Assembly (NCBI RefSeq): GCF_054482525.1
Contig: NZ_CM137006.1
DNA length: 64,000 nucleotides
Strand: one strand, 5' to 3'
Shown: positions 1-64,000 of the stretch, piece after piece
Position numbering within the stretch: the first letter of the stretch is position 1
Layout of the letters: every line of letters begins with the position of its first letter
Program-made: the position numbers and the translations under genes
Notes under the pieces: generated by a model
Databases searched by the model: none
Seen by the model: the letters and a program-made list of their open reading frames with translations, nothing else
What the model was told of the DNA's origin: nothing

Positions 1-96
1 TTTCCCGTTCGTTAACAAACAAGTGCGCCATCTCATATCCGCTCCTTGCGGAGGCTTACGTCTGCATGTCAGTTACTCATTAAAGGAATATCAGAA

Positions 97-630
97 ATGA
101 ACAATTCACCCTTACTCAACCATTACCAGGCCTGGCTGGATGATTTTACCCGCGTCAGTCTGTTCCACGGTTTATGCCAGAAGCACATCTCGCAGTGGCA
201 CAGGCTGGCGATAACCGCCTGCCCGATGCCAGGCAGTAGCGTAACAGAAGTCGTCATTCCACAGTGTCTGCTGCCGGTTACCCGCACCAGTCGACTGGGA
301 TCATGTACTGTCGCCCCCGGTCTGACTAAACACATCGATTATGCCCTTCTGCCCGGTGTGCTGCTCAGCGAATGTTATCGACTGGGGAAAAGTCGGCTGG
401 CAGACCAGTTACAGATGTTATTCCGGCTTAATGTACAGTCCGGTATGCGCCAGGCGCTGATCCTGCTGTGCTGGTGTGAGCTGGCAACAGGTAAGGATAT
501 GGAGGAATGGTATGCGCTGCATCTGCCACTGCCTGACACGCTGACGCAATGGTTGGCAGTAAAACAGCGGGCATACCGGGGACTGAAGACGCTGACTGAC
601 GGTTACATTCGTGCCACCCAGCCGATGTGA
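97..630 (+). CDS. hypothetical protein (island cargo, no domain recognised)
   Basis: Long ORF in six-frame track (46..630); ATG at 97 preceded by aggaa is the likely start. No motif recognised by eye. Confidence 0.35.
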   Translation: MNNSPLLNHYQAWLDDFTRVSLFHGLCQKHISQWHRLAITACPMPGSSVTEVVIPQCLLPVTRTSRLGSCTVAPGLTKHIDYALLPGVLLSECYRLGKSRLADQLQMLFRLNVQSGMRQALILLCWCELATGKDMEEWYALHLPLPDTLTQWLAVKQRAYRGLKTLTDGYIRATQPM

Positions 631-640
631 GGGACGGATA

Positions 641-1024
641 ATGCTGATACCAAAATGCTATATTGCACAGCGTAAAACCGGTGAGATTTTCGCTGTCAGC
701 CAACTGAATTCAGGCGATGAAGAGTGGTTCTGCCATCACTGCCAGTGCCCGTTGATTTTCCATTCCCCCACCATAACGTCACCGCCCTGGTTCGAACACG
801 ACATACTTCAGGGACAACCAGAAGCACTGTTGCAATGCCCCTATCTGGCCCCCGTCAATGCAAAGCCTTCAGCGGTGGCTAAGCTACAGCGCCTTCTGGC
901 ACAACTCCCACCGGTCATCACGACCACACAATGGCAATGTACCATGTGCGGCCTGTCATATTGCGGCGAGAAGTGCTGCCCTCAATGTAGAAAAGGGATA
1001 TATAGTCGGGAGATACGAATTTAG
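641..1024 (+). CDS. hypothetical Cys-rich protein (several CxxC-type pairs, possible zinc-binding)
   Basis: ORF 611..1024; ATG at 641 after gagggacgg. Translation contains CHHCQC, CTMC, CGEKCCPQC clusters. Confidence 0.35.
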   Translation: MLIPKCYIAQRKTGEIFAVSQLNSGDEEWFCHHCQCPLIFHSPTITSPPWFEHDILQGQPEALLQCPYLAPVNAKPSAVAKLQRLLAQLPPVITTTQWQCTMCGLSYCGEKCCPQCRKGIYSREIRI

Positions 1025-1351
1025 TGATACGTACCAGGCAATCATGGGATTGATTGGTACACCAGAAAGTTATTATATGGGGGCATATAACTTCGGAGTA
1101 AAAATCAATCACTTTCTATCATCCGGCCCCTGGTGCTTGTGGATTCGTAATTCATAAACCATGACGGGTTGGTAATATTAATTAACCAACTGATATATAA
1201 ACAATATTATCTCATTGTCACGCTCATATACGGTTACTCATACACGACAGCCTTAATTGCTGGCATCACCCTTTAAATCCTTAATCCCTTTAACAGCCCA
1301 TTGCGGGTAAGGCTTTGCCCTGCCCGTAATTTATTACCCAAGGAAAATTAT

Positions 1352-1963
1352 ATGTTTGACAATATCTGTCTCGATAGACGGCATGCACCATTCAACACCA
1401 CTTACCTACAGCGTATTCTACGCGTTATAGATAACGCGACTGCAGAGCATGCACGGACGATGGCAGTTCGGGTAGACCTGCGTCTTCCTGACAATATGCT
1501 CATTAACCGACAGGGCCTGATATCTCGTTTCATTGAATCCCTTGATGCAAAGATTGCAGCGCGCTACAGAAGTAAGTTGAAGCAGGGTAAACGAACATAT
1601 CCATGCCACCTTCGCGATGCCTGGGTTCGGGAGGTGGGTGAGATTAATCAGAAATCGCATTACCACATGGTGTTGTTCGTGAATAACGATACATTCAATG
1701 GGCTGGGGAGTTACAAAGAAGATGGGACGGGCCTGGCGTCCTTGATACGAGAGGCCTGGCTGAGTGCTTTACAGCTTAGTCACCGCCCAGAGCACTGGAC
1801 GCTAGCCCACTATCCCGATAATCCACTTTATTTTCTGGATATTAATTCCGCTGGCTACAAAGAGTCTTATGACCAACTGACGTTTCGGTTAAGTTATTTT
1901 GCGAAGGAACGCACCAAAGATTACAACAGGGAGGAACGTTCATTCGGATGTAGCCAGGGCTGA
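1352..1963 (+). CDS. YagK/YfjJ-family protein (inovirus Gp2-like domain common in CP4-type islands)
   Basis: ORF 1301..1963; ATG at 1352 after aaggaaaa. Translation (MFDNICLDRRHAPFNTTYLQRIL...) resembles YagK/YfjJ proteins as I recall them. Confidence 0.55.
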   Translation: MFDNICLDRRHAPFNTTYLQRILRVIDNATAEHARTMAVRVDLRLPDNMLINRQGLISRFIESLDAKIAARYRSKLKQGKRTYPCHLRDAWVREVGEINQKSHYHMVLFVNNDTFNGLGSYKEDGTGLASLIREAWLSALQLSHRPEHWTLAHYPDNPLYFLDINSAGYKESYDQLTFRLSYFAKERTKDYNREERSFGCSQG

Positions 1964-2753
1964 ATTCGGTACATCGTTTTGCTGGTGGCACTATATTTGC
2001 GCCACAACGCCATAGTGTGTCAACCACACCGCTATTCCCCTCACAATACCGTTAAACCATTCAACCACATGGCGTCAGTCTGCCCATCAAGGGCGGCTTA
2101 CACCTGCTTGCAGAAGTCGGATTATATTTGACGCCAACGACGGTAATAGTCGTTTGACGAGCGCCAGAACGGTACAGAAAGATATATAGTATCGTAGGCA
2201 GGCTTGATACCCCTGTTATCGTGCAGTCTTGGCACTGCGCTTGGTTCGGATACCATTACTAGGGCAAAAAGCACTGTGTGGTCTGTGGTATCGGGAAATA
2301 TAGCACGGAAGAATCAAACTGGCTGATGAATGACACCAGAGCGCCTGCGTGAGGTCCACCGTATTTCCTCCAACCAACACAGAGAAAAAATCATAATGAG
2401 CTACCACCAGTTAATCATCACAAATACAAAGTCGGCGGACAGTGCACGCATTCACCACGTATTACAGCAACCCGGATGGTTTCGAAATACAATTGGCAGC
2501 GTTGAAAGAGGTTGCATTGCAAATGGTTTTTTCAGTGATGACTGCCTGCAGTGACCTGTTTAAATGATCACTGTCACGTTATCTGGATTGCGCAGTTGCT
2601 TGGGTTGCAGTATGTCTCATCTTAGACTGTGTTGATGTTATTGTTGAGATCAGCACTCCGGCAGATGGCCAAATTCAGTAAACCACTTCAAAAGGCACAT
2701 TTATGCAACCTCATCAGCGGTGACCCGTAAAAATTGCAAATTAAGGAGCAATA

Positions 2754-4853
2754 ATGAACCGAGAGCAAGCCCAACAACTGCTGCAGACTGCTTTGGCTAA
2801 CCCTGCTGCTGAATTTCGTGATGGTCAGTGGGAAGCCATTGATGCATTGGTTAATCGTCGTCAGAAACTACTGGTTGTACAGCGTACCGGCTGGGGTAAG
2901 AGCTCGGTTTATTTTATTAGTACTAAAATCTTCCGTGACCGCGAGATGGGGCCTACGATTATTGTATCGCCACTGCTTGCATTAATGCGTAACCAGATTG
3001 ATTCAGCGCAGCGTTTGGGAATAGTTGCCGAAACAATGAATTCGGCTAATAGGGAGGATTGGCAGGCTGTAACTCAACGAATTCTCAATAACCAAATAGA
3101 CTGTTTGCTCATTTCCCCAGAGCGGCTAGCAAATGATACCTTTATTGAGACGGTCCTTCAGCCCATTGCCGATCGAATCGCCCTAATGGTAATTGACGAA
3201 GCACACTGTATTTCAGATTGGGGTCATGATTTTCGTCCTGATTATCGCCGTATCGTAAATATCCTTCGTCAATTGCCCGCCAACACCCCAGTACTAGGTA
3301 CGACTGCAACTGCCAATAACCGAGTTGTTGACGATATCCAAGCCCAGCTTGGGGATATACAAATCCACCGAGGTCCTCTTACTCGCGAAAGCCTCGCTCT
3401 GCATACAATGTCTTTACCCGATCAGGCATCTCGTTTAGCTTGGCTCGCCCAAGTTATTCCGATGCTACATGGAACAGGCATTATTTACGCATTAACAGTT
3501 CGTGATGCCGAGCAGGTGGCAGAATGGTTGAGCATGCACGGTATAGTTGCCATGGCATACCACGGTAGCATCGAGGCTGAAGGTTTTGAGAACAGCAATG
3601 CTTACCGTCAGTACTTAGAAGAATTGTTACTTAACAACCAGCTTAAGGTTTTAGTAGCAACGACCGCGTTGGGTATGGGTTATGATAAACCTGATTTAAG
3701 TTTTGTAATCCATTACCAAGCTCCGAGTTCAATTGTTGCATACTACCAGCAGGTGGGTCGGGCTGGGCGCGGTATTGCTCATGCAACAGGTGTACTGATG
3801 TCGGGGATAGAAGATAACGACATCCATGATTTTTTCCGTGATTCTGCATTTCCATCGGAGGATCAAGTTAACGATATTCTTCGAGTGTTGGAAAATAATG
3901 ATGGTCTATCACTCCGCAACATCGAGGAAAAAACTAACCTACGCCACGGCCAGATTGAGAAAGTACTTAAGTTACTGAGTGTAGAAAATCCAGCCCCCAT
4001 CATTAAAAATGAAAATCGTTGGGTTAGGACCACAGTTCGCTATCAAATGGATCATGCCCGAATTGCTCATTTGACAGGACAACGTATTCAGGAATGGGAA
4101 GAGGTTCAAGCGTACCTTACCGACACTGGATGCAAAATGGCATTTCTACGTCGTTCTCTGGACGATCTCGACCCAACTCCATGTGGTAAATGCTCGTCCT
4201 GTATTGGTCAACCAATTATAAATCAAATCATTGACCCTGCTTTGGTACATCGTGCAGGGACTTTCCTAAAACATGCAGAAATGCCGATTACTCCAAAAGC
4301 TCAGGTAGCAGCTAATGCTTTTTTGCAATATGGCTTCAGCGGCAATTTGCCACAGCAGATTAGAGCACAAGAAGGTCGAGTGTTGTCTCGCTGGGGAGAT
4401 GCTGGTTGGGGACGGTTAGTAGCCGATAATAAACGTGCAGATCACTTTGATGATGAGCTAGTGGTTGCTATGGCCGAGATGATTCAGCAGCGTTGGCAAC
4501 CGAATCCAGCGCCACAATGGGTATGCTGTGTACCTTCACGCAATCATGTACAATTAGTCCCTGATTTCGCTCGCCGCTTGGCGGCATGTTTGAGGTTGCC
4601 TTTTTTCAATGCCATCAGCAAGGTTAGAGATAACCAACCTCAAAAGGGGCAACAAAACCGTTTCCATCAATGCCGCAATCTGGACGGTGCTTTTGAGATA
4701 AATCAACCTCTACCTAACACACCGGTTCTACTTGTAGATGACATTGTAGATTCAGGCTGGACGTTAACTGTCATCGCAGCACTCCTACAACGCGCAGGTA
4801 GTGGTAAAGTATACCCTGTTGCACTTGCTTCATCTTCGGTAAAAGACTCATGA
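2754..4853 (+). CDS. RecQ-family helicase fused to a C-terminal phosphoribosyltransferase-like (ComF-like) domain; ShosT-like candidate
   Basis: 699 aa ORF. N-terminal RecQ motifs (FRDGQWEAI, TGWGKSSVY Walker A, DEAHCISDWGHDFRPDY); C-terminus has a PRTase-type motif (VLLVDDIVDSGWT). RBS aaggag upstream. Confidence 0.75.
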   Translation: MNREQAQQLLQTALANPAAEFRDGQWEAIDALVNRRQKLLVVQRTGWGKSSVYFISTKIFRDREMGPTIIVSPLLALMRNQIDSAQRLGIVAETMNSANREDWQAVTQRILNNQIDCLLISPERLANDTFIETVLQPIADRIALMVIDEAHCISDWGHDFRPDYRRIVNILRQLPANTPVLGTTATANNRVVDDIQAQLGDIQIHRGPLTRESLALHTMSLPDQASRLAWLAQVIPMLHGTGIIYALTVRDAEQVAEWLSMHGIVAMAYHGSIEAEGFENSNAYRQYLEELLLNNQLKVLVATTALGMGYDKPDLSFVIHYQAPSSIVAYYQQVGRAGRGIAHATGVLMSGIEDNDIHDFFRDSAFPSEDQVNDILRVLENNDGLSLRNIEEKTNLRHGQIEKVLKLLSVENPAPIIKNENRWVRTTVRYQMDHARIAHLTGQRIQEWEEVQAYLTDTGCKMAFLRRSLDDLDPTPCGKCSSCIGQPIINQIIDPALVHRAGTFLKHAEMPITPKAQVAANAFLQYGFSGNLPQQIRAQEGRVLSRWGDAGWGRLVADNKRADHFDDELVVAMAEMIQQRWQPNPAPQWVCCVPSRNHVQLVPDFARRLAACLRLPFFNAISKVRDNQPQKGQQNRFHQCRNLDGAFEINQPLPNTPVLLVDDIVDSGWTLTVIAALLQRAGSGKVYPVALASSSVKDS

Positions 4854-6175
4854 ATGTATCTAACTTATTGTCAAAAACAGCCCAGGCGACCTTACTTCTG
4901 ACTAGTTATTTTTCTAAAGCAACTAGCGAAAACGCCAAACCACTTTCCAACGCCGAATGGGGACGTTTTGCGCTATGGTTGAAAGAAAAAGCAGTTACGC
5001 CAGCTGACTTGTTGGACTCTGATCCTCAAACCTTACTGAATGGCTGGTACGACTCCCGTATCAGTACGGATCGGATCATTGAGTTGATGAATCGAGGACA
5101 TAGCCTCGCTTTGGCTATGGAGAAATGGCAACGGGCAGGCTTGTGGGTAGTGACACGTTCTGATCCAGAATATCCATGGAGATTAAAACATCGGCTTAAA
5201 ACAGACTCTCCCCCTGTTTTATTTGGCTGTGGCAATAAAGCCTTATTAAATAGAGGGGGATTGGCTGTCATTGGTTCTCGAAATGCCAATGCATCAGACC
5301 TTACTTTTACTGATCACATCGGCGTTAAAGCTGCGGACGAAAATATAGCTGTTGTATCTGGTGCTGCACGTGGAGTAGACGAAACAGCCATGTTAGGTGC
5401 AATGAGGCAAGGTGGAGTTGTAATCGGGATTTTGGCAGATAGCCTGTTAAAAGCTGCGACTAGTGCCAAATGGCGCAAGGGGCTTATGAATGACCATGTT
5501 GTGCTAATATCCCCTTTTTACCCTGAGGCTGGTTTCTATGCGGGAAATGCCATGGCTCGCAATAAATATATCTATTGCTTGTCGGATAGTGCATTGGTTA
5601 TTCATTCTGGTCGAAAAGGTGGAACAATTAGTGGGGCAGAGGAAAATCTTAAGAAAGGATGGGTGCCACTATGGGTCAATCCAACAACCGATCTAGATTC
5701 AGCTAATGCTGACTTAGTGAGCAAAGGGGGACATTGGTTGCCAAGTGATAGTAATGGCCTATCCATCGAGAATTTGCTTAAAAATAATGACAGATCAAAA
5801 ATGCAGTTAAAAGCAGAGCCCCAAGATCTTTTTTCAGAATTGTCGCATCCAGAATTAATTATTGGATCTGCAGAGAAATCGTCAACTCAAGCTCTCGAAA
5901 AAGATTGGACTGCTACTATTAATGAAGAAACTCCCAACCTAATAACTACGGAAAAAAAATTAGAGGAAAAAGAGTTAGATGTAAATCCTATAGACTTTTA
6001 TCTGCTATTCAGGACAGAATTACAGCGATTGGCCGAACATCCAATTACAGTAGATAGGTTGACAGAAGTCACTGGGTTGAATAAATCGCAAGTGCTTGAT
6101 TGGTTGAAACGTGCTGAACAAGATGGTTTGGTAAAAAAACTAAACCGTCCTACAAGATATCAATTAAATGAGTAG
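4850..6175 (+). CDS. DprA/Smf-like Rossmann-fold protein; ShosA-like candidate
   Basis: 441 aa ORF whose ATG overlaps the upstream stop (ATGA). DprA-type motifs: LAVIGSRNAN, VVSGAARGVDETAMLGA, ARNKYIYCLSDSALVIHSG. Confidence 0.7.
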   Translation: MNVSNLLSKTAQATLLLTSYFSKATSENAKPLSNAEWGRFALWLKEKAVTPADLLDSDPQTLLNGWYDSRISTDRIIELMNRGHSLALAMEKWQRAGLWVVTRSDPEYPWRLKHRLKTDSPPVLFGCGNKALLNRGGLAVIGSRNANASDLTFTDHIGVKAADENIAVVSGAARGVDETAMLGAMRQGGVVIGILADSLLKAATSAKWRKGLMNDHVVLISPFYPEAGFYAGNAMARNKYIYCLSDSALVIHSGRKGGTISGAEENLKKGWVPLWVNPTTDLDSANADLVSKGGHWLPSDSNGLSIENLLKNNDRSKMQLKAEPQDLFSELSHPELIIGSAEKSSTQALEKDWTATINEETPNLITTEKKLEEKELDVNPIDFYLLFRTELQRLAEHPITVDRLTEVTGLNKSQVLDWLKRAEQDGLVKKLNRPTRYQLNE

Positions 6176-6271
6176 TAACAGGCTTTAATGAAGCAACTAT
6201 AACCGGTTTGGCCTTAATGATTTTTAGTTAAGCTTGGGCATATAAAAGTTTAGAATTGATATAATGGTATT

Positions 6272-6302
6272 CAATTACATTAGTGTTGAGCTAATGTAAT
6301 TG
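6272..6302. terminator. hairpin between convergent genes (12-bp stem caattacattag / ctaatgtaattg, 7-nt loop)
   Basis: Inverted repeat read directly in the gap between the DprA-like gene end (6175) and the RelA/SpoT-like gene end (6357). Confidence 0.45.
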
Positions 6303-6356
6303 ATCCTGATTTAAATATCATCTATCAGAATTGAACAATTTTACATAGTTTATACT

Positions 6357-7346
6357 TTATGTCTTTCTTTCAAGTGCAACTCCTAGATCCGCTGCCATTT
6401 TTTGGATTAGCCTCCAATCTAGCGGCCATTCTTTTTCTAAAGTAGATCTCCGTCTTTTGATTAACCAGTAAACGAAAATAACAACGCTTTGTTCAAAGAA
6501 ACTACTCCCTTCTTTGCCATCCTGAATTAGTAGTTCGAGCTCAGGAGTCTCTTCTATAAATTGATGTAATCTTTCTATCGTATCGGGTTTGATCACTTCT
6601 TTAAATGTATCTAGAATTAATAAAGTCGATTTTTGATTGTTTGGTTTATTCTTTGTTAAAGCTATGTAGATATTATCTAAAGTTCGCTGAATTCCTGCGT
6701 AACCATCAGATGCTGCGTTAATTGCTTTCGATACTGAACAGAAAAAATCATCCGTAGTTTCTATTAACGCCATGCTTTTTGCTACAGTTCTATGTATATC
6801 TGGTTCAACTATAGTTTTTGCTTTATATATGGCATCATGAGTTAACTCGGCATAGGCATGTTGTAATAAAGATCTAACCTGTATCTCACATGGAATGCCT
6901 TGTTCAATGATAACTCCATTATAATCAAAGGATTCTTTTGCAGTTACTATAAAATGTACGGATTGATACGTGAAAATTAATGGTGTATTTAATCTTTCTT
7001 CTTCGTAGTGTCTTGATGTCTTATAATGCCATTTATTACTACTTTTTATTATTTCACATATTTCATCTATATCTGAAGTAAGTAAAACGACAAACCTGAT
7101 GCCAACTTTATCTTCAATCTCTTGGTAGGGGTTTTTGTATGATTTTTCTTTTCGATGAAAAGCTTTATCGATTAGAGATGTCTTTTCTTTTATTCTCGGT
7201 GTCGCAGGTTGCTTGAGAAAGCTATTGAGGTCCCGCTCTTTATTTTCTGAGAGTTCTTTGCAAATATTTGAGACGACAAAATCTCCCCATGCTTTATACA
7301 TGGGTAGTTCTTTTTCCCAAAGTTGCGAAAACTCTAATTCATTCAT
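6357..7346 (-). CDS. RelA/SpoT-domain nucleotidyltransferase (alarmone-synthetase-like, stand-alone)
   Basis: 329 aa ORF. Synthetase-domain motifs GIRFVVLL, YQSVHFIV, EIQVRSLLQHAYAELTHD; no hydrolase or TGS/ACT region seen. Start ATG 8 nt after upstream stop. Confidence 0.65.
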   Translation of the reverse strand: MNELEFSQLWEKELPMYKAWGDFVVSNICKELSENKERDLNSFLKQPATPRIKEKTSLIDKAFHRKEKSYKNPYQEIEDKVGIRFVVLLTSDIDEICEIIKSSNKWHYKTSRHYEEERLNTPLIFTYQSVHFIVTAKESFDYNGVIIEQGIPCEIQVRSLLQHAYAELTHDAIYKAKTIVEPDIHRTVAKSMALIETTDDFFCSVSKAINAASDGYAGIQRTLDNIYIALTKNKPNNQKSTLLILDTFKEVIKPDTIERLHQFIEETPELELLIQDGKEGSSFFEQSVVIFVYWLIKRRRSTLEKEWPLDWRLIQKMAADLGVALERKT

Positions 7347-7354
7347 TAATTAGC

Positions 7355-8446
7355 TCATTCCTGAAGGGTTATCTTGTCCTTGATGAGGATTGTTGTCCAC
7401 TCAGCAGGTTTACCATCTTTATCGAGTTCACCTATAGTAGATTCAATTACAATATGGCTTTTAAAAACTTCCGCAGGGGCTGTGATTTTTATATTTTTAC
7501 TAAAGTTAAGCTTTCTTGTTTTTAATTTGCTTTCAATATGCTCGTTGTCTCTTGTGAAAGAGGTTTGTGGTATACCAGATTCATGAGCATACTCAAGATA
7601 AAGATCCTTAATACTATCATCAAAAAATCTTTCAGCATAATCTTTAGCTGAAATTACATCCGATTTTTCATGTTTAAGATATGTAACTAATGCATTTTTA
7701 AGCACATTTTTCTTTTCCTCGCTGACATCCAATTCATTAAGAAATTCACTCGTTTTTTCATAGAAATTCTTTGTTGTGCGGGCACTTGTTTCTGGGTAAC
7801 CGCAACCTAAAAAATTTTGATAAAAATATTGTGCTGCAGCTTTACCATCCGACTTACTGATTTGATAGTCAGAAATCATCACATCCCAAGATTTATTAAG
7901 ATCAGTATTATCAAGAGAATTGGTTGATTGGAAAAAACCGGCAGTTTTATAAAGTTTTGTGGATGGTGTAAGTAATATTTCTTCAACGAATTTTAATGAT
8001 ATTTGGCCCGTTTTATCGTCGATTACTTTTTCATATGCACTATAAATATCAGCCTTGATAATTCCAATGAATTTTCTTTTATTTACACCATAGTCGCCAG
8101 AAAAGATTACTACAATTCCGCCTGGAATTGCTCGTCTTGTCTGCGCATCTGCCAGTTTATTAGCTATTGTGTAAGTCTCATCAATATAATCCTCTCCCTC
8201 TTTATCAATTAAAGTTGTAGCAATATAAGGAACATAATCTTTTCCATGCTCCTTTATTTGCATTTTTACGGCTTTAGAACCATCACCTAAAGCGTCGATT
8301 ACTCGTGATTTAAAACCTTGCAAGGCATCAGCATCAAATTTTATAAATGAAGAACCTCTTGTTGGTTCTATTTTGTTTCCTTCTTCGTCGCGCTGATGAA
8401 TTTGGTGGATAATTATTTTGTTAATATTCATTTTGCTGATATTCAT
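7355..8446 (-). CDS. NdpA/YejK-like (NA37 family) nucleoid-associated protein homologue
   Basis: 363 aa ORF. N-terminus IIIHQIHQRDEEG resembles the E. coli YejK IALHQLIKRDEQ region as I recall it. AT-rich. 17-nt gap to upstream gene. Confidence 0.55.
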   Translation of the reverse strand: MNISKMNINKIIIHQIHQRDEEGNKIEPTRGSSFIKFDADALQGFKSRVIDALGDGSKAVKMQIKEHGKDYVPYIATTLIDKEGEDYIDETYTIANKLADAQTRRAIPGGIVVIFSGDYGVNKRKFIGIIKADIYSAYEKVIDDKTGQISLKFVEEILLTPSTKLYKTAGFFQSTNSLDNTDLNKSWDVMISDYQISKSDGKAAAQYFYQNFLGCGYPETSARTTKNFYEKTSEFLNELDVSEEKKNVLKNALVTYLKHEKSDVISAKDYAERFFDDSIKDLYLEYAHESGIPQTSFTRDNEHIESKLKTRKLNFSKNIKITAPAEVFKSHIVIESTIGELDKDGKPAEWTTILIKDKITLQE

Positions 8447-8463
8447 TTCTGTGTAGTTCCATC

Positions 8464-8931
8464 TTATTGATTATCTGATTTTATATTTTTGCTTTCAATA
8501 TATTCTTTGTGAATATTATTCCATTCTTGACTGTCTTTTTCCCAAATAGATTTATATTCATCAAAAAGACTATCAATATCTGACTGGGTTACATCTTCTT
8601 TGGATTTTAAGTAATTAACTTTGTTTCTAAGTTGATACATGGCTAGCAAAGTAGCTTTTTGCCTAAACCATAATTTTTGATAATCAAATCTTGCAGTCCA
8701 CCCACTAACTAGAGTAAGACAGGCACTCACAATAAGAGCAGAATTTTTCTGTATTTTTTCATATCCAGATAAATCGAAGGCTAATATCAGTGTAGTAATA
8801 GTGCTCAAAAATATAGTCATGAAAAAAAATATTTTTAATTTTTTTTTATTCCATTTCGCCTTGCACTTTATTATGTTGATACTTTTATGGATTTCATCCA
8901 GTAAAAACTGTTGAGAAGATGTTATAGACAA
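8464..8931 (-). CDS. small membrane protein with two predicted transmembrane helices (SLATT-like topology, unverified)
   Basis: 155 aa ORF; hydrophobic stretches IFFFMTIFLSTITTLILAF and SALIVSACLTLVSGWTA. First codon is TTG; an internal ATG (MTIFL...) is an alternative start. Confidence 0.45.
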   Translation of the reverse strand: MSITSSQQFLLDEIHKSINIIKCKAKWNKKKLKIFFFMTIFLSTITTLILAFDLSGYEKIQKNSALIVSACLTLVSGWTARFDYQKLWFRQKATLLAMYQLRNKVNYLKSKEDVTQSDIDSLFDEYKSIWEKDSQEWNNIHKEYIESKNIKSDNQ

Positions 8932-8971
8932 TTATCTCACCTGAAATATTTTCACATTGGTAATAAAACTA

Positions 8972-9011
8972 CTCGCACTAACTGGTATGAGCTCATACCA
9001 GTTAGTGCGAG
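8972..9011. promoter_or_regulatory. perfect 40-bp palindrome (ctcgcactaactggtatgag / ctcataccagttagtgcgag) between integrase 3' end and the AT-rich operon
   Basis: Read directly; the two 20-nt arms are exact reverse complements centred on gagctc. A U-rich tract follows on the minus strand, so it may terminate the integrase transcript. Confidence 0.5.
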
Positions 9012-9175
9012 CATGGCTACCGCATTTGATGTGCTCAACAGCTTTGTATTGAGATACTTTTAACAATGTTGTATTTAACTAGCTGATACTATTAATTATA
9101 AATGAGAATCAGAGCAAAAACGAGCGGTAGGTAAGATATAGACCGAAAGCATATAAAACCATAAATATCAAATCA

Positions 9176-10378
9176 TTACACTACCGCATGTAAGATTCTA
9201 CGTACAGAGTGTAGATCAATCAAATAGTCTGAATACCACTGCATCATCTCTCTTCGCCCCTCCAGATATTGCGCATGGTTGTACGTCCCACGAATCGCAT
9301 TCTTATCGACATGCGCAAGCTGGGTTTCAATCCATGCCGTGTTGAACCCTTCCTCGTGCAAAATCGTACTCATCGTGTGACGGAAACTATGCCCCGTTAC
9401 CTTCCCCGTATACCCAATCCGTTTGAATACCTGATTAATACTCGCTTCACTCATCGTTTTACGTGGATCATTGCGCCCTGGGAACACCAAAGGATATTGC
9501 CCGGACATTACTTTGAGCTGTTGTACGATTTCTAGCGCTTGGGTAGAGAGGGGTACAAGATGGGGCCGTTTCATCTTCATACGCTCTGCAGGTATTTCCC
9601 ACACCGCTTTCTCAAGATCAAACTCACTCCAGAAAGCACCTCGAAGCTCGCCAGTACGAACTCCCGTAAGGATAAGCAGACGAGCGGCAAGAACAACTAA
9701 CGGGCTTCCTGTATAACCTGCGAGAGCTTTAAAGAAGTCTGGTAACTCCTCTACTGACAGGAAGGGATAATGCTTCGATTCATGCCCTGACATCGCGCTG
9801 GTTAGGTCCGCTGCAGGATTGTATTCCGCGCGACCTGTAACGATGGCATAACGAAAGACTTCGCTGCAGCGCTGGCGAACCTTCTTGGCCTTCTCTGTCG
9901 CGCCACGGCTTTCGATTCGACGCAGCACATTAAGCAGAACCAGCGGTTTGATTTCATTCACTGGCAGTTGGCCGATATAGGGGAAAATATCTTTATTGAA
10001 GGCTTCGATAATATCGGAGGCATAGCCTTCTGACCACCGGCTCACCTTAGTACCGTGCCACTCAAGCGCCACAGACTGGAACGTGTTGTTGAGCTGCACA
10101 TCGCGAACCAGCTTTTCTTCTTTCTTTGCGAAAGACGGGTCGATACCCTCGGCCAGCTTTTTCTTGGCTTCATCACGCAGAGCCCTCGCTTGTGCAAGGG
10201 AAACAGCCGGATAGACCCCAAAAGCCATACGCTTCTCTTTTCCATTGAAGCGATATTTCATTCGCCAGTATCGAGAACCAGAGGGAACGACTTCAAGATA
10301 CAAGCCAGCACCATCTGCCAGCTTATAGGCTTTCTCTTTGGGTTTAGCAGCGTCTACCTGTCGCGCATTAAGCTTCAT
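9176..10378 (-). CDS. int: P4-type tyrosine integrase (site-specific recombinase)
   Basis: ORF 9176..10417; likely start is the ATG at 10378 (MKLNARQVDAAKPKEKAYKLADGAGLYLEV...) with GGAG 9 nt upstream. Sits directly beside the tRNA-Thr 3' end. Confidence 0.85.
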   Translation of the reverse strand: MKLNARQVDAAKPKEKAYKLADGAGLYLEVVPSGSRYWRMKYRFNGKEKRMAFGVYPAVSLAQARALRDEAKKKLAEGIDPSFAKKEEKLVRDVQLNNTFQSVALEWHGTKVSRWSEGYASDIIEAFNKDIFPYIGQLPVNEIKPLVLLNVLRRIESRGATEKAKKVRQRCSEVFRYAIVTGRAEYNPAADLTSAMSGHESKHYPFLSVEELPDFFKALAGYTGSPLVVLAARLLILTGVRTGELRGAFWSEFDLEKAVWEIPAERMKMKRPHLVPLSTQALEIVQQLKVMSGQYPLVFPGRNDPRKTMSEASINQVFKRIGYTGKVTGHSFRHTMSTILHEEGFNTAWIETQLAHVDKNAIRGTYNHAQYLEGRREMMQWYSDYLIDLHSVRRILHAVV

Positions 10379-10541
10379 TGGGGGCATCTCCCTGGACCGA
10401 ACACAGAATGCCCCCACTTATGCCCCCAACTGCGACTTGATTTCGGTTGAGTCCAGTTGATAACAGGAGATAAGATACGGGCCAGAAACCGCAGTATACG
10501 GGCTTTTAGTTGATTTCGGTAGACTTGGGAAGAGTTTGAAA

Positions 10542-10617
10542 TGGTGCCGATAATAGGAGTCGAACCTACGACCTTCGCATTACGAATGCGCTGCTCTACC
10601 AACTGAGCTATATCGGC
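10542..10617 (-). tRNA. thrW: tRNA-Thr (anticodon CGU), thrW-like
   Basis: Reverse complement reads GCCGATATAGCTCAGTTGGTAGAGCAGCGCATTCGTAATGCGAAGGTCGTAGGTTCGACTCCTATTATCGGCACCA, 76 nt with CCA end and anticodon loop TTCGTAA. Confidence 0.9.
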
Positions 10618-10731
10618 CCTGAAAGGACATGTTCACGAACGTGAATCACGGTGGACAAGGTTAAAACTAACCGGGCGATGCGTCAATGGCCTTGTGAATC
10701 AAATGGCTACTTTTGCATCACCCGATTTTAT

Positions 10732-11985
10732 TTACGCACGAATGGTGTAATCACCAATGCCGATCCACTTGTAAGTGGTCAGCGCTTCCAGCCCCATTGG
10801 GCCACGCGCGTGGAGTTTTTGTGTGCTTACCGCCACTTCCGCGCCCAGTCCAAACTGGCCGCCGTCGGTAAAACGCGTAGAGGCGTTAACGTAAACAGCG
10901 GATGAATCTACTTCATTAACAAAACGCTGGGCGTTGCGCATATCGCGGGTCAGGATCGAATCGGAGTGTTGTGTGCCGTGTTCACGAATATGAGCGATGG
11001 CATCGTCAAGATCGCTGACGATTTTGACGTTCAAATCTAATGACAGAAACTCATCGTCATACTCTTCAGCTTTAACAGCAACCACCTTCGCGGGACCTGC
11101 CTGCAATTGCGTCAGTGCGGTAGCATCGGCGTGTAACGTCACACCGCTTTCAGCCATCTGTTTGCTTAACACAGGCAGGAAGCTATCGGCGATGTTTTTA
11201 TTCACCAGCAACGTTTCTACCGTATTACATGTGCTCGGACGCTGAGTTTTCGCGTTGACGATTACTTTCAGGGCTTCAGCGATCTCTGCACTTTCATCAA
11301 CGTAAATATGGCATACGCCTATACCGCCTGTGATCACCGGGATTGTCGACTGTTCGCGGCACAGCTTATGCAGGCCAGCGCCTCCACGCGGGATCAGCAT
11401 GTCGATGTATTTATCCATACGCAGCATTTCACTGACCAGCGCGCGGTCAGGATTATCAATCGCCTGTACTGCACCTGCCGGTAAACCACAAGAGTTCAGG
11501 GCGTCCTGAATCACCGCCACCGTTGCAGCGTTAGTGCGGCAGGTTTCTTTGCCACCACGCAGGATCACCGCGTTACCCGTTTTCAGGCACAGCGAAGCGA
11601 CATCAACCGTCACGTTCGGGCGCGCTTCATAAATCACGCCAATCACCCCCAGCGGTACGCGACGACGCTCCAGACGCAGACCGCTGTCCAGCACACTACC
11701 ATCAATCACCTGCCCCACCGGATCGGCGAGATTACACACCTGGCGCACATCGTCGGCGATGCCTTTCAGCCGTGCGGGCGTCAGTGCCAGACGGTCAAGC
11801 ATCGCTTCGCTAAGGCCATTGGCACGCGCGTCAGCAACATCCTGGGCGTTAGCGTTGAGGATGATTTCGCTTTGAGCTTCCAGTTCATCGGCGATTTTTT
11901 CCAGCACACGATTTTTTTCGCGGCTGGAGAGTTGCGCTAATTTATACGAGGCTTGCTTCGCGGCAATGCCCATTTGTTCCAGCAT
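10732..11985 (-). CDS. proA: gamma-glutamyl phosphate reductase
   Basis: 417 aa translation matches E. coli ProA as recalled ([19 protein letters not shown]...). Confidence 0.95.
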
Positions 11986-11996
11986 CGGCCTGCTCC

Positions 11997-13100
11997 TTAA
12001 CGGGTAATCATGTCATCACGGTGAACGGCAACCGGGCCGTATTCATATCCCAGTATTGCATCAATTTCTTGCGAGTGGTGTCCGGCAATGCGGCGTAATG
12101 CATCGCTGTTGTAACGACTGACGCCGTGGGCGATATCGCGACCTTCGAGGTTGCAAATGCGGATGACTTCACCACGCGAGAAATTGCCAGTCACGCTTTT
12201 AATACCTTTCGGCAACAGGGAGCTGCCGCGTTCAAGAATGGCGGCGGTTGCCCCTTCATCTACCGTGATTTCACCCGCAGGTGGTGCACCGAAAATCCAG
12301 CGTTTACGGTTTTCAAGCGGAGTCGCCTGGGCATGAAACAGCGTACCGACGGAAATGCCTTCCATCACATCACCAATAACGCCCGGCTTGCTGCCCGCGG
12401 CAATAATGGTGTCGATACCCGCACGGCAAGCCACGTCCGCGGCCTGCAATTTGGTACTCATGCCGCCAGTTCCGAGGCCTGAAACGCTGTCACCGGCAAT
12501 CGCGCGCAGTGCGTCATCAATGCCGTAAACATCTTTAATCAGTTCTGCCTGCGGATTGCTGCGCGGGTCAGCGGTATACAAACCTTTTTGATCGGTCAGC
12601 AGCAACAGTTTATCGGCACCCGCCAGAATCGCCGCCAGCGCAGAAAGGTTATCGTTATCGCCGACCTTAATCTCTGCAGTAGCGACAGCATCGTTCTCAT
12701 TGATCACCGGAACGATATTGTTATCGAGCAACGCACGCAGGGTGTCGCGGGCGTTCAGGAAGCGTTCACGGTCTTCCATATCAGCACGGGTCAGCAGCAT
12801 TTGCCCGACGTGAATGCCATAAATAGAAAACAGCTGTTCCCACAGTTGAATCAGTCGACTCTGCCCTACCGCCGCCAGCAGTTGTTTCGAGGCGATAGTC
12901 GCTGGCAGTTCCGGGTAACCCAGGTGCTCACGTCCGGCGGCGATCGCGCCCGACGTCACAATAACAATCCGATGCCCGGCGGCATGTAACTGCGCGCACT
13001 GGCGAACAAGTTCAACGATATGGGCACGGTTCAGACGGCGCGATCCGCCTGTTAGCACACTGGTGCCGAGTTTTACCACCAGCGTCTGGCTGTCACTCAT
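11997..13100 (-). CDS. proB: glutamate 5-kinase
   Basis: 367 aa translation matches E. coli ProB ([19 protein letters not shown]...). Confidence 0.95.
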
Positions 13101-13387
13101 GATTCTCTGCCATTCAATTTTAGGAAAAATGATATCAAACGAACGTTTTAGCAGGACTGTCGTCGGTTGCCAACCATCTGCGAGTAAAGCATGGTGTTTT
13201 GTTGCGCGGGATCAGCAAGCGTAGCGGCAGTTGTTTACGCTTTTATTACAGATTTAATAAATTACCACATTTTAAGAATATTATTAATCTGTAATATATC
13301 TTTAACAATCTCAGGTTAAAAACTTTCCTGTTTTCAACGGGACTCTCCCGCTGAATATTCGCGCGTTAATTAAAATCAGGAATGAAA

Positions 13388-14443
13388 ATGAAAAAGAGCA
13401 CTCTGGCATTAGTGGTGATGGGCATTGTGGCATCTGCATCCGTACAGGCCGCAGAAATATATAACAAAGACGGTAATAAACTGGATGTCTATGGCAAAGT
13501 TAAAGCCATGCATTATATGAGTGATAACGACAGTAAAGATGGCGACCAGAGTTATATCCGTTTTGGTTTTAAAGGCGAAACACAAATTAACGATCAACTG
13601 ACGGGTTATGGTCGTTGGGAAGCGGAGTTTGCCGGTAATAAAGCGGAGAGTGATACTGCACAGCAAAAAACGCGTCTCGCTTTTGCCGGGTTGAAATATA
13701 AAGATTTGGGTTCTTTCGATTATGGTCGTAACCTGGGCGCGCTGTATGACGTGGAAGCCTGGACCGATATGTTCCCGGAATTTGGTGGCGACTCCTCGGC
13801 GCAGACCGACAACTTTATGACCAAACGCGCCAGCGGTCTGGCTACTTACCGTAACACTGACTTTTTCGGCGTTATCGATGGTCTGAACTTAACCCTGCAA
13901 TATCAAGGGAAAAACGAAAACCGCGACGTTAAAAAGCAAAACGGCGATGGCTTCGGCACGTCATTGACATATGACTTCGGCGGCAGCGATTTCGCCATCA
14001 GTGGGGCCTATACCAACTCCGATCGCACCAACGAGCAGAACCTGCAAAGCCGTGGCACAGGCAAGCGTGCAGAAGCATGGGCAACAGGTCTGAAATACGA
14101 TGCCAATAATATTTATCTGGCAACTTTTTATTCTGAAACGCGTAAAATGACGCCAATCTCTGGCGGCTTTGCCAATAAGACACAGAACTTTGAAGCGGTC
14201 GCCCAATACCAGTTTGACTTTGGTCTGCGTCCGTCGCTGGGTTATGTCTTATCGAAAGGGAAAGATATTGAGGGCATCGGTGATGAAGATCTGGTTAATT
14301 ATATCGACGTCGGTGCTACGTATTATTTCAACAAAAATATGTCGGCATTTGTTGATTATAAAATAAACCAACTGGATAGCGATAATAAGCTGAACATCAA
14401 TAATGATGATATTGTCGCGGTTGGCATGACCTATCAGTTTTAA
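13388..14443 (+). CDS. phoE: outer membrane phosphoporin PhoE
   Basis: ORF 13382..14443; second ATG gives [21 protein letters not shown] signal peptide; porin C-terminus ...VGMTYQF. Confidence 0.95.
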
Positions 14444-14451
14444 TGGATATT

Positions 14452-14472
14452 GCCGGATGTGATGCATCCGGC
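14452..14472. terminator. hairpin between convergent phoE and crl (gccggatg / catccggc stem)
   Basis: Inverted repeat read directly in the 38-bp gap between the two convergent genes. Confidence 0.45.
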
Positions 14473-14481
14473 ACATTTCAC

Positions 14482-14940
<459 letters not shown>

Positions 14941-16185
14941 TTAACACAAACGTTTTTCGATCCAGTCTGTGATTTCCTGAAGACCTTTGTCAAAATTCCG
15001 ATACACCGGGTTAAATGGGATCTCTAATAATTTACCGTCAGCAGATGATGAGGTGATTAAGCGTGAGTCCTCTTCCGGGCTGAACGGATCGTTCTTCCAG
15101 TAGCCTGATAACATTGGCGTTGGGCAGCGACGCCCCAGCAATCCTTGCACTTTTAATGAATAACGATTCAGCTCCACGCGTAACGCTTCGTCGGAAGCAT
15201 CATGCATCCCCAAACGACTCGCCAGAACGTCAAGATACATTTCCGGCACCTGTTGCTGGCACTTAAAATCACTCAACAGGGTATGAACTACCGGACCAAG
15301 ACAGGCAACCGCTTTCAGACGCGGCGATTCAAGGTATGCCAGACGCACGGCAACGTTAGCGCCGAAACGGAAACCAAAGGCCGCGACGCGAGTATGATCT
15401 ACCCACGGTACGTTAGGCAGCGCCTTTAAGACGTGCTGATGCAACAGGCTGGAGTCCTGGGTGAGCTTCCATTTTGAAGAAAAGCCCACCGACGGCATAT
15501 CAATAGTCAGCATCGCAATGCCGCGCGGCGCAAAATAACGTTCATACAGGCTGTAATAGTCCGTCTGCATCGCATCCAGACCACCACACATTAATACTGT
15601 CGGGAACGGGCCATCGCCTTTCGGCATATGCAAAAAGCCGGTGATGGGCGCACCGCCGGGTACGGTAAACTCCATCTGCCGCATCGTGCCCGGCAGACGT
15701 TGGGCGGCCTCTTCATAGGCACGGTTTGACAAAGCCTGCGCTTGCTCGGCCAGATCATCTCCTTTCAGATGAGGATAGGCGGCAATGTTGTACAACGTAG
15801 CCGCATGCAACCAGTGACGACCACTGAGTTGCGGATCTTCTTCCGCACAGGCTTTTTGTTGCCACACCATCGCCTGGGTGGCCCACTCATAAATCCAGTT
15901 GCCGCCGCGGTAGCCAATTACCGTATCGTATAAATCATCGTCGGTACGTTCGGCATCGCTCATCACAATACGCGCCTGGACGTCGAGGATTTCACGTGGG
16001 TCAATGCCGCGCCAGATCCACATCAGACGGTTAATCATGCGATACCAGTGAGGGATGGTTTTACCATCAAGGGCCGACTGCACAGGCGGTTGTGCGCCGT
16101 GATTAAAGCGGCGAACTAGCGTCGAGGTTTCAGGATGTTTAAAGCGGGGTTTGAACAGGGTTTCGCTCAGGTTTGCCTGTGTCAT
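14941..16185 (-). CDS. frsA: esterase FrsA (fermentation/respiration switch protein)
   Basis: 414 aa translation matches FrsA; alpha/beta hydrolase region present. Confidence 0.9.
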
Positions 16186-16276
16186 GGATGCAGCCTCCAG
16201 AATACTTACTGGAAACTATTGTAACCTGCCTGAAGTTAAAAAGAACAACGCCCGGCAGTGCCAGGCGTTGAAAAGA

Positions 16277-16735
16277 TTAGCGACCGGAGATTGGCGGGAC
16301 GAATACGACGCCCATATCCCACGGCTGTTCGATCCAGGTATCTTGCGGGATATCAACAACATAATCATCAACCAGCGGGCGACCGGCCGGTTTTGCGAAG
16401 ATGGTGACAAAGTGCGCTTTTGGATACATTTCACGAATCGCAACCGCAGTACCACCGGTATCCACCAGGTCATCAATAACGATGAAGCCTTCGCCATCGC
16501 CTTCTGCACGTTTCAGCACTTTAAGCTCGCGCTGGTTGTCGTGATCGTAGCTGGAAATACAAACGGTATCGACATGACGAATACCCAGTTCACGCGCCAG
16601 TAACGCACCCGGTACCAGACCGCCACGGCTTACGGCAATAATGCCTTTCCATTGTTCAGAAGGCATCAGTCGGCTTGCGAGTTTACGTGCATGGATCTGC
16701 AACATGTCCCAGGTGACGATGTATTTTTCGCTCAT
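16277..16735 (-). CDS. gpt: xanthine-guanine phosphoribosyltransferase
   Basis: 152 aa translation matches Gpt ([51 protein letters not shown]...). Confidence 0.95.
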
Positions 16736-16995
16736 GTGAAGTGTCCCAGCCTGTTTATCTACGGCTTAAAAAGTGTTCGAGGGGAAAATAGGTTGCGCGA
16801 GATTATAGAGATCTGGCGCACTAAAAACCAGTATTTCACATGAGTCCGCGTCTTTTTACGCACTGCCTCTCCCTGACGCGGGATAAAGTGGTATTCTCAA
16901 ACATATCTCGCAAGCCTGTCTTGTGTTGACAACATTTTCTGCTAACCCTGTGACCTGCAATACTGTTTTGCGGGTGATCGACAAGGAGACTTAAC

Positions 16996-18453
16996 GTGTC
17001 TGAACTGTCTCAATTATCTCCACAGCCGCTGTGGGATATTTTTGCCAAAATCTGTTCTATTCCTCACCCGTCCTATCATGAAGAGCAACTCGCTGAATAC
17101 ATTGTTGGTTGGGCAAAAGAGAAAGGTTTCCATGTCGAACGCGATCAGGTAGGTAATATCCTGATTCGTAAACCTGCTACCGCAGGTATGGAAAATCGTA
17201 AACCGGTCGTCTTGCAGGCCCACCTCGATATGGTGCCGCAGAAAAATAACGACACCGTGCATGACTTCACTAAAGATCCTATCCAGCCTTATATTGATGG
17301 TGAATGGGTTAAAGCGCGCGGCACCACGCTGGGTGCGGATAACGGCATTGGTATGGCGTCTGCGCTGGCGGTTCTGGCTGACGAAAACGTGGTTCACGGC
17401 CCGCTGGAAGTGCTGCTGACCATGACCGAAGAAGCCGGTATGGACGGTGCTTTTGGCTTACAGAGCAACTGGTTGCAGGCTGATATTCTGATTAACACCG
17501 ACTCCGAAGAGGAAGGTGAAATCTACATGGGTTGCGCGGGGGGTATCGACTTCACCTCCAACCTGCATTTAGATCGTGAAGCGGTTCCAGCTGGTTTTGA
17601 AACCTTCAAGTTAACCTTAAAAGGTCTAAAAGGCGGTCACTCCGGCGGTGAAATCCACGTTGGCCTGGGTAATGCCAACAAACTGCTGGTGCGCTTCCTG
17701 GCGGGTCATGCGGAAGAGCTGGACCTGCGCCTTATCGATTTCAACGGTGGCACACTGCGTAACGCCATCCCGCGTGAAGCCTTTGCGACGATTGCTGTCG
17801 CAGCTGATAAAGTCGACGCACTGAAATCTCTGGTGAATACCTATCAGGAGATCCTGAAAAACGAGCTGGCAGAGAAAGAGAAAAATCTGGCATTGCTGCT
17901 GGACTCTGTTGCGAACGATAAAGCTGCCCTGATTGCGAAATCTCGCGATACCTTTATTCGTCTGCTGAACGCTACCCCGAACGGTGTGATCCGCAACTCC
18001 GACGTGGCAAAAGGTGTGGTCGAAACCTCCCTGAACGTCGGTGTGGTGACCATGACTGACAATAACGTAGAAATTCACTGCCTGATCCGTTCTCTGATCG
18101 ACAGCGGTAAAGACTACGTGGTGAGCATGCTGGATTCGCTGGGTAAACTGGCTGGCGCGAAAACCGAAGCGAAAGGCGCGTATCCAGGCTGGCAGCCGGA
18201 CGCTAATTCTCCGGTGATGCACCTGGTGCGTGAAACCTATCAGCGTCTGTTCAACAAGACGCCGAACATCCAGATTATCCACGCGGGCCTGGAATGTGGT
18301 CTGTTTAAAAAACCGTATCCGGAAATGGACATGGTTTCTATCGGGCCAACCATCACCGGTCCGCACTCTCCGGATGAGCAGGTTCATATCGAAAGCGTTG
18401 GTCATTACTGGACACTGCTGACTGAACTGCTGAAAGAAATTCCGGCGAAGTAA
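16996..18453 (+). CDS. pepD: cytosol non-specific dipeptidase (aminoacyl-histidine dipeptidase) PepD
   Basis: 485 aa, GTG start; translation matches PepD (MSELSQLSPQPLWDIFAKICSIPHPSYHEEQLAEYIVGW...). Confidence 0.95.
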   Translation: MSELSQLSPQPLWDIFAKICSIPHPSYHEEQLAEYIVGWAKEKGFHVERDQVGNILIRKPATAGMENRKPVVLQAHLDMVPQKNNDTVHDFTKDPIQPYIDGEWVKARGTTLGADNGIGMASALAVLADENVVHGPLEVLLTMTEEAGMDGAFGLQSNWLQADILINTDSEEEGEIYMGCAGGIDFTSNLHLDREAVPAGFETFKLTLKGLKGGHSGGEIHVGLGNANKLLVRFLAGHAEELDLRLIDFNGGTLRNAIPREAFATIAVAADKVDALKSLVNTYQEILKNELAEKEKNLALLLDSVANDKAALIAKSRDTFIRLLNATPNGVIRNSDVAKGVVETSLNVGVVTMTDNNVEIHCLIRSLIDSGKDYVVSMLDSLGKLAGAKTEAKGAYPGWQPDANSPVMHLVRETYQRLFNKTPNIQIIHAGLECGLFKKPYPEMDMVSIGPTITGPHSPDEQVHIESVGHYWTLLTELLKEIPAK

Positions 18454-18465
18454 TTATTTGATTTG

Positions 18466-18500
18466 CTGCCGGATGGCGTTTAATCGCCTTCCGGCAGTTT
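18466..18500 (+). terminator. GC-rich imperfect hairpin followed by TTT downstream of pepD
   Basis: ctgccggatggcg ... cgccttccggcag inverted repeat (one mismatch) then tttcat, read directly. Confidence 0.45.
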
Positions 18501-18509
18501 CATCCTTCA

Positions 18510-18898
18510 TTATCCTTCGATAAAAGCCATCCCTGTAAATGTCCGTCGCGGGTTGCCACGTTCAATTTGATGATGGAACATTCGCCACTGCGATTTCAGC
18601 GCCGCGCTATTTTCCTGTTGCTGTTGTTCCAGCTTCCAGGCAATCAGCAATCGCGCCAGCCGCTTGTTAGCATGCCCAGAAACCAGTTTTTGCGCCCATG
18701 ATGAGGCCGATACGGACTCGGACAAATCCACTGAATAGTGCCGCACCAACTTTCGCTTAATGCCCATGCGTTATCGCCATCCAGAGAAATCAGCGCCGAA
18801 CGCAGCGTGTCAGAGTAGCGGCCCGTTTCTGTTTCCAGCACCGTTACCGCGACGTCTTGCCGGGTAAAAACGGCCTGCGGAGAAGAACGCTGCGCCAA
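18510..18898 (-). pseudogene. prfH: peptide chain release factor H homologue remnant, split across two frames
   Basis: Two overlapping minus-strand ORFs (18510..18767 and 18644..18898) carry release-factor-like segments in different frames. Boundaries approximate. Confidence 0.45.
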
Positions 18899-19076
18899 TC
18901 GGGTAGCCGCGTCCGGGGTGTAAATCTGGCATCCCTACTACGCGCTGCATGTTGGGTAAATTTGCCGTGGTGTGTAATTGTTGGATCGCTAAACTCTCGA
19001 TCCACAGGCCATCAGATGCGATGGTAAATACCGCATCGGATAAGGGACGAATAGATTTGCCCATGTACCATCCCAT
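18810..19076 (-). pseudogene. ykfJ: RtcB-like RNA ligase N-terminal fragment (ykfJ-like remnant)
   Basis: 88 aa ORF containing an RtcB-type [18 protein letters not shown] motif; far too short for a full RtcB. Boundaries approximate. Confidence 0.4.
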
Positions 19077-19308
19077 TTATACTCGTCATACTTCAAGTTG
19101 CATGTACTGCGACTCGAATTATTTAGAGTATATAAATATAAAAATCAGGAAATGGCAGACGAATCCAGGGCAAGAAAAAAGAATTAATCCTGGAAAGGTC
19201 TGCAAAGAGTCATTGATAAAGGATTTGTCATGATTTACCTCCTTGCAGTTTGTGGAATAAGAAAACGCGCACATACCAGGCGGGTGTTATTTTCATTGCA
19301 AGCTGAAT

Positions 19309-19761
19309 TTAATGTTGCGGTTTATATCGCATAGAAAAATTAGTAAACCACGCTCCCCTGCATTCAACGCGCTGCTGCTTAACTGTCTGAAAACCATAAC
19401 GTTCAAAAAAGGGTTTTGCGGTTATGCTTGCGTCCACCGTAAGTTCGGATTCAGACTTAATCAAAGGTTTTAACAAAGCGCTGGCAACCCCACGGCGGGT
19501 GTATTCAGGGTCAACAAATAACATATCGATATAGTGTTCAATGCGGGAAATAAAACCAACCGGTTGTGCATTAATGATCGCAACCCATACTTGTGATTTC
19601 GCGAGTTTCTCCTTCCAGCGAGATTCGTCAATCTGCGCCCAGGCGGCAATTTGTTGTGGTGAATAATGCTGACTGGCGGTCATCGTAACCGCTCTAAGGA
19701 AAATAGCGCATAGTTGCTGAAAATCGCCAGGCTGATAGTTTCTTATTTGTATGTTATTCAT
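19309..19761 (-). CDS. yafP: GNAT-family acetyltransferase YafP
   Basis: 150 aa translation matches YafP; last gene of the dinB-yafNOP operon. Confidence 0.9.
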   Translation of the reverse strand: MNNIQIRNYQPGDFQQLCAIFLRAVTMTASQHYSPQQIAAWAQIDESRWKEKLAKSQVWVAIINAQPVGFISRIEHYIDMLFVDPEYTRRGVASALLKPLIKSESELTVDASITAKPFFERYGFQTVKQQRVECRGAWFTNFSMRYKPQH

Positions 19762-19770
19762 AATATAAAT

Positions 19771-20169
19771 TCAAAAACGCATGCGAAACGCTTCTGCCAT
19801 TTTCCCAATTTTATGCATTTGGTTGTTATCTCGAGCCAGTTTATGAGGTTCAGGTTTCAGAATGGCAATGAGCAACCATGCTTGCTCATCAAACGCACCC
19901 TGACAATATACCAAATGCGCTTCGTCATTCGTTCTGCTGAATTGGCGCAACTGTGGCGGAAATGGATTATTCACATTTGCCAGATGAATATGAGCAACTC
20001 GCTCAAATTTGATTAATGGCCAGGTAAACGAGTCGTCGTAGAGTGCATCGCGACCAAATATATCTGGCAAAACACCGTCACGCTTATAGGAAATAAAATC
20101 CGCCGTTAACGCATCAAGTTCCTCTGCTGTAAGTTGCAGGCAAATAAGTTTTGTTTTGAATACCCGCAT
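19771..20169 (-). CDS. yafO: YafO toxin (ribosome-dependent mRNA interferase)
   Basis: 132 aa translation matches YafO; adjacent to yafN. Confidence 0.9.
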   Translation of the reverse strand: MRVFKTKLICLQLTAEELDALTADFISYKRDGVLPDIFGRDALYDDSFTWPLIKFERVAHIHLANVNNPFPPQLRQFSRTNDEAHLVYCQGAFDEQAWLLIAILKPEPHKLARDNNQMHKIGKMAEAFRMRF

Positions 20170-20171
20170 CC

Positions 20172-20465
20172 TTATTCCTTAAAGTCATTGAAATCATCAT
20201 CCGTCATATCATTAAGATATTGTTCAGCGCGGCGTGTAATTTCCTCTAATCTTGCGGCACTCGGACGGAAGCGCGCCTTAACCAGTTTTTTCTCCTCTTG
20301 TTCAGCAAGCATGTCCATTAACGCTTCGAATGCGCTGGCACTTAAGAGATATCCTGCGGGGCGATTATTAGAAAGAACCGCAACTGGTTGATCAATAAAG
20401 TATTTAGCTGGGTTTTTACGTAACTCAGTGATATTGACCGATTTTTCAGCGAGAATTCGATGCAT
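20172..20465 (-). CDS. yafN: YafN antitoxin
   Basis: 97 aa translation matches YafN (MHRILAEKSVNITELRKNPAKYF...). Confidence 0.9.
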   Translation of the reverse strand: MHRILAEKSVNITELRKNPAKYFIDQPVAVLSNNRPAGYLLSASAFEALMDMLAEQEEKKLVKARFRPSAARLEEITRRAEQYLNDMTDDDFNDFKE

Positions 20466-20516
20466 ACAGTGATCCCCTCATAATAATGCACATCAGAATA
20501 GACATAATAGTATACA

Positions 20517-21572
20517 TCATAATCCCAGCACCAGTTGTCTTTCCATTTGAGGGTCAAGCAACGTCACATGCAGCCCCACCAGTCGCACACCGCGCCCGCC
20601 GCGGCGTTCATCCCAGGTTTTACGCGCGGTGGCGATTAGATCAGCTTTATTCAGCCGCGGCCAGACGTGCTCCTGAGTGGTTTGCTGAAAATCATCAAAC
20701 TTTAATTTCACCCCCTGGCGAGCAATCAGTAAATCAGGTTTCACCTTTGCCAGACGGCGTTCAAGTTCCGGATACAGCCGCTCGATAATCGCTTCACATT
20801 CAGACCAGTGATGAATATCTTCCGCCATCGTGCGTTCCACGCCGACGGATTTTCGCAACCGTTCGCTGTTAACATCGCGTTCGTCAATCCCCTGACTACG
20901 CTCCCACAAAATGCGGCCAAATTTGCCAAAGCGTTTAAGCAGCATCACCAGATCACACTTTTGTACATCACCGCAGGTCCGCAGCCCCATCGCTTCCAGT
21001 TTTGCCGCCGAGACTTTGCCGACGCCGGGGATTTTTGCCAGTGGTAAGGTTTGTAAAAATGCCGGAACTTCTGCCGGCGTAATCACAAACTGGCCGTTGG
21101 GTTTATTCATGTCGGAGGCGATTTTGGCGAGAAACTTTACTGGTGCCACGCCCGCAGACGCCGTCAGTTGCAGCTCGCTGAAAATCGTCTGGCGGATTTC
21201 CTGGGCGATGAGGGTCGCAGAACCGTGGCAATGGACGCTATCAGTGACATCGAGATAGGCTTCATCCAGTGACAACGGTTCAATACGCGAGGTGTAGCGC
21301 GAGAAGATTTCACGGATATGATTTGAGGCTTCTTTGTAGGCGTCAAAGCGCCCCGGAAGCAAGGTGAGATGTGGGCATAATTTGAGCGCCATCCCTGTCG
21401 GCATAGCGCTACGTACGCCAAATTTACGCGCGGGATAATTGGCGGTGCTGATCACCCCCCGACGTTCGCGGCTGCCGCCAATAGCAATAGGGATATCGCG
21501 CAGGGCGGGATTGTCGCGCATCTCCACCGCTGCGAAAAAGCAGTCCATATCCACATGAATGATTTTACGCAT
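20517..21572 (-). CDS. dinB: DNA polymerase IV (translesion polymerase)
   Basis: 351 aa translation matches DinB ([33 protein letters not shown]...). Confidence 0.95.
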
Positions 21573-21588
21573 TGCTCACCTCTCAACA

Positions 21589-21604
21589 CTGGTAAAGTAT
21601 ACAG
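21589..21604 (-). promoter_or_regulatory. LexA (SOS) box upstream of dinB: CTGTATACTTTACCAG
   Basis: Reverse complement of 21589..21604 gives a CTG-N10-CAG motif matching the LexA consensus, about 17 bp upstream of the dinB start. Confidence 0.8.
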
Positions 21605-21642
21605 TGATTTCAGGGTTTGAGAAATGCGTAAAGATTCAGCAT

Positions 21643-22430
21643 CTAGCGCGTTCGCTGCGAATGCACCTGCTGCTTATCCAGCTTTTGCACCAGCGGCTGC
21701 ACCACTTTATCCCCATGCTGACCAAAGTATTGATACAGCGTATCGGACGCACTTTTGGTCAGCACCATAATCTCAATGCGTCGGTTGCCCGCGCTTTGCG
21801 GATTTTTCGCGTCCAGCAGCATCTGGTCCGCCATCGCGCTCACCTGCATCACTTTATCTTCCGGCATTCCGGCCTCTTCCAGCACCCGACGAGCCGAAAG
21901 CGCGCGATCGCCCGAAAGGTTCCAGTTGTTGTAGATATTGTTTTTGTAGGCCATCGCATCGGTATGCCCGGTAATAATAATTTTGTTATCGAGCGAGTCG
22001 AACACTGGCGCGAGCTCCACCAGCAAAGTTTTAAAGAACGGCATAATCTGTGCGCTGCCGCGTTCAAACATATTGCGGTTCTGGTCATCTTTAATCAGCA
22101 CGCGCAGTCCCTGGGGAACAATCTCCATCTCCAGATTCGCTTCCATATGTGCATCACGGGCAATGGTGTTGATACTGGTCGCCAGCTCGCCAAGCTCAGT
22201 GGCTGATTTCTTCTTCAGCAGCGCCGTTTTCTCATTGACGTCACGCGCTTTTTTCTCCGTCTCTTCCGGCACCGCCACGGTGGCAGGTTTTGGCGGATGA
22301 GACGGGCTGATTTTATTTAACGGCGACAACCCGCCGCCATTGAAAATCGACTGCCCGTGCAGCGCGGCGATAATGCTTTCACGCTCGGATTTACTGACGC
22401 TGTTGACAATCAACTTTATCGTCGTCACCA
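21643..22430 (-). pseudogene. lafU: lateral flagellar MotB-like motor protein, 5'-truncated remnant
   Basis: ORF 21643..22533 has an OmpA-like MotB C-terminal domain but no N-terminal TM segment; 5' end overlaps lfhA remnant. Boundary approximate. Confidence 0.6.
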
Positions 22431-24112
22431 AAGGGGCCGAGCGTATTTCCGAGGTTTCTGCCCGCTTTACCTTAGACGCGATGCCCGGTAAACAGATGGC
22501 GATTGACGCCGATCTTAACGCTGGGTTGATCAACCAGGCGCAGGCGCAAACCCGGCGTAAAGATGTTGCCAGCGAGGCCGATTTCTACGGCGCGATGGAC
22601 GGGGCATCGAAGTTTGTGCGCGGGGACGCCATCGCCGGGATGATGATTCTGGCGATCAACCTGATCGGCGGCGTCTGTATCGGCATCTTCAAATACAACC
22701 TGAGCGCCGACGCCGCCTTCCAGCAGTATGTGCTGATGACCATCGGCGACGGGCTGGTGGCGCAGATCCCGTCCCTGCTGCTCTCCACCGCGGCGGCAAT
22801 TATCGTCACCCGCGTCAGCGACAATGGCGATATCGCCCATGACGTGCGCCACCAGCTGCTGGCAAGCCCGTCGGTGCTCTACACCGCCACCGGGATCATG
22901 TTTGTGCTGGCGGTGGTGCCGGGGATGCCGCATCTGCCATTTTTGCTGTTCAGCGCCCTGCTGGGTTTTACCGGCTGGCGGATGAGCAAACGCCCGCAGG
23001 CGGCGGAGGCGGAGGAGAAAAGCCTCGAAACGCTGACCCGCACCATCACCGAAACCAGCGAGCAACAGGTCAGTTGGGAGACTATTCCGCTGATCGAACC
23101 CATCAGTTTAAGCCTCGGTTACAAACTGGTGGCGCTGGTCGATAAAGCGCAGGGTAACCCACTCACCCAGCGTATTCGCGGCGTGCGGCAAGTGATATCC
23201 GACGGCAACGGCGTGCTGCTGCCGGAGATCCGTATTCGGGAAAACTTCCGCCTCAAGCCCAACCAGTACGCCATATTCATCAACGGCATTAAGGCCGATG
23301 AAGCGGATATTCCGGCGGATAAACTGATGGCCCTGCCCTCCAGCGAAACCTACGGCGAGATTGACGGCGTGCTGGGGAACGACCCGGCGTACGGGATGCC
23401 GGTCACCTGGATTCAGCCTGCGCAGAAAGCGAAGGCGCTGAATATGGGGTATCAGGTGATCGACAGCGCCAGCGTGATTGCCACCCATGTGAACAAGATT
23501 GTCCGCAGCTATATTCCTGATTTGTTTAACTATGACGATATTACTCAGCTGCATAACCGTTTGTCGTCGATGGCACCGCGACTGGCGGAAGATTTGAGCG
23601 CGGCGCTCAATTACAGCCAGTTGCTGAAAGTGTACCGCGCGCTGCTGACCGAAGGCGTTTCCCTGCGCGATATCGTCACTATCGCCACCGTGCTGGTCGC
23701 CAGTAGCACAGTGACCAAAGATCATATCCTGCTGGCGGCCGATGTGCGCCTGGCATTGCGGCGCAGCATTACCCATCCGTTCGTTCGCAAGCAGGAGCTG
23801 GCGGTGTATACGCTGAATAATGAACTGGAAAATCTGCTGACCAACGTGGTGAATCAGGCGCAACAGGGCGGGAAAGTGATGCTCGACAGCGTGCCGGTCG
23901 ATCCGAATATGCTCAACCAGTTCCAGAGTACGATGCCGCAGGTAAAAGAGCAGATGAAAGCGGCGGGGAAAGACCCGGTGCTGCTGGTGCCGCCGCAGTT
24001 GCGTCCTTTGCTGGCGCGTTATGCAAGGTTGTTTGCGCCGGGGTTGCATGTGCTGTCGTATAACGAAGTGCCGGACGAGCTGGAGTTGAAGATTATGGGG
24101 GCGTTGAGTTGA
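22400..24112 (+). pseudogene. lfhA: lateral flagellar export protein FlhA homologue, 5'-truncated remnant
   Basis: ORF 22340..24112; FlhA-like sequence begins around INFIVVTKGAERISEVSARFTLDAMPGKQMAIDADLNAG, so roughly the first 130 aa are missing. Boundary approximate. Confidence 0.6.
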
Positions 24113-24142
24113 TGGGGGAGACTATATAAGGTCTCGGACTGT

Positions 24143-24230
24143 CCCCTCGCCCCTTTGGGGAGAGGGTTAGGGTGAGGGGAAAGTGCGCGCTGAGTCCCTC
24201 ACCCCGGCCCTCTCCCCAAAGGGGCGAGGG
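24143..24230. repeat. inverted pair of a ~35-bp GC-rich palindromic unit (REP/BoxC-like intergenic repeat)
   Basis: 24143..24178 is the reverse complement of 24196..24230 apart from 2-3 nt; a related unit recurs at 26879..26916. Confidence 0.6.
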
Positions 24231-24273
24231 AGAAAAACGTGTACGACTTTAACTTTTTCGCAGTATTGCCGTC

Positions 24274-25032
24274 CTACAAAATCGTCTCTTCCGTCAAAAT
24301 CCTGCGCGCGCCTAAAAAATGATCCTGCCAGAAAGGTTCAGCTAACCGACTTACCCGAATGGTTTCCCCCGTGCGCGGCGACTCGATAAACTGACCGTCT
24401 CCCAGATACACGCCCATATGATCGGCAATCTCGCGGCTGTGGATATGGAAAAACAGCAAATCTCCCCGGCGCAGGTCGTTGTTCGCCACAATCGTTGCCC
24501 GATGGTAGTGATACATCTCATTGGCCGTGCGCGGGAGCTTCGCCTCGAGGATCTTGTTGTAGGCATAAAAAACCAACCCGCTACAGTCGAAGCCTTGATC
24601 GGGCCGCGTGCCGCCCCAGACGTAAGGCTTGCCAAGCTGCTGCTCCAGGCGGTAAATCGCCACTTCGGTGATGTTGTGTAGATGGTCGCTGCTTAAGAAA
24701 TGGTTGTTCTCCGCCAGCGCCTGCCAGCGTCTGTCACTTGCCTTGAGCGGCGCAGGAAACCATTCTGGATGCTGTTTTATCTGTTCGCGGTTGTGCTGGC
24801 GCAGCGCCTTTCTGCTTTCGGCATTGCCTTCCACAATATAGCTGGCCTGTTTTTTCAGATGGGTTTGGTACTGTTTTAATAAACGCGCACGGTTTTGCAT
24901 CCGCTGGCGGGCGGCGTAGCTGAAAGAGATATGTGATGTGGTGGCGCTGGCGAGTAAAGGGAGCAAAACGCATAACGAAAACACGCCTGGATGCAGAAAT
25001 CTGCCGAGCAAGAACGAAGACATGAAGGACAT
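24274..25032 (-). CDS. yafL: NlpC/P60-family peptidase YafL
   Basis: 252 aa with signal peptide and NlpC/P60 motifs (KPYVWGGTRPDQGFDCSGLVFYAY ... ADHMGVYLGDGQFIES). Confidence 0.85.
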   Translation of the reverse strand: MSFMSSFLLGRFLHPGVFSLCVLLPLLASATTSHISFSYAARQRMQNRARLLKQYQTHLKKQASYIVEGNAESRKALRQHNREQIKQHPEWFPAPLKASDRRWQALAENNHFLSSDHLHNITEVAIYRLEQQLGKPYVWGGTRPDQGFDCSGLVFYAYNKILEAKLPRTANEMYHYHRATIVANNDLRRGDLLFFHIHSREIADHMGVYLGDGQFIESPRTGETIRVSRLAEPFWQDHFLGARRILTEETIL

Positions 25033-25323
25033 AAACCGGCTGAATGAAGGTGAGAATTTTAAAAGACCAGAGGAGTAAACGGGATTATTAATTGCTTATT
25101 TGCATATTACTATTGAGGTTTCATAATCTTAGGAAATAAATGATACATGCGCTTTTCGGACTATTGAAAACTGCCCCTGTGCTAAATTTGTAAACCCTGC
25201 GCCGACAGGCTTGCGTAAAACTCTTTTGGTGATAATGTGAGCCTTCCCAATCCAGACTATTCCGATTTGGGATCCATTTTGCCGTCCTGGCGTGTGTAAC
25301 CGTTTTATCAAGGAATAAGCAGT

Positions 25324-26064
25324 ATGCGTAAAATCGCATTAATTCTTGCGATGTTGTTGATCCCGTGCGTTTCGTTTGCCGGTTTGCTGGGCAGCAGTAG
25401 CTCAACCACGCCAGTGAGCAAAGAGTATAAGCAGCAGTTGATGGGATCCCCTGTCTACATCCAGATCTTCAAGGAAGAACGTACGCTCGATCTCTACGTC
25501 AAAATGGGCGAGCAATATCAACTGCTCGACAGCTATAAAATCTGTAAATATTCCGGCGGCTTAGGGCCAAAACAGCGTCAGGGCGATTTCAAAAGCCCGG
25601 AAGGGTTTTATAGCGTCCAGCGTAATCAGTTAAAACCAGACAGCCGTTACTACAAAGCAATTAATATTGGATTCCCCAATGCCTATGACCGTGCGCATGG
25701 TTATGAAGGGAAATACCTGATGATCCACGGCGATTGTGTTTCCATCGGCTGCTACGCGATGACCAATCAGGGTATTGATGAGATCTTCCAGTTCGTTACT
25801 GGTGCGCTGGTGTTTGGTCAGCCGAGCGTGCAAGTGAGTATTTACCCGTTCCGCATGACCGACGCCAATATGAAGCGCCATAAGTATTCCAACTTTAAGG
25901 ACTTCTGGGAGCAACTGAAACCGGGCTACGACTACTTTGAGCAAACCCGTAAGCCACCGACCGTTTCTGTGGTCAATGGCCGTTACGTGGTCAGCAAGCC
26001 GTTAAGCCACGAAGTTGTGCAACCACAGCTGGCATCAAACTACACGCTCCCCGAGGCAAAATAA
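25324..26064 (+). CDS. yafK: L,D-transpeptidase-family periplasmic protein YafK
   Basis: 246 aa, signal peptide [19 protein letters not shown]; YkuD-type active-site region [14 protein letters not shown]. Confidence 0.9.
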
Positions 26065-26802
26065 GCGCCATTCGCCTGGCATAATCTTTTGCCAGGTTTC
26101 ATTGCCCGTCAGCGGCTGTGTCGCAATCACCGTGACCACATCATTCGGTGTGGTCTGCGAGCTGAAGTCGATTTCCACATCCTGATCCAGCAACGTTGCC
26201 ACGCCAAACGGCGCGCGGCGGGTGATCCAGTGTAAATTAGTCGAGCAATACGCCATTACATAGCGCCCGTCCGAAAGCAGCATGTTGAAAACGCCCTTCT
26301 GCCGCAGTTCATCCGCCAGTGAGGCGATATATTTAAACACTGCCGCCATGTTGCCCGGTGTGCGCGGGTAACGCTGCGTTAATTTATGCAGGAGCCAGCA
26401 GAAGGCTTTTTCGCTGTCGGTTTCACCGACCGGGCGGAAGTTGCCGGTTTCCAGTGATTTATAGCCCGTCAGTTGTCCGTTATGGGCATAAGTCCAGTTA
26501 CGCCCCCATAACTCGCGGGTAAACGGGTGAGTATTTTCCAGCGCCACCTCGCCCCGATTCGCCTGGCGAATATGAGCCACCACCGAACAGGATTTTATCG
26601 GGTAGTCCTGGACAAGTTTGGCGATGGGGGAATTAAAGCTGGGTTGTGGATCTTTAAATGTGCGACAGCCTTTACCTTCGTAAAAGGTGATGCCCCAGCC
26701 ATCTTTATGTGGCCCGGTTCCACCACCACGCTGTACAAGCCCGGTGAAACTAAAGCAGATATCGGTAGGGACGTTGGCGCTCATCCCGAGCAATTCGCAC
26801 AT
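26035..26802 (-). CDS. yafJ: class II glutamine amidotransferase YafJ
   Basis: ORF 26035..26817; likely start MCELLGMS at 26802 (N-terminal Cys nucleophile after Met). Confidence 0.9.
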
Positions 26803-26878
26803 GGGTAACCTCCACAACAGCGGGAGCGCATGGCCCCCGGCGAAGATTGATTAAAAAGTAAAAAGGTGCAGGCTGTTA

Positions 26879-26916
26879 CCCTCACCCCGGCCCTCTCCCT
26901 GAAAGAGAGAGGGAGA
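26879..26916. repeat. third copy of the GC-rich palindromic unit (ccctcaccccggccctctccc...)
   Basis: Shares the ccctcaccccggccctctccc core with the units at 24143-24230. Confidence 0.5.
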
Positions 26917-26923
26917 AAAGACC

Positions 26924-27502
26924 TTACTTAACCATCTCTTTTTCAATTAACTGGATCAGGATATGGATAACTTTAATGTGGATCTCCTGAATGCGGTCGG
27001 CATAACCAAAGTGCGGTACGCGAATTTCGATATCCGCTGTGCCAGCCATTTTACCGCCGTCTTTACCGGTCAGGGTGATCACTTTCATCCCCTTCTCACG
27101 CGCCGCCGCGATCGCTTTGATCACGTTTGCAGAGTTACCGGAGGTGGAGATCCCCAGCAGTACATCGCCTTCGCGACCTACCGCTTCAACGTAACGGGAG
27201 AAAATATCATTGAAACCAAAATCGTTACCGACGCAGGAAATATGACTAACGTCAGAAATGGCAATCGCCGGGTAGCCCGGACGGTTTTCACGGTAGCGAC
27301 CGGTCAACTCTTCAGCAAAGTGCATAGCGTCGCAATGGGAGCCGCCGTTGCCGCAGGAAAGCACTTTGCCACCGGCTTTAAAGCTGTCTGCTAACAGGAC
27401 CGCCGCGCGCTGAATGGCGTGAATATTGGCGTCATCTTTTAAAAAGTTAGCCAGCGTTTCCGCCGCTTCGTTCAGTTCGTTACGAATAAGATCCTGGTAC
27501 AT
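26924..27502 (-). CDS. gmhA: phosphoheptose isomerase GmhA
   Basis: ORF 26924..27664; GmhA-like sequence starts at [21 protein letters not shown] (192 aa), SIS domain. Confidence 0.95.
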
Positions 27503-27741
27503 GAGGATATCCTTCAGCATAAATGTAATAGACAAAATGCAGTGTACCGGATACCGCCAAAAGCGAGAAGTACGGGCAGGTGCTATGACCAGGACTTTTT
27601 GACCTGAAGTGCGGATAAAAACAGCAACAATGTGAGCTTTGTTGTAATTATATTGTAAACACATTGCTAAATGTTTTTACATCCACTACAACCATATCAT
27701 CACAAGTGGTCAGACCTCCTACAAGTAAGGGGCTTTTCGTT

Positions 27742-30186
27742 ATGATGATTTTGAGTATTCTCGCTACGGTTGTCCTGCTCGGCGCGTTGTTCTATCACCG
27801 CGTGAGCTTATTTATCAGCAGTCTGATTTTGCTCGCCTGGACAGCCGCCCTCGGCGTTGCTGGTCTGTGGTCGGCGTGGGTACTGGTGCCTCTGGCCATT
27901 ATCCTCGTGCCATTTAACTTTGCGCCTATGCGTAAGTCGATGATTTCCGCGCCGGTATTTCGCGGTTTCCGTAAGGTAATGCCGCCGATGTCGCGCACTG
28001 AGAAAGAAGCAATCGACGCAGGCACCACATGGTGGGAAGGCGATTTGTTCCAGGGCAAGCCGGACTGGAAAAAGCTGCATAACTATCCGCAGCCGCGCCT
28101 GACCGCAGAAGAGCAAGCGTTTCTCGACGGCCCGGTAGAAGAAGCCTGCCGGATGGCGAATGATTTCCAGATTACTCATGAGCTGGCTGATTTGCCGCCG
28201 GAGTTGTGGGCGTACCTTAAAGAGCATCGTTTCTTCGCGATGATCATCAAAAAAGAGTACGGCGGGCTGGAGTTCTCGGCTTATGCCCAGTCTCGCGTGC
28301 TGCAAAAACTCTCCGGCGTGAGCGGGATCCTGGCGATTACCGTCGGCGTGCCAAACTCATTAGGCCCGGGTGAGCTACTGCAACATTACGGCACTGACGA
28401 GCAGAAAGATCACTATCTGCCGCGTCTGGCGCGTGGTCAGGAAATCCCTTGCTTTGCACTGACCAGCCCGGAAGCGGGTTCCGATGCGGGCGCGATTCCG
28501 GATACCGGGATTGTCTGCATGGGTGAATGGCAGGGCCAGCAGGTGCTGGGAATGCGTCTGACCTGGAACAAACGCTACATTACGCTGGCACCGATTGCGA
28601 CTGTGCTTGGCCTGGCATTTAAACTCTCCGACCCGGAAAAACTGCTGGGTGGCGCAGAAGATTTAGGTATTACCTGTGCGCTGATCCCGACTACCACGCC
28701 GGGCGTGGAAATTGGTCGTCGCCACTTCCCGCTGAACGTACCGTTCCAGAACGGACCGACGCGAGGTAAAGATGTGTTCGTGCCGATCGATTACATCATC
28801 GGCGGGCCGAAAATGGCCGGGCAAGGCTGGCGGATGCTGGTGGAGTGCCTCTCGGTAGGCCGCGGCATCACCCTGCCTTCCAACTCAACCGGCGGCGTGA
28901 AATCGGTAGCGCTGGCAACGGGTGCGTATGCGCACATTCGCCGTCAGTTCAAAATTTCTATTGGTAAGATGGAAGGGATTGAAGAGCCGCTGGCGCGTAT
29001 TGCCGGTAATGCCTATGTGATGGATGCTGCGGCCTCGCTGATTACCTACGGCATTATGCTCGGTGAAAAACCTGCCGTGCTGTCGGCTATCGTTAAGTAT
29101 CACTGTACCCACCGCGGGCAGCAGTCGATTATTGATGCGATGGATATCACTGGTGGCAAAGGCATTATGCTCGGGCAGAGCAACTTCCTGGCGCGTGCTT
29201 ATCAGGGCGCGCCGATTGCCATCACCGTTGAAGGGGCTAACATTCTGACCCGCAGCATGATGATCTTCGGACAAGGAGCGATTCGTTGCCATCCGTACGT
29301 GCTGGAAGAGATGGAAGCGGCGAAGAACAATGACGTCAACGCGTTCGATAAACTGCTGTTCAAACATATCGGTCACGTCGGTAGCAACAAAGTTCGCAGC
29401 TTCTGGCTGGGCCTGACGCGCGGTTTAACCAGCAGCACGCCAACCGGTGATGCCACTAAACGCTACTATCAACACCTGAACCGCCTGAGCGCCAACCTCG
29501 CCCTGCTTTCTGATGTCTCGATGGCTGTGCTGGGCGGCAGCCTGAAACGTCGCGAGCGTATCTCGGCACGTCTGGGGGATATTTTAAGCCAGCTTTACCT
29601 CGCCTCTGCCGTTCTGAAGCGTTATGACGACGAAGGCCGTAATGAAGCCGATCTGCCGCTGGTGCACTGGGGCGTACAGGATGCGCTGTATCAGGCAGAA
29701 CAGGCGATGGACGATTTACTGCAAAACTTCCCGAACCGCGTGGTTGCCGGGCTGCTGAATGTGGTGATCTTCCCGACCGGACGTCATTATCTGGCACCTT
29801 CTGACAAGCTGGATCATAAGGTGGCGAAGATTTTACAAGTGCCGAACGCCACCCGTTCACGTATTGGTCGCGGTCAGTACCTGACGCCGAGCGAGCATAA
29901 CCCGGTTGGTTTACTGGAAGAGGCGCTGGTGGATGTGATTGCCGCCGACCCAATTCATCAGCGGATCTGTAAAGAGCTGGGTAAAAACCTGCCGTTTACC
30001 CGTCTGGATGAACTGGCGCATAACGCGCTGGCGAAGGGGCTGATTGATAAAGATGAAGCCGCTATTCTTGTGAAAGCTGAAGAAAGCCGTCTGCGCAGTA
30101 TTAATGTTGATGACTTTGATCCGGAAGAGCTTGCGACGAAGCCGGTAAAGTTGCCGGAGAAAGTGCGAAAAGTTGAAGCCGCGTAA
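27742..30186 (+). CDS. fadE: acyl-CoA dehydrogenase FadE
   Basis: ORF 27664..30186; FadE-like sequence starts at [24 protein letters not shown] (814 aa). Confidence 0.95.
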
Positions 30187-30195
30187 TTGAATAAC

Positions 30196-30219
30196 GGAGC
30201 CGAAAGGCTCCGTTTCTTT
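30196..30219. terminator. rho-independent terminator after fadE (ggagccgaaaggctcc hairpin + gtttcttt)
   Basis: Hairpin and T-run read directly; lies between convergent fadE and ivy. Confidence 0.65.
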
Positions 30220-30228
30220 ATCCGCTAA

Positions 30229-30702
30229 TTATTTAAAATTAAAGCCATCCGGATGGTTTTCCAGGCTGCCGGTCAACGCCGCGAACAGCACCGTTTTACG
30301 ATCAATCGAAAGCGCATCGTTCACATTCAACCAGGTGAGTTTCTCTTGCGATGTTTTCTCATCAATGGTCGAGAACAGCCCCGTCATCTGATTAGATTTC
30401 TCGGACCACATCACAGCGATACGTTGCGAGCCACAGTCATGCGGTTTGCACGCGCTCATAACCTGATACGTCTCATCTCCCAACGTTACGGTTTGTGCGG
30501 GAGTATAAGTACCGCCTTTCATCACCCATGCAGGTAGCTTATGCCCTTGCACCATCTGATTAAACGCAGCTTTGGTGGTTTCGCCCTTTGCAAGGCTGCT
30601 AATGGTTAAATCATCCTGCGCCATTGCACTGGTGGCGATGACCAGTGCGGCGACTGTCGTTATTGCCTTAAACATCATTCCTCCCGAGCTTATCCTGCCC
30701 AT
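30229..30702 (-). CDS. ivy: inhibitor of vertebrate lysozyme Ivy
   Basis: 157 aa translation matches Ivy (…MMFKAITTVAALVIATSAMAQDDLT…CKPHDCG…). Confidence 0.9.
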   Translation of the reverse strand: MGRISSGGMMFKAITTVAALVIATSAMAQDDLTISSLAKGETTKAAFNQMVQGHKLPAWVMKGGTYTPAQTVTLGDETYQVMSACKPHDCGSQRIAVMWSEKSNQMTGLFSTIDEKTSQEKLTWLNVNDALSIDRKTVLFAALTGSLENHPDGFNFK

Positions 30703-30855
30703 GTTATTAACCTCCTAAAGCCTGGCGATAACACGATAATTTGCAAATCAGATATTTCCAATATCAGCATTTGTTATCAATTTATTCTGCGCTAAGGCAA
30801 CTGCCTGATAAGGTGTTAAAGTTATAAAACCCTTCGCATAAAGGAGTTGTACACC

Positions 30856-31626
30856 GTGCCTGGTTTGAAGATTACGCTTTTGCAGCAACCACTGGTGTGG
30901 ATGGATGGTCCTGCCAACCTGCGCCATTTTGATCGTCAACTGGAAGGTATTACCGGACGCGATGTGATCGTTCTACCGGAGATGTTTACCAGCGGCTTTG
31001 CCATGGAAGCGGCAGCTTCGTCGCTAGCACAAGATGACGTAGTGAACTGGATGACAGCCAAAGCGCAGCAGTGCAATGCGCTGATTGCAGGCAGTGTTGC
31101 ATTACAAACGGAGTCTGGTTCGGTTAACCGCTTTTTGCTGGTTGAGCCGGGCGGCACGGTACATTTTTATGATAAGCGTCATCTGTTCCGCATGGCAGAT
31201 GAGCATCTGCATTATAAAGCGGGCAATGAGCGAGTGATTGTGGAATGGCGCGGCTGGCGTATTTTACCGCTGGTGTGCTACGACTTACGTTTTCCGGTGT
31301 GGTCGCGCAATCTCAACGATTATGACCTCGCCATCTACGTTGCCAACTGGCCTGCCCCGCGCTCTCTGCACTGGCAGGCATTGCTGACGGCCCGTGCGAT
31401 TGAGAATCAGGCGTATGTGGCGGGATGTAATCGCGTCGGCAGCGATGGCAACGGCTGCCATTATCGCGGTGACAGCCGGGTGATTAATCCACAAGGTGAG
31501 ATTATCGCTACTGCCGACGCTCATCAGGCAACGCGCATTGATGCGGAACTGTCGATGATGGCGTTGCGGGAGTATAGAGAAAAGTTTCCGGCATGGCGGG
31601 ATGCGGATGAGTTTAGGTTGTGGTGA
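30856..31626 (+). CDS. yafV: C-N hydrolase (omega-amidase) YafV
   Basis: ORF 30847..31626; YafV-like sequence begins at the GTG at 30856 (PGLKITLLQQPLVWMDGPANL...). Confidence 0.9.
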   Translation: MPGLKITLLQQPLVWMDGPANLRHFDRQLEGITGRDVIVLPEMFTSGFAMEAAASSLAQDDVVNWMTAKAQQCNALIAGSVALQTESGSVNRFLLVEPGGTVHFYDKRHLFRMADEHLHYKAGNERVIVEWRGWRILPLVCYDLRFPVWSRNLNDYDLAIYVANWPAPRSLHWQALLTARAIENQAYVAGCNRVGSDGNGCHYRGDSRVINPQGEIIATADAHQATRIDAELSMMALREYREKFPAWRDADEFRLW

Positions 31627-31664
31627 GTGGGTGTTGTGTTTAGGGGCGGGGTAAGACTACGGGT

Positions 31665-31721
31665 CAGGGCAAGATTACGAAAGCCCGCTCCCCGCAAGGA
31701 CTGATGCCAGGTAGTTTCTGT
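31665..31721. repeat. ~57-bp direct repeat copy 1 (duplicate of the H-repeat element 3' end)
   Basis: cagggcaagattacgaaagcccgctccccgcaaggactgatgccaggtagtttctgt recurs with 2 mismatches at 31798..31855. Confidence 0.7.
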
Positions 31722-31797
31722 GAGTCTGTTTACCATTCTGTGTAAATGCCTTTCTCAGAAGTGACCGTCAAGGCGGTCACCGAATTCGATAATAAAG

Positions 31798-31855
31798 CCA
31801 GGGCAAGATTACGAAAGCCCGCTCCCTGCAAGGACTGACGCCAGGTAGTTTCTGT
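31798..31855. repeat. ~57-bp direct repeat copy 2, overlapping the 3' end of the H-repeat transposase gene
   Basis: Near-identical to 31665..31721; overlaps the stop codon region of the ORF at 31809..32945. Confidence 0.7.
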
Positions 31856-32945
31856 CCATGGCTGCTTTTCGCATCTTACGTCTTAACCCTGCCTTGAATA
31901 CATTATCATTCGTTAAAATATTAATAGCGATGTGCCGTATCCCTGAAAATAATTCTGCGGCGTTTCCTCTTCTTATTTTGCAGTCGTCTTCATTCATTAC
32001 CACGTCCAGACGCCAGTGCAGCTTATTCTCCACGTGCCAGTGATTTCGGATCGCTGTGGCGAACTTTTCTGCGGTTAAATCAGCAGAACTGATATAATAT
32101 CTGACCGTCATTTCTGGCTCTTTCTTTTGTTCTGCTATTATTGACCGAAAGGAGACTGCCACGCATAATTTCTTCAGTCCTTTCCATTCAAACGTGAAAT
32201 CAATAAGTTCATCAGGGACATCGCAAACAATATGAAGACGGATTTCTTCTCTGCCGTGACTCTTTTCACTTATTTCGTAACTGTCATGCTCTGGATTATT
32301 TAATTCTTTCAGCGGAAATTTTCCATCAAAGGCTTTATTTAGTCGTCCCTGATTTCCTTTTACAGCGAATAAATAATCACCGCCCTGTTTTTGCATCTTC
32401 TCTGCAATATCTTTCTGGCAACCCATCGCATCAGTTGTGATGATTTTTCCTTTAATATCCAGCATCTTAAGAAGTTCAGGGATAGCTGTGATCTCATTGG
32501 ATTTCTCATCCGTCCTGATCTGTCCGATAACCAGACTGTGCATTGTTGAGAACGCACTAATGACATGAATCGCTCCCTTGCGGCGACTCTTGTCATAAGA
32601 ATGCCGGAGTGTTTTTCCATCAATTGCGATGACGTCTTTATCATCTGAAGTATGGCAATCTCGCATCCAGTTAATAAAGCACTCGTGAAATTTTGCAGGA
32701 CTGATACAGGATACAACTCTGGCGATGGTATCGTGAACAGGAATACCATTTTCAAAATCACCGTATTGTTTTAAAAAATCGAGATGTGTTTCCCCAAAAT
32801 CCTCTATATCTTCCCAACCTTCCGCACCCGAAATAACGGCACAAATAGTCAACAGTAGAATATCCGATAATTTATTTTCCACTTTCCAGCCTTGTCTGTA
32901 ATCGGGGATAATAGAAATATGTTCCATCAATTTTTTAAGCTCCAT
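31809..32945 (-). CDS. H-repeat-associated protein (ISAs1-family transposase, YhhI/YdcC-like)
   Basis: 378 aa translation resembles E. coli H-repeat proteins that accompany Rhs elements ([32 protein letters not shown]...). Confidence 0.8.
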
Positions 32946-33225
32946 TTTGTTCTCCTTAATTATGTAAGGAGTATTTGATCATGTATAAGCAATAAAAAAC
33001 AGCTTTAGGTAATGAGGAATATCTCAATTTTTAAACATAAAATGCGAATTACTTAGTACAAAAAAGCAGCGTTACGTGATCTTTCCCTGGTCCCTGTCCC
33101 GGATTGTAGTACCGGTGCCAGTTGTAGTGCAGTTCGGATTCGTCGTCATACTGCTAGCCCGGATGGCGGAGCAGTTGCTCTAGTCACTCAGAATATTGTA
33201 ATAGTGATAGAGTGCAGTGCCGGTT

Positions 33226-33624
33226 TCAATATCCTAACGCTGGTCTTTTGCCTGTATTAACTGATTTAGCTGGTTTGCTACATATTAATGCCTTCAGATT
33301 TTCCCTTTCCTTGTCTGTGATACTGTCGCAAACCCTACTAGCCCATTCTACTTCACTCTTCTCCAGGCATTCTATTTTCTTATTGCTCATTGTTCTAATG
33401 TTTGGTGTTGCATCTCCATTTAATAACATCCATGTTTCATTTTTCTTCATAAAACATCTTCCATTATGTTCAAAGATATTAGGTGTGAATATATTATCAG
33501 AATCCCATGTTACGACTTGCTCGAGGGCTATATTATCTTGATAGTCCATGCCAGCATTATAATAATCACAAGATATAATTATCATGGAAATAATTATCAC
33601 TAATATATTCCCAAGCATTTCCAT
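33226..33624 (-). CDS. hypothetical small protein with N-terminal hydrophobic signal/lipobox-like segment; candidate Rhs immunity protein
   Basis: 132 aa AT-rich ORF immediately downstream of the Rhs gene; N-terminus ILVIIISMIIISC. Confidence 0.35.
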   Translation of the reverse strand: MEMLGNILVIIISMIIISCDYYNAGMDYQDNIALEQVVTWDSDNIFTPNIFEHNGRCFMKKNETWMLLNGDATPNIRTMSNKKIECLEKSEVEWASRVCDSITDKERENLKALICSKPAKSVNTGKRPALGY

Positions 33625-33873
33625 TTACTTTACCTCTTGAAATTCAAATGGGAATCCAGTGAAAGGACCTTTAGGCATAATATATCTTTGATATCCATAA
33701 AGCTCACCGAGCACTTGTAGGCTTATAGGCGCATTTGTATTCATAGAGGGGTTGTTAAACCCGCACGCCTCAAAAATCATGTTCGTTCGGCTAAAACAAT
33801 TATTTAAAACAGGAAGAGGCCCGAGGTTAATAGTTTTTAGTTTTTTATTAAGGTCTATTGCCTTATTCATCAT
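33625..33873 (-). CDS. hypothetical small protein downstream of Rhs (candidate immunity or orphan toxin-tip fragment)
   Basis: 82 aa AT-rich ORF in the same frame as the Rhs gene, beginning 11 codons after its stop. Confidence 0.3.
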   Translation of the reverse strand: MMNKAIDLNKKLKTINLGPLPVLNNCFSRTNMIFEACGFNNPSMNTNAPISLQVLGELYGYQRYIMPKGPFTGFPFEFQEVK

Positions 33874-33906
33874 ACATTGTTCTTCTTCATCTGTTGTATC
33901 TATTAT

Positions 33907-36900
33907 TCAAATCCAGGTATCTCTGCGGGGTTGCATCTTTTTAAAATAATCAGAGACAGAGGCTCCCATCTCATCCCCAGTTCCCGAACTCATTAATCCA
34001 TATCGATTTGCCGCCGCAGCATGCCCAAAAGGATTATCAGGAACGGGGCCGTTACCTATTATCATAGTACTAAGCCCTAATGGATCAACGTGTTGCACTG
34101 GATTCAGCGGATATTGGTACAGATTCCATCCCCCCTTCAGCCCAATCGGGTCCTGGATGATATACCGCCCCTGCAACGGATCGTAGTACCGGTGACGGTT
34201 ATAATACAGCCCCGACTCCTCATCGTGTTGCTGCCCTGGCAGACGGTACGGCTGGTGCAGGTGATGCGGGTTTTCCTCATTCAGCAGGTTGCCCCATTCA
34301 TCATACTCCCCGCTCCACGCCGTATTTCCGTCTTCGCTGATGAGCGCCAGCGGCAGGCCCCGGTGGTCGCAGTGGTAAAGATGAACTTTTCGCGCCGGTG
34401 TGTATTCCGGCTCCACCTGTTTTTCCAGTTGCTCCACCGTCAGCCCGCACTGCGCAAGCCACGCCCGGCTTTCACTGCTCACGCGGTCTGCCCGGATTTC
34501 CCCCTCCAGCCTGTCCAGCAGCCGCACCAGTTCAGCCGGGAACACCACGCCGTGTCCGTCCTCGCTCCCTTCCTGCTGGAGCTTCTCCGCCAGGCTCCGC
34601 CGCTGCGTTTTCTCCCGCTCGCCGTTGTCTGTTTCGATGCGGATGAGCGGTGTGAAGCTTCCCGGCTCGTATACCGTCTGGATACGTGTGCTGTCGGTCT
34701 GCACCGTCGTCAGGTGGTCGCCGTCCCAGCCGTACCACGTCACCTCCGGTTTACGCGACAGCGACATCCACCCCGTCAGGTCACGCTCCCGCCGCCATAC
34801 CCGTTTCGCCATTCGCCGTCCCAGCGGGTCGTAGAGGTAGCGGCTCTCGACCAGTGGCTCTCCATGCTGTATCCGCGTGTAGAACACCAGGCGGTGCTGG
34901 CTGTCGTAGTGGTGGGTCCGCTCGTCGTCCGTCCGTATCACACCCGCCGGGATGCGGTCCGTCTTCTCCGTCAGCCTGCCGTATTCATCGTGGCGGTAGA
35001 CATAGTGCGCATCCTCCGCGATGCGGTTATCCGGCCACACTGTGAGTGTACTGTCCGGGTGCAGCTCCGGGTCCGGCAGCCGGTTGCCCGCCGGGTCCGT
35101 GGCATACGGGATGCGGATGTCCAGGTCCGGTGCGAGGGTGCGCACGCTCTCCAGCCTGCCCGTGGCGCTGTAGCCGTATTCCCGCGTCTGTCGCGGGCCG
35201 CTGATGCGCACCAGGTCGCCGTTGTCATTCCACCCGTAGTCACGGTCATACACCAGGCTGTTCAGGTGCTGACTCTGTAACTGACCTGCGGGGGTGTATG
35301 TGCTGGTCAGTTCATATGCGGAATTACTGCCTGCCATGCTGCCGAAGCTGCGCACCGTCTCACGGTGCAGCCTGTCCCGCGTATACTCGACCAGCGGCGT
35401 CCCGCCCAGCTTCATTCCCGCCAGGTAACCGCTGCCATACGTCAGCCACTCCACCGGCGGCAGGCTGTCCGGCGTGACGCGGTTTGCCAGCCCCTGTTCG
35501 TTGTATGCCTGTTTCGTCTCATGCTGCCACAGCAGTTCCCCCGTCTCCGGGTTCTTCACCGTCTGGCGCTCACTGGTCAGACGGCCTTTATCGTCATAGC
35601 CGTAGTGGACCGCCACACGGTGGCCTTCACTGGTATGGCTGAGGGTGGTTAACCACCCGTGCTCATCCTACTGCCACTGCTCTGCCGGGTCGCCGTTCAC
35701 CGTCCGGTGCGTGATGCGGTCTGCTTCATCGTAGTACCACTGCGTGACCTGCCCCTCATCCTCGCTGCGGATGAGCTGCCCTGTGGCGCTGTACCGGTAA
35801 CGCTGTGTCCTGCCATCAAAGCCGCGCTGCTCCGTCAGGCGGTCCAGCACATCGTAGGTAAATTCACTCCGGCTGCCGTTCTCGTTGGTCAGCACGGTGA
35901 TGCGCCCGGCAGCGTCATACCCCATGCTGCGCGTCAGCCCGCCTTCCGTCACACTCACCGGACGCCCGCGTTTATCATATGCGATGGTGCTGCGTTTACC
36001 GTCCGGTGATATCGTTGCTGTCAGGTCGCCTGCGGCACTGTACTCATAACGGGTTTCACGCCCCTGCGCATCCTTCTGCCCTGTCAGCCTGCCGCGGCTG
36101 TCATAGAGACTATAAATACTGAGACCTTCCTCCCGGTGAACGGCGATTTGTTGACCGTACCGGTCATACTCATACCGCGTCATGTACCCCGAGCAGTCCG
36201 TGAAGGTCCGAAGCTGACCGTACCGGTTTCGCGTTATTCTCCGCGTTACCCCGATTCCGTCTTCCACCGCGCCGGGCAGGCTACTGCGGGGGGGAGTCAT
36301 AAAACCAGCGCGTAATGTTACCGTTGCGCGAGGTCTCTTCTGCCAGTCGGCCCTGACGGTCATATTTCCGGCTGCTGCGTAAACCATCCGGATATGTCAC
36401 TGAAGTCAGTTGCAACTGGCTGTTATAGCCATACCGCACCGTCCTGCCGTCCGGCAGTATCACTGAAGTCAGCTTTCCAGACGCCATATGCAGCCGGTAC
36501 ACCGTCCGCCGCCCCGCCGCATCCGTCTGCGCCTTCAGCCTCCCCGCCTCATCATACTCGCTGCGGGTGATGCTCCCGTCCGCATGCTCCTTCTTCACCA
36601 CCCGCTTCAGGCCACCTTCGCCTTCCGTGTACAGCACCTCCCGCCGGTTCAGGCTGTCCGTGATGGTCACACGGTCCTGCCCGTACTCAAAGCGGTAGTC
36701 AAGTCCCTCCGGGTTGACCTGCTCCGTCACCCGACCGGTATCATCATACCGGTAGCGGCTCTCCGGCCTCCCTGCATAATGGTGCGCCACCATCCGCCCG
36801 GCGTGCTCCGCATCATAAGTAAACCCGCGCACCTGCGTCCCGCTGCGGTCATACACCGCCCGCAGTTCTCCGCTGGCCGTGTACGTGTAGCGCGCCAGCG

Positions 36901-37855
36901 GCGCAGTCGGCTGTTCATCCGGGTATGCCGGGTCGTGTGTCAGCCACACCGCCTCCAGCCGGATACCGTTATCGGCACCGTATTCTGTACCGGCGGGCAG
37001 CGTGTCGGGGAAAGCTGAAGAAGAGGAAGCAGAACGGGGACCTGCAGGGGAAGATAAAGACGTGGCGCGCTGTTTACGGAAGGCTTCCGCCCGCTGCGCC
37101 TGCGTGGTCAGCGCCAGGTGAAAACGACGGCCCGCGCCGTCCGTCACCCTGGTGATTTCGCCAGCCAGTTCGCCTGCGGCCTCGCGGTGGAAAGCCAGTG
37201 AAAGCCCGAAACCGTCCACCACGCCCGTCAGCACCCGGTATGCAGGCGGCTCCGGCGGCAGCACTTCGTCCGCCTCCGGCACCCGCTCCGGCCAGCCGAG
37301 TATCCACCACGGCCCCTGAAGGCTGTTTGCCGCCAGGTACACATGCGGACTCAGGCGAACATCTTCCGGCAGCACCTGCCAGAGCGCGCTTAGCGGCTGC
37401 GAACTGTGCTGCTCCGCCACCCCGCCCCGCGCCAGCCAGAACGACTCACTGCGGCTGTAACTTATCTCGCCGGGAAACAGGGGTTCAAAGTGAATACTCC
37501 TGCCGCCACTGTCGTTGAGTATCAGGCCTTCATCGCGTATCTGTAAGCGGATATCGAAGGGGGCTTTCCAGCCGGGACCAAACACCCCCACCGGCGCGGG
37601 TGTCCTGGTTCGGTAGCTGCTGTAAGCGCGAGAAAGAATAAACGGCAGCGGGCCGGGCAGCGCAAGGTCCGTCTCGCCCGGCAGCACCTTCGCACCCAGT
37701 AGCGGGTTCACCGGGTTAGCATAGGTAATCCCTCCCGGACACACCGAGCAGGCCACTCCTGTCGGCGCACCTATCAGCCCCCCTGCTGAACCCTGCACAA
37801 TATCCAGTCCCTTGCGGGTCATGTCACCCTGCCGCGCCGCCGGTTTTCCGCTCAT
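33907..37855 (-). pseudogene. rhs: PAAR-Rhs family protein (T6SS effector type), disrupted by a +1 frameshift and an in-frame TAG
   Basis: Three consecutive ORFs (36281..37855, 35668..36387, 33907..35616) tile one Rhs protein: PAAR-like N-terminus, YD repeats, DPIGL core end. Frameshift at the G7 run 36288..36294; in-frame TAG at 35665..35667. Confidence 0.8.
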
Positions 37856-37931
37856 GGTTTATTCCTTTTCTTTTACCTTACATGTCCATACAAATAGTTA
37901 CCTATACTGTCTTTGAATATTGCCCTACCAT

Positions 37932-38381
37932 TTAAAGCCCACCTATTTCTTGCGACAGAAAAGGGATTTCTTTTTTAATCCAATCTATCATTTCATTTTT
38001 TTCAAAACATACGTTAATGCCATTCACACTTCCACATTCACCAAAACCATCAAAATAAATTTCACATTTATTATTTTTATTCGAAACAATGTCAACCCCC
38101 CATCTTATATCGTTATTCCCCTCCTTCCTGAAATACTTCATTTGCAATAAATCAATTATCTCACCAGCATAAAAATCGCTAACCCCATTCACCACCACTT
38201 TATGTTTGTATATTCTCTTGAGACCTTCCTTGCTAAGCGGGGTTAAGGTGGTAACATATGCTGGAAGATTAATTATTTCTATCGTTTTCACACTATCTAT
38301 TCCACACAATTCATTCACTCGCCCCATCCCCAATACCGAAGCAGAAAATAGAGACAATAAAACCATCAAATATTTCATCAT
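37932..38381 (-). CDS. putative secreted immunity protein for the upstream Rhs toxin
   Basis: 149 aa ORF 12 bp downstream of the Rhs C-terminal domain; signal peptide MMKYLMVLLSLFSASVLG; AT-rich. Confidence 0.45.
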   Translation of the reverse strand: MMKYLMVLLSLFSASVLGMGRVNELCGIDSVKTIEIINLPAYVTTLTPLSKEGLKRIYKHKVVVNGVSDFYAGEIIDLLQMKYFRKEGNNDIRWGVDIVSNKNNKCEIYFDGFGECGSVNGINVCFEKNEMIDWIKKEIPFLSQEIGGL

Positions 38382-38393
38382 AAAAAAATATCA

Positions 38394-41300
38394 CTATTCT
38401 GGCGTGCCATTTATTGTTGCCGTCTGCGTTGGTGTATTCACACGATAATACACTCCATTATATGCTGTTCTGGTACACTCACCTAAAGTTTTCGCCGCAT
38501 GCTGTTCAATTAAAGTGATAACTCTCGCCTCTTCTTTATTTTTATATTGTTCATCCGCACGTCTCACAAGCCCCATATAACCATCCTTATCAATAAGATA
38601 TAAGTGCGCATGAGCAAACTCATGCCCCAAACCTAATGCAGGTGATTGTGATTTCGATTTTAAATCAGTTGAACAAAATAAAGCCGCCTTACCATTCCAA
38701 TATATAGTCATTTTATCCGGGTCAAATCTAACGTCGGTTTCATCAATATACTCTATCTTTATGGTTTCTTCAGAGCTTGATAAAAAATCTATAGCTTCTT
38801 TCATTCGTGAATCTTGTTTTAAATACTCAACAGCCTGATTAAAATCACTTGGATCACCGTTAACATGGAATTTTAAACCCAAAGAATCTATAAACCGAAC
38901 AGGGTTTAATGGATATTTATACAGATTCCATTCACCTCTTAGCCCGATTGGATCCTGGGTGATATACCTTCCCTGTAGCGGGTCATAGTACCGGTTCCGG
39001 TTATAGTACAGTCCTGATTCCTCATCATGCTGCTGCCCCGGCAGACGGTATGGCTGGTGCAGGTGATGCGGGTTCTCCTCATTCAGCAGGTTGCCTCATT
39101 CATCATATTCCCCACGCCATTCCGTTGCTCCTTCGGTACTGATGAGCGCCAGCGGCAGCCCCCGGTGGTCACAGTGATAAAGATGAATTTTTCGCTCAGG
39201 TAAATAAACCGGCTCTATCTGTGCCGCCAGCCGCTCCACCGTCAGCCCGCACTGTGCCAGCCACTGGCGGCTTTCACTGCTCACGCGGTCTGCCCGGATT
39301 TCCCCCTCCAGCCTGTCCAGCATCCTCACAAGTTCTGCCGGGAACACCACACCGTGGCCGTCCTCGCTTCCTTCCTGCTGCAACTTCTCCGCCAGGCTCC
39401 GCCGCTGCGTTTTCTCCCGCTCGCCGTTGTCTGTTTCGATGCGGATGAGTGGTGTGAAGCTTCCCGGCTCGTATACCGTCTGGATCCGGCTCTGTTGTGT
39501 CTGTATCGTCGTCAGCCTGTCACCGTCCCAGCCGTACCACGTTACCTCCGGTTTACGCGACAGCGACATCCACCCCGTCAGGTCACGTACCCGCCGCCAC
39601 ACCCGTTTACCCGTCCGGCGGCCCAGCGGGTCGTAGAGGTAGCGGCTCTCCACCTGCGGCTCGCCATGCTGTATCCGCGTGTAGAACACCAGGCGGTGCT
39701 GGCTGTCGTAGTGGTGGGTCCGCTCGTCGTCCGTCCGTATCACACCCGCCGGGATGCGGTCCGTCTTCTCCGTCAGCCTGCCGTATTCATCGTGGCGGTA
39801 GACATAGTGCGCATCCTCCGCGATGCGGTTATCCGGCCACACTGTGAGTGTACTGTCCGGGTGCAGCTCCGGGTCCGGCAGCCGGTTGCCCGCCGGGTCC
39901 GTGGCATACGGGATGCGGATGTCCAGGTCCGGTGCGAGGGTGCGCACGCTCTCCAGCCTGCCCGTGGCGCTGTAGCCGTATTCCCGCGTCTGTCGCGGGC
40001 CGCTGATGCGCACCAGGTCGCCGTTGTCATTCCACCCGTAGTCACGGTCATACACCAGGCTGTTCAGGTGCTGACTCTGTAACTGACCTGCGGGGGTGTA
40101 TGTGCTGGTCAGTTCATATGCGGAATTACTGCCTGCCATGCTGCCGAAGCTGCGCACCGTCTCACGGTGCAGCCTGTCCCGCGTATACTCGACCAGCGGC
40201 GTCCCGCCCAGCTTCATTCCCGCCAGGTAACCGCTGCCATACGTCAGCCACTCCACCGGCGGCAGGCTGTCCGGCGTGACGCGGTTTGCCAGCCCCTGCT
40301 CGTTGTATGCGTGTTTCGTCTCATGCTGCCACAGCAGTTCCCCCGTCTCCGGGTTCTCCACCGTCTGGCGTTCGCCGGTCAGGCGGCCTTTATCGTCATA
40401 GCCATAGTGGACGGCAACACGGTGGCCTTCGCTCAGGTGGCTGATTTCTCTCAGCCAGCCGTGGCCATCATACTGCCACTGCTCTGCCGGTTCGCCGTTC
40501 ACCGTGCGGTGAGTGATACGGTCCGATTCATCGTAGTACCAGAGGATGACAAGCCCCTCATCTTCACTCTGCGTGAGTTTTCCGGTCAGGTCATAATGAT
40601 AACGTTGCGTCCGCCCGTCAAAGCCGCCCTGCTGTACCAGGCGGTCCAGCGCATCGTAGCTGAAGTCGCTGTGACTGCCGTTCTCGTTGGTCAGGCTGAT
40701 GACACGTCCTGCCGCGTCATACTCCATACTGCGCGTCAGCCCGCCCTGCGTGGTGCTGACCGCCTTTCCCCACGCATCGTACTGTGTCTCGCTCCGGTTG
40801 CCGTCCGGGGTGATAACGGCAGTCAGGTCGCCTGCGGCGTTGTATTCATACCGCGTTTCACGGCCCTGTGCGTCTTTCACCGAGGTTAACCGGCCACGGT
40901 TGTCATAGCGGCGGTAAAGGCTGATGCCTTCCTCGCGGTGGACCGCCGTCATCTGGCCGAAGCGGTCATACTCATAGCGGGTCTGGTAGCCCGAGCAGTC
41001 GGTGAACGCCAGCAACTGACCGTAGCGGCTCCAGGTCATCTGCCGGGTGCTGCCCGTCGCATCTGTTGTCGTGGCCGGTAATTCACTGTGCGGATTATCA
41101 TAAGCATACCGGATGACGTCCCCACTGCGCGATGTCTCCGATACCAGCCTGTCCCGCTCATCATACGCCCGGCGGCTCTCCAGCCCGTCCGGGTACACCA
41201 CCGCCGTCACCAGGTTCCCGTCGTTATAGTAAAATTTCGTCTCCCGCCCGTCCGGCGTGGTGATGTCCGTGATGTCGCCTGACACCACATTCAGACCGTA

Positions 41301-42641
41301 CTCTGTCCGCCGTCCCGCCGCGTCCGTCTGCGCCGTAAGCCGCCCCACCGGGTCATACCCGCTGCGCGTGACGCTGCCGTCCGCCAGTTCTTTTTTCACC
41401 ACCCGCTTCAGCCCGGCCCCGCCTTCTGTATGCAGCACCTCACGCCGGTTCAGGCTGTCCGTGACGGTGATGCGGTCCTGCTCATACTGGTAGCGGTAAC
41501 TCAGGCCTGCCGGGTTCAGCTGCTCCACCACCCGCCCCGCATCGTCGTAGCGGTAGCGCATCTCCGGCCTTCCCGCGTAACGGTGCGCCACCATCCGGCC
41601 CGGGTGCTGCGCGTCATACGTGAAAGCGCGCACCTGCGTATTGCTGCGGTCATATACCGCCAGCAGTTCACCGGCTTCCGTATACGTGTACCGCACCAGT
41701 GGCGCACCGGGCAGGCTCTCCGGGTATGCCGGGTCGTGCATCAGCCACACCGCCGAAAGACGGATGCCCCTGTCGGGGCCGTATTCGGTACCGGGCAGTG
41801 TGTCGGGGAACGCTGAGGCTGAGAGAGGGCGGGAACGGTCAGAAGAAGATAGCGAAGAGGTGCGGGCCTCTTCCGCACGCTGCGCCTGCGTGGTCAGCAC
41901 CAGACGGAACTCCCGCCCGGCACCGTCCGTCACGCCGGTGATTTCCCCGGCCAGGTCACCGGCGGCCTCACGCCGGTACGTCAGCGTCCGCCCGAAGCGG
42001 TCCGCCAGCCCGGTAAGCACCCGGTACGGCGGCAGCGGCGCTGGCAGTACGTCCTCAGCACCCGGCACCCGCTCTGACCACCCCAGTATCCACCACGGTC
42101 CCTGTGCGCTGTTGGTCGCCAGGTAAAGATGCGGGCTTAACCGGATATCCGGCGGCAGCGACGCCCACAGCCGTGCCAGCGTGTGGCCGTCCGGCTGCGC
42201 TGCCTTACCACCGCGAACCAGCCACATTGACTCGCTGCGGCTGTACACCGCCTCCCCCGGCAGCAGCGGCTCAAGGTGAATGCTCCGCCCGCCGTTGTCG
42301 TTGAGTATCAGTCCGTCATCACGTAGCTGTAAGCGGATATCAGAAGGCGCTTTCCAGCCGGGGCCAAAAATCCCCACCGGCGCAGGCGTCTTCGTCCGGT
42401 AGCTGCTGTAGGTGCGGGAGAGAATGAACGGCAGCGGGCCGGGCAGCGCAAGGTCCGTCTCGCCGGGCAGCACCTTCGCCCCCAGCAGCGGATTTACCGG
42501 GTTGCCCGAAGTCATCCCGCCCGGACACACCGAGCACGCCACGCCGGTGGGCGCGCCAATTCTTACACCTGCCGAACCCTGGACAATGGGACCGCCATAC
42601 TGAGTCATATCTCCCTGACGCGCCGCTGGTTTTCCGCTCAT
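38394..42641 (-). pseudogene. rhs: PAAR-Rhs family T6SS effector with HExxH (zinc-metallopeptidase-like) C-terminal domain; frame interrupted by in-frame TGA
   Basis: Main ORF 39096..42641 (1181 aa) ends at a TGA where the paralogue has TGG (Trp); the same frame continues through the DPIGL core end into a C-terminal domain containing [10 protein letters not shown]. Confidence 0.75.
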
Positions 42642-42707
42642 GATTCAATTCCTTCTTCTGTTTATTTTTAATGCTTGTTTGTTACTGAATACCGAACAGG
42701 TACGGGA

Positions 42708-44816
42708 TCAGTACTCTCTCATATCCGGCGTATCCTGCTTTTCATCAGGGGTCTTCGGTGGGGATTTCGAGGCTGCACAGTTCCAGTTAATCAACAGTGA
42801 GTCACCATTAACCTGCTCCTTACCCTGCAAATGAATTTTTGTGCCGTTGAGAAAAATTTGTCCGTCCTTAGTCAGCACCAGCCTTGCCTTACCACAGCAG
42901 AGTTCCAGATGCTCACCGCCGGAGTAAATCGCGGTCTGCCCGGTATCATCCTTTTTCGTTTTACCAACGGTGAAGGTAACGTTATTTCCGACTTTGACGT
43001 CATAACCCAGCCCGACCATCAACGATTTATGCAAACCGATCTGCGAGGACTGCATCAGGGCCACCGAGGTGTTCATAATGCCACCTACCGTCGTCTGATA
43101 CGCCACGCCCACAGTCAGCGCACGAACAAGTCCAATCGTTTCCACCTGAACAGAGCCCACTTTAATGATCTGGTTACTGCCCACCGTCTCTATCTGGTTA
43201 ACACCCACCGTCTGTATCTGATTGTTGGTAACCGCAATCATCTGATTGTTGCCAATGGTCTCAGCATGGTTGTTTATCACATCCGTGGTGCGGTTATTCA
43301 GCACCTCGGTGTTCATGTTCTTCTGCGCGTGGATGTAGACCTGTTCTTTCCCTGTCGCATCGTCAAACTTCAGTTCATTAAACCCGCTGCCCTTATAGGT
43401 TTTCGAACGAATGGTCATCTGCGTCTTTGTTCCCGGCAGGCTGCCGGGGGTGCGGTTTTCCTGGTGGTAGGTACGCCCCATAATAATCGGCTGGTCCGGA
43501 TCGCCGTTGAGGAAGTCCACAATGACTTCCTGACCCACACGCGGTATCGCCAGGTTGCCAAAGCCGGTGCCTGCCCACGCCTGTGCCACACGGATCCAGC
43601 ATGAACTGTCCTGGTTTGACGGGTTATAGCGGTCCCAGTTAAATTTCACCCGCACGCGGCCATGTTCATCACAGAAGATTTCTTCTCCTGCCGGTCCCGT
43701 CACGACGGCGCTCTGCGGGCCGTCCACCAGCGGTTTCAGCAACGGCTGTGGCCGCCATGTTCTGTCTGCCGGTATTACCGCAAAGTGGTTATTCAGCGTG
43801 GTACCTGAACCCCTGCGTCCCGGCACCGCCTGCGGCTGCTCGCCGTGCAGTTCACTTGCCACCACCTGCCATTCCCGGTTCAGGTTCGCCTGCGGATGCC
43901 CCGTCAGCGCAATTCGCCGTCCCGGCCATATCTCCGGCGAACGGCTTGTTCCGCGCGCCACTTCTGCGTTGTTTCGCCAGCCATCCATCTGCCAGCAGGC
44001 AAAGTTCTGCCCGTGGGCACCCTTGAAACGTCCGGGGTAGTCATACACTTCATACTGTGTGCGCTGGTAATCCTGGTGCTGGCCTTCCTGATCAAAACGC
44101 CCTGCCCAGCCGGGTCGTTTAAAGGTGTAGTCTTTGGTCACCACGGAAGATGGGCGGATTTGTGCGCTGTAGAGGAACTGGCTGATGCATAGGGTGCTCA
44201 CCTCGGTACGGGTGTTCGGATTCCAGGGGATCTCAAAGGACTCCGGCAGATAACGCACGGTGTCGCACAGGACCAGGCTCTGGTCGGTACTTTTTTGCGC
44301 GTGCTCCTCATAAAAGAAGATGCCTTCCTCCGCCGCCATCCGGCACAGGAAATCGTAATCGGTTTCGCCGTACTGGACACAAAACTCACGGGAAGGATGC
44401 GGCTCGCTGAACAGCGGACTCCACTCGGTCACCCCGTTTTCTTTCAGGATCGTCGCGAGTATGCTTTCGATGTCCTCATTCTGGAAGATACGGAAGTTCT
44501 GGCGCAGCCCTGTGCGCCACAGCGGTGGGCACACCTTCATGCTGTACAGCATCTGGTTTTTGTCGTTCTCCCCCAGTTCAAACCAGGTCACCACACCTTT
44601 CACCCGGCGCTGTACGTCATCGCCCTGCCATACCGTCAGGTAGGCCATTTTGTCCAGCACCTGCGCAAATTCAAGGGAGAGAAACTGCTGGCTGACCAGA
44701 GAGAGATCGAGGGAAAAGAGCGAAGAGAGTGACTGGTTCAGATGAAAGGAGACCACCGCAAACGCGTCCGGTGGCAGGCCGTCCACTTCCAGCGTGAAAC
44801 GTAATCCGGTTGACAT
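42708..44816 (-). CDS. vgrG: type VI secretion spike protein VgrG (TssI)
   Basis: 702 aa with VgrG-type gp27/gp5-like layout; immediately upstream of the Rhs gene. Confidence 0.9.
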   Translation of the reverse strand: MSTGLRFTLEVDGLPPDAFAVVSFHLNQSLSSLFSLDLSLVSQQFLSLEFAQVLDKMAYLTVWQGDDVQRRVKGVVTWFELGENDKNQMLYSMKVCPPLWRTGLRQNFRIFQNEDIESILATILKENGVTEWSPLFSEPHPSREFCVQYGETDYDFLCRMAAEEGIFFYEEHAQKSTDQSLVLCDTVRYLPESFEIPWNPNTRTEVSTLCISQFLYSAQIRPSSVVTKDYTFKRPGWAGRFDQEGQHQDYQRTQYEVYDYPGRFKGAHGQNFACWQMDGWRNNAEVARGTSRSPEIWPGRRIALTGHPQANLNREWQVVASELHGEQPQAVPGRRGSGTTLNNHFAVIPADRTWRPQPLLKPLVDGPQSAVVTGPAGEEIFCDEHGRVRVKFNWDRYNPSNQDSSCWIRVAQAWAGTGFGNLAIPRVGQEVIVDFLNGDPDQPIIMGRTYHQENRTPGSLPGTKTQMTIRSKTYKGSGFNELKFDDATGKEQVYIHAQKNMNTEVLNNRTTDVINNHAETIGNNQMIAVTNNQIQTVGVNQIETVGSNQIIKVGSVQVETIGLVRALTVGVAYQTTVGGIMNTSVALMQSSQIGLHKSLMVGLGYDVKVGNNVTFTVGKTKKDDTGQTAIYSGGEHLELCCGKARLVLTKDGQIFLNGTKIHLQGKEQVNGDSLLINWNCAASKSPPKTPDEKQDTPDMREY

Positions 44817-45025
44817 AGCAACCTCCGGGTTTAAGGAAAAACAGACAGTTCGCTGTTAAAGCGGCTGTAACAGTACAGTGTTACGCTTGCGTTCAGGCAC
44901 GCTACCGCCGAAGTTTCCGGCATCCGCCATCTCCCGTGAACGTAACCCCTTACTGACAACCTTTCTTTTTACGGCGTAATACAAAAACAGCATCCGGCCT
45001 AATAGCCGGATGCTGTTGGCTTAAC

Positions 45026-45544
45026 TTATGCTTCCAGCGGTGCGCGCCAGTCGTCGGCACCGGAGGTGCCAGACTTGACGTGTTCCCACTCTATTTTGCG
45101 GTAGGCCAGTGAAACTTCGAGCAACTGGGTGAACTCGCGTTTCGCCGGATCCTGGCAATGCGGCATATGCAGTTTCATATCGACAATCGTCGAATCGGTC
45201 AGGCGGGTGGTGAAATAATGCTCCTGTTTGCCTTCCACAGAGGTACGCCACCAGTGAAGTTCAGTGGTTGGCAGCATTTCGCCGGAGGCCAGTGCGTTGT
45301 ACATCAGCGGAACAGCTTTGTTCAGCGCCACGGTAAAAATGAACGGCTTGTGAGCACGCTGACCCGCAGGCTGGCCGGACTGAGGATCGGTCGGGACAGT
45401 AACGTTATGCAGGAATTCCTGCACCAGCATCTCGTCTTCGTGCCCCTGCACATAGATGTTGCCGACAGAATCAGCGGTAAATGCACCTGCAGTAATATTT
45501 CCCTGGGTCTGACCTGTGATGGAGATATAACACGGTGTTGGCAT
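45026..45544 (-). CDS. hcp: type VI secretion tube protein Hcp (TssD)
   Basis: 172 aa translation with typical Hcp sequence (MPTPCYISITGQTQGNITAGAFTADSVGNIYVQGHEDEMLVQEF...). Confidence 0.9.
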   Translation of the reverse strand: MPTPCYISITGQTQGNITAGAFTADSVGNIYVQGHEDEMLVQEFLHNVTVPTDPQSGQPAGQRAHKPFIFTVALNKAVPLMYNALASGEMLPTTELHWWRTSVEGKQEHYFTTRLTDSTIVDMKLHMPHCQDPAKREFTQLLEVSLAYRKIEWEHVKSGTSGADDWRAPLEA

Positions 45545-46240
45545 TTGTAAACTCCTTGTTAACGTGGTTAATTACTACTTACAATGACCTGCCGTTAATC
45601 CCAGACAGGCAGATGCAGCTCACTTCACGGAACCGCATCATTTTTCAGTATTTTTTACATACAAACCGAGCTAGAATTTACGGTTGTCGTAAAAACTATT
45701 TTTAAAATCATTAAATCTCTTATTCAGCAATAAGTTAATAATATATATCTGGATAACCATACCCAACTATTCAAAGTCCGTATTGCCTCCATAAAATGGC
45801 CAAAGCTGAATCATGAATAAATATTGTATTTATCCTTTCTGAATTATCATTTTGATAATTTTTGAGATATTCCTTAAAAATACCCACTTAATCAATCACA
45901 AAACAAATATATAAACAAGCAATCATCAGATTAGCTTATGTTTAATGAAATTATTGTATAATTCAATAAGTTACATAAAAGCTCTATATTTAAATTATTG
46001 CCATAATACACCTGACGCGAATTGCACAGGTTCACACAATCTATTTAACGCTTGCAGAATACCCCTCTTTACGATCGATAAAAAGTCCTTTTCTTATTTA
46101 TTTTGAAGCGTAGAATGCGGGGTGATGAAGGAGTGGTGATTTTATTTTCACCGCCATTATGGCGGCATTGCCGATATTTTTTTGCGGTACAAATATGCCG
46201 TGTTCATGGCCTGTACGAGATAACATGACGGATCACTTTT
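45545..46240. promoter_or_regulatory. AT-rich divergent hcp / tssB control region with a Fur-box-like motif near 45841-45860
   Basis: About 700 bp without convincing ORFs between divergent hcp and tssB; gaattatcattttgataatt resembles the Fur consensus. Confidence 0.35.
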
Positions 46241-46741
46241 ATGAGCAAAAAATTTGAAGGCAGCGTCGCGCCTCGCGAGCGTATAAATATATCCTATGTC
46301 CCGAAGACGGACGGCCAGACGGCTGAAGTAGAGCTTCCGCTTAACATGCTCGTTGTCGGCGATACCGGAAATACGCAGGAGACATCCCCACTGGATGAAC
46401 GTCAGGCAGTTTCCGTTAACAAGCACAATTTCGGTGCAGTAATGGCTGAAGCAGCCATTGGCCTCAATTTTACCGTCCCCGCCACGCTGAAGGGAAGCAC
46501 AACGGACGATGAACTGAATGTGGCGCTGAATATCAAGTCACTGGATGATTTTTCACCGGACAGCGTGGCCCGGCAGGTTCCGGAAGTGAATAAATTGCTG
46601 GAACTGCGTGAAGCACTGACTGCGCTGAAGGGGCCGATGGGCAACCTTCCGGCATTCCGTACCCAGCTCCAGGCATTGCTGGAAAATGAGGAGTCCCGCG
46701 AGCAGTTGCTTAAAGAAATCGGCCAGGTGAGTGGGAAATAA
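46241..46741 (+). CDS. tssB: T6SS contractile sheath small subunit TssB (VipA)
   Basis: 166 aa translation typical of TssB (MSKKFEGSVAPRERINISYVPKTDGQTAEVELPLNMLVVGD...). Confidence 0.9.
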   Translation: MSKKFEGSVAPRERINISYVPKTDGQTAEVELPLNMLVVGDTGNTQETSPLDERQAVSVNKHNFGAVMAEAAIGLNFTVPATLKGSTTDDELNVALNIKSLDDFSPDSVARQVPEVNKLLELREALTALKGPMGNLPAFRTQLQALLENEESREQLLKEIGQVSGK

Positions 46742-46775
46742 CCACCACTATTTCATTAAACAGGGTTATCCAGAC

Positions 46776-46982
46776 ATGGCGGCACACAAAAATATCTCCG
46801 GGAAACACCCCCTCTCTGACGAAGACATTTTGCAGGCGGTTTACCGGGTATGTTTCAGCCCGTCCGGTGAAATCAACCGGGATGGCGTGGATGCGCTGAT
46901 TACAACACTGGATCGCCGTATCAGTGATCTATTGGATGAGATTATCCATCTTTGTGAGTTTCAGCAGAGCGCGCCGTACTGA
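46776..46982 (+). CDS. hypothetical small protein between tssB and tssC (coding status uncertain)
   Basis: ORF 46731..46982 with an internal ATG at 46776; occupies an unusually long tssB-tssC spacer. No domain recognised. Confidence 0.25.
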   Translation: MAAHKNISGKHPLSDEDILQAVYRVCFSPSGEINRDGVDALITTLDRRISDLLDEIIHLCEFQQSAPY

Positions 46983-47050
46983 CGGCGCGTACTTCACTGA
47001 CGGCGAAAACCCGGTTTCAGAAACACAGCTAAAACAGAAGGATTTTCAGT

Positions 47051-48526
47051 ATGTCTTTACAGGAAGAGGAACTCGTTTCCAGTCATGCCGGGCAGACTGA
47101 TCAGGCGTCGTCGCTGCTTGATCAAATCATGGCACAGACCCGTATTCAGCCCGGTTCGGAAGGTTATGACGTTGCCCGCCAGGGTGTGACAGCCTTTATT
47201 GCCAGCATCCTGCAATCCACTGCATCTGCCGAACCGGTCAATAAACTGGCCGTGGACAGCATGATTGCAGATATAGATGAACGCATCAGCCGCCAGATGG
47301 ATGTCATCATCCATGCGCCTGCCTTTCAGCAGGTCGAGTCGTTCTGGCGCTCACTGAAAACCATGGTGGATCGCGTTGATTTCCGTGAAAACATCAAGGT
47401 CAACGTGCTTCATGTCACGAAGCAGGAACTTCTGGAAGACTTTGAATTTGCCCCAGAAATTATTCAGTCCGGATTTTATAAACACGTTTATTCGTCCGGA
47501 TTCGGACAGTTTGGTGGTGAACCCATCGCTGCCGTGCTGGGCGCTTATGAGTTCAAAAATACCGCTCCTGACATGAAACTGCTGCAATACGTCAGTGCCG
47601 TGGGCGCAATGGCGCACGCACCGTTCCTCTCCTCCGTTTCCCCGGAGTTTATGGGGCTGAACTCGTGGACCGAACTGCCTAATATCAAAGATCTTTATGC
47701 CATCTTTGAAGGTCCGGCCTACACCAAATGGCGCGCCCTGCGTGACTCGGAAGATTCGCGCTATTTAGGGCTTACGGCACCCCGCTTCCTGCTTCGCCAG
47801 CCTTATTCACCAACAGATAACCCTGTTAAGAACTTTAACTATCACGAAGATGTCAGCCGGAACCACGAAGATTATCTGTGGGGTAATACGGCCTGGATGC
47901 TGGCGTGCAATGTCGCAGACAGTTTTGCCAAATACCGCTGGTGTCCAAATATCATCGGTCCGCAAAGCGGCGGCGCAGTGAAAGATCTGCCGGTGCATCT
48001 GTTCGAAACGATGGGTCAGATTCAGGCCAAAATCCCAACCGAGGTGCTGGTCACCGATCGCCGCGAATTTGAACTGGCTGAAGAGGGTTTTATCACCCTT
48101 ACCATGCGTAAAGACTCTGATAATGCAGCCTTTTTCTCTGCAAACTCGGTACAAAAACCGAAGCACTTTCCGGGCAAAGACGCAGAAACCAACTATAAGT
48201 TGGGTACGCAGCTTCCTTATCTCTTCATCATCAATCGGTTAGCGCACTACATCAAGGTGTTGCAGCGTGAACAACTGGGGTCATGGAAAGAAAGGAGCGA
48301 CTTAGAGAGGGAGCTTAATACCTGGATCCGTCAGTATGTTGCCGACCAGGAAAACCCGCCTGCGGACGTGCGCAGCCGCAAGCCTCTGCGTGCTGCCAGA
48401 GTTGAGGTTATGGATGTGGAAGGCGAACCCGGCTGGTACCAGGTCGCGCTGAGCGTGCGGCCCCATTTTAAATTTATGGGGGCAAACTTTGAGCTATCCC
48501 TGGTTGGCCGGTTAGACAGGGAGTAA
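47051..48526 (+). CDS. tssC: T6SS contractile sheath large subunit TssC (VipB)
   Basis: 491 aa translation typical of TssC. Confidence 0.9.
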   Translation: MSLQEEELVSSHAGQTDQASSLLDQIMAQTRIQPGSEGYDVARQGVTAFIASILQSTASAEPVNKLAVDSMIADIDERISRQMDVIIHAPAFQQVESFWRSLKTMVDRVDFRENIKVNVLHVTKQELLEDFEFAPEIIQSGFYKHVYSSGFGQFGGEPIAAVLGAYEFKNTAPDMKLLQYVSAVGAMAHAPFLSSVSPEFMGLNSWTELPNIKDLYAIFEGPAYTKWRALRDSEDSRYLGLTAPRFLLRQPYSPTDNPVKNFNYHEDVSRNHEDYLWGNTAWMLACNVADSFAKYRWCPNIIGPQSGGAVKDLPVHLFETMGQIQAKIPTEVLVTDRREFELAEEGFITLTMRKDSDNAAFFSANSVQKPKHFPGKDAETNYKLGTQLPYLFIINRLAHYIKVLQREQLGSWKERSDLERELNTWIRQYVADQENPPADVRSRKPLRAARVEVMDVEGEPGWYQVALSVRPHFKFMGANFELSLVGRLDRE

Positions 48527-48532
48527 CACGCC

Positions 48533-48946
48533 ATGATACCGGATCGGGAAAGAACCACAGGTTCTCTTTTTGAGCGTATGGAAGCCTCACCGGCCAGAAA
48601 CTGGCAAGGAAGCAGTATTCATGCGCTCAGGCAGTCCATTCGCCAGAACCTGCGAAACATTCTTAATACCCGGTCCGGTAGTTGCCGGGGTGCGCCTGAA
48701 CTGGGCATTGATGAACCTGCAGGGGCTGAAAACTTCCGCGAATCAATGAGTCTGGCCATCGCGCAATGTATAGAACGCTATGAACCCCGGATCTCACACG
48801 CTGAAGTGCAGGCTGTGGTTTCATCCGCCGCCAGCCCGCTGGATATGACGTTTCATATTACAGCCAGGGTGACATTTAACGAAACGCATGAAGTGCTTGA
48901 ATTTGATATGGCACCGAATGGCAGCCAGCATTATCGGGTGGACTGA
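48533..48946 (+). CDS. tssE: T6SS baseplate protein TssE (gp25-like)
   Basis: 137 aa with gp25-like motif region (LRQSIRQNLRNILNTRSGSC). Confidence 0.85.
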   Translation: MIPDRERTTGSLFERMEASPARNWQGSSIHALRQSIRQNLRNILNTRSGSCRGAPELGIDEPAGAENFRESMSLAIAQCIERYEPRISHAEVQAVVSSAASPLDMTFHITARVTFNETHEVLEFDMAPNGSQHYRVD

Positions 48947-48949
48947 CAG

Positions 48950-50800
48950 ATGGAATTTGAAGAACGCTATTTCCGGGAAGAACTCGATTACCTGCGCCAG
49001 CTCAGCAAGCTGCTGGCAACGGAAAAACCCCATCTTGCCCGCTTCCTGGCCGAAAAAGATGCGGATCCGGATATTGAACGCCTGCTGGAAGGCGTGGCTT
49101 TTCTTACCGGCAATCTCCGCCAGAAAATTGAGGATGAATTCCCAGAACTGACGCACGGGCTTATTAAGATGCTCTGGCCTAATTACCTGCGTCCGGTTCC
49201 GGCAATGACCCTTATTGAATATACGCCGGATATGGATAAGTCTTCTGTGCCGGTGTTAATCCCCCGTAATGAGCAGTTTACAACCAAAGCCGGGGAAATC
49301 AGAGTCGATGAAGTGCTGCCCTCCGATGCTAAAAAGGAGGAGCCGCCTCCCTGTACCTTCACCCTCTGCCGGGATATCTGGCTGCTGCCCGTTCGCCTGG
49401 AGCAGATTGAAAACCGCAGTACGACCCGTAATGGTGTTATCAACATCACCTTTTCGGTCGCACCGGGAACGGACTTCCGCACGCTGGATCTGAACAAACT
49501 TCGCTTCTGGCTCGGCAATGACGACAACTATACCCGTGACCAGCTTTATTTATGGTTCTGTGAATACTTGCAGGGTGCCGACCTGACTGTGGGTGAACAG
49601 CATATTCGCCTGCCTGAGTTTATGCTGAAAGCTGTCGGTTTTGAGCCGCAGGATGCCATGCTGCCCTGGCCGAAAAACCTCCACAGCGGCTACCGGATCC
49701 TTCAGGAGTATTTCTGTTACCCGGATGCGTTTCTCTTTTTTGATCTTTGTGGTTGCCCGGCGTTGCCTGACGGATTGCAGGCTGAATCCTTTACCCTGCA
49801 ACTGCGTTTTTCGCGCCCATTGCCCGTGGACATCCGGCTGCGCCGCGATTCTCTGCGCCTGTATTGCGCACCTGCCATTAATTTATTTATCCACCATGCA
49901 GAAGCCATCACGCTGGACAACCGGCGGGCAGACTATCCGCTGGTTCCCAGCCGCCACTATCCGGAACATTACGATGTCTTTTCCGTTAACGGCGTGGTGA
50001 GCCAGGTGCAGGATATGTTCAGGAAAAAAGATCTGGGGCGTCCTGTTTCGACGCAGGCCGCGCGCCAGTGGCCTGCCTTTGAAAGTTTCAGCCATCAGAT
50101 GGAATACAGCCGGAAGCGGGAAGTGGTGTACTGGCATCACCGGACCAAAACATCCCTGTTCCATCGCGGCTTTGATCATACCCTTGCTTTTATACATGCT
50201 GATGGCAGTTATCCGTCAGACGAATCGCTGCTCAGTAATGAAGTGGTTTCGGTATCGCTGACCTGTACCAACCGTGAGCTTCCGTCACAAATTCGTTCCG
50301 GCGATATCACCGGCACAACCGGTAAAAATGCGGCTGTTGCTTCATTTCGCAACATTACCCGCCCGACGCAACCGCTCTGGCCGGTCATTGATGGCAGCCT
50401 GCACTGGTCCCTGCTCTCCGCCATGAACCTGAATTATCTGTCATTACTGGATACGGACGCGCTGAAGCAGGTCATCGCCAACTTTGATCGCCACGCAATC
50501 CATCATCCGCAGACGGCGCGGCTGTCACAACAAAAGCTGGATGCCATTGAGCGTCTGGAGACCCGCCCTGTCGATCGCCTGTTTACGGGCATTCCCGTCC
50601 GGGGGCTGGCCTCCACGCTGTATCTGCACCCGGAGCCGTTTGTCTGTGAAGGGGAAATGTATCTGCTTGGTACGGTGCTTTCGCATTTTCTGTCGCTGTA
50701 CGCCAGCGTTAACTCATTCCACATGCTGACCGTTGTGAACACAGAAAGCCAGGAGACATGGAAATGGACGGAAAGAACCGGGCAGCATCCTCTTATCTGA
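48950..50800 (+). CDS. tssF: T6SS baseplate protein TssF
   Basis: 616 aa translation typical of TssF. Confidence 0.85.
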   Translation: MEFEERYFREELDYLRQLSKLLATEKPHLARFLAEKDADPDIERLLEGVAFLTGNLRQKIEDEFPELTHGLIKMLWPNYLRPVPAMTLIEYTPDMDKSSVPVLIPRNEQFTTKAGEIRVDEVLPSDAKKEEPPPCTFTLCRDIWLLPVRLEQIENRSTTRNGVINITFSVAPGTDFRTLDLNKLRFWLGNDDNYTRDQLYLWFCEYLQGADLTVGEQHIRLPEFMLKAVGFEPQDAMLPWPKNLHSGYRILQEYFCYPDAFLFFDLCGCPALPDGLQAESFTLQLRFSRPLPVDIRLRRDSLRLYCAPAINLFIHHAEAITLDNRRADYPLVPSRHYPEHYDVFSVNGVVSQVQDMFRKKDLGRPVSTQAARQWPAFESFSHQMEYSRKREVVYWHHRTKTSLFHRGFDHTLAFIHADGSYPSDESLLSNEVVSVSLTCTNRELPSQIRSGDITGTTGKNAAVASFRNITRPTQPLWPVIDGSLHWSLLSAMNLNYLSLLDTDALKQVIANFDRHAIHHPQTARLSQQKLDAIERLETRPVDRLFTGIPVRGLASTLYLHPEPFVCEGEMYLLGTVLSHFLSLYASVNSFHMLTVVNTESQETWKWTERTGQHPLI

Positions 50801-51846
50801 GTCCGGGAAATCCCCCGGCAGATAAAGAGCAGAATGATCCGCTGGCACAGGTTTTTCATAACGCCTGCTCTTACAATTTTTTTGCCATGGCGGAGCTGTT
50901 GCACCGCCTGGCACAGGGTGAAAAGGGGACGCTGGAATTATCCCTGCGCGACGATCCGGCACAGGAAACCCTGCGTTTCAGCGCCGATGCCAGCCTTGCG
51001 TTTCCCCTGAGTGATATCAGTGCGCTGAAACGGGATACGTCAGGGTCATTCAGGATGACCACCACCTTTATGGGGTTACAGGGGAGCCAGTCGCCTCTCC
51101 CCGGTTATTACCTCGATCACCTGGCCTGGAAAGCGGTACATGAACAAAGTCCGGTAGGTGATTTTCTGGATATGTTCAGCCACCGCCTGACCCAGTTTGT
51201 CTGGCATATCTGGCGTAAGTACCGCTATCACATCAGTTTTCGTAACGGCGGTGTGGATGCGTTCTCGCAGCGCATGTACTCCCTTGTCGGGCTGGGCCAC
51301 CGCCACCTTCGCGATAAGCTGGCGATTAATCACAGCAAAATGCTGGCGTATTCCGGGATCCTGGCAAATCCGGGACGATCCCCGGAAATCATCTGCGGTC
51401 TGGTGTCCCACTGCTTTGATTTGTCAGACGTGATGCTGCAAAACTGGCAACGTCGCAAGGTGGATATTGAACCGGATCAGCAAAATAGCCTGGGGAGCTA
51501 TTCACTTAAAAATGGCGAAAAACTGGCAGGAAGATCGGTACTGGGCAACTTTGTTCTGGGTACACGGGTGCCCGATCTCAGCGGAAAATTCCAGCTCAGT
51601 ATTACCAGCCTGACCCGAAAACAGTTCCTCTCTTTTCTGCCGTCCGGCGAAAACTTCCTGCCACTGACGATGTTTGTGTCCTTCATCCTGCGCGATCAGC
51701 TTGCCTGGGACTTACATCTGGGGCTGGCGCCGGAGCAGGTGGGCGCAATGCGCCTGGGCGATAACAAAAGTGCGCTGCTGGGCTGGACCAGCTTCCTCGG
51801 CACACCGGAAGAACGACCCTCAGTCACCATCAGGGTACGGTCGTAA
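50764..51846 (+). CDS. tssG: T6SS baseplate protein TssG
   Basis: ORF 50758..51846 overlapping the tssF end; second ATG at 50764 has better RBS spacing. Contains YNFFAMAELLHRL. Confidence 0.8.
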   Translation: MDGKNRAASSYLSPGNPPADKEQNDPLAQVFHNACSYNFFAMAELLHRLAQGEKGTLELSLRDDPAQETLRFSADASLAFPLSDISALKRDTSGSFRMTTTFMGLQGSQSPLPGYYLDHLAWKAVHEQSPVGDFLDMFSHRLTQFVWHIWRKYRYHISFRNGGVDAFSQRMYSLVGLGHRHLRDKLAINHSKMLAYSGILANPGRSPEIICGLVSHCFDLSDVMLQNWQRRKVDIEPDQQNSLGSYSLKNGEKLAGRSVLGNFVLGTRVPDLSGKFQLSITSLTRKQFLSFLPSGENFLPLTMFVSFILRDQLAWDLHLGLAPEQVGAMRLGDNKSALLGWTSFLGTPEERPSVTIRVRS

Positions 51847-52210
51847 ATTATGATAATCACGGAGCAGAATATGCCGGAAGAGAAACTACAGACGCTTTCA
51901 TTGCAGGTCATTAACGGCAGTGAGCTGGAAAGCGGGCGGGCGGCGCGCTGTCTGTTCACACAGCAGGGAAATGTCGGCCATGGCCCCGAATGCCACTGGT
52001 CGGTACAGGATCGTCAGCAGAGCATTCCGGCTCAGGCTTTTACCGTTATCCTGCACGATGGCACATTTTGTCTGCGCCCGCAGACGGCACAACTGTGGCT
52101 GAACCAGGCAAAAGTCACAGCAACATCAGACCTGATACAGCTGCGCCAGGGCGATGAGATCCAGATAGGGCGTCTGATGGTGAGGGTTCATCTGAACCGG
52201 GGAGATATCC

Positions 52211-53549
52211 CATAAGCGCTAACTTAAGGGTTGAACCATCTGAAGAATGCGACGCCTCGGTGCCTCGTTAAGACGATGCCTCGCGTTCTTCAATTGCGTT
52301 TTGTAGGCTGTCAGGGATACTGTCCCACGAATGGCCACCTGTAAGCTCCAGATGACCATTTTTGTTATTCTCCACAACGAGTTAGTTCTTCTTTTCGGAT
52401 CCGGCACTTCTGGGGGGGAAATCCAGCGATGGCTGGATTATGTCGTCAATTAAAAATGCGGCGAGTAGATTAGCAAATATCCACGCTTTCGCGAGTTCAG
52501 GTTCCTTTGCACGCAAAGCATCCAGGTGCAGCAAACTTTTGAGCCGCTTAAAAGCCAGTTCAATTTGCCATCGCAGACGGTAACAATCAGCCACTTGCTC
52601 TGCTGAATATTCATCTTCCGGTAATGATGTTAGCAATAGCACATGGCCCGCTGCTTCCAGCGTTTCCGCCTGAACTACTCGTCCTTTTCGACGATTCTCG
52701 CTGAGCAGTCGGGTTTTACTGATTAATGCTTTTTCGGGAGGAAGTGATACGGCAATGAGACGTGCCGGAAAGGGAGCTCCGGCTTTTTTATTACCTGAAT
52801 TGCCTATCATTACAGTGGTTTCACCGTTCTTACCGCAATCCAGCCCGCGCAGAAAACCCATCATGTCAAAGCGCATTCCTTCTGCAGTTAACCAGCGCAA
52901 TCCTCGCCAGTGAACCCGGACGATATAATCAGCTTCTCCAAAAGCAAGTGAGCGGATACATTCGGGACGCGAACCGAATCCCCGGTCAGCAATGCGTATC
53001 TCGTCTGCCGTTTGCGCAAATCGGTCCAGCCGTTCAGCGTCTCTGCTGTCGGTTAGCTCAAAATCAGTGAACTGACAGGTATGAGGATCATATCCCATAT
53101 GTAGTCGCCATTCAGCGCTGCCGCCCCCGGGCGCACTGATTGCTGTTCCATCGACAAGACGCAATCTCTTTCCGCTTGTACAACCCGTAACTGCGGCGCG
53201 TACAGCAAGTGTTTGTGCGGCAAGTATGCCAAACCAGTCGGCGGCATTCCGCAGCCGCTTCAGGAGAGCCACGTCAGATAATGTTGCAACGTCATGGAGC
53301 TGAGCCCATGCAGTGACTTCACGTAATGACATCCCCCCGGGGCCGTAAGCCAGCCCCAGACGTAGCAGAGTTGCAGCATCACGAATTTCGCGGCGGCGGG
53401 TTAGAGCCCCGGCATTACGTGCCGAAGTATCCAGTTCTTCGGGCTTACCAATATGGGCCAGAATTGCTGACCAGTTATCGTGAGAGTAATTCATCGGCAC
53501 GTTAAATCATATCAGGCGTAATACCACAACCCTTAAGTTAGCGCTTATG
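52211..53549 (-). mobile_element. IS186 (IS4 family) insertion sequence
   Basis: ~23-bp terminal inverted repeats (cataagcgctaacttaagggttg at 52211-52233, exact reverse complement at 53527-53549), flanking 11-12 bp duplication ggagatatccc, target of form GGGG-N6-CCCC. Confidence 0.85.
52382..53494 (-). CDS. IS186 transposase (DDE, IS4 family)
   Basis: ORF 52382..53500; translation from the ATG at 53494 (MNYSHDNWSAILAHIGKPEELDTSARNAGALTRRRE...) matches IS186 transposase as recalled. Confidence 0.85.
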   Translation of the reverse strand: MNYSHDNWSAILAHIGKPEELDTSARNAGALTRRREIRDAATLLRLGLAYGPGGMSLREVTAWAQLHDVATLSDVALLKRLRNAADWFGILAAQTLAVRAAVTGCTSGKRLRLVDGTAISAPGGGSAEWRLHMGYDPHTCQFTDFELTDSRDAERLDRFAQTADEIRIADRGFGSRPECIRSLAFGEADYIVRVHWRGLRWLTAEGMRFDMMGFLRGLDCGKNGETTVMIGNSGNKKAGAPFPARLIAVSLPPEKALISKTRLLSENRRKGRVVQAETLEAAGHVLLLTSLPEDEYSAEQVADCYRLRWQIELAFKRLKSLLHLDALRAKEPELAKAWIFANLLAAFLIDDIIQPSLDFPPRSAGSEKKN

Positions 53550-54496
53550 GGAGATATCCCCCATTACGATGAGGAAATGGCCACTCCCGAAACCATCGTC
53601 ACCAATCGCGATATGCTCACGGATACCCTGCTGTCAACGGAGGGTGCGCCACACTATCCGGGAATGACTCACCGGCATCAGCTTGCAGACACCGTGGTAA
53701 ACGGTTTTTCTGCCGATCCACTCCAGGCACTTCAGTCCGAAAGCCTGATTACCACGGGCGATCCGCTTTCAGGCATTGCGGCTGTCCGGCCATCGGCACC
53801 GCTGTCCGATCCGGCAAGTAATGGGGGGATCAATACGCCGTTTATGAATCTGCCGCCCATTTATGCCAGCCCCGGCGATCGTAATGATGACGTCTCTGTG
53901 GCAGAAATGGCGCAACGCCACCTTGCGGTCACCCCCTTACTGCGCGGTCTCGGCGGTTCGCTTACCGTGAGCAATTCCGACGATGCGGATGATTTTCTGG
54001 AAGAGGCCGGACGCACGTTACAGGCCGCAATAAAAGGTCTGCTCGATTTGCAGCAACAGCGTAACAGCCTCTCAGACAAACATTTGCGCCCGCTGGAAGA
54101 TAACCCGCTGCGCCTGAACATGGATTACGCCACCGCGCTCGACGTGATGTTTGCCGAAGGTAAAAGTCCGGTACATCTGGCGGCTCCCGCCGCTGTCAGT
54201 GAAAGCCTGCGCAATGTCCGCCACCACGAAGAAGCTAACCGGGCAGCGATTGTGGAGTCGCTTCGTGTCCTGCTGGATGCTTTCTCACCACAAAATCTGC
54301 TGCGCCGCTTTGTGCAGTACCGCCGCAGCCATGAACTGCGCCAGCCGCTGGATGATGCCGGAGCATGGCAAATGTACAGCCATTATTACGAAGAACTGGC
54401 CTCCGATCGCCAGCAGGGGTTTGAGATGCTGTTTAACGAGGTCTACGCCCAGGTCTATGACCGGGTGCTTCGTGAAAAACAGCGGGAGCCGGAAGC

Positions 54497-55021
54497 ATGA
54501 ACAGGAAGGCGTTTCTGGCCTGCGTGCTGATGTGCGTCATATTAACCGGCTGCGAAACGGCGAAAAAAATCAGCGAGGTGATCAAAAACCCGGATATCCA
54601 GGTCGGGAGCCTGAAGGAGCAACCTTCGGAAATAACCGTCACCCTGCTGACCGAACCGGACACCAATACCAATGCGGAGGGTGAATCAGCCGCCGTGGAT
54701 GTGCAACTGGTGTACCTGACTGACGACTCAAAATTGCTGGCAGCCGACTATGACCAGATAGCCAGTACGCCGCTACCGGATGTGCTGGGTAAAAACTATA
54801 TCGACCACCAGGATTTCAACCTGTTGCCGGACACCATCAAAACCCTGCCGCCGGTAAAGCTGGATGAGAAAACGCAGTTTATTGGTGTCGTGGCCTATTT
54901 CTCCGATGACCAGGCCACTGAATGGAAACAAATCGAGACGGTGGAAGGAACCGGCCACCATTACCGCCTGCTGGTGCATGTACGTCAAAGCAGCATCGAA
55001 ATGAAAAAAGAGGATGAATAA
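54497..55021 (+). CDS. tssJ: T6SS outer-membrane lipoprotein TssJ
   Basis: 174 aa with lipoprotein signal (ILTGC lipobox). Confidence 0.8.
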   Translation: MNRKAFLACVLMCVILTGCETAKKISEVIKNPDIQVGSLKEQPSEITVTLLTEPDTNTNAEGESAAVDVQLVYLTDDSKLLAADYDQIASTPLPDVLGKNYIDHQDFNLLPDTIKTLPPVKLDEKTQFIGVVAYFSDDQATEWKQIETVEGTGHHYRLLVHVRQSSIEMKKEDE

Positions 55022-55023
55022 TT

Positions 55024-56355
55024 ATGGCAACCACCCGCAACAAGGTGATGTGGCAGGAAGGGATGCTGATGCGCCCACACCACTTCCAGCAACAGCAGCG
55101 TTACAACGACTACCTGGATAACCAGCGTTTCCGGGCCATGAATGATTTATCCTGGGGATTTACCGAACTCACCCTCAACAATGAACTGCTGGCGCAGGGT
55201 AAGATCATGATTGACAGCGCGTCAGGCACACTGCCCGACGGCACCGTCTTTTCTATCCCCGACCAGGACGCACTGCCCGATCCGCTGCACCCGCAACATT
55301 TTCCGGACGAAAGAAGCCGCAATATTTACCTCGCTCTGCCGGTCGCCAGTGATGTGAGAAATGAAATCAGCGACGGGCGGCGAATCGGGCGTTACCGGCT
55401 GAATTATGCCGATGTCCGGGATCTGCATTCAGAAGAAGGTGACGCGCGAACACTGACGCTGGGTCAACTGACGCCGCGCATTATGAGCGGTGCAGAAGAT
55501 ATGAGCGCCTATATTACGCTCCCGCTTTGCCGTATCAGCGATCGCCATGCCGACGGCTCCCTGACGCTGGATGACGATTTTATCCCCTCCTGCCAGAATA
55601 TTCAGGTCAGTAAGAAACTGCGTGTTTATCTCAAAGAGGTACAGGGGGCCATTGGCGGACGGGCAAGCGATCTGGCAAACCGCATTGGCTCTCCGGCGCA
55701 GAGCGGCATCGCGGATGTGGCGGAATTTATGATGTTGCAGTTACTTAACCGTAACCAGACCCGGTTTACCCATCGCGCTCGTCGATCCCAGCTCCACCCG
55801 GAAGATTTCTACCTTGATCTTGCCGGGTTGCTGGGTGAACTGATGACCTTTACCGAGCCGTCGCGCCTGCCCTGCCCGCTTGATGTGTATGATCATCATG
55901 ACCTGACCAAAACATTTAAAACGCTGTTACCGGAAGTCAAACGGGCGCTGCATACCGTACTGTCGCCAAGAGCCGTTAATCTGCCGCTGCATCTGCGTGA
56001 CGGTATCAGGCAGGCCGATATTCATGACACAGAACTGCTGCAATCTGCCACCTTTGTGCTGGCCGTGGCGGCAAACATGCCGGTCGATCAGATCCAGCGC
56101 CAGTTTATCCAGCAGTCGAAAATTTCCTCGCCGGAAAAAATCCGCAATATGGTCAGTGTGCAGATACCCGGCATTCCATTGCGTGCCCTGATGGTGGCTC
56201 CCCGCCAGCTTCCTTACCATTCCGGGTTCAGCTATTTCGAACTCGACAAAAGCGGCCAGGCCTGGGCTGAAATAGCTGCCGCCGGGGCCGTTGCACTGCA
56301 TGTCTCCGGCAGTTTTCCGGACCTGAATATGCAACTGTGGGCGATAAGAGGGTAA
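55024..56355 (+). CDS. tssK: T6SS baseplate protein TssK
   Basis: 443 aa; N-terminus VMWQEGMLMRPHHFQQQ typical of TssK. Confidence 0.85.
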   Translation: MATTRNKVMWQEGMLMRPHHFQQQQRYNDYLDNQRFRAMNDLSWGFTELTLNNELLAQGKIMIDSASGTLPDGTVFSIPDQDALPDPLHPQHFPDERSRNIYLALPVASDVRNEISDGRRIGRYRLNYADVRDLHSEEGDARTLTLGQLTPRIMSGAEDMSAYITLPLCRISDRHADGSLTLDDDFIPSCQNIQVSKKLRVYLKEVQGAIGGRASDLANRIGSPAQSGIADVAEFMMLQLLNRNQTRFTHRARRSQLHPEDFYLDLAGLLGELMTFTEPSRLPCPLDVYDHHDLTKTFKTLLPEVKRALHTVLSPRAVNLPLHLRDGIRQADIHDTELLQSATFVLAVAANMPVDQIQRQFIQQSKISSPEKIRNMVSVQIPGIPLRALMVAPRQLPYHSGFSYFELDKSGQAWAEIAAAGAVALHVSGSFPDLNMQLWAIRG

Positions 56356-56359
56356 GACG

Positions 56360-57121
56360 ATGGATGAGGAGTCACTGTCTCTGCCACCATTTATCGGACA
56401 CGACGAAAAAGGCCAGCGCGACTACCATCTCGCGCTTCGTGGCAACAGCCTGAATCCGATGATCGACGCAGCCACGCCGCTCCTCGGTATGGTGATGCGC
56501 CTTTCAACCATGAACAGCCAGACGATGCCGGAGCATCTTTTTGCTCAGGTGGTGACGGATGTTCAGGCCGTGGAGCAACTGCTTCAGGAGCAGGGCTACG
56601 AACCGGGCGTGATTATCTCGTTTCGCTACATCCTCTGCACGTTTATTGATGAAGCGGCGCTCGGTAACGGCTGGTCGAACAAGAACGAGTGGATCAAGCA
56701 GTCATTGCTGGTCCATTTCCACAACGAAGCCTGGGGTGGAGAGAAAGTTTTCATCCTGCTGGAGCGCCTGATCCGTGAACCCAAACGTTACCAGGATCTG
56801 CTGGAATTTCTCTGGCTCTGTTTTTCTCTGGGATTTCGCGGGCGCTACAAAGTGGCAGCACAGGATCAGGGGGAATTTGAGCAGATCTACCGCCGCCTGT
56901 ACCACGTCCTGCATAAACTACGCGGCGATGCCCCTTTCCCGCTGTTACACAAGGACAAAAAAACCCAGGGCGGGCGTTATCAGCTCATCAGTCGCCTGAC
57001 CATTAAACATATTTTTTGTGGTGGCGTTGTCGTGCTGGCGTTGTTTTACCTGTTCTATCTGTTGCGGCTGGACAGCCAGACGCAGGACATCCTGCACCAG
57101 CTAAACAAATTACTTCGATAA
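56360..57121 (+). CDS. tssL: T6SS membrane complex protein TssL (DotU/IcmH-like)
   Basis: 253 aa with C-terminal TM segment (VVVLALFYLFYLL). Confidence 0.8.
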   Translation: MDEESLSLPPFIGHDEKGQRDYHLALRGNSLNPMIDAATPLLGMVMRLSTMNSQTMPEHLFAQVVTDVQAVEQLLQEQGYEPGVIISFRYILCTFIDEAALGNGWSNKNEWIKQSLLVHFHNEAWGGEKVFILLERLIREPKRYQDLLEFLWLCFSLGFRGRYKVAAQDQGEFEQIYRRLYHVLHKLRGDAPFPLLHKDKKTQGGRYQLISRLTIKHIFCGGVVVLALFYLFYLLRLDSQTQDILHQLNKLLR

Positions 57122-57129
57122 GGACGTTT

Positions 57130-59913
57130 ATGATCCAGATTGATCTTCCCACGCTGGTAAAACGGCTTAACCTGTTCTCCCGCCAGGCGCTGGAGATGGC
57201 CGCCTCTGAATGTATGAGCCAGCAGGCAGCGGAAATTACCGTCAGCCATGTGCTTATTCAGATGCTCGCCATGCCACGCAGCGACCTGCGGGTTATTACC
57301 CGCCAGGGCGATATTGGCATGGAAGAGTTGCGCCAGGCGCTGACGGTGGAGAACTACACAACTGCCCGTTCTGCGGACAGCTACCCGGCATTTTCCCCGA
57401 TGCTGGTTGAGTGGCTGAAAGAGGGCTGGCTGCTGGCGTCGGCTGAGATGCAGCACAGCGAATTGCGTGGCGGCGTGTTGCTGCTGGCCCTGCTGCATTC
57501 GCCGCTGCGTTATATACCGCCTGCTGCCGCCCGGTTGTTGACCGGCATTAACCGTGACCGTCTGCAACAGGACTTTGTACAGTGGACACAGGAGTCGGCG
57601 GAATCAGTCGTGCCGGATGCAGACGGTAAAGTCGCAGGCACACTGACGGACGCTGCTGACACCCTGCTTGCCCGCTACGCCAAAAACATGACCGCAGACG
57701 CCCGTAACGGCAGGCTTGACCCGGTACTGTGCCGCGACCACGAAATCGACCTGATGATCGACATTCTCTGCCGCCGCCGCAAGAACAACCCGGTGGTGGT
57801 GGGCGAAGCAGGCGTGGGTAAAAGTGCCTTAATCGAAGGGCTGGCGCTGCGCATCGTGGCAGGCCAGGTGCCGGACAAACTGAAAAACACCGATATCATG
57901 ACCCTTGACCTGGGCGCATTGCAGGCCGGGGCGTCGGTGAAGGGCGAATTCGAAAAACGCTTCAAGGGGCTGATGGCGGAGGTCATTTCCTCTCCGGTGC
58001 CGGTCATTCTGTTTATTGACGAAGCACATACCCTGATTGGCGCGGGCAACCAGCAGGGCGGGCTGGATATCTCCAACCTGCTCAAACCGGCGCTGGCGCG
58101 CGGCGAACTGAAAACCATCGCCGCCACCACCTGGAGCGAATACAAAAAATACTTCGAGAAAGATGCCGCCCTGTCGCGCCGCTTCCAGCTGGTGAAGGTC
58201 AGCGAACCCAACGCCGCCGAAGCCACCATTATTCTGCGTGGTCTGTCGGCGGTCTATGAACAGTCTCACGGCGTGCTGATTGATGATGACGCCTTGCAGG
58301 CCGCAGCAACGCTGAGCGAACGTTATCTCTCCGGGCGTCAGTTGCCGGACAAAGCCATTGATGTGCTGGATACCGCCTGCGCCCGCGTCGCCATTAACCT
58401 TTCCTCGCCGCCGAAGCAAATCTCGGCGCTGACCACTCTGAGCCACCAGCAGGAGGCGGAAATTCGCCAGCTTGAGCGCGAGCTTCGCATCGGGCTGCGT
58501 ACCAACACCTCACGGATGACCGAGGTGCTGGTGCAGTACGATGAAACGCTGACGGCGCTGGATGAACTGGAAGCGGCCTGGCATCAGCAGCAGGCGCTGG
58601 TCCGGGAGATTATCGCGCTGCGCCAGCAGTTGCTGGGCGTGGCAGAAGACGATGCGGCGTCGTTGCCGGACGCAGATGCCGCGGAGGATACGCCGCCAGA
58701 GTCAGAGTCAGAGTCAGAGTCAGAGTCAGAACAGGATAATACCGGTGCCGTACCGGCTGATGAGGCCGACAGAGAACAGCCGGAAGAGACCGCTGAAACA
58801 GTTTCCCCGGTACAGCGGCTGGCCCAGCTCACTGCCGAACTGGACGCCCTGCATAACGACCGGTTGCTGGTCTCCCCGCACGTCGATAAAAAACAGATTG
58901 CGGCGGTGATTGCCGAATGGACCGGCGTGCCGCTCAACCGCCTGTCGCAGAATGAAATGTCGGTCATCACCGACCTGCCGAAATGGCTGGGCGACACCAT
59001 CAAAGGCCAAGACCTGGCGATTGCCAGCCTGCATAAGCATCTACTGACCGCACGCGCCGACCTGCGTCGTCCGGGACGCCCGCTCGGTGCGTTCCTGCTG
59101 GCTGGCCCCAGCGGTGTGGGTAAAACCGAAACCGTCCTGCAACTGGCAGAGCTGCTCTACGGCGGTCGCCAGTACCTGACCACCATCAATATGTCCGAGT
59201 TCCAGGAGAAACACACCGTCTCGCGGCTGATTGGCTCCCCTCCGGGCTATGTCGGCTATGGCGAAGGCGGCGTACTGACCGAAGCGATCCGCCAGAAACC
59301 CTACTCGGTGGTGCTGCTCGATGAAGTGGAAAAAGCGCACCCGGATGTCCTCAACCTGTTCTACCAGGCGTTCGACAAGGGCGAGATGGCAGACGGCGAA
59401 GGCCGCCTGATTGACTGTAAAAACATCGTTTTCTTCCTCACCTCCAACCTTGGTTATCAGGTGATTGTCGAACACGCCGATGACCCGGAAACCATGCAGG
59501 AAGCCCTCTATCCGGTGCTGGCGGACTTCTTTAAACCTGCCTTGCTGGCGCGCATGGAAGTGGTGCCTTACATGCCGCTGTCGAAAGAGACGCTCGCTAC
59601 CATTATTGCCGGGAAACTGGCCCGCCTGGATAACGTGCTGCGCAGCCGCTTTGGCGCGGACGTGATTATTGAGCCGGAAGTGACGGACGAAATCATGAGC
59701 CGTGTCACCCGCGCTGAAAACGGCGCAAGGATGCTCGAATCGGTCATCGATGGCGACATGCTACCGCCGCTCTCGCTGCTGCTGTTGCAGAAAATGGCGG
59801 CTAACACGGCGATTGCCCGGATTCGGTTGTCGGCGGTGGACGACGCATTTACGGCAGACGTGGAAGATGCTCAGAACGACGAGTCCGTCACAAAGGATGA
59901 AACGGTTTTATGA
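57130..59913 (+). CDS. clpV: T6SS AAA+ ATPase ClpV (TssH)
   Basis: ORF 57016..59913; ATG at 57130 gives a Clp/Hsp100-type protein with two Walker A motifs (GEAGVGKSAL, GPSGVGKTET). Confidence 0.9.
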   Translation: MIQIDLPTLVKRLNLFSRQALEMAASECMSQQAAEITVSHVLIQMLAMPRSDLRVITRQGDIGMEELRQALTVENYTTARSADSYPAFSPMLVEWLKEGWLLASAEMQHSELRGGVLLLALLHSPLRYIPPAAARLLTGINRDRLQQDFVQWTQESAESVVPDADGKVAGTLTDAADTLLARYAKNMTADARNGRLDPVLCRDHEIDLMIDILCRRRKNNPVVVGEAGVGKSALIEGLALRIVAGQVPDKLKNTDIMTLDLGALQAGASVKGEFEKRFKGLMAEVISSPVPVILFIDEAHTLIGAGNQQGGLDISNLLKPALARGELKTIAATTWSEYKKYFEKDAALSRRFQLVKVSEPNAAEATIILRGLSAVYEQSHGVLIDDDALQAAATLSERYLSGRQLPDKAIDVLDTACARVAINLSSPPKQISALTTLSHQQEAEIRQLERELRIGLRTNTSRMTEVLVQYDETLTALDELEAAWHQQQALVREIIALRQQLLGVAEDDAASLPDADAAEDTPPESESESESESEQDNTGAVPADEADREQPEETAETVSPVQRLAQLTAELDALHNDRLLVSPHVDKKQIAAVIAEWTGVPLNRLSQNEMSVITDLPKWLGDTIKGQDLAIASLHKHLLTARADLRRPGRPLGAFLLAGPSGVGKTETVLQLAELLYGGRQYLTTINMSEFQEKHTVSRLIGSPPGYVGYGEGGVLTEAIRQKPYSVVLLDEVEKAHPDVLNLFYQAFDKGEMADGEGRLIDCKNIVFFLTSNLGYQVIVEHADDPETMQEALYPVLADFFKPALLARMEVVPYMPLSKETLATIIAGKLARLDNVLRSRFGADVIIEPEVTDEIMSRVTRAENGARMLESVIDGDMLPPLSLLLLQKMAANTAIARIRLSAVDDAFTADVEDAQNDESVTKDETVL
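58699..58728 (+). repeat. in-frame hexanucleotide tandem repeat (gagtca)x5 encoding (Glu-Ser)5 inside clpV
   Basis: Five exact gagtca units read directly; translated as ESESESESES in the ClpV inter-domain region. Confidence 0.8.
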
Positions 59914-60653
59914 GCAGGTTGCGCGTTTTCCGGCAGACAGGATGGTTTATCGCGGGCCTGATGACGGGCTTACCCGCCACTGCCGCGCCCGCAGAAACAT
60001 CGTCAATGGCCGGTGTGGCGGTCGCCGTCGCCACCACGACCCCGCCGGATGCGACAGCCACGTTACAGGCCATGCAGTCCTGTCGGCGGGAGTCCGCGGC
60101 GCTGGAGCGGCTTGACTGCTATGACCGCCTGCTGGCACCGCTGTCCCCGTCAGGGTTTGACGGGGCGCTGGTCAAAGCCGGTTTTGTGGGCGAGGCCTGG
60201 ACCCGCGCCACAGAGCAGGAAAAACGCCGCGAGGGCAACACCACAGAACTGCTGGTGACGCAGGTGCCGGGGGAGCGCCCGACGGTGGTGATAACCACCC
60301 CGGCTATCGGCCATGTTCCGCCGCGCCCGGTGCTGATGTTCAGTTGCGTGGACAATATCACCCGGATGCAGGTGGCGCTGATGCCCCCTCTGGATGTCCA
60401 TGATATCGCCGTCACTCTGAATGCCGACAGCCGGGCATTGCGTAGCCACTGGTTTGTGCGCGAGAACGGCACCCTGCTGGAGTCCAGCCGGGGGCTGTCC
60501 GGGATTGATGAAATTAAGCAACTGTTCGGCGCAAAAACGCTGACAGTGGATACCGGCGCAGATAACGCCGCAGGAAAGCTGACCTTTAACATTGACGGGC
60601 TGGCAAGGGCGATTGCCCCCCTGCGCGATGCCTGCCACTGGGCGGGAGAATAA
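59910..60653 (+). CDS. T6SS-associated secreted protein (VasI-like by position; family unverified)
   Basis: 247 aa with N-terminal signal-like segment; start overlaps clpV stop; sits between clpV and tssA as VasI does in Vibrio-type clusters. Confidence 0.45.
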   Translation: MSRLRVFRQTGWFIAGLMTGLPATAAPAETSSMAGVAVAVATTTPPDATATLQAMQSCRRESAALERLDCYDRLLAPLSPSGFDGALVKAGFVGEAWTRATEQEKRREGNTTELLVTQVPGERPTVVITTPAIGHVPPRPVLMFSCVDNITRMQVALMPPLDVHDIAVTLNADSRALRSHWFVRENGTLLESSRGLSGIDEIKQLFGAKTLTVDTGADNAAGKLTFNIDGLARAIAPLRDACHWAGE

Positions 60654-60657
60654 AAAT

Positions 60658-62073
60658 ATGGCAATGGACTTACGCGATCCGAATGTCTGGATGTCGCACC
60701 TGATGGAAAATCTGCAGGAAGAGAAACTGGCATCGGCGCTGAAAGATGACACCCCGGACTGGGAATATATCGACGGCGAAATCGTCAAGCTGGGGTCACT
60801 GGCCCACAGCCAACTGGATATCCCGGAACTCCAGCGCCGGGGGCTGGTCCTTCTGGCTTCGGAGAGTAAGGATTTTCGTCTGCTGGCGCATCTGCTGAGA
60901 ACCCTGCAACACGCCGGTGATCCTCATCTCGCATTGCGCCTGCTGGCGCTGTATGTGGAGCATTACTGGGTGGTGGCCGCGCCGCAGAATATGGCGCATA
61001 AAAAACGCTTTGCCAGCCAGGTCATTAAACGCTTTGCAACAGGTATTGAAGGCTTTTCACAGAACGCAGCCACAGCGCAGCGCGATGCGCTATTAGGTGA
61101 ACTGGCGAAACTGGCGCAGTGCTGGCAGTCACATAACGCCCCGGAACTGGCACAGGCTACTGATGATCTTTTTGCCCTGTACCAGCGTGCGTTTAACCGT
61201 GCGGTACCGGCTCCTGTCCCCACTCTGGCGGCCTCCGGTAGTTCACCACAGACCACCACCACGTCTGAAAGCGGCGTGACGCAAACCAGTACTCCGGCTC
61301 CACAGATCGCCATCGACAGTCACGACGACAAAGCCTGGCGCGACACGCTGTTAAAAGTGGCGGCCATTTTATGTGAACGCCAACCGGACTCGCCGCAGGG
61401 CTATCGCCTGCGCCGCTATGCCCTGTGGCAATCCATCACCAGTACGCCCCAGGCAGAAAGCGATGGACGAACCCCACTGGCCGCGGTCTCCGCCGATATG
61501 GTTGCAGATTACCATGCTCAGCTCGGTAGTGCCGATATGGCGCTGTGGCAGCAGGTGGAAAAAAGCGTATTGCTGGCACCCTACTGGCTGGACGGTCACT
61601 GCATTTCTGCACAGACGGCGCACCGTCTTGGCTATACCGCCGCGGCCGATGCCATCCGCGATGAAGTCGTTTCCTTTCTTGGCCGTCTGCCCGCTCTTGC
61701 CGATCTTCTCTTTAACGACCGCACACCGTTTGTTTCAGAAAAAACTAAGCAGTGGCTTGCGTCTCAGGCTGGCAACCCGGCAGCTCCGGTCATACAGGCG
61801 AGTAATGAAGATATTCAAGCTGCGCGAGCGTGTTTTGATGAACATGGGCTGGAGGCCGCCTTACGGTATCTAAACACTTTGCCCGATGGTGACCCTCGCA
61901 ACCAGTTTCATCGCCAGTATTTTAGTGCGCAGCTTATGGAAGAGGCGGGACTGATACAGCTTGCACAGCAGCAGTACCGAATGCTGTTCAGGTTGGCTGG
62001 AGAAATGATGGTTATTGACTGGGAGCCGTCTTTACTTACGCAGCTCGAACAAAAATTCACGGCAGAATACTAA
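60658..62073 (+). CDS. tssA: T6SS protein TssA (ImpA-family, VasJ-like)
   Basis: ORF 60592..62073; ATG at 60658 (MAMDLRDPNVWMSHL...); position directly upstream of tssM. Confidence 0.65.
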   Translation: MAMDLRDPNVWMSHLMENLQEEKLASALKDDTPDWEYIDGEIVKLGSLAHSQLDIPELQRRGLVLLASESKDFRLLAHLLRTLQHAGDPHLALRLLALYVEHYWVVAAPQNMAHKKRFASQVIKRFATGIEGFSQNAATAQRDALLGELAKLAQCWQSHNAPELAQATDDLFALYQRAFNRAVPAPVPTLAASGSSPQTTTTSESGVTQTSTPAPQIAIDSHDDKAWRDTLLKVAAILCERQPDSPQGYRLRRYALWQSITSTPQAESDGRTPLAAVSADMVADYHAQLGSADMALWQQVEKSVLLAPYWLDGHCISAQTAHRLGYTAAADAIRDEVVSFLGRLPALADLLFNDRTPFVSEKTKQWLASQAGNPAAPVIQASNEDIQAARACFDEHGLEAALRYLNTLPDGDPRNQFHRQYFSAQLMEEAGLIQLAQQQYRMLFRLAGEMMVIDWEPSLLTQLEQKFTAEY

Positions 62074-62091
62074 GCGATAACAGGAGTTTGT

Positions 62092-64000
62092 GTGTTCAAA
62101 TTACCAACCCCGCAACTCTTCAGCGGACTCAAATCAGCCCTTCGGCCAGCCATGCCCAGGTTTAAAGTCTCCGCGTTCTGGCTGCTGATTCTGGCGTGGA
62201 TTTTTCTGCTGGTATGGATCTGGTGGAAAGGCCCGGCCTGGACACTGCATGAAGAGCAGTGGCTCAAGCCACTGGCGAACCGCTGGCTGGCCACGGCAGC
62301 GTGGGGTATTGTTGCCCTGATATGGCTTATTGTCAGGGTGATGAAGCGCCTGCAACAGCTTGAAAAACAGCAAAAACAACAGCGCGAGGAAGCCATTGAT
62401 CCGCTCAGTGTGGAACTGAACGCCCAGCAGCGTTACCTCGACCGCTGGCTGCTGCGCCTGCAACGCCATCTCGACAACCGCCGTTTCCTGTGGCAATTGC
62501 CGTGGTATATGGTCATCGGTCCGGCGGGCAGTGGCAAAACGACACTGCTGCGTGAGGGTTTTCCGTCAGACATTATTTATGCCCCGGAGGGCGCGCGCGG
62601 CGCAGAACAACGCCTGTACCTCACGCCCCATGTCGGTAAACAGGCTGTGATCTTTGATATCGATGGCACACTCTGTGCCCCCGCTGATGCGGATATCCTG
62701 CATCGCCGTCTGTGGGAACATGCCCTCGGCTGGCTGAAGGAAAAGCGCGCGCGCCAGCCGCTGAATGGGATTATTCTGACACTCGATTTACCCGATCTGC
62801 TGACCGCAGACAAACGCCGCCACGAGCATCTGTTACAGACGCTACGCAGCCGCTTGCAGGATATACGCCAGCATCTTCACTGCCAGTTACCGGTTTACGT
62901 GGTACTGACCCGGCTTGATTTATTGCAGGGTTTTGCCGCCCTGTTTCAGTCACTGAACAGACAGGATCGCGATGCGATTCTGGGCGTCACGTTCACCCGC
63001 CGTGCCCATGAAAATGATGACTGGCGAACAGAGTTGAATGCTTTCTGGCAGACATGGGTGGATCGAATGAATCTGGCGTTGCCGGATCTGATGGTCGGAC
63101 AGAGCCACGCCCGTGCGTCTTTATTTAGTTTTTCCCGCCAGATGCAGGGAAGCCGTGAACCGCTGGTATCACTGCTTGAGGGTCTGCTTGACGGCGAAAA
63201 TATGAACGTGATGCTGCGTGGCGTCTATCTCACCTCTTCGCTTCAGCGCGGACAGATGGATGATATTTTCACCCAGTCTGCCGCCCGCCAGTACCGGCTG
63301 GGCAATAACCCACTGGCGTCCTGGCCCCTGGTGGACACCGCGCCCTATTTCACCCGCAGCCTGTTCCCGCAGGCATTACTCGCAGAGCCTAATCTGGCAA
63401 CAGAGAGCCGCGCCTGGCTGATGCGTTCCCGTCGCCGCCTGACGGTTTTCTCTGCCACAGGCGGCGTGGCGGCACTGCTGCTCATTGCCGGCTGGCATCA
63501 CTATTACAACGGTAACTATCAGTCCGGCATCACCGTGCTTAAGCAGGCAAAAGCCTTTATGGATGTACCGCCTCCGCAGGGGGAAGATGACTATGGCAAC
63601 CTGCAACTGCCGCTGCTGAACCCGGTACGCGATGCCACTCTGGCCTACGGTGACTGGGGCGACCGCAGCCGCCTTGCGGAGATGGGATTATATCAGGGGC
63701 GACGCATCGGGCCTTATGTGGAACGGACCTACATGCAACTGCTGGAGCAACGCTATCTTCCGTCGCTGTTTAACGGGCTGGTCAAAGAGATGAACGCCGC
63801 GCCACCGGAGAGTGAGGAAAAACTCGCCGTGCTGCGCGTGATGCGAATGCTGGAGGATAAGAGCGGACGTAACAATGAGGTGGTGAAGCAGTATATGGCA
63901 AAACGCTGGAGCGAAAAGTTCCACGGCCAGCGCGATATCCAGGCGCAACTGATGTCCCATCTTGACTACGCGCTGGCTCACACAGACTGGCATGCAGAGC
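62092..64000 (+). CDS. tssM: T6SS membrane complex protein TssM (IcmF-like), 3'-partial at window end
   Basis: Not in the ORF track (no stop in window). GTG at 62092 after caggag; my translation gives N-terminal TM helices and Walker A VIGPAGSGKTTLL. Confidence 0.8.
   Translation, partial: MFKLPTPQLFSGLKSALRPAMPRFKVSAFWLLILAWIFLLVWIWWKGPAWTLHEEQWLKPLANRWLATAAWGIVALIWLIVRVMKRLQQLEKQQKQQREEAIDPLSVELNAQQRYLDRWLLRLQRHLDNRRFLWQLPWYMVIGPAGSGKTTLLREGFPSDIIYAPEGARGAEQRLYLTPHVGKQAVIFDIDGTLCAPADADILHRRLWEHALGWLKEKRARQPLNGIILTLDLPDLLTADKRRHEHLLQTLRSRLQDIRQHLHCQLPVYVVLTRLDLLQGFAALFQSLNRQDRDAILGVTFTRRAHENDDWRTELNAFWQTWVDRMNLALPDLMVGQSHARASLFSFSRQMQGSREPLVSLLEGLLDGENMNVMLRGVYLTSSLQRGQMDDIFTQSAARQYRLGNNPLASWPLVDTAPYFTRSLFPQALLAEPNLATESRAWLMRSRRRLTVFSATGGVAALLLIAGWHHYYNGNYQSGITVLKQAKAFMDVPPPQGEDDYGNLQLPLLNPVRDATLAYGDWGDRSRLAEMGLYQGRRIGPYVERTYMQLLEQRYLPSLFNGLVKEMNAAPPESEEKLAVLRVMRMLEDKSGRNNEVVKQYMAKRWSEKFHGQRDIQAQLMSHLDYALAHTDWHAE

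Follow-up and report, generated by a model that had tools for sequence, protein, structure and literature searches.

Rhs genes are rearrangement hot spots, and the family is named for recombination between rhs cores. In Salmonella Typhimurium, rhs-main and rhs-orphan share 522 bp at 95% identity, and tip-switch recombination between them has been shown experimentally (Koskiniemi et al. 2014, PMC3967940); the crossover joins the core of the upstream gene to the tip of the downstream one, with loss of the tip and immunity gene that lie between them (PMC3967940). The C-terminal displacement model of rhs evolution holds that homologous recombination in the core reassorts the tips (Jackson et al. 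2009, PMC2935791), and the concerted evolution of tandem paralogues through gene conversion has been outlined in other systems, such as T7SS immunity gene arrays (PMC9484751).

The locus analyzed here is a tandem pair of Rhs genes. The window (the whole stretch of 64,000 nucleotides that was analyzed) is from an E. coli chromosome and covers the yafV-side end of a type VI secretion (T6SS) cluster. With coordinates rising, the gene order is yafV, ISAs1, downstream immunity gene, downstream Rhs, upstream immunity gene, upstream Rhs, VgrG, Hcp and TssB, with VgrG, both Rhs genes, both immunity genes and ISAs1 on the minus strand. Homologous loci carry annotated Hcp, tssB, tssC, tssE and tssF. The features of the pair and its neighbors are as follows.

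42708..44816, minus strand: VgrG spike gene, intact, 702 aa, with VgrG domains, directly upstream of the Rhs pair
38394..42641, minus strand: upstream full-length Rhs copy
37932..38381, minus strand: presumed immunity gene for the upstream tip, 149 aa, signal-peptide-like N-terminus
33907..37855, minus strand: downstream full-length PAAR-like/DUF6531 Rhs copy, pseudogene
33625..33873, minus strand: downstream toxin tip (CT_x), the detached C-terminal remainder
33226..33624, minus strand: presumed immunity gene for the downstream tip, 132 aa, its function proposed from position only
31809..32945, minus strand: transposase of the ISAs1 (H-repeat) family, at the distal end of the Rhs element

The repeats, core motif, GC/AT layout with a small downstream ORF, and VgrG linkage of a T6SS-associated Rhs polymorphic toxin were all found. 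RHS_repeat (PF05593) matches the upstream ORF with E = 7e-72 and three pieces of the downstream ORF with E-values of 3.4e-33, 5e-37 and 3.9e-9; the RHS core domain PF03527 matches both copies, and DUF6531 is present in both N-termini, while PAAR itself had no Pfam match. The downstream copy ends its core with a motif of the PxxxxDPxGL type, and the upstream copy carries a variant of it, DSLGL, located 3' of a TGA at 39096-39098. The upstream tip (38394-38882) contains an HEFAH motif following a 13-residue stretch, and this tip with its immunity gene forms a module with ~88.6% DNA identity to “RHS element protein dsORF-h1” modules in other E. coli. The 132-aa ORF of the downstream module always lies directly 3' of the CT_x tip. 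GC content is 60-68% in the core and 31-45% in the tip and immunity regions. The pair thus resembles the E. coli rhsD/E T6SS effectors in its YD/RHS repeats, RHS core, DUF6531, and GC-rich core with AT-rich tip, and also in the small downstream gene, the terminal ISAs1 (H-repeat), and the VgrG/Hcp genes upstream. It differs from the usual E. coli Rhs arrangement in that two full-length copies stand in tandem, rather than one gene with short orphan tips, and both are disrupted. With an ATG of its own (37855), a DUF6531 domain and a full-length core, the downstream copy is not an orphan fragment lacking an N-terminus. Both are full-length rhsD/E-type paralogues, and their different ancestries are visible in the 5' thirds, which are only 53-79% identical, and in the AT-rich tips, which are unrelated.

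Neither Rhs reading frame is intact. The upstream copy carries a window-specific TGG>TGA change at 39096-39098 that leaves a 1181-aa core ORF and a separate tip; the same gene is intact (1417-1420 aa) in strains SCU-102 and PCN033. The downstream copy contains one frameshift near 36290, beside a run of seven G, and two stops, TAT>TAG at 35668-35670 and TGG>TGA at 33907-33909, the latter of which cuts off the toxin tip; in relatives, PGAP labels this copy “frameshifted; internal stop.” Neither copy in the window therefore retains an intact toxin-delivering reading frame, and the locus is decaying in this strain. By sequence, both are Rhs genes by descent and not demonstrably functional effectors here. 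The disruption of the two genes went unmentioned in the sequence-only reading, as did the probable origin of their identity in gene conversion.

That reading had proposed that the 3' cores of the two genes are nearly identical over roughly a kilobase, with divergent N-terminal parts. Pairwise alignment of 33907-37855 with 38394-42641 bears this out as a long contiguous block rather than short patches, with identity of 95.6% over 1150 bp (34444-35593), 98.5% over 750 bp (34844-35593) and 100% over 635 bp. The perfect runs between the copies are the following.

34862..35496, minus strand: perfect repeat, arm in the downstream copy, 635 bp, probable gene-conversion tract
39664..40298, minus strand: perfect repeat, arm in the upstream copy, codons 782-993 of the upstream Rhs
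34582..34647, minus strand: second-longest perfect run between the copies, 66 bp

The 635-bp arms form a direct repeat with an offset of 4802, and the block occupies codons 782-993 of about 1415. It lies in the core, but not at its extreme 3' end; the last 350 bp of the core (34094-34443) are only 80.6% identical. The divergence of the N-terminal parts was correctly noted, with 5' ends at 53-79% identity, and has its cause in the distinct Rhs ancestries of the two copies, which the sequence-only reading had not recognized; homology nevertheless spans the whole genes, with 34109-36226 matching 38911-41028 at 87% and 36477-37875 matching 41278-42664 at 77%. Adjacent core outside the block is 75-81% identical, and the two copies diverge by anything from 0% to about 47% along their length.

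The two copies differ at 296 of 2153 positions across the 34094-36246 alignment. Shuffling that alignment 5000 times gave longest identical runs of 42 on average and 88 at most, as compared to the 635 observed, and a chance origin of the block was rejected. The analytic bound for a chance run of 635 bp is P ~ 3.5e-43, or P ~ 1e-31 at a flank identity of 89.4%. Within the block, none of the 211 codons shows a synonymous or non-synonymous difference, while the 3' flank has 52 synonymous and 30 non-synonymous differences in 253 codons and the 5' flank has 36 and 37, respectively, in 161 codons.

Two sets of small ORFs within the Rhs genes had first drawn attention to the repeat. The 279-nt ORFs at 34971-35249 and 39773-40051 have the same 92-aa translation, as originally described, and also the same DNA sequence, and both fall within the 635-bp repeat; they are not antisense, however, as they lie on the minus strand, which is that of the Rhs genes, in a different frame. 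The ORF pair beginning at 34090 and 39354 is on the plus strand and is antisense to Rhs. The nested and antisense ORFs are rich in Ala, Arg and Thr, and no PGAP CDS is found at their positions in seven tandem relatives. They are by-products of DNA with 62-68% GC and not genes.

The same tandem was compared in seven strains: that of the window, SCU-102, PCN033, 1190, elppa4, 23CRST032 and GmM066. The perfect run between the copies measures 635 bp in the window, 591 bp in SCU-102, 783 bp in PCN033, 500 bp in 1190, elppa4 and 23CRST032, and 284 bp in GmM066. The downstream arm is invariant, base for base, in all seven, and the upstream arms depart from the downstream block at 0-9 positions, forming a nested mosaic of downstream-like and 19KM1831/N3-like alleles; SCU-102 and PCN033 share an extra 6 bp in the upstream arm at window position 39708. 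In PCN033 a further tract was found in the other copy.

35497..35668, minus strand: probable second conversion tract in the downstream copy of PCN033, with the upstream base at 27 of 27 variant sites

This tract restores TAT at the stop codon and lengthens the perfect run to 783 bp. As the tract lengths differ among the seven strains and the variant alleles match the paralogous copy, the comparison argues for repeated exchange between the copies. The window block differs from upstream or single-copy alleles of other strains at 2-16 positions and between its own two arms at none. It was found at an identity of at least 99% in only 36 of 3830 matching records, with a best identity of 98% elsewhere (97.8% in K-12 rhsD), and the paralogues within a genome are thus closer to each other than orthologues are between genomes. 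The 5' third of the downstream copy matches the intact Rhs genes of BUCT2930 and O55:H7 DEC5B at 85-98% identity (mostly 94-98%) and the upstream copy at only 70-80%, indicating that the downstream copy belongs to a distinct gene lineage and is not a recent duplicate.

We consider the 635-bp block to be a gene-conversion tract, one product of a recurrent, patchy, two-way exchange between the copies in which the same homology would also allow deletion by crossover; from the comparative sequence evidence we place the probability of this reading at roughly 0.88. The signs expected of gene conversion were all observed, namely an excess of tract length, synonymous homogenization, paralogues more alike than orthologues, and clustered substitutions that match the paralogue. 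Non-reciprocal homologous recombination between direct repeats 4.8 kb apart would have produced the perfect core block, with the upstream arm overwritten from the downstream pseudogene to varying extents and the window representing the most complete overwrite. Transfer from the downstream pseudogene into the upstream copy is suggested by the upstream arms, which carry downstream alleles to strain-dependent extents; in PCN033 a reverse transfer, from upstream to downstream, would have repaired the stop codon. The apparent direction could instead reflect exchange with strains bearing 19KM1831-like alleles. We infer a RecA-dependent mechanism, and the direction of the individual conversions, from the comparison of genomes; no Chi sites were found inside either Rhs gene, and thus there is no mark of a RecBCD entry point.

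A reciprocal crossover in the same homology would place the 5' part of the upstream gene in front of the 3' core, tip and immunity gene of the downstream one, with the loss of about 4.8 kb. Strain 19KM1831 carries one intact Rhs gene at the same fadE-ivy-yafV-ISAs1 ... VgrG-Hcp locus, in which the 5' 3.2 kb is 99-100% upstream-type and everything from the 3' core through the toxin tip to the immunity gene is 95-100% downstream-type. Its CT_x tip, like that of MS14384, forms part of an intact Rhs CDS of 4230 nt. A crossover that cut out the upstream tip with its immunity gene, together with the 5' part of the downstream copy, would be expected to leave just this layout. The 19KM1831 gene has no TGA at 33907 and matches the synthetic junction at 97.4%, and its main switch from downstream-type to upstream-type sequence falls between informative sites 34581 and 34648, at the 66-bp perfect run and outside the 635-bp block; for these reasons the single-Rhs allele could also be ancestral to the tandem or have been imported. 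An exact deletion product of the tandem was not found in 5426 genomes, where the best match to the synthetic junction was 97.4%. The earlier proposal that the shared core is a substrate for tip swapping or deletion is nonetheless supported by the varying tracts, the 19KM1831 chimera and the Salmonella precedent.

Several other explanations of the block were weighed against gene conversion. Extreme purifying selection on this segment of the Rhs shell, with no exchange between the copies, would be in keeping with its good conservation among genes of the rhsD/E type, where K-12 rhsD matches as noted above and many alleles match at 93-98%. Selection on protein cannot erase synonymous differences, however, and these drop to zero in the block from 52 in 253 and 36 in 161 codons at its sides; orthologues of other strains do differ at the 2-16 positions at which the two copies here agree, and one copy, being a pseudogene, is free of protein-level selection. 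We regard this as the least probable of the explanations. A recent tandem duplication, of which the block is the part yet to diverge, is extremely unlikely as well. Direct repeats that are 4.8 kb apart and stay collinear across the whole gene are what a duplication would leave, but divergence of 0% to about 47% along one gene, unrelated tips, a downstream 5' third closer to the Rhs of other lineages than to its neighbor, and tract ends that vary among close relatives are all at odds with it. Correction of one copy with reads from the other during assembly or polishing has to be considered for any perfect repeat longer than ~500 bp, a classic site of consensus errors, and the sequencing method of the window is unspecified; the window is also the only sequence examined with zero inter-arm differences, and has a private stop at 39096. 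Six independent complete genomes nevertheless show the block with only 2-9 inter-arm differences and share its left boundary at 34862, and the downstream arm is identical in every one of them, making such an artefact very unlikely.

The remaining possibility is a programmed toxin-switching cassette, with the silent downstream copy kept as a donor for variation of the pilE/pilS type. The invariant downstream block, apparently the donor, and the existence of a chimeric allele with the downstream tip would agree with this, and a superficial resemblance of rhs to antigenic-variation systems was noted by Jackson et al. (PMC2935791), while Salmonella populations evolve orphan-tip expression through recombination (PMC3967940). 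The exchanged tract, on the other hand, is part of the conserved core and leaves the protein sequence unaltered here, the block has no associated recombinase or specific site, and the downstream tip is interrupted by a stop in all seven tandem strains, with the upstream copy lacking its N-terminus in several, which points to decay rather than maintenance. A programmed system is therefore highly improbable. A looser version, in which the downstream pseudogene is a retained silent cassette whose core repeatedly overwrites the expressed upstream gene and whose tip may be re-activated by a single crossover of the 19KM1831 kind or a stop-removing conversion like that of PCN033, we hold to be very unlikely; if true, it would give the lineage a reversible change of T6SS toxin comparable to silent-cassette variation systems.

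The locus stands close to the described systems, with some disparities. As in the Salmonella main/orphan pair, a direct core repeat is shared, here 635 bp at 100% compared to 522 bp at 95%. The Salmonella partner is an orphan fragment, while here it is an entire Rhs gene that has a start of its own, a divergent 5' part and a stop-inactivated tip; and while the Salmonella fusion was obtained by experiment, the fusion layout here is represented by a natural allele at the same locus (19KM1831), the evidence being comparative sequence only. In line with C-terminal displacement, the same tip and immunity module is found on different cores, at the T6SS locus here and at yncH-nhoA (rhsE) in MS14384; the present case differs in that the partners are full-length paralogues lying side by side, and most of the exchange is conversion in short tracts that leaves the tips unchanged. 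As outlined for concerted evolution (PMC9484751), the paralogues of one genome resemble each other more than orthologues from different genomes do, and the tracts form mosaics whose end points vary; unlike the arrays outlined there, only 0.6-0.8 kb of a 4.2-kb gene is homogenized here and one of the partners is a pseudogene.

Exchange between the two copies is real but is ordinary, well-known behavior of the Rhs family, and our understanding of Rhs and T6SS biology is unchanged by it. For annotation, the pair should be read as a nonsense-truncated gene next to a pseudogene, and the locus is a caution for the assembly and polishing of such repeats. Taken together, it provides a natural example of Rhs core exchange that would be short-tract and two-way, in which a pseudogene may serve as donor and a stop codon appears to have been erased in PCN033.

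The two Rhs genes stand in tandem in a segment of E. coli chromosome whose 10-kb region 33000-43000 is up to 99.7% identical to complete E. coli genomes (SCU-102, 19KM1776, and PCN033). In the matching records the PGAP order is fadE, ivy, yafV, an ISAs1 transposase, and two small hypothetical genes, then an Rhs region comprising an "RHS element core protein" pseudogene, a hypothetical gene, a second "RHS element core protein", VgrG, and Hcp; tssB, tssC, tssE, and tssF come next at homologous loci.

Features of the Rhs region in the window
42708-44816, minus strand, VgrG (ORF and Pfam)
38394-42641, minus strand, upstream Rhs (ORF and Pfam)
37932-38381, minus strand, 149-aa ORF, candidate immunity gene
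33907-37855, minus strand, downstream Rhs (ORF and Pfam)
33625-33873, minus strand, small ORF
33226-33624, minus strand, small ORF of 399 nt, candidate immunity gene
31809-32945, minus strand, ISAs1 transposase

RHS_repeat, the RHS core domain, and DUF6531 are present in both Rhs genes (Pfam), and GC content is 60-68% in the Rhs cores and 31-45% in the tips and their downstream ORFs, a combination that makes up the classic Rhs layout. No third Rhs copy or orphan fragment was found in the window, and no inverted repeats occur in 30000-46000, so the repeats do not permit inversion. VgrG is an intact 702-aa ORF in the window and an annotated pseudogene in the closest relatives, with an internal stop in SCU-102 and frameshifts in PCN033 and 19KM1831; the window departs from these relatives at 42919, 43043, 43203, and 44773. 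At the other end of the region, a 57-nt direct repeat (31665-31721 and 31799-31855, 96% identical, spacing 134 bp) has its first copy between yafV and the IS and its second overlapping the 3' end of the transposase gene. Since the yafV-ISAs1 gap of 19KM1831 is only 36 bp, the window lineage appears to have a short duplicated piece of the IS end. A tRNA-Thr (CGT) occupies 10542-10617.

The sequence-only reading held that the 3' cores of the two Rhs genes are nearly identical and form a substrate for recombination leading to tip swap or deletion. Pairwise alignment bears out the long contiguous identity. The copies align over their full length (34109-36226 with 38911-41028 at 87%, 36477-37875 with 41278-42664 at 77%), with a weakly conserved stretch at about 36247-36476 (53-60% identity), and share a single perfect 635-bp run, 34862-35496 and 39664-40298, here called the block. 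Around the block, a 750-bp stretch is 98.5% identical and a 1150-bp stretch 95.6%, against 80.6% in the final 350 bp of the core and 74.6% on its 5' side. The two 92-aa ORFs noted in that reading are indeed identical, because both sit within the block; they lie on the Rhs strand in another frame and are not antisense to it; the 34090 and 39354 pair is antisense. Translations of such nested and antisense ORFs are Ala/Arg/Thr-rich and relatives have no annotated CDS there, marking them as by-products of GC-rich DNA.

Neither chance nor selection on the protein accounts for the block. The longest identical run in 5000 shuffles of the 296 differences over 2153 aligned positions was at most 88, against 635 observed, and an analytic bound for a 635-bp run is 3.5e-43, ruling out chance. 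Protein-level selection is rejected because the block, read in frame, has 0 synonymous and 0 non-synonymous differences in 211 codons, against 52 synonymous-only and 30 amino-acid-changing codons of 253 in its 3' flank and 36 and 37 of 161 in its 5' flank, and because one partner is a pseudogene. Recent duplication also fails as an explanation: the downstream 5' third (36500-37855) shares only 70-88% identity with the upstream copy but 85-98%, mostly 94-98%, with the intact 4233-nt Rhs that BUCT2930 and O55:H7 DEC5B carry at the same junction, preceded by a dsORF-h1 gene or a 312-nt upstream-Rhs stub. For the upstream 5' part, the single Rhs of 19KM1831 is a 99-100% match. Since the 5' parts match different lineages, the histories of the two genes are separate, and homogenisation between them has been partial. 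The window has 10 Chi sites (GCTGGTGG) where shuffles predict 2.5; none falls between 29933 and 43723, hence none inside the Rhs genes, and Chi was rejected as the recombination entry point.

In O55:H7 DEC5B (7798-8109 of the locus sequence) the upstream Rhs is cut to a 312-nt DUF6531 stub right before the intact downstream-type Rhs, one more product of deletion at this locus. An orphan Rhs fragment accompanied by genes with ankyrin and Sel1 repeats lies farther downstream. In BUCT2930 (7672-9361 of the locus sequence) the T6SS cluster is mostly gone and a truncated ISAs1 transposase abuts a VasL fragment beside the dsORF-h1 gene and the intact downstream-type Rhs, an arrangement that suggests an ISAs1-mediated deletion sparing the immunity gene and second Rhs. 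In the window, 37808-38009 links the end of the dsORF-h1-like immunity gene, across the intergenic region, to the first 48 nt of an Rhs start; these pieces recur together at about 97% identity in many genomes annotated for "dsORF-h1" only, as if Rhs-start remnants commonly trail this immunity gene.

The window was compared with six further genomes bearing the same tandem, and the longest perfect run between the copies varies among the seven sequences: 783 bp in PCN033, 635 bp in the window, 591 bp in SCU-102, 500 bp in 1190, elppa4, and 23CRST032, and 284 bp in GmM066. Every base of the downstream arm (the block in that copy) is the same in all seven, and the upstream arm differs from it at 0-9 positions, forming a nested mosaic of downstream-type alleles and alleles shared with the single-copy Rhs of 19KM1831 and N3. 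SCU-102 and PCN033 have 6 additional bp (GTAGTG, His-Tyr) at window position 39708 that neither window copy contains. The simplest reading of these patterns is repeated downstream-to-upstream conversion with varying end points, of which the window would be the most complete overwrite. The PCN033 downstream copy has 27 clustered differences from the window in 35497-35668, all 27 carrying the upstream base, and this tract would represent conversion in the opposite direction, upstream to downstream; it returns the stop TAG at 35668-35670 to TAT, so that PGAP drops the "internal stop" label for PCN033.

Among 5426 genomes, only 36 records contain the block at 99% identity or more; the best match elsewhere is 98%, and K-12 rhsD reaches 97.8%. 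Copies within one genome are thus closer than orthologues between genomes, the pattern of concerted evolution. Counts of tandem-bearing genomes from coverage statistics are unreliable, because single Rhs loci gather pieces of both query copies and because the dsORF-h1 module and 48-nt Rhs-start stub recur at numerous loci elsewhere; a workable estimate is 32-39, from the records at 99% identity or more.

At the same yafV-ISAs1 to VgrG-Hcp locus, a single intact Rhs of 4230 nt separates VgrG from the 399-nt ORF in 19KM1831.

Allele type along the 19KM1831 Rhs (window positions)
34094-34581, downstream-type
34648-34861, upstream-type
Block, uninformative
35497-35614, downstream-type
35629 to start codon, upstream-type (about 600 informative sites)

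The main type switch falls within a 66-bp perfect run (34582-34647), and strain N3 has a patchier version of the mosaic. This layout is what would be expected if a crossover between the tandem copies had deleted the upstream tip with its immunity gene, along with the 5' part of the downstream copy. The 19KM1831 gene is no exact derivative of the tandem, as it matches a synthetic deletion junction (33200-35496 joined to 40299-42700) at 97.4% and lacks the stop codon at 33907, so the single gene may be either derived from the tandem or ancestral to it. Its 97.4% was the best match to the junction in the 5426 complete E. coli genomes; none reached 99%, so none of them gives evidence that this particular tandem has collapsed at the 635-bp block. 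In MS14384 the downstream toxin tip (CT_x) and its immunity module occur on an intact 4230-nt Rhs at the yncH-nhoA (K-12 rhsE) locus, behind an orphan VgrG (6027-12830 of the locus sequence; 96.2% full-length match to the synthetic chimera), which shows movement of the module between loci as well.

Both genes carry lesions. The upstream copy, otherwise intact, has TGG changed to TGA at 39096-39098, private to the window (SCU-102, PCN033, and the downstream paralogue have TGG) and truncating the protein at residue 1181, ahead of the tip-cleavage motif and tip; this may be a sequencing error, or the gene may have been inactivated very recently. The downstream copy has a frameshift near 36290 beside a G7 run, the TAG at 35668-35670, and a TGA at 33907-33909 that cuts off the final 82 tip codons (ORF 33625-33873). 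Four of the six relatives (1190, elppa4, 23CRST032, and GmM066) also have an upstream copy without its N-terminus, and the locus is decaying in this lineage. The upstream tip (38394-38882) has an HEFAH (HExxH) motif, and its Peptidase_M91 match stays below threshold (E = 0.031; 15 bits, with the cut-off at 25); it may act as a zinc-metallopeptidase-type toxin. For CT_x, about 148 aa long in its intact form, Pfam gave no match, and the candidate immunity genes have sub-threshold Pfam matches only.

The proposed role of the shared core as a recombination substrate is supported by the variable tract lengths, the PCN033 tract, and the chimeric 19KM1831 Rhs. The biology of the finding is known, and public genomes already annotate the locus. 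Published work describes the GC-rich core with its AT-rich tip, the rhsDE subfamily, and the vgr/hcp link, and models recombination-driven tip reassortment (Jackson et al. 2009, PMC2935791); the PCN033 literature names these Rhs genes solely as candidate effectors. In Salmonella, 522 bp at 95% identity between rhs-main and rhs-orphan supports recombination, yielding a chimeric Rhs with loss of the intervening immunity gene (Koskiniemi et al. 2014, PMC3967940). The present tandem appears to work the same way; unlike the Salmonella pair, its downstream partner is a full-length paralogue, and exchange here is mostly silent, short-tract conversion within the core.

Follow-up and report, generated by a model that had tools for sequence, protein, structure and literature searches.

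Rhs proteins that carry a C-terminal M91 peptidase are already described in the literature (PMC3482391, PMC8867033, 10.1101/2024.03.05.583533), and annotations of many E. coli genomes include the intact form of the gene considered here. The Tox-HopH1 domain was listed on RHS/T6SS polymorphic toxins by Zhang et al. 2012 (PMC3482391). In Salmonella Dublin, the SPI-19 genes SED_RS06335 and SED_RS06340 encode a PAAR-RHS-Peptidase_M91 effector and its immunity protein, and the pair matters in bacterial competition (PMC8867033). The named proteins nearest to such domains are the M91 family members NleD and HopH1, T3SS effectors that cleave host proteins (PMC3482391). An exported immunity protein is the usual mark of toxins acting in the periplasm, as in the VgrG2b/PA0261 pair (PMC6899460).

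In this study we analyzed a 64,000-nucleotide stretch of DNA, further referred to as the window, that contains a vgrG-linked Rhs effector gene of the E. coli T6SS-1 with an internal TGA. With good confidence we interpret it as a gene inactivated by a strain-private TGG>TGA transition (Trp1182>stop), the intact form of which is an Rhs-enclosed M91 zinc-peptidase toxin with a cognate immunity gene.

Structure of the locus

Features of the locus are listed in Table 1. Translation of window positions 38394–42641 (minus strand) yields 1416 codons with a single internal stop, codon 1182 in the context GAT GAA TGA GGC, and the 1181-aa ORF of the initial annotation ends exactly there. Behind the TGA, as initially described, the frame has no further stop; it passes through DPIGL, DSLGL and the HEFAH-containing domain to the terminal TAG. 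The truncated ORF consists of a short PAAR-like N-terminus, DUF6531 and a YD/RHS-repeat shell, and ends with ...WRGEYDE. Its assignment to Rhs effectors holds: the NCBIfam equivalog RHS_core (NF041261) scores 2551.5 bits against a cut-off of 2000, the alignment covering model positions 1–1186 of 1261, while model positions 1241–1261 match the start of the C-terminal query in the same frame behind the stop. Pfam finds DUF6531 (E 9.5e-18) along with RHS repeats. The Pfam PAAR_motif match on residues 2–29 is weak (E 0.14 and 1.4); the literal KPAARQGD is present.

Table 1. Features of the vgrG-rhs locus and its surroundings in the window
Feature	Coordinates	Strand	Evidence
Second, downstream Rhs gene (the paralogue used for comparison in the initial annotation), broken into three ORFs	33907..37855	-	SCU-102 annotation: "frameshifted; internal stop"; PCN033 annotation: "frameshifted"
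Candidate immunity gene, 149 aa, "RHS element protein dsORF-h1" family	37932..38381	-	dsORF-h1 homology, conserved pairing, hydropathy
Toxin domain K1257–E1415, divergent Peptidase_M91 / Tox-HopH1 zincin	38397..38873	-	HEFAH at 38610–38624; terminal TAG at 38394–38396
Remaining part of the Rhs core past the stop, same frame; C-terminal plug / aspartyl autoprotease region	38874..39095	-	Sequence, motif spacing, RHS_core 1241–1261
Premature stop TGA, codon 1182	39096..39098	-	TGG (Trp) in orthologues and paralogue
Truncated Rhs ORF, codons 1–1181	39099..42641	-	ORF list (as 39096..42641, 1181 aa)
VgrG spike gene, intact, 702 aa	42708..44816	-	NCBIfam TIGR03361, E 4.7e-188
Hcp gene, same divergent unit	45026..45544	-	ORF list; identical region in SCU-102 and PCN033 annotated WP_001142958.1
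IS4-family (IS421-like) insertion in tagH of the T6SS-1 cluster	52212..53548	.	Flanked by the 12-bp direct repeat GGGAGATATCCC

Two autoprotease motifs, DPIGL (aa 1230–1234, 38940–38954) and DSLGL (aa 1252–1256, 38874–38888), both lie past the TGA. The second has S where the DPxGL type has P. They are separated by 17 residues, the same spacing as in the structure of Rhs1 from P. laumondii (PMC8636562), and cleavage is predicted after L1256. The GC content equals 58–69% in the Rhs core and 36–40% in the tip and the downstream ORF (37800–39000); thus the gene has the composite pattern of an Rhs/YD shell: the conserved core is GC-rich, and the variable tip and ORF attached to it are AT-rich.

The initial annotation placed a VgrG gene next to this effector, and such a gene is indeed found 66 bp upstream of the Rhs start, identified by the TIGR03361 match given in the table. 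Together with hcp and the genes from tssB through tssM, which adjoin vgrG-rhs, it links the effector to the T6SS cluster. As a counterpoint to inactivation, neither VgrG and Hcp nor the immunity gene is damaged, so the module worked until recently.

Other lesions are present in T6SS-1. The window has the IS421 insertion in tagH and the broken second Rhs gene, SCU-102 has a nonsense mutation in vgrG (Q592*), and PCN033 has a frameshift in vgrG and tssG::IS200C. The T6SS-1 locus is decaying in the clone that comprises the window strain, SCU-102 and PCN033. In each of these three almost identical strains the T6SS-1 module has suffered a different inactivating hit, in rhs in the window and in vgrG in SCU-102 and PCN033, with the IS insertions in addition, and this looks like repeated independent loss of the T6SS-1 weapon in one clone with the immunity gene kept.

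Origin of the stop codon

The comparison with orthologous Rhs genes proposed by the initial annotation gave a clear result. The orthologues from SCU-102 and PCN033 are intact and have TGG at codon 1182, the sole difference at this codon being G versus A at position 39096; hence the stop is a lesion rather than a chance feature. The downstream paralogue (33907–35616) also has TGG at the corresponding position (34294–34296), as had been noted. The TGA allele is absent from 5,426 E. coli genomes, and a 42-nt query carrying it had no matches in GTDB species-representative genomes or in metagenome contigs. Public assemblies contain no record of a protein exactly identical to the 1181-aa truncated product. 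The flanking DNA differs from that of SCU-102 by one SNP in 29.3 kb, and the stop is thus one of about five private SNPs in 64 kb. The gene is most likely a strain-specific pseudogene of an already catalogued toxin type, stopped by a private one-base change.

The initial annotation had left three options for the TGA, namely a nonsense mutation, a sequencing error and read-through. Programmed recoding, that is, selenocysteine or another specified read-through, has the open frame past the TGA as its sole support, and a recent mutation accounts for this in a simpler way. TGG stands at this position in all orthologues and paralogues, hence the stop is not conserved, and a permissive Rfam search (E<=10) around the stop found no SECIS or recoding RNA family, only chance-level matches of the snoRNA type. 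As the TGA is absent from every relative, programmed recoding is effectively refuted and we assign it a negligible probability. The other two options stand, the assembly alone being compatible with both. An allele seen in only one assembly also has the appearance of a base-call error.

If the TGA were a sequencing or assembly error, the true genome would have TGG and an intact, functional effector. This would agree with the uniqueness of the TGA to the window sequence among all collections searched, with the multi-copy repeat nature of Rhs genes, where reads may be mis-mapped and polishing errors may arise, and with the intact cognate VgrG, Hcp and immunity genes. However, elsewhere the window has the quality of a finished sequence, with the single SNP in 29.3 kb relative to SCU-102, and the change is a base substitution rather than an indel in a homopolymer. 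As the paralogue in the window carries G here, reads cross-mapped from it could not account for the A. Moreover, no spontaneous change is more common than the G>A transition, and the T6SS-1 cluster bears other real lesions, for instance the IS421 insertion flanked by its duplicated target. An error is therefore unlikely in our opinion.

Less probable still is a leaky allele, in which near-cognate Trp-tRNA(Trp) would occasionally read the UGA and restore Trp, giving a small amount of the wild-type effector and an attenuated toxin. Some read-through of this kind is to be expected: in E. coli K-12 reporters, where Trp-tRNA(Trp) competes with RF2, UGA read-through is about 2% at 37 C and about 4% at 25 C (PMC10570021). 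The residue lost here is Trp, hence the read-through product would be native. Nevertheless, the stop context is UGA-G. This context is not known to be among the leakiest ones, and the K-12 values are inflated by the weak RF2 variant of that strain. The stop is conserved in no relative and thus is not a selected feature, about 700 nt left free of ribosomes past it may lower the amount of the downstream mRNA, and the T6SS of this strain also has tagH::IS421. Nor was any in-frame start with a Shine-Dalgarno-like sequence found from which the whole toxin could be expressed alone.

By our preferred interpretation, a true nonsense mutation, translation would end 75 codons short of the cleavage site, and the product would be devoid of most of the C-terminal plug, both cleavage motifs and the toxin, with no toxic delivery. 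The allele has thus probably lost its function, judging by its sequence, and the immunity gene remains intact in the window. By itself, the lesion is of minor importance: pseudogenes are frequent among Rhs genes, and sister strains have an intact, annotated copy of this one. In Hafnia alvei, an Rhs ORF of 1179 aa is separate from an M91 ORF; we considered this split as a shared feature and rejected it, as it is due to a frameshift elsewhere in the gene, in a run of G.

The C-terminal domain and the downstream gene

The zinc-peptidase-like nature of the C-terminal domain, proposed initially from the HExxH motif, is supported by the domain fold and by its relatives. HEFAH occupies residues 1340–1344 and is followed by the conserved segment EExRV...E...AAKTLGE...R. 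In the alignment of the domain family (A1), H84, E85 and H88, corresponding to residues 1340, 1341 and 1344, are invariant; the family consensus YDNxEExRV, with the downstream [DE]N motif of Zhang et al. 2012, reads YKNKEEARV in the window, N being retained and D replaced by K. The domain has a zincin (metallopeptidase) fold, its best structural matches being BoNT light chains, GtgA and NleC. In the HMM search suggested by the initial annotation, the domain itself matched Pfam Peptidase_M91 (PF14891) under the threshold, with E 0.056–0.079, and 10 of its 19 aligned relatives matched the same model at E<=1e-3 (18 of 19 at E<=0.1; best 6.6e-9). Homologues 43–45% identical to the domain bear the NCBI name "M91 family zinc metallopeptidase". 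These data support assignment to zincin metallopeptidases of the M91/Tox-HopH1 type with a probable peptidase activity. The Rhs-borne M91/Tox-HopH1 branch has 2,381 cluster representatives in public data. The idea that every M91 family member is a polymorphic toxin was rejected, given that the standalone M91-like protein P0016 is encoded among housekeeping-type genes without an immunity-like neighbor.

The downstream gene was initially taken for the cognate immunity gene with a signal peptide, and the results fit this role. It starts 12 nt past the terminal stop of the Rhs frame (spacer TGATATTTTTTT). The 149-aa protein has one N-terminal hydrophobic segment resembling a signal peptide, as seen by hydropathy, and four Cys residues. 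It is 85% identical to proteins named dsORF-h1, its E. coli variants being 74–97% identical, and the E. coli pair of "RHS element core protein" and "RHS element protein dsORF-h1" occurs in about 1,000 complete genomes. Homologous ORFs are also located behind Rhs-M91 genes of Hafnia (L007, E 3e-23) and a distant MAG (L016, E 9.6e-18). At two more loci the similarity of the downstream ORF is weak (E 0.08 at L008 and 3e-4 at L015), and at L014 no homologue was found downstream. By hydropathy alone, each of the five homologues has one hydrophobic segment, at the N-terminus, and is otherwise free of membrane-spanning stretches; the one from the MAG starts with a lipobox-like ...VVAC. The AF2 model of the 149-aa protein (pLDDT 68) gave no informative structural match. 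A search for signals before the immunity gene revealed no convincing minus-strand promoter and no terminator. The protein fits the role of a cognate immunity protein, a putative function based on conserved pairing and the export-like signal.

Mechanism and site of action

The intact protein would form an Rhs shell around a C-terminal toxin of about 160 aa and be carried on the VgrG spike. Aspartyl autocleavage past the second of the two D-x-x-G-L motifs would free the toxin, presumably a zinc metallopeptidase with the H1340-E1341-x-x-H1344 motif and a probable third ligand in the EExRV helix. The partner gene would encode the cognate immunity protein. Since this protein has a putative export signal in all relatives considered, the most likely site of toxin action is the periplasm of the bacteria under attack.

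Alternatively, the intact toxin might act in the bacterial cytoplasm or on eukaryotic host proteins, similarly to NleD and HopH1. The nearest named family, M91, comprises T3SS effectors cleaving host proteins (PMC3482391), and the best structural matches are protease toxins with intracellular action. In addition, a Salmonella survey places Tox-HopH1 with anti-eukaryotic effectors (PMC12994826), and the STEC preprint assumes a cytoplasmic target (10.1101/2024.03.05.583533). On the other hand, the small gene is tightly linked to the effector, and its homologues behind distant Rhs-M91 genes always begin with a signal-peptide, lipoprotein-like or anchor-like segment. The Salmonella Dublin pair works in bacterial competition (PMC8867033). 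We consider action outside the periplasm doubtful, though far from negligible.

The chances seem about even that the Rhs-borne M91/Tox-HopH1 branch as a whole consists of periplasm-acting antibacterial proteases neutralized by a conserved exported family, unnamed except for "dsORF-h1". Such proteases would differ from the T3SS members NleD and HopH1, which cleave proteins of the host; the window copy would be a freshly killed member, and its intact sisters could be used to find the bacterial substrate. The Rhs-M91/Tox-HopH1 class is common, and the conserved, putatively exported partner argues for a periplasmic target.

Comparison with known systems

The closest relatives are the genes of SCU-102 (WP_172636112.1) and PCN033 (WP_047938332.1), with WP_024177823.1 downstream. 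The locus, the flanking genes, and the toxin and immunity sequences are as in the window: the 1219-nt toxin/immunity query is 99.9% identical, with one mismatch. Apart from TGG at codon 1182, they differ in an extra CACTAC repeat unit (HY) at approximately codon 976, in a few patches resembling gene conversion, and in having vgrG broken, whereas it is intact in the window. Strain 55989 (WP_000014727.1 and WP_000978828.1) has the same order of vgrG, rhs and the 149-aa ORF. In contrast, its pair is a diverged allele (toxin about 73%, immunity protein about 85% identical) and resides in an orphan vgrG-rhs island outside the T6SS-1 cluster.

The Salmonella Dublin effector has the same 10-residue N-terminal sequence as the window Rhs, as read from the published deletion primer (PMC8867033). 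It is also similar in having a C-terminal M91 domain that contains HExxH, followed by a small immunity gene that encodes an N-terminal hydrophobic segment, but differs in its C-terminal end (...GIPPRMKY by primer translation) and in the immunity protein of 110 aa with "1 TM"; the effector was not among the best 150 family representatives. The P. aeruginosa VgrG2b metallopeptidase is fused to VgrG rather than enclosed in Rhs and is only distantly related by fold score. No similarity was detected between PA0261 and the window immunity protein. NleD and HopH1 (Pfam Peptidase_M91) share the HExxH motif and the downstream [DE]N-EE region with the window domain, but these T3SS effectors have eukaryotic proteins as cleavage substrates and lack an immunity partner. 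The E. coli Rhs-Peptidase M91 from STEC O22:H8 strain 154 (Ec154_02824/02825), encoded downstream of vgrG, is likewise split by a premature stop (10.1101/2024.03.05.583533); there the stop is at another position, cutting the N-terminal part from the rest, and represents an independent event.

Structure of the interrupted Rhs gene

The window is part of an Escherichia coli chromosome and runs from an island at tRNA-Thr past the genes fadE, ivy and yafV, and on into the T6SS-1 cluster. Translation of the minus-strand Rhs gene (1416 codons) yields a sole internal stop: codon 1182 is TGA (GAT GAA TGA GGC with its neighbours), and the ORF finder reports 39096..42641 as an ORF of 1181 aa. In the paralogous Rhs fragment at 33907–35616 the matching codon (34294–34296) is TGG. 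Past the TGA the frame remains open for 234 further codons, through the motifs DPIGL and DSLGL and a domain with the HExxH motif, to a TAG at 38394–38396; a 149-aa ORF begins 12 nt beyond it. The initial annotation had described an Rhs effector with an HExxH C-terminal domain, a single in-frame TGA and an adjoining candidate immunity gene. All these elements were found in the sequence where it had placed them; the observation is confirmed, and the interpretation as an interrupted effector module is supported.

The 1181-aa ORF scores 2551 bits against the NCBIfam model RHS_core (cut-off 2000), covering model positions 1–1186 of 1261. Pfam detects DUF6531 (E = 9.5e-18) and RHS repeats, as well as a weak PAAR match (E = 0.14) over the first residues of the protein (KPAARQGD...). 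The gene upstream of rhs is an intact vgrG, at a distance of 66 bp; next come hcp and the divergent genes tssB to tssM. The GC content drops from 58–69% in the Rhs core to 36–40% in the tip and in the ORF that follows it; Rhs genes classically have such a composite structure.

In the structure of Rhs1 from P. laumondii, the final ~95 shell residues make up a C-terminal plug that is an aspartyl protease. This protease has two DPLGL motifs, spaced by 17 residues, and by cutting behind the second one it releases the encapsulated toxin (PMC8636562). The window protein has DPIGL at 1230–1234 and DSLGL at 1252–1256, spaced by exactly 17 residues as in Rhs1, where both motifs are DPLGL. Given the same spacing, the toxin should start at K1257. 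The stop at codon 1182 is 75 codons upstream of the predicted cut, and therefore the product lacks the greater part of the plug as well as the two motifs and the toxin. Such a truncated protein should be unable to deliver anything toxic, though VgrG might still carry its N-terminal part.

Features of the window and its differences from the genomes SCU-102 and PCN033
Feature	Position	Strand	Remark
Integrative island	~2750–10620		adjoins tRNA-Thr
Remnants of rtcB, prfH and Flag-2 genes	~18500–19100, ~21600–24100		
ISAs1-family transposase gene	31809–32945	minus	outer edge of Rhs region
Second Rhs gene	33907–37855	minus	ORFs of 524, 239 and 569 aa
Candidate immunity gene	37932–38381		149 aa
Rhs gene	38394–42641	minus	
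TGA	39096–39098	minus	private
Loss of one CACTAC unit (HY)	near 39707		private; codon ~976 of the Rhs gene, in frame
vgrG region	42708–44816		
SNPs	31548, 42919, 43203, 63733		private
IS insertion, ~1.3 kb	52212–53548		private; IS421-like, in tagH
IS421-like transposase ORF	52382–53500	minus	
Patches of differences	40929–41034, 41823–41877, 42075–42453, 35497–35668		versus SCU-102/PCN033

Comparison with the nearest genomes

The two complete genomes nearest to the window, E. coli SCU-102 and PCN033, carry an intact Rhs orthologue annotated as "RHS element core protein" (1417 and 1420 aa, respectively). The window's strain is almost the same clone as these. Across 29,292 nt of flanking sequence the window differs from SCU-102 by one SNP, and on the T6SS side there are 1–4 differences per ~10 kb. 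A change was called private if the window differed from both relatives. At the private deletion near 39707 the window has HHYD and both relatives have HHYHYD. The short form occurs in the in-window paralogue too, and the loss could be due to slippage or gene conversion. The remaining differences in the rhs genes are grouped in patches, within which the window agrees now with SCU-102, now with PCN033; such mosaics are typical where Rhs copies recombine.

The T6SS-1 module is damaged differently in each genome. The window has rhs W1182* and an IS4-family (IS421-like) element that splits tagH, flanked by the 12-bp direct repeat GGGAGATATCCC and found in neither relative. SCU-102 has an intact rhs and vgrG Q592*; PCN033 has an intact rhs, a frameshift in vgrG and tssG::IS200C. 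For vgrG, the window region was compared with positions 109–2217 of the vgrG-bearing sequence L011 and 109–2216 of L013. Three different knock-outs in one module of three near-identical genomes suggest repeated independent inactivation of T6SS-1 in this clone, which fits relaxed or negative selection on the system. The annotation of strain VTB96933v also has a similar tagH::IS421. The second Rhs gene, directly downstream of the first, is a pseudogene in the relatives too and is broken into three ORFs there as in the window; it has a short AT-rich tip of its own and small downstream ORFs, down to 33226. The related vgrG-rhs island of strain 55989 (L006), too, has an ISAs1 remnant at its flank.

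Elsewhere in the window, the content of the integrative island was read by way of SCU-102, whose identical region is annotated with an integrase, a SLATT-domain protein, a nucleoid-associated protein, a RelA/SpoT-like GTP pyrophosphokinase, DprA and a RecQ-family helicase. This may be a defence island. By the same annotation, the rtcB and prfH remnants are frameshifted or partial, and the lateral flagellar ones comprise an flhA fragment and lafU.

Origin of the stop codon

In the three-way alignment with both orthologues, the only difference at the stop codon is at position 39096, A in the window and G in SCU-102 and PCN033. A 71-nt query centred on the stop was matched perfectly by none of 5,426 complete E. 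coli genomes; the 43 full-length matches there have one mismatch each. Neither 100,044 species-representative genomes nor the metagenome collection contain the 42-nt TGA allele, and exact look-up in public assemblies found no record of the truncated protein. A recoding site was considered and rejected: a permissive Rfam scan gave no SECIS or other recoding element, and the allele is conserved nowhere. Since the allele is absent from the collections and no recoding element is seen, the stop is a G>A transition, recent and private, or else an error in base calling.

We favour a real mutation over a base-call error, because the rest of the assembly is of finished quality and the change is a substitution rather than a homopolymer indel; moreover, the in-window paralogue has G, so cross-mapping would not give A. 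A real nonsense mutation is also unsurprising given the other knock-outs in the same module of the sister genomes. In E. coli, Trp-tRNA(Trp) competes with RF2 and suppresses UGA at a low rate; read-through in K-12 reporters is ~2% at 37 C and ~4% at 25 C (PMC10570021). As the lost residue is Trp, any read-through would yield the native protein; this holds for all TGG>TGA mutants and is no evidence of design.

Toxin domain

The initial annotation had proposed a metallopeptidase-like C-terminal domain. Taken alone, the window domain is a borderline match to Pfam Peptidase_M91 (E = 0.079 and 0.056) and has no NCBIfam family. The database search found 25 relatives, two of them proteins of Hafnia alvei (43–45% identical) whose NCBI name is "M91 family zinc metallopeptidase". 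In an alignment of 19 sequences one 14-residue block, a downstream EExRV and E..AA..L.E..R are invariant; 10 members match M91 at E ≤ 1e-3 (best 6.6e-9) and 18 at E ≤ 0.1. The family corresponds to Tox-HopH1, a class that Zhang et al. 2012 defined by HExxH and [DE]N and that occurs on RHS and T6SS toxins (PMC3482391).

Two relatives have unusual gene structures. The Hafnia Rhs-M91 gene (L007 4960–5030, OZ061315.1) has a frameshift in a G run directly after DPIGLRG, yielding a 1179-aa Rhs ORF and a separate 170-aa "M91 family zinc metallopeptidase"; either the gene broke independently or the homopolymer was misread in sequencing. In the database protein P0057 (1090 aa) a VgrG-like N-terminus is joined straight to the E. 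coli Rhs core end and M91 toxin; either the fusion of VgrG and toxin is real or the gene call is chimeric.

Candidate immunity protein and relation to known systems

The 149-aa protein has no significant family in Pfam or NCBIfam, and its structure model (pLDDT 68) gave no informative match. Proteins of E. coli and Shigella share 74–97% identity with it, some of them under the name "RHS element protein dsORF-h1". A diverged allele of the toxin/immunity pair (~87% identical DNA) occurs in ~1,000 complete E. coli genomes; in strain 55989 the pair lies in an orphan vgrG-rhs island. Homologues directly follow Rhs-M91 genes in Hafnia alvei (33% identity, E = 3e-23) and in a distant MAG (profile E = 9.6e-18); small proteins after such genes at two environmental loci match weakly, and one locus has no homologue downstream. 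All homologues have one N-terminal hydrophobic segment and no further membrane-spanning stretch. The MAG protein opens with a lipobox-like VVAC, and the Hafnia protein has two Cys, aligned with the first and the second one of the window protein.

A conserved partner with such a segment is the signature of immunity to an extracytoplasmic toxin, as was found experimentally for the metallopeptidase VgrG2b and its immunity protein PA0261, where the toxin acts outside the cytoplasm (PMC6899460). By this analogy, we consider it somewhat probable that the intact toxin acts in the periplasm of the target cell; the rival view is a cytoplasmic or eukaryotic target, as for the M91 members NleD and HopH1. 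The family-level case for periplasmic action, together with the conserved, putatively exported immunity family, is the only lead of wider value here.

The module is of a known T6SS effector/immunity kind, with an Rhs shell, a predicted M91/Tox-HopH1 zincin and a putatively exported immunity candidate of the dsORF-h1 type, and it carries a strain-private premature stop. Rhs-M91 effectors have been listed in STEC, where one copy likewise has a premature stop (10.1101/2024.03.05.583533), and across Salmonella (PMC12994826), and the S. Dublin pair SED_RS06335/06340 contributes to interbacterial competition (PMC8867033).

Follow-up and report, generated by a model that had tools for sequence, protein, structure and literature searches.

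Does the divergent control region between hcp and tssB of a type VI secretion system (T6SS) of Escherichia coli answer to iron through Fur, as a Fur-box-like motif within it had led a sequence-only reading to propose, or is it governed by other means? The window (the whole stretch of DNA that was analysed, 64 kb) contains a complete type VI secretion cluster. The Hcp tube protein is encoded by hcp (45026 to 45544, minus strand), a 172-aa ORF matching Pfam T6SS_HCP (E 5e-31), whose identity is also backed by the RefSeq annotation of near-identical loci. The gene is named hcp3 in EHEC and hcp2B in APEC and leads the leftward hcp-vgrG-rhs arm, in which vgrG occupies 42708 to 44816 of the minus strand with its ATG at 44816. 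The small sheath subunit is encoded by tssB (46241 to 46741, plus strand), a 166-aa ORF matching Pfam T6SS_VipA (E 1e-51); by the annotation of homologous loci it heads a rightward structural operon that begins tssB-tssC-tssE-tssF-tssG-tagH-tssJ-tssK-tssL-tssH. From the ORFs and Pfam matches the gap between the two divergent genes, put at about 700 bp in the sequence-only reading, measures 696 bp (45545 to 46240). We conclude, with a probability of about 0.8, that it is an H-NS-silenced bidirectional T6SS-2 control region that is not controlled by Fur.

The annotated neighbours yafV, ivy, tRNA-Asp and rhs place the cluster at the aspV (yafV-ivy) site, and the locus is therefore the T6SS-2 of the literature. 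T6SS-2 is the commonest T6SS of E. coli and is implicated in EHEC, APEC and ExPEC virulence; it cannot be switched on in vitro. EHEC O157:H7, E. coli W and PCN033 carry the cluster, as do about 40% of the complete E. coli genomes: the gap occurs at ≥95% identity in 2235 of 5426, in one copy each time, and none of the listed E. coli genomes that carry it has an annotated feature within it. Identity is 100% in PCN033 and WP4-S18-ESBL-07. PCN033 has IS200C in tssG and a frameshifted vgrG, whereas both genes are intact here (tssG at 50758 to 51846), thus the window is not PCN033 itself. The gap of the EHEC O157:H7 T6SS-2 (PMC5363993, PMC13141884), termed t6sP in PMC13141884, belongs to the same locus, is about 97% identical and carries an identical palindrome; it is reported to be H-NS-repressed, silent in vitro and equipped with several start sites, the window representing another E. 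coli lineage. APEC and B2/D strains, UTI89 and 042 among them, have another, strongly diverged version of this gap, which BLAST aligns to the window gap only over about 100 bp beside hcp. The divergent hcp/tssB region is thus an ordinary control region already known from earlier studies.

The gap has a G+C content of 33%, falling to 23.5% in its core (45690 to 46000), and the 300 bp from 45691 have the lowest G+C in the window (24% versus 51.9% overall), which bears out the AT-richness ascribed to it. Other AT-rich spots in the window are the rhs-associated islands at about 6 to 9 kb, 33.4 kb and 37.9 kb. The idea of an H-NS-silenced AT-rich locus holds for the gap, by composition and by the literature, but not for the locus as a whole, which has about 52% G+C. 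In EHEC the cluster is de-repressed in a Δhns strain, that is, H-NS represses it (Wan et al. 2017, PMC5363993). Both H-NS binding between hcp3 and tssB and several start sites within this gap are given in PMC13141884 on the authority of Kim et al. 2022 (J Microbiol 60:928), as cited there. Vazquez-Lopez et al. 2026 (PMC13141884) term the gap an “unknown bidirectional promoter” and found no medium that activates the EHEC hcp3/tssB promoter. In APEC, hcp2B, clpV2 and hcp2A of T6SS2 are up in Δhns (Ma et al. 2018, PMC5874247). H-NS silencing of the T6SS-2 divergent promoter is therefore supported by the composition of the gap here and, for repression itself, by the EHEC and APEC literature. Nucleation of the H-NS filament would plausibly take place in the core, 45690 to 46000. 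The H-NS motif tCGwTwAATT occurs nine times in the gap at 8/10 positions (6.7 ± 2.8 expected from composition) and not at all at 9/10 or better; the gap is thus not enriched in this 10-mer above compositional expectation. One motif-like sequence, TCGATAAAAA at 46075 to 46084, is kept in E. albertii.

The palindrome, AATTATCA-ttt-TGATAATT at 45842 to 45860, is a perfect everted 8-bp inverted repeat. The 20-mer gaattatcattttgataatt, which the sequence-only reading had likened to the Fur consensus, sits exactly where it was placed, at 45841 to 45860; the likeness itself does not rise above chance. In the best register (45842 to 45860) 12 of 19 positions agree with the Fur consensus GATAATGATAATCATTATC, while the best match in first-order Markov sequences of the same composition is 12.5 ± 0.9, and matches of 12 to 13/19 also occur elsewhere in the gap. 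Perfect 8-bp inverted repeats whose spacer is at most 8 turn up in 19% of random sequences matched for composition. The palindrome has its arms in everted order (ATTATCA-n3-TGATAAT), the reverse of the TGATAAT-n-ATTATCA of the Fur 7-1-7 motif, with 3 nt between them, so that it has none of the Fur half-site architectures (7-1-7, 6-1-6 or three in-phase hexamers). Within the gap, the closest matches to 7-1-7 (10/14) and to 6-1-6 (9/12) are no better than chance and lie elsewhere than the palindrome.

A Fur matrix was built from 12 intergenic regions, each of them both a Fur ChIP-exo peak of Sakai O157:H7 and a classical Fur target (fhuA, fepA-fes, fepD-entS, fepB-entC, fiu, cirA, ryhB, chuA, fhuE, sufA, feoA and yncE). 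It picks up the classical consensus, at 15.1 bits, and in leave-one-out scoring the genuine sites of the 12 regions range from 7.7 to 22.1 bits (median 16.2). The palindrome scores 11.1 bits, below 11 of the 12 genuine sites. Such matrix scoring had been suggested as a check on the Fur proposal and does not favour it, as 28% of composition-matched random 696-bp sequences reach 11.1 bits or more. Within the gap the palindrome is nevertheless the best match, and in the 64-kb window the third; the top three in the gap are 11.1, 10.2 and 8.9 bits at 45842, 45816 and 45691. Overlapping Fur sites offset by 6 bp are known to form clusters (Chen et al. 2007, PMC2189734), and most of the genuine regions have two or more strong overlapping matches (for example 21.6/19.5 and 23.4/19.3 bits). 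The matrix scan of the gap located no overlapping site shifted by 6 bp beside the palindrome.

Fur occupancy was taken from Gao et al. 2023 (PMC10164565), who performed Fur ChIP-exo in nine strains, each both iron-replete and iron-starved. The Sakai gap (263,438 to 264,133) contains the identical 20-mer, with the palindrome at about 263.8 kb; under neither iron condition is there a peak between 193,075 and 288,115 (Dataset 2). The gap of E. coli W (260,316 to 261,012) contains the identical 19-mer, with the palindrome at about 260.7 kb; again no peak is recorded in either condition between 190,105 and 358,916 (Dataset 2). H-NS presumably occupies the region in those cells and could mask a weak Fur site. 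A peak of similar map position in ATCC 8739 (P108) belongs to an unrelated IS/pco island in a strain without T6SS-2. In the Δfur/wild-type RNA-seq of strain W from the same study, neither tssB (log2 fold change 0.94, p 0.19) nor hcp (0.66, p 0.18) changed significantly, with vgrG at −0.03 and tssC at 0.25; the positive controls fhuC, fhuD and fhuB rose by 2.4 to 2.6. The upward drift of tssB and hcp amounts to 1.6- to 1.9-fold and is non-significant at very low counts. The Fur pan-regulon table (Dataset 4) contains no ECs023x or ECW_RS011x/012x entry, hence neither tssB nor hcp of the loci with the palindrome. The Fur regulon of the same study includes genes of strain 042 that are annotated as T6SS, thus Fur control of such genes was within its reach. 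Absence of binding and of a response to fur in these public data essentially refutes the proposed Fur control of hcp and tssB.

The premise that other E. coli T6SS promoters are controlled by iron and Fur is sound for sci1/T6SS-1 (PMC3145626, PMC5874247). EAEC sci1 (T6SS-1; Brunet et al. 2011, PMC3145626) resembles the window in having a poorly expressed T6SS promoter upstream of tssB. It has, however, two experimentally bound Fur boxes, one of them over the −10 and overlapping a GATC (PMC3145626), whereas the window, which carries another T6SS subtype, shows no Fur occupancy and no GATC at the palindrome. The gap has GATC at 46073 and 46231 alone, well away from the palindrome, and the hallmark of the sci1-type Fur/Dam switch, a GATC over a Fur box at the −10, is missing here. 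In APEC, T6SS1 is Fur-repressed, while T6SS2 (clpV2, hcp2B) is unresponsive to iron limitation or fur (PMC5874247). The APEC/NMEC T6SS2 promoter hcp2B/vipA2 (PMC5874247, PMC6534853) drives an orthologous cluster of the same gene order and is H-NS-repressed and not iron/Fur-regulated, but its gap has diverged beyond BLAST except for the roughly 100 bp by hcp. The APEC result is thus supportive and not decisive, because this B2-type promoter is diverged and lacks the palindrome. A Virtual Footprint scan of the EHEC promoter listed ArgP, CysB, CytR, Fis, LeuO and NarL/P, not Fur (PMC13141884).

The palindrome could still be a weak or cryptic Fur operator, with Fur-Fe sitting over back-to-back −35 elements and iron repression coming to light only after displacement of H-NS, in the host for instance. 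Its rank as top matrix match in the gap, with a score in the lower range of the genuine sites, its position over both −35-like hexamers, which would suit a repressor, the drift of tssB and hcp in W Δfur and the precedent of the other E. coli T6SSs under Fur are all in keeping with this. The score is nonetheless at chance for the composition, the half-sites are everted with a 3-nt spacer and have no 6-bp-shifted partners, the left arm is not conserved (below), and both the ChIP-exo data of two strains, iron-replete or iron-starved, and the pan-regulon table are negative. We regard a cryptic Fur operator as highly improbable and judge that the palindrome is not a working Fur operator and that iron and Fur do not control the T6SS-2 cluster. 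It spares effort to know which supposed inputs are false, and Fur/iron appears to be among these.

Seven versions of the gap were compared: those of the window, a Citrobacter-labelled MAG, E. albertii, UTI89, STLIN13, Yokenella regensburgei and Citrobacter youngae. A contig search with TssB yielded four relatives, and the depth of the footprinting is thus seven distinct promoter versions. Conserved blocks are found at the hcp translation-initiation region (45545 to 45565 and 45574 to 45589) and, elsewhere in the gap, at 45807 to 45830, 45963 to 45975, 46054 to 46070, 46078 to 46094 and 46106 to 46119. None of the blocks that the seven-version alignment shows to be conserved across genera covers the palindrome. 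Its left arm is conserved at 0.52, equal to the gap mean, and its right arm at 0.70. Symmetry is lost in the 99%-identical Citrobacter-labelled MAG by a single A-to-G change (ATTATCG); E. albertii and STLIN13 keep the right arm alone, and UTI89, 042, Yokenella and C. youngae have no palindrome. The right arm TTTGATAA is invariant in five of the seven loci, and TCATTTTGATAATTTTTGAGATA is the same in E. coli and E. albertii, between which the gap as a whole is 64% identical.

These patterns bear on what the palindrome is. Tentatively, and at somewhat under even odds, we take it to be an accident of very AT-rich DNA that does nothing sequence-specific apart from aiding H-NS binding. Such repeats are common in matched random sequences (the 19% given above), one substitution breaks the symmetry in a nearly identical locus, and the B2-type promoter that drives a functional APEC T6SS-2 does without it; the conservation of the right arm and its flanks above the surrounding gap (0.70 versus 0.52) speaks against this. 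That conservation instead fits the palindrome or its right half, TTTGATAA(TT), being the operator of another protein (a counter-silencer or activator; IHF, Fis or LeuO), or simply the two −35 elements. Activators that relieve H-NS at T6SS-2 are still to be named (PMC13141884), which leaves room for such a protein. There is, however, no full IHF, FNR, CRP, CpxR or σ54 consensus over the palindrome, the ARG-box-like matches in the gap (13/16) have non-canonical spacing, and the palindrome lies outside the cross-genus blocks. Across the gap, no σ54, CRP or FNR consensus was matched at the thresholds used and no full IHF match was found. CpxR-P binds and activates the APEC hcp2B promoter (PMC6534853), but the published probe primers fit the B2 sequence and not the window gap, where CpxR direct repeats reach 8 to 9/10 at most (GTAAA-N5-GTAAA at best 8/10).

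The −35 variant of this alternative can be set against the predicted promoters. A minus-strand promoter ATGATA-16-TACAAT is predicted whose −35-like ATGATA (45845 to 45850) is inside the left arm of the palindrome, and on the plus strand the −35-like TTGATA (45852 to 45857), 5/6 to the −35 consensus, is also within it; the palindrome thus overlaps the −35-like hexamers of both consensus-predicted promoters. Promoter-like matches are, however, not enriched in the gap (5 versus 3.8 ± 1.7 in shuffles). Taken together, an operator of another protein or a pair of −35 elements is possible but on the whole doubtful. The narrower proposition that the palindrome or its right half is the operator of a further regulator, one version being cryptic Fur acting after H-NS displacement in the host, is a long shot; if true, the T6SS-2 of EHEC and ExPEC would gain a specific environmental (possibly iron) input that has been missed in vitro.

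The preferred reading, a silenced bidirectional region that does not depend on Fur, places the promoters in the conserved blocks. The most conserved central block, TGAATCATGAATAAATATTGTATT (45807 to 45830, minus strand), has a conservation of 0.85 in five diverged loci, compared with 0.52 gap-wide, and contains the −10-like hexamer of the hcp strand (45823 to 45828), which is TACAAT in the window, TATAAT in STLIN13 and, with the alignment read by eye, TGTAAT in UTI89 and C. youngae. We infer that this block is the hcp promoter, with a predicted start near 45816 and hence a leader some 270 nt long. Towards tssB, a 65-bp module (46054 to 46119, plus strand) composed of GCAGAATACCCCTCTTT (46054 to 46070), ATAAAAAGTCCTTTTCT (46078 to 46094) and AAGCGTAGAATGCG (46106 to 46119) is kept in all seven loci, including Yokenella and C. 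youngae. A −10-like TAGAAT at 46111 to 46116 on the plus strand has no good −35, which suggests that the module may be a tssB promoter that depends on an activator, with a predicted start near 46123 and a leader some 120 nt long. The two promoters would point outward, one to hcp-vgrG-rhs and the other to the tssB structural operon, and the AT-rich core between them would be coated by H-NS, leaving both arms silent in laboratory conditions. Expression would then take relief from H-NS plus additional activating signals. The palindrome would be AT-rich promoter-core sequence with chance GATAAT/ATTATC-like words.

A further layer may act after initiation, consisting of a CsrA-type hcp leader and, beyond it, a terminator followed by an RfaH ops element before vgrG. 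The hcp leader contains a hairpin (45588 to 45609, minus strand; RNA CCUGUC-UGGGAUUAAC-GGCAGG) whose loop has GGA (45599 to 45601) on its 5′ side. On the hcp-mRNA strand 40 of 42 pair cells are kept, compared with 35 of 42 on the other strand; compensatory C-G/U-A and U·G/U-A/C-G changes are observed, and the loop GGA is present in all six diverged loci. A second GGA lies at the hcp Shine–Dalgarno sequence AAGGAG (45552 to 45557, minus strand). With one GGA in a hairpin loop and another at the Shine–Dalgarno, the leader has the look of a classical two-site CsrA-type arrangement, to which CsrA would be predicted to bind on sequence grounds. CsrA repression of hcp3 in EHEC is reported in PMC13141884, citing Wang 2017; as presented there, the noted site is only that near the Shine–Dalgarno. 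The minimum-free-energy fold contains a second hairpin, GAUGCGGUUC...GAGCUGCAUC (45612 to 45639, minus strand), also visible by eye in UTI89 and E. albertii. In the tssB leader the single-sequence fold is unremarkable (z −1.7), and RNAalifold returned only invariant weak UCAUGG/start-codon-region pairing with no covariation. A candidate attenuator there, a hairpin plus T-run at 46160 to 46182, was rejected: it is not conserved, and the T-run is broken in UTI89 and E. albertii. A mini-ORF at 46205 (ATGGCCTGTACGAGATAA) was also rejected, as reading of the alignment shows neither its length nor its frame to be conserved. An Rfam scan of 45000 to 46800 at E ≤ 1 gave no match.

Outside the hcp/tssB gap, the hcp-vgrG spacer is 209 bp long and is the “h3R” of PMC13141884, which makes no mention of an ops element in it. 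The hcp intrinsic terminator lies in this spacer at 44983 to 45015. A perfect RfaH ops element, GGCGGTAGCGTG (44898 to 44909, minus strand, in the vgrG sense on the non-template strand), is located about 75 nt past the terminator and precedes the vgrG ATG by about 80 nt. The untranslated vgrG leader thus contains the 12-nt consensus by which an RfaH/ops operon is recognised from sequence, and RfaH may act at this site. Control of an H-NS-silenced T6SS by RfaH and ops is reported for EAEC sci1 (bioRxiv 10.1101/2025.02.08.637259), the same study notes that EDL933 carries ops elements, and cryptic RfaH loci are described in CFT073 (PMC9765446). The sci1 ops1/ops2 sites and the CFT073 loci are like the window in having a consensus ops on the non-template strand in an intergenic leader right after hcp, within a T6SS cluster silenced by H-NS. 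The window element differs from that of sci1 in preceding vgrG-rhs and not clpV and in following an intrinsic terminator. Promoter-swapped EHEC makes Hcp but not VgrG protein (PMC13141884), an observation to which the ops site and the CsrA-type hairpin may be relevant. For mutagenesis, better targets than the palindrome are the two promoter-like blocks, the hcp-leader GGA hairpin and the hcp-vgrG ops. The ops element is exact in eight further loci (PCN033, two O157:H7, W, STLIN13, the MAG, E. albertii and Yokenella), and UTI89 and C. youngae each differ from it at a single position; it sits inside a block of about 90 nt that is conserved across genera and is present in single copy in 2762 E. 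coli genomes.

A perfect copy of the RfaH recruitment element ops (GGCGGTAGCGTG, 44898-44909, minus strand) is located in the spacer between hcp and vgrG. It sits downstream of the hcp intrinsic terminator (44983-45015) and around 80 nt upstream of vgrG; some 90 nt of sequence enclosing it are conserved as a block. The spacer element itself is kept in Escherichia, Yokenella and Citrobacter, either exactly or with one mismatch. The spacer is the counterpart of the 'h3R' regulatory region of EHEC; the published study of that region makes no mention of RfaH (PMC13141884). A second perfect match to the ops pattern (GGCGGTAGCATG, 59757-59768, minus strand) falls within tssH/clpV, antisense to the coding sequence; PCN033 and Sakai carry it too. 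Around 0.1 perfect matches per window would be expected by chance. We consider this antisense match probably non-functional.

The hcp 5′ leader, also on the minus strand, contains a conserved, strand-specific hairpin (45588-45609) displaying GGA in its loop. Its pairing is retained in 40 of 42 pair cells across six diverged versions of the locus, with compensatory changes present. Together with the hcp Shine-Dalgarno sequence AAGGAG (45552-45557), the hairpin forms a predicted CsrA-type two-site arrangement.

On the tssB side of the gap, a 65-bp module (GCAGAATACCCCTCTTT ... ATAAAAAGTCCTTTTCT ... AAGCGTAGAATGCG, 46054-46119) is conserved even as far as Yokenella and C. youngae. The module has a −10-like TAGAAT and no −35, and is likely an activator-dependent tssB promoter with a putative activator site. 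In the centre of the gap, the intervals 45799-45836 and 45838-45855 hold two ARG-box-like matches, CATGAATAAATATTGTAT and TCTGAATTATCATTTTGA (13/16 each), together with three TGAAT words. The first match falls in the most conserved central block; the pair is spaced by 26 bp, as against the canonical 21 bp for ArgR.

Other AT-rich islands (<32% G+C over 300 bp) are found at 6051-9120, 33351-33720 and 37861-38160. They presumably represent rhs-tip or immunity regions and additional candidate targets of H-NS. Among the window's top matches to the Fur matrix and consensus, several lie inside or near them.

The window matches PCN033 at 99.9%, yet derives from a different strain. Both tssG (50758-51846) and vgrG (42708-44816) are intact here, whereas in the PCN033 RefSeq record (L001) tssG is interrupted by IS200C and vgrG is frameshifted. 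A functional T6SS has nonetheless been published for PCN033 (PMC4882540).

What the first reader, a model, noticed from the sequence alone, without database searches (positions are those of the whole stretch)
46742..47050. Unusually long tssB-tssC spacer containing a small ORF
tssB and tssC are normally adjacent, but here about 310 bp separate them and the gap holds an 83-codon ORF (internal ATG at 46776) with no recognisable domain. This could be a small accessory protein, a regulatory RNA or attenuator region, or non-coding spacer.
Basis: seen in the sequence. Interest (0 to 1): 0.35.

Follow-up and report, generated by a model that had tools for sequence, protein, structure and literature searches.

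The report
Truncated tssC duplicate between tssB and tssC
The long spacer between the two sheath genes of this E. coli type VI secretion cluster is a leftover partial copy of the start of tssC; its small reading frame was kept by selection for a long time but now looks to be decaying in Escherichia.

Summary
tssB ends at 46741, tssC starts at 47051, and the 309-nt gap holds an ORF (GTG 46731 or ATG 46776 to TGA 46982). The window is E. coli; RefSeq calls the ORF a hypothetical protein.

A gap this long is unusual. In a scan of one genome per species, only the closest tssC relatives (Escherichia, Citrobacter, Atlantibacter, Yokenella; Salmonella from further loci) have 290-316 nt. Other relatives have roughly 0-65 nt.

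"No recognisable domain" is wrong. ORF residues 28-72 are homologous to TssC residues 58-102 (hhalign 97.9%, E 6e-13; best solved-structure matches are all VipB/TssC). The spacer before the ORF carries a degraded copy of the tssC ribosome-binding site. The gap is therefore a partial tandem duplicate of the tssC 5' end.

The frame survives in three deep clades, with long-term dN/dS of about 0.2-0.45 and in-frame indels, so it was once selected. Within clades it evolves near neutrally (E. coli: 15 nonsynonymous, 3 synonymous). It is broken in Citrobacter youngae, Yokenella, the E. albertii type strain and one Salmonella. The window carries a rare TGG->TGA allele (38 of 2253 genomes).

No RNA family, terminator, promoter or conserved RNA fold was found. 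Any present function, such as TssC mimicry, is untested.

The parts
46241..46741 (+). tssB (sheath small subunit), upstream neighbour
   Evidence: Pfam PF05591, E 1.1e-51; RefSeq annotation.
46742..46775 (+). 5' spacer, the original tssB-tssC intergenic region. It carries a degraded Shine-Dalgarno copy (AGGG at 46762-46765), followed by 10 nt before the ATG.
   Evidence: AAACAGGGTTATCCAGAC-ATG resembles AAACAGAAGGATTTTCAGT-ATG before tssC. It also resembles the whole 20-38 nt intergenic region of short-gap relatives such as L008 (TTTTTAGAAGGATTTTGAAC).
46776..46982 (+). orfX in the window: 68 codons plus TGA. Predicted two helices.
   Evidence: ORF list; PGAP CDS. AF2 run on the 74-aa EDL933-type form gives helices at residues 15-27 and 35-73, mean pLDDT 75.6.
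46857..46991 (+). Block homologous to TssC residues 58-102 (orfX residues 28-72 of the 74-aa form).
   Evidence: BLASTP 47% identity over 32 aa, E 1e-7. hhalign 97.9%, E 6e-13, ungapped over 45 columns. PDB profile hits 5mxn, 5ojq, 5urw, 3j9g, 5myu and 5n8n all fall at the chain N-terminus. TIGR03355 E 5e-4.
46980..46982 (+). Premature stop TGA (TGG, Trp69, in other alleles).
   Evidence: Strain C1, whose 401-nt query region across the gap is 99.3% identical to the window, has TGG and a 74-aa ORF. The exact 42-mer with TGA is in 38 of 2253 E. coli genomes.
46983..47000 (+). Former last five codons (RRVLH) and the ancestral stop TGA (46998-47000) of the 74-aa form.
   Evidence: Alignment of alleles.
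46969..46990 (+). GC-rich hairpin of 9 pairs with loop ACTG, spanning the orfX stop. No U-tract follows.
   Evidence: Present in the MFE fold. Not called a terminator. By eye, weaker in other E. coli alleles and absent in clades 2 and 3.
47001..47050 (+). 3' spacer. Holds the tssC translation-initiation region (SD AAGGA at 47038-47042). About 47016-47050 is nearly invariant across all three clades.
   Evidence: Alignment of 15 loci. The last 20 nt match the intergenic region of short-gap relatives. Read in the orfX frame, GFRNTAK resembles TssC 110-116 DFRENIK, which is my own reading.
47051..48526 (+). tssC (sheath large subunit). Its codons 1 to about 117 (47051 to about 47401) are the source of the duplicate.
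   Evidence: Pfam VipB, E 1.4e-126, plus VipB_2.

Best explanation
The spacer is a partial tandem duplicate of the tssB-tssC intergenic region plus roughly the first 100-117 codons of tssC.

The duplication arose once, in the ancestor of one enterobacterial T6SS sub-lineage. That sub-lineage has three clades: (1) Escherichia; (2) Citrobacter, Atlantibacter, Yokenella and some Salmonella; (3) a rare clade of unknown host. About 29 N-terminal codons were later lost.

The truncated copy became a small gene, orfX, of 66-78 codons. Its product is predicted to form two helices. The long helix corresponds to the first resolved helix of TssC, in the T6SS-specific surface domain 3 that TssC builds together with the C-terminal helices of TssB.

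The frame was kept open under weak to moderate purifying selection for most of the time since the three clades split. In present-day lineages the constraint is relaxed or gone. In E. coli it evolves neutrally, several species have broken copies, and the window carries a nonsense mutation that removes the last six residues.

In the window, then, the gap most likely acts as a transcribed spacer of the polycistronic tssB operon. Its last 35-50 nt supply the tssC ribosome-binding region. orfX itself is a decaying, dispensable remnant.

Shown here: the homology, the single origin, the distribution and the selection pattern. Inferred: transcription (taken from published EHEC data), translation of orfX, and any past role of the protein.
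For: Homology to TssC:
- BLASTP E 1e-7.
- hhalign 97.9%, E 6e-13, orfX 28-72 against TssC 58-102.
- In a profile search of 1.84 billion representatives, the hits beyond the ORF family that I checked (7 of 15) are TssC N-termini, matched at residues of about 58-101.
- PDB hits are all VipB/TssC.

The duplication included the ribosome-binding site.

Restricted distribution with fixed synteny:
- Gaps of 290-316 nt occur only where TssC is at least 87% identical to the window protein. Other relatives have about 0-65 nt.
- In every locus with enough flank, the order is hcp on the opposite strand, then tssB-orfX-tssC-tssE-tssF.

Single origin:
- All three clades share the derived residues M71L, I75L and Q82L; M71 and Q82 are invariant in TssC.

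Past selection:
- Between clades, codon-position identity is about 0.60/0.68/0.43, against flank third positions of 0.42-0.62.
- dN/dS is about 0.2 by Nei-Gojobori with saturated dS.
- The neutral chance of the frame staying open is 0.03-0.15 per deep branch.
- Five of five indels in intact lineages are in frame, against one of six in the spacers.

Present relaxation:
- E. coli alleles differ by 15 nonsynonymous and 3 synonymous changes, dN/dS 1.5. tssB and tssC give 0.05-0.07.
- In clade 2, divergence is flat over codon positions (0.113/0.105/0.115) and close to adjacent third positions (0.13-0.14).
- Disrupted copies: C. youngae, Yokenella, the E. albertii type strain, one Salmonella, and L083.
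- The window's TGA allele is in 38 of 2253 genomes.

The tssB operon is one transcript in EHEC (PMC13141884).
Against: - Most E. coli genomes, and most sampled clade-2 lineages, still carry an intact ORF with an ATG. A continuing weak function cannot be excluded.
- Within-clade dN/dS of 0.35-0.7 in clade 2 is below 1.
- L082 keeps the frame through three separate in-frame indels, which looks like ongoing selection in that lineage.
- The long-term dN/dS rests on near-saturated synonymous sites, pairwise methods and only three clades.
- No expression data for the ORF were found.
Confidence: 0.55

Rival explanations
1. orfX is still a working small accessory protein of this T6SS, including in E. 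coli. As a free copy of the TssC domain-3 helix, it would dock on the C-terminal helices of TssB, or on the ClpV N-domain. It would thereby tune sheath assembly or recycling.
For: - The ORF with its ATG is kept in three deep clades. Between-clade periodicity and in-frame indels point to coding selection.
- Eleven residues shared by the TssCs of the three gap-bearing clades (N64, D69, D76, R78, D84, I86, I87, H88, Q94, W99, R100) are retained in all three orfX clades.
- The predicted structure is a confident long helix.
- Domain 3 is built from N-terminal helices of VipB and C-terminal helices of VipA, and it is the ClpV target (PMC4632598; PMC5807055).
- The major 74-aa allele is seen on at least 1000 contigs.
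Against: - Evolution in E. coli is neutral (15 nonsynonymous to 3 synonymous) and there is no codon periodicity within any clade.
- Independent disruptions are recurrent.
- Several clade-2 variants have L->P in the middle of the best-conserved helix.
- The Shine-Dalgarno to ATG spacing is poor in clades 1 and 2, at 10-11 nt.
- The N-terminal 27 residues show no significant match to the ClpV-binding helix of TssC.
- No binding or expression data exist.
Confidence: 0.25
2. The duplicate was never functional. It is a neutral gene fragment that has merely not yet been deleted.
For: Near-neutral rates within clades and many broken copies. Its position inside an essential operon makes clean deletion unlikely.
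Against: Flank third positions between clades are close to saturation. Even so, orfX first and second positions remain 60-70% identical, the frame is shared by all three clades, and deep indels are in frame. The neutral chance that all three clades stay open is about 2.5e-4; this is my product of the per-branch values for branch lengths I estimated by hand.
Confidence: 0.1
3. What is selected is translation through the gap, not the product. Ribosomes on orfX would prevent Rho-dependent polarity over about 300 nt of otherwise untranslated RNA, or would keep the tssC start accessible.
For: The frame and start codon are kept while the amino-acid sequence drifts within clades. Late stops, as in the window and L083, seem to be tolerated. 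The operon is polycistronic (PMC13141884).
Against: This does not explain the between-clade conservation of TssC-like residues or the codon periodicity. C. youngae has a stop at codon 21, and Yokenella has an early frameshift, beside apparently intact tssB and tssC. Short-gap relatives need no such device.
Confidence: 0.07
4. The gap is a cis-acting RNA element, such as an attenuator, a CsrA or sRNA target, or a stability hairpin, that sets tssC expression separately from tssB.
For: - The last 35 nt or so before tssC are nearly invariant across clades.
- There is a strong GC hairpin at 46969-46990.
- A paper reports that CsrA affects tssC but not tssB in EHEC, with an AGGA motif 8 nt from the ATG (PMC13141884 citing Wang et al. 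2017).
Against: - No Rfam match and no terminator-like site in the gap.
- The fold z-score is only -1.86.
- The consensus structure is weak with almost no covariation.
- By eye, the hairpin is specific to the E. coli clade.
- The conserved 3' block is simply the ordinary tssC ribosome-binding region, also present in short-gap relatives.
Confidence: 0.05

Closest known systems
TssC / VipB, the T6SS sheath large subunit (Pfam PF05943 plus PF18945; NCBIfam TIGR03355)
   Same: orfX residues 28-72 are homologous to TssC residues 58-102. This covers the start of the Pfam VipB domain and the first residues resolved in sheath structures. The conserved motif D..I..LD.R I...MDEIIH..FQQ...WR is retained.
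   Different: Only about 45 of roughly 490 residues are represented. Scores are far below family cut-offs (12.8 bits against 27; 19 against 271). The inner sheath domains and the C-terminal gpW/gp25-like domain are absent. It cannot be a sheath subunit.
Truncated paralogues or gene remnants left by partial tandem duplication inside operons
   Same: Head-to-tail copy of the ribosome-binding site plus the 5' coding part, placed directly upstream of the parent gene. Later deletions, relaxed selection and lineage-specific stops and frameshifts.
   Different: This frame stayed open, with coding-type conservation, across three clades whose flanking synonymous sites are near saturation. A plain remnant should not do that.
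TagJ / HsiE1, a small non-essential T6SS accessory protein that binds a sheath subunit terminus and ClpV
   Same: If orfX is functional, it would be the same sort of thing: a dispensable, lineage-restricted, sheath-associated accessory protein encoded inside the core operon.
   Different: No sequence relationship appeared: no Pfam or NCBIfam hit other than TssC. TagJ binding is experimentally shown; nothing is shown for orfX. This is an analogy only.

Membership tests
TssC/VipB sheath large subunit | Full-length architecture of about 490 aa: PF05943 (301 positions) plus PF18945, scoring above the curated cut-offs. | tested here: not met
   PF05943 matches profile positions 1-26 only, 12.8 bits against a cut-off of 27. 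TIGR03355 gives 14-19 bits against 271.5.
TssC/VipB sheath large subunit | Statistically supported homology to the family's N-terminal region. | tested here: met
   hhalign 97.9%, E 6e-13. PDB hmmsearch E 5.5e-7 to 1e-3 against six VipB/TssC sequences. The library-wide hits I checked are TssC N-termini.
Protein-coding gene under purifying selection | dN/dS below 1 with third-position excess and in-frame indels, between and within lineages. | tested here: inconclusive
   Met between clades. Not met within E. coli, where dN/dS is 1.5. Not met within clade 2, where divergence is flat at 0.113/0.105/0.115.
Pseudogene or gene remnant | Truncated relative to the parent, with independent inactivating mutations and a neutral substitution pattern. 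| tested here: met
   Covers at most 117 of 491 parent codons. Stops or frameshifts in L003, L005, L017, L080, L083 and the window. Near-neutral rate against local third positions. The deep-time conservation argues it was not a pseudogene from the start.
T6SS-associated accessory (Tag) gene | Conserved synteny within a T6SS core cluster. | tested here: met
   Always found between tssB and tssC in all 15 or more loci examined.
T6SS-associated accessory (Tag) gene | The protein is made and contributes to, or binds a component of, the apparatus. | not testable with these tools
   No expression or interaction data found.
Intrinsic terminator or attenuator | GC-rich hairpin followed by a U-tract. 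| tested here: not met
   The hairpin at 46969-46990 has no U-tract, and no terminator-like site was called in the gap.
Known structured RNA family (Rfam 15) | A covariance-model match. | tested here: not met
   No match at E <= 1 in 45500-47300 on either strand. The consensus fold is weak.

The most novel reading that the evidence does not exclude
orfX is an unrecognised T6SS accessory protein, born by partial duplication of tssC. It would be a free-standing mimic of the TssC half of sheath domain 3 that binds the C-terminal helices of TssB (or ClpV). It would modulate sheath polymerisation or ClpV-driven recycling in the Escherichia, Citrobacter and Salmonella branch of this T6SS type.
Probability: 0.2. 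Interest if true: 0.6.

Novelty: new member of a known kind. Interest (0 to 1): 0.4.

Why it matters
- It explains an odd feature of a widely distributed E. coli T6SS cluster, present in about 42% of complete E. coli genomes, including EHEC O157:H7.
- It gives an identity to a gene that RefSeq calls hypothetical.
- It is a tidy, datable case of a small gene born from a fragment of a structural gene, held for a long time, and now being lost. The three stages are visible in different lineages.
- If the protein is active, it would be a natural fragment-mimic regulator of sheath assembly, useful as a probe of the TssB-TssC domain-3 interface.
- Practically, anyone engineering or deleting in the tssB-tssC junction of EHEC-type clusters should know that the last 35-50 nt of the gap are the tssC initiation region. 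The rest is probably dispensable.

Tried and rejected
- **Rfam scan** of 45500-47300 at E <= 1: nothing.
- **Promoter and terminator scan**: no site inside the gap.
- **Single-sequence fold**: z-score -1.86.
- **Consensus fold of 15 loci**: weak, with little covariation. It proposed a long-range pairing of ATCC just upstream of the orfX ATG with GGAT of the tssC Shine-Dalgarno. I rejected this: only 4-6 pairs over about 290 nt, and broken in clade 3.
- **ATGGAT...ATCCAT inverted repeat** in the conserved block: simply the codons for M-D-x-I-I-H, which also occur in tssC itself.
- **Foldseek of the AF2 model against PDB**: best E-value 3.3, uninformative for a two-helix protein.
- **Cluster sizes as a diversity proxy** (419 orfX against 1386 TssB members): not interpretable, and the TssC cluster is merged with TssF.
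- **An early false lead**: orfX in clade 2 seemed to evolve 3-4 times slower than neutral at all codon positions, hinting at an RNA or DNA constraint. This came from using whole-gene dS. Third positions right next to the gap are themselves only 0.13-0.14 diverged.
- **Independent duplications or gene conversion from tssC in each clade**: considered as an explanation for the between-clade periodicity, and rejected. All three clades share derived residues, two of them at TssC-invariant sites. orfX-orfX identity (16-22 of 45) is also well above the 6 or so that two independently decayed copies should share, by my estimate from the retention fractions.
- **Literature searches** for the ORF or its accessions: nothing.

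Full report
**What is there**

The window is E. coli. Bases 46200-47200 are 100% identical to several complete chromosomes, and 2269 of 5426 complete genomes carry the region. The surrounding cluster runs as follows: hcp, vgrG and Rhs genes on the minus strand, then tssB, a 'hypothetical protein', tssC, tssE, tssF, tssG, tagH, tssJ, tssK, tssL, tssH and vasI on the plus strand.

- tssB is 46241-46741 and tssC is 47051-48526, both with strong Pfam matches.
- The gap is 309 nt.
- The ORF runs 46731-46982 from a GTG. PGAP uses the ATG at 46776, giving 68 aa.

**Is the gap unusual?**

A scan of one genome per species with TssC returned 68 loci. I located tssB in 57 of them and estimated the gap.

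- It is about -58 to 66 nt everywhere, apart from one distant MAG (162 nt) and the six closest relatives.
- Those six have TssC at least 87% identical to the window protein. They are the window's own strain 1190 locus, one E. coli-like MAG, E. albertii, Citrobacter youngae, Atlantibacter subterranea and Yokenella regensburgei.
- Exact gaps there are 290-294 nt in the non-E. coli loci and 309 nt in the E. coli-type ones.
- A rare third clade, from sequencing-run assemblies, has 313-316 nt.
- Relatives at 72-81% TssC identity (Rahnella, Buttiauxella, Lonsdalea, Yersinia, Trabulsiella, Halomonas) have 20-53 nt.

The insertion therefore arose once, in one sub-lineage.

**What the ORF is**

It is not domain-less.

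- BLASTP against the neighbouring TssC gives 47% identity over 32 residues, E 1e-7.
- A profile of ORF homologues was searched against 1.84 billion representative proteins. It found only its own family, the third clade, three long repeat-matching proteins (1260-1556 aa, 10-14 short matches each) that I did not examine, and short or full-length proteins hit at residues of about 58-101. The seven of those I checked are TssC N-termini by Pfam.
- Profile-profile comparison aligns ORF residues 28-72 to TssC 58-102 without gaps (97.9%, E 6e-13).
- All significant solved-structure hits are VipB/TssC N-termini.
- The 34 nt before the ORF (…AAACAGGGTTATCCAGAC-ATG) resemble the tssC ribosome-binding region (…AAACAGAAGGATTTTCAGT-ATG). 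They also resemble the whole intergenic region of short-gap relatives.
- Read in frame past the ORF stop, GFRNTAK resembles TssC 110-116 DFRENIK. This is my own reading.

Together these describe a tandem duplication of the intergenic region plus roughly tssC codons 1-117, followed by loss of about 29 N-terminal codons.

All three clades share L for M71, L for I75 and L for Q82. M71 and Q82 are invariant in TssC. This argues for one origin rather than repeated duplication or gene conversion.

**Has the ORF been selected?**

Between clades, yes.

- Flanking third positions are close to saturation (identity 0.42-0.62; Nei-Gojobori dS 1.7-2.6).
- ORF positions 1, 2 and 3 are about 0.60, 0.68 and 0.43 identical. 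The excess divergence at position 3 is significant in several comparisons.
- Pairwise dN/dS is about 0.2. From the position-specific distances I estimate 0.3-0.45.
- A neutral simulation gives a 0.03-0.15 chance per deep branch that the start and frame survive.
- The five indels in lineages with an intact ORF are 6, 12, 6, 6 and 9 nt long. Spacer indels are 6, 1, 1, 1, 7 and 1 nt.

Within clades, no.

- The two E. coli allele classes differ by 15 nonsynonymous and 3 synonymous changes (dN/dS 1.5). tssB and tssC give 0.05-0.07.
- By my own binomial estimate, 15:3 fits neutrality and is unlikely under dN/dS of about 0.3.
- In the Citrobacter-type clade, variable sites are 29, 29 and 27 by codon position.
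- Mean divergence there is 0.113/0.105/0.115, close to third positions in the adjacent halves of tssB (0.142) and tssC (0.133).

Copies are broken in several lineages:

| Locus | Defect |
|---|---|
| C. youngae (L003) | TGA at codon 21 |
| Yokenella (L005) | 1-nt insertion plus TAG |
| E. albertii type strain (L017) | no ATG, stops and frameshifts |
| One Salmonella (L080) | stop at codon 59 |
| L083 (third clade) | stop at codon 67 |
| L082 (third clade) | stop lost |

The window has TGG->TGA at 46980-46982. A strain whose 401-nt query region across the gap is 99.3% identical keeps TGG, and the exact TGA allele is in 38 of 2253 genomes.

**RNA and DNA alternatives**

- No Rfam match.
- No promoter-like or terminator-like site in the gap.
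- Fold z-score -1.86.
- A weak consensus structure with negligible covariation.
- The GC hairpin at 46969-46990 has no U-tract and is confined to the E. coli clade.
- The nearly invariant last 35 nt or so are the ordinary tssC initiation region.

**Mechanism**

Published work shows that the EHEC tssB operon is a single transcript (PMC13141884). The gap is therefore transcribed.

AF2, run on the 74-aa EDL933-type form, predicts a short helix at residues 15-27 and a long helix at 35-73, with mean pLDDT 75.6.

The long helix corresponds to the first resolved part of TssC. That part lies in surface domain 3, which is formed by N-terminal VipB helices and C-terminal VipA helices and is the ClpV target (PMC4632598; PMC5807055; PMC5048182). 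The TssC N-terminal region is what binds TssB (PMC3840085).

If OrfX acts, or once acted, as a protein, the most economical inference is mimicry of that helix towards TssB or ClpV. Nothing here tests that.

**Verdict**

- Origin as a partial tssC duplicate: high confidence, about 0.9.
- A small gene that was selected in the past and is now relaxed or decaying in Escherichia, with the window allele truncated: moderate confidence, about 0.55.
- A currently functional accessory protein: about 0.25.
- I found no literature on this ORF.

Noticed in passing
L070 3341-3343 (E. coli O157:H7 EDL933; corresponds to window 48440-48442): tssC of EDL933 has CAG->TAG at codon 464, which removes the last 28 residues. 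The exact 44-mer with TAG is in 297 of 2199 complete E. coli genomes carrying this tssC. Among the 12 hits listed, those labelled with a serotype are O157. A C-terminally truncated sheath subunit might bear on the reported failure to activate the EHEC T6SS (PMC13141884). The window's tssC is intact.
   Followed up: partly
window 46969-46990: Nine-pair GC-rich hairpin (GCGCGCCGT-ACTG-ACGGCGCGT) across the orfX stop, with no U-tract. The window's TGG->TGA change turns a T·G pair into T-A. Between the E. coli allele classes, one pair changes on both sides (T-A to C-G).
   Followed up: partly
window 47016-47050, and the same block in L003-L005 and L074-L083: About 35 nt before the tssC ATG (AGAAAYAC..G.T.AAC..AAGGATTTTCAGTATG) are almost invariant across three clades whose synonymous sites are near saturation. 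This reaches further upstream than a Shine-Dalgarno alone needs. A paper notes an AGGA (CsrA-type) motif 8 nt from the tssC ATG.
   Followed up: partly
clade-2 loci L003, L004, L074, L076-L078, L080: the 3' half of tssB and the first 300 nt of tssC: Third-position divergence is lower next to the gap (0.13-0.14) than in the rest of tssB and tssC (0.21-0.26). This could be a shallower local genealogy from recombination, or extra constraint on the junction. In addition, tssC of L077 is much more diverged than its tssB, which indicates mosaic recombination.
   Followed up: no
L001 308-8358 (strain 1190; the window region upstream of hcp and vgrG): Two RHS core-protein genes downstream of vgrG are annotated as pseudogenes: one frameshifted with an internal stop, one missing its N-terminus.
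   Followed up: no
proteins P0045, P0025 and P0020: Some assemblies encode fusions of a TssB fragment (P0045, P0025), or of sequence unlike orfX (P0020), to the C-terminal part of orfX. This implies deletions or assembly errors in the tssB-orfX junction.
   Followed up: no
L035 (Candidatus Eisenbacteria MAG): The only other locus in the scan with a sizeable tssB-tssC gap (about 162 nt). Not examined.
   Followed up: no

Follow-up and report, generated by a model that had tools for sequence, protein, structure and literature searches.

The three IS186 copies of E. coli K-12 (IS186A, B and C) are members of the IS4 family with 23-bp ends and a 370-aa transposase encoded by insL. The published target of the element is 5′-GGGG(N6/N7)CCCC-3′, based on 59 recovered insertion sites, and only 54 sites of this form are present in the K-12 genome, some of which are hit repeatedly (Lee et al. 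2016, PMC5009759). At one canonical site 16 independent hits have been documented (PMC5009759).

The TagH/Fha proteins of type VI secretion systems (T6SS; TIGR03354) combine an FHA domain with a C-terminal T6SS_FHA_C domain. TagH (VasC) of V. cholerae shares this two-domain layout and is encoded between tssG and tssJ in a vas-type cluster without PpkA and PppA. Secretion depends on phosphorylated TagH/Fha in P. aeruginosa and in S. marcescens, the requirement in A. tumefaciens operates via phospho-TssL, and in the T6SS of V. cholerae, which is also without PpkA and PppA, a tagH mutant secretes no Hcp (review PMC10482370). The literature searched yielded no demonstration that E. coli T6SS-1 requires TagH.

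The tagH gene in the DNA analysed here (the window, a stretch of 64,000 nucleotides) has the same domain layout and the same place between tssG and tssJ, but differs from TagH/Fha of other T6SS in being interrupted, in this case by a complete IS186. The element, its target and its mode of insertion are already known, as is the T6SS accessory gene that was hit. The new point is the natural recurrence of IS186 in multiple lineages at one site in a coding region.

IS186 in tagH of the T6SS-1 cluster

The locus is the chromosomal T6SS-1 cluster adjoining aspV, in which a divergent hcp-vgrG-rhs arm faces tssB-C-E-F-G-tagH-J-K-L-H-vasI-A-M, the gene order being that of annotated loci with 99.9-100% identity to the window. 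An additional Hcp gene and a tRNA-Asp are found downstream of T6SS-1 in strain VTB96933v. The window holds hcp (45026-45544), vgrG (42708-44816) and tssB, C, E, F and G intact at their annotated lengths, and the same applies to the operon genes 3′ of tagH, that is tssJ, tssK, tssL (icmH/dotU), tssH, vasI and tssA (54497..62073, (+) strand), while tssM, which comes after tssA, is cut by the window end. Genes for the Ser/Thr kinase PpkA or the phosphatase PppA are not annotated in the near-identical clusters of VTB96933v, SCU-102 and PCN033, and the TagH of the window is thus of the kinase-less, V. cholerae-like kind.

The inserted element spans 52211-53549 and is identical at 1339 of 1339 bases to IS186A of E. 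coli K-12 MG1655 (NC_000913 15387-16731 served as the reference for the alignment). It lies on the (-) strand, so that its transposase reads against the T6SS operon. The terminal inverted repeats, CATAAGCGCTAACTTAAGGGTTG, occupy 52211-52233 (+) at the transposase-distal end and 53527-53549 (-) at the transposase-proximal end; they are complementary at 23/23 positions and are the only two matches to this sequence in the window when up to 3 mismatches are allowed, against an expectation of 0 from shuffles. The insL gene (52382..53494, (-)) encodes an intact transposase of 370 aa with a DDE domain (Pfam DDE_Tnp_1, 3.6e-26, residues 107-348), a score above the cut-off of the NCBIfam IS4 family model NF033592 (133 bits vs 115) and the YREK (Y-2-R-3-E-6-K) signature of the IS4 family, YRLRWQIELAFKRLK, at residue 305. 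Since both the reading frame and the two ends are intact, this copy is expected to be active in transposition. RefSeq product names for this transposase are ‘IS186B family’ or ‘IS421 family’. Assignment to IS421 instead of IS186 was rejected as a difference in naming only; the element is the K-12 IS186A at every base. Of 5,426 complete genomes of E. coli, 2,220 have related IS186 copies, the median being 3 places per genome, and copies covering at least 80% of the element are present in 2,692 E. coli records. The window contains a single copy, and its donor copy is unseen.

The strict, non-overlapping target-site duplication, as delimited by repeat search and reconstruction, is the 10-bp GGAGATATCC at 52201..52210 and 53550..53559. 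The longest exact direct repeat at the IS186 ends is 12 nt, GGGAGATATCCC (52200-52211 and 53549-53560), which takes one base from each IS end because IS186 begins with C and ends with G; as the outer base at each end of the 12-nt repeat belongs to IS186, the duplication proper is 10 bp. A duplication of 11 bp had been proposed in the first-pass annotation. The duplication itself stands, but a length of 10 bp is preferred in view of the strict repeat and the GG-N6-CC geometry of the K-12 copy; the 11-mer includes the first base of the IS, which reflects boundary ambiguity and is no error. Deleting IS186 together with one repeat copy restores the empty site as CCGGGGAGATATCCCCCATT, that is GGGG-AGATAT-CCCC, an instance of GGGG-N6-CCCC. 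The K-12 IS186A site, GGGG-ATCACT-CCCC with duplication GGATCACTCC, has the same geometry, GG-N6-CC inside GGGG-N6-CCCC. The GGGG-N6-CCCC preference named in the first-pass annotation agrees both with the published motif (PMC5009759) and with the geometry at IS186A. No other GGGG-N6-CCCC or GGGG-N7-CCCC occurs on either strand of the 64-kb window, so that the canonical target taken by IS186 is the only one in about 62.7 kb. The junctions between IS186 and tagH are captured by the k-mers GAACCGGGGAGATATCCCATAAGCGCTAAC and GTTAGCGCTTATGGGAGATATCCCCCATTAC.

Joining 51850-52210 to 53560-54500 yields a single open reading frame of 433 aa in 1302 nt (divisible by 3), which includes ...VHLNRGDIPHYDEEMATPE... 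at the join. The restored protein scores 340.5 bits against TagH TIGR03354 (cut-off 120.25), with residues 16-425 on profile positions 1-420 of 420, and Pfam places an FHA domain at 42-107 (E = 5e-4, weak) and T6SS_FHA_C at 249-422 (E = 3e-41). The canonical target spans codons 117-122 of tagH and the break itself, at codons 118-121, lies in the linker that joins the FHA and the C-terminal domains. The de-inserted stretch of 2,152 nt has one-piece matches of 100% in many genomes, under annotated tssG, tagH and tssJ. The main structural claims of the first-pass annotation are borne out by these data: its IS186 at 52211-53549 was placed exactly and has the exact ~23-bp inverted repeats ascribed to it, the joined flanks form one reading frame with an end-to-end match to TagH, and the FHA-domain gene had been intact before insertion, the de-inserted DNA being 100% identical to annotated intact tagH genes.

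In its present state the gene consists of two fragments on the (+) strand. The 5′ fragment (51850..52215; RefSeq start at 51871) holds native residues 1-121 with the whole FHA domain and stops directly after residue 121 at a TAA in the IS end, where the bases CATAA of the transposase-distal repeat provide the stop codon at 52213-52215. The 3′ fragment (53550..54500) holds native residues 118-433 including T6SS_FHA_C and is open, in frame, from an ATG donated by the last three bases of the transposase-proximal repeat (53547-53549). No Shine-Dalgarno-like sequence is present in the 25 nt preceding this ATG.

Recurrence of IS186 at the tagH site

An 80-nt probe spanning the empty site was run against complete E. 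coli genomes. Of the 2,114 that possess the site, 2,101 (>99%) have it uninterrupted, and the other 13 carry IS186 at the exact position. A 100-nt probe over the left junction was matched in full in 7 genomes (RS571, CUVET20-PYO4, JBEHAAB-19-0176, LR-62-2, NRZ105822, VTB96933v and MMC-J-0020), and in genomes outside these 7 it was matched through the 23-bp end only. A corresponding probe with the IS reversed was matched in full in another 6 (Br_167_kylling, APEC E19025 and E18005, YF-1, VTB97585v and GPEC1405); in Br_167_kylling the duplication comprises the identical bases and the transposase lies on the operon strand. The same lesion of tagH is annotated as a pseudogene by RefSeq in 13 genomes. 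Isolates bearing the IS come from people, dogs, chickens/poultry and manure on several continents; the RS571-like group has been sampled in Bangladesh, Thailand, Japan, Ecuador and Germany, and the poultry group includes O78:H51 APEC strains.

IS elements are commonly misassembled, and a copy of IS186 could have been collapsed into tagH or misplaced there by the assembly. Nothing specific to this locus points that way, and the perfect 10-bp duplication at a consensus target, the identical junctions in 7 independently finished genomes and the mirror-image junctions in 6 more make the probability of such an artefact negligible.

Alignment of 3 kb of the left flank resolves four haplotypes, differing from each other by 22-71 SNPs per 3 kb. 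Haplotype I comprises the window and VTB96933v, with IS186 in the same orientation, together with SCU-102 and PCN033, in which the site is empty. Haplotype II is the RS571 group, where the IS is oriented as in the window. The row of LR-62-2 in the SNP matrix is unreliable since its left flank is mostly replaced by IS3. Haplotype III holds the IS in the orientation of the window in MMC-J-0020 and in the opposite orientation in YF-1, VTB97585v, GPEC1405 and APEC E19025, and haplotype IV is Br_167_kylling, again with the opposite orientation. Haplotype-specific SNPs approach the IS to about 45 bp on the left and, in GPEC1405, to about 50 bp on the right. The flanks of the window do not have their best match in any of the 7 genomes with the same junction. 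VTB96933v differs from the window by 1 SNP in the 3 kb left of the equally oriented IS, but its identity over the 10.4 kb downstream is 96.4%, a score exactly as obtained for IS-free O166:H15 genomes.

The occurrence of both orientations and of four flank haplotypes indicates that the tagH site is a recurrent hot spot for IS186, hit independently at least 4 times and probably six times. The lower figure counts one hit per haplotype, and the higher one splits the two orientations of haplotype III and sets the window apart from VTB96933v. Common descent of the insertions in the window and in VTB96933v was considered and found less parsimonious, given the 96.4% downstream identity to VTB96933v against 100% to the IS-free PCN033.

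In principle, all 14 occupied sites could derive from one or two insertions that were spread by recombination, with the orientation flipped by inversion in place between the 23-bp ends. Such an inversion between inverted repeats is formally possible, and the window and VTB96933v are indeed 1 SNP apart on the left with the IS equally oriented. However, ends of 23 bp offer very little length for a homologous inversion, and the haplotypes differ by 22-71 SNPs per 3 kb, with their diagnostic SNPs so close to the IS that almost no homology is left for co-transfer. The window and VTB96933v also diverge downstream, and each of them has near-identical relatives without the IS. Considering in addition that repeated hits of IS186 at a single site are documented, as cited above, we regard a spread from one or two events as very unlikely and favour independent insertions into a hot spot.

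Age of the insertion and predicted effect on T6SS-1

Upstream of the insertion the window aligns to SCU-102 as a single block of 44.3 kb with 26 SNPs and one 6-nt indel; 20 of the 26 SNPs lie inside rhs and the other 6 are spread over about 41 kb. Over the 10.4 kb downstream, identity is 100.0% to PCN033 and 99.9% to both SCU-102 and 19KM1776. Both SCU-102 and PCN033 have tagH annotated as intact, and the de-inserted sequence has an unbroken match in 19KM1776. That the nearest relatives, SCU-102 and PCN033, are without the IS and have an intact tagH, and that no secondary decay is visible in the core operon, supports a recent insertion, later than a very shallow split of the lineages as judged from the sequences. 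The comparison with insertion-free strains called for at the outset thus came out in favour of the early proposal of a recent event, as tagH is uninterrupted in both relatives and the joined flanks match intact orthologues. A recent date also fits the perfect duplication, the unmutated IS186 and the undamaged neighbouring genes.

We consider it very probable that IS186 transposed into the single canonical target in tagH and split the gene, that this happened recently and at a recurrent hot spot, and that it most likely left T6SS-1 silent. The identity of the element, the geometry of the target, the restoration of the gene, the absence of the IS in the nearest relatives and the recurrence are seen directly in the sequences, the cut-and-paste mechanism is adopted from the IS4 family, and polarity and loss of secretion are predicted. 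A functional IS186 with its DDE transposase would have moved into GGGG-AGATAT-CCCC at codons 117-122, and staggered cuts 10 bp apart, followed by repair, would have duplicated GGAGATATCC. The 5′ part of tagH, terminated by the TAA in the IS end after residue 121, would yield an FHA-only fragment, and the 3′ part with T6SS_FHA_C would be deprived of its promoter and ribosome-binding site. Transcripts from the tssB promoter would have to traverse 1.3 kb of untranslated antisense IS RNA with a terminator-like hairpin, from which lower expression of tssJ-K-L-H-vasI-A-M is to be expected. The net outcome would most likely be a silent T6SS-1.

A candidate contributor to this polarity is a terminator-like hairpin with a T-run inside IS186 (GCCGGAAAGGGAGCTCCGGC TTTTTTATTA; 52764..52793, (+), the operon strand), with a predicted fold of -16.5 kcal/mol (z = -2.05). 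It is kept as a candidate only, because such hits are no commoner around IS186 than in shuffled sequence (3 vs 2.7, no excess). A scan of 51800-54600 by strict consensus, which internal promoters upstream of tssJ could escape, detected no sigma-70-like promoter on either strand.

We infer from the loss of TagH and the polarity on tssJ-tssM that T6SS-1 activity would be lost, and in the window strain the chain from TagH loss and reduced tssJ-tssM expression to a silent T6SS-1 is likely to hold. The first-pass annotation had suggested that the insertion may have disabled or deregulated the T6SS. Disabling through tagH is plausible on this analysis, but deregulation is unsupported, with neither an outward promoter nor a sigma-70-like site around the IS. 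Other outcomes than silencing by IS186 are that the system had been impaired earlier, or that the split halves keep some function.

As to the second of these, the two parts of TagH could both be made (residues 1-121 and 118-433) and work together, or an outward promoter of the IS could drive tssJ-tssM. Both halves are complete reading frames with a 4-residue overlap, and the IS end donates both the stop codon and the in-frame ATG. But the 25 nt before this ATG are devoid of a Shine-Dalgarno-like sequence, promoter-like sites are absent from both strands between 51800 and 54600 and IS186's own promoter faces inward, so that continued function by this route appears very unlikely, if anything slightly more so than the spread of the IS from one or two events.

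A more serious alternative is that the insertion is real but without phenotype, T6SS-1 being already inactive or dispensable and the IS a neutral step of decay under relaxed selection. In the window strain a TGG-to-TGA nonsense change is present in rhs, the effector gene beside vgrG, and T6SS-1 may thus have been impaired before IS186 arrived. The close relatives have lesions as well, different in each: vgrG of SCU-102 has an internal stop, and in PCN033 vgrG is frameshifted and IS200C sits in tssG. Elsewhere, IS3 and a group II intron stand in place of the vgrG/rhs side in the RS571 group, and the segment running from hcp into the 5′ part of tssG is missing from LR-62-2. On the other hand, hcp, vgrG, tssB-C-E-F-G-J-K-L-H, vasI and tssA are all intact in the window, which indicates that the core machine was still complete when IS186 landed, and tagH is uninterrupted in all but a small minority of the genomes holding the site (2,101/2,114). 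Neutral decay is therefore a possible reading that we consider distinctly less likely than silencing of T6SS-1 by the insertion.

Significance and comparison with known systems

Given that T6SS-1 is probably silent, a genome-based call of ‘T6SS present’ would overstate the competitive or virulence equipment of this strain. The canonical IS186 target in tagH is conserved in ~2,100 complete E. coli genomes, and the site offers an example from natural populations of the IS186 hot spots that have until now been documented mostly in laboratory lines. It is a convenient marker and also a test case for a question explicitly left open by Lee et al. 2016 (PMC5009759), namely whether selection acts against such sites or whether they are tolerated or exploited. 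A hot spot in tagH was not described in any paper found to name both IS186 and type VI secretion, and no title on tagH and insertion sequences was found that pointed to one.

One may speculate that the conserved GGGG-AGATAT-CCCC in tagH constitutes a built-in ‘off switch’ by which IS186 silences T6SS-1, with insertions being repeatedly selected. We hold this to be rather unlikely, although not as remote as the spread from one or two insertions discussed above. If it were true, loss of T6SS-1 would be favoured in certain host-associated or multidrug-resistant lineages, such as the RS571-like strains and the poultry group.

Compared to the K-12 copies of IS186, which it resembles in its 23-bp ends, its 370-aa transposase and its insertion geometry, the element in the window differs in location alone, lying in tagH of a T6SS-1 cluster that is absent from K-12. 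The tagH cases share with the documented IS186 hot spots (Lee et al. 2016, PMC5009759) a single canonical target, repeated independent hits in either orientation and loss of function, the last being predicted here. The documented cases, however, concern laboratory strains or experiments and a promoter, whereas those in tagH concern natural isolates and the coding region of a secretion-system operon.

The locus may also be likened to the ETT2 type III cluster and the IS-mediated attrition of E. coli secretion islands (PMC3032704). In both, the lesions are lineage-specific and piecemeal, represented in T6SS-1 by IS186 in tagH, IS200C in tssG, an IS3-mediated deletion and stop codons in vgrG and rhs. 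Unlike ETT2, T6SS-1 is still intact at the tagH site in over 99% of the genomes possessing it.

Overlap of tagH with tssJ, and rhs as the site of a second T6SS lesion

The stop codon of tagH, the FHA-domain gene split by IS186, overlaps the start codon of tssJ in an ATGA motif (window 54497-54500), and translation of tssJ may therefore be coupled to that of tagH. If this coupling is true, the polar effect of the IS186 insertion would be increased.

The gene adjoining vgrG is rhs, encoding an Rhs core/effector protein, and its ORF lies on the minus strand (39096-42641). When compared to SCU-102, a nearest relative with intact tagH, the window carries a TGG to TGA nonsense change in this gene at 39096-39098 (minus strand), base 39096 being T in the window and C in SCU-102. 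Translation of the window shows that the reading frame stays open beyond the TGA stop, and the Rhs protein is truncated at 1181 of ~1417 aa with loss of its C-terminal toxin part. This nonsense codon is a second lesion within the T6SS module hit by IS186.

Differences from SCU-102 are concentrated in the same gene. Twenty of the 26 SNPs, together with a 6-nt indel, fall in rhs, at 39715 and 40929-42453, and only six are found in the other ~41 kb of the comparison. The two rhs copies cross-match at 77-87%, and the SNP cluster looks like the outcome of gene conversion between them.

Islands and elements elsewhere in the window

An integrase-bearing island (2754-10617) is located at tRNA-Thr(CGT), which lies on the minus strand (10542-10617). 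Its gene identities, taken from the annotation of the near-identical SCU-102, are a RecQ-family helicase (2754-4853), a DprA-like protein (4850-6175), a GTP pyrophosphokinase (6357-7346), a nucleoid-associated protein (7355-8446), a SLATT-domain protein within the island and a tyrosine recombinase (9176-10417). This predicted gene content resembles that of a defence or anti-phage island. At about 22340-24112, the SCU-102 annotation also points to what is left of the lateral-flagella (Flag-2) cluster, a partial flhA pseudogene beside lafU. The T6SS/rhs island has at its outer edge an ISAs1-family transposase ORF of 378 aa (31809-32945, minus strand), with yafV on one side and the distal rhs remnants on the other; SCU-102 is arranged likewise.

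T6SS-1 damage and IS186 junctions in other genomes

An IS186-junction probe search of the E. coli genome collection identified further junctions beside rpiA, a GTPase-family gene and a DUF2543 gene, each repeated in many genomes; these may be additional fixed or hot-spot sites.

In the RS571 group, a five-genome lineage with IS186 in the same orientation as in the window (L005-L009), an IS3-family element stands in place of the vgrG/rhs arm upstream of hcp, joined in three of the five by a group II intron. In LR-62-2 of this group, whose IS186 transposase has a different protein accession (WP_021575045.1), an IS3-associated deletion took out the stretch from hcp up to and including the 5′ end region of tssG (RS571-group loci, especially L008 6904-8686). 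This replacement and deletion are additional decay following the tagH hit. In Br_167_kylling, with IS186 in the opposite orientation on flank haplotype IV, tssG is annotated as frameshifted (L003 1105-2186), and the DNA alignment of the compared loci (A2, column 1667) displays a one-base deletion in a T-run of this gene.

Among the closest strains, vgrG is intact in the window (42708-44816, 702 aa) and has an internal stop in SCU-102 (L014 309-2417); in PCN033 vgrG is frameshifted and IS200C lies within tssG (L015 1-1706 and 7654-9447). Since these lesions all differ, the T6SS-1 locus has been damaged differently in each of three near-identical strains.
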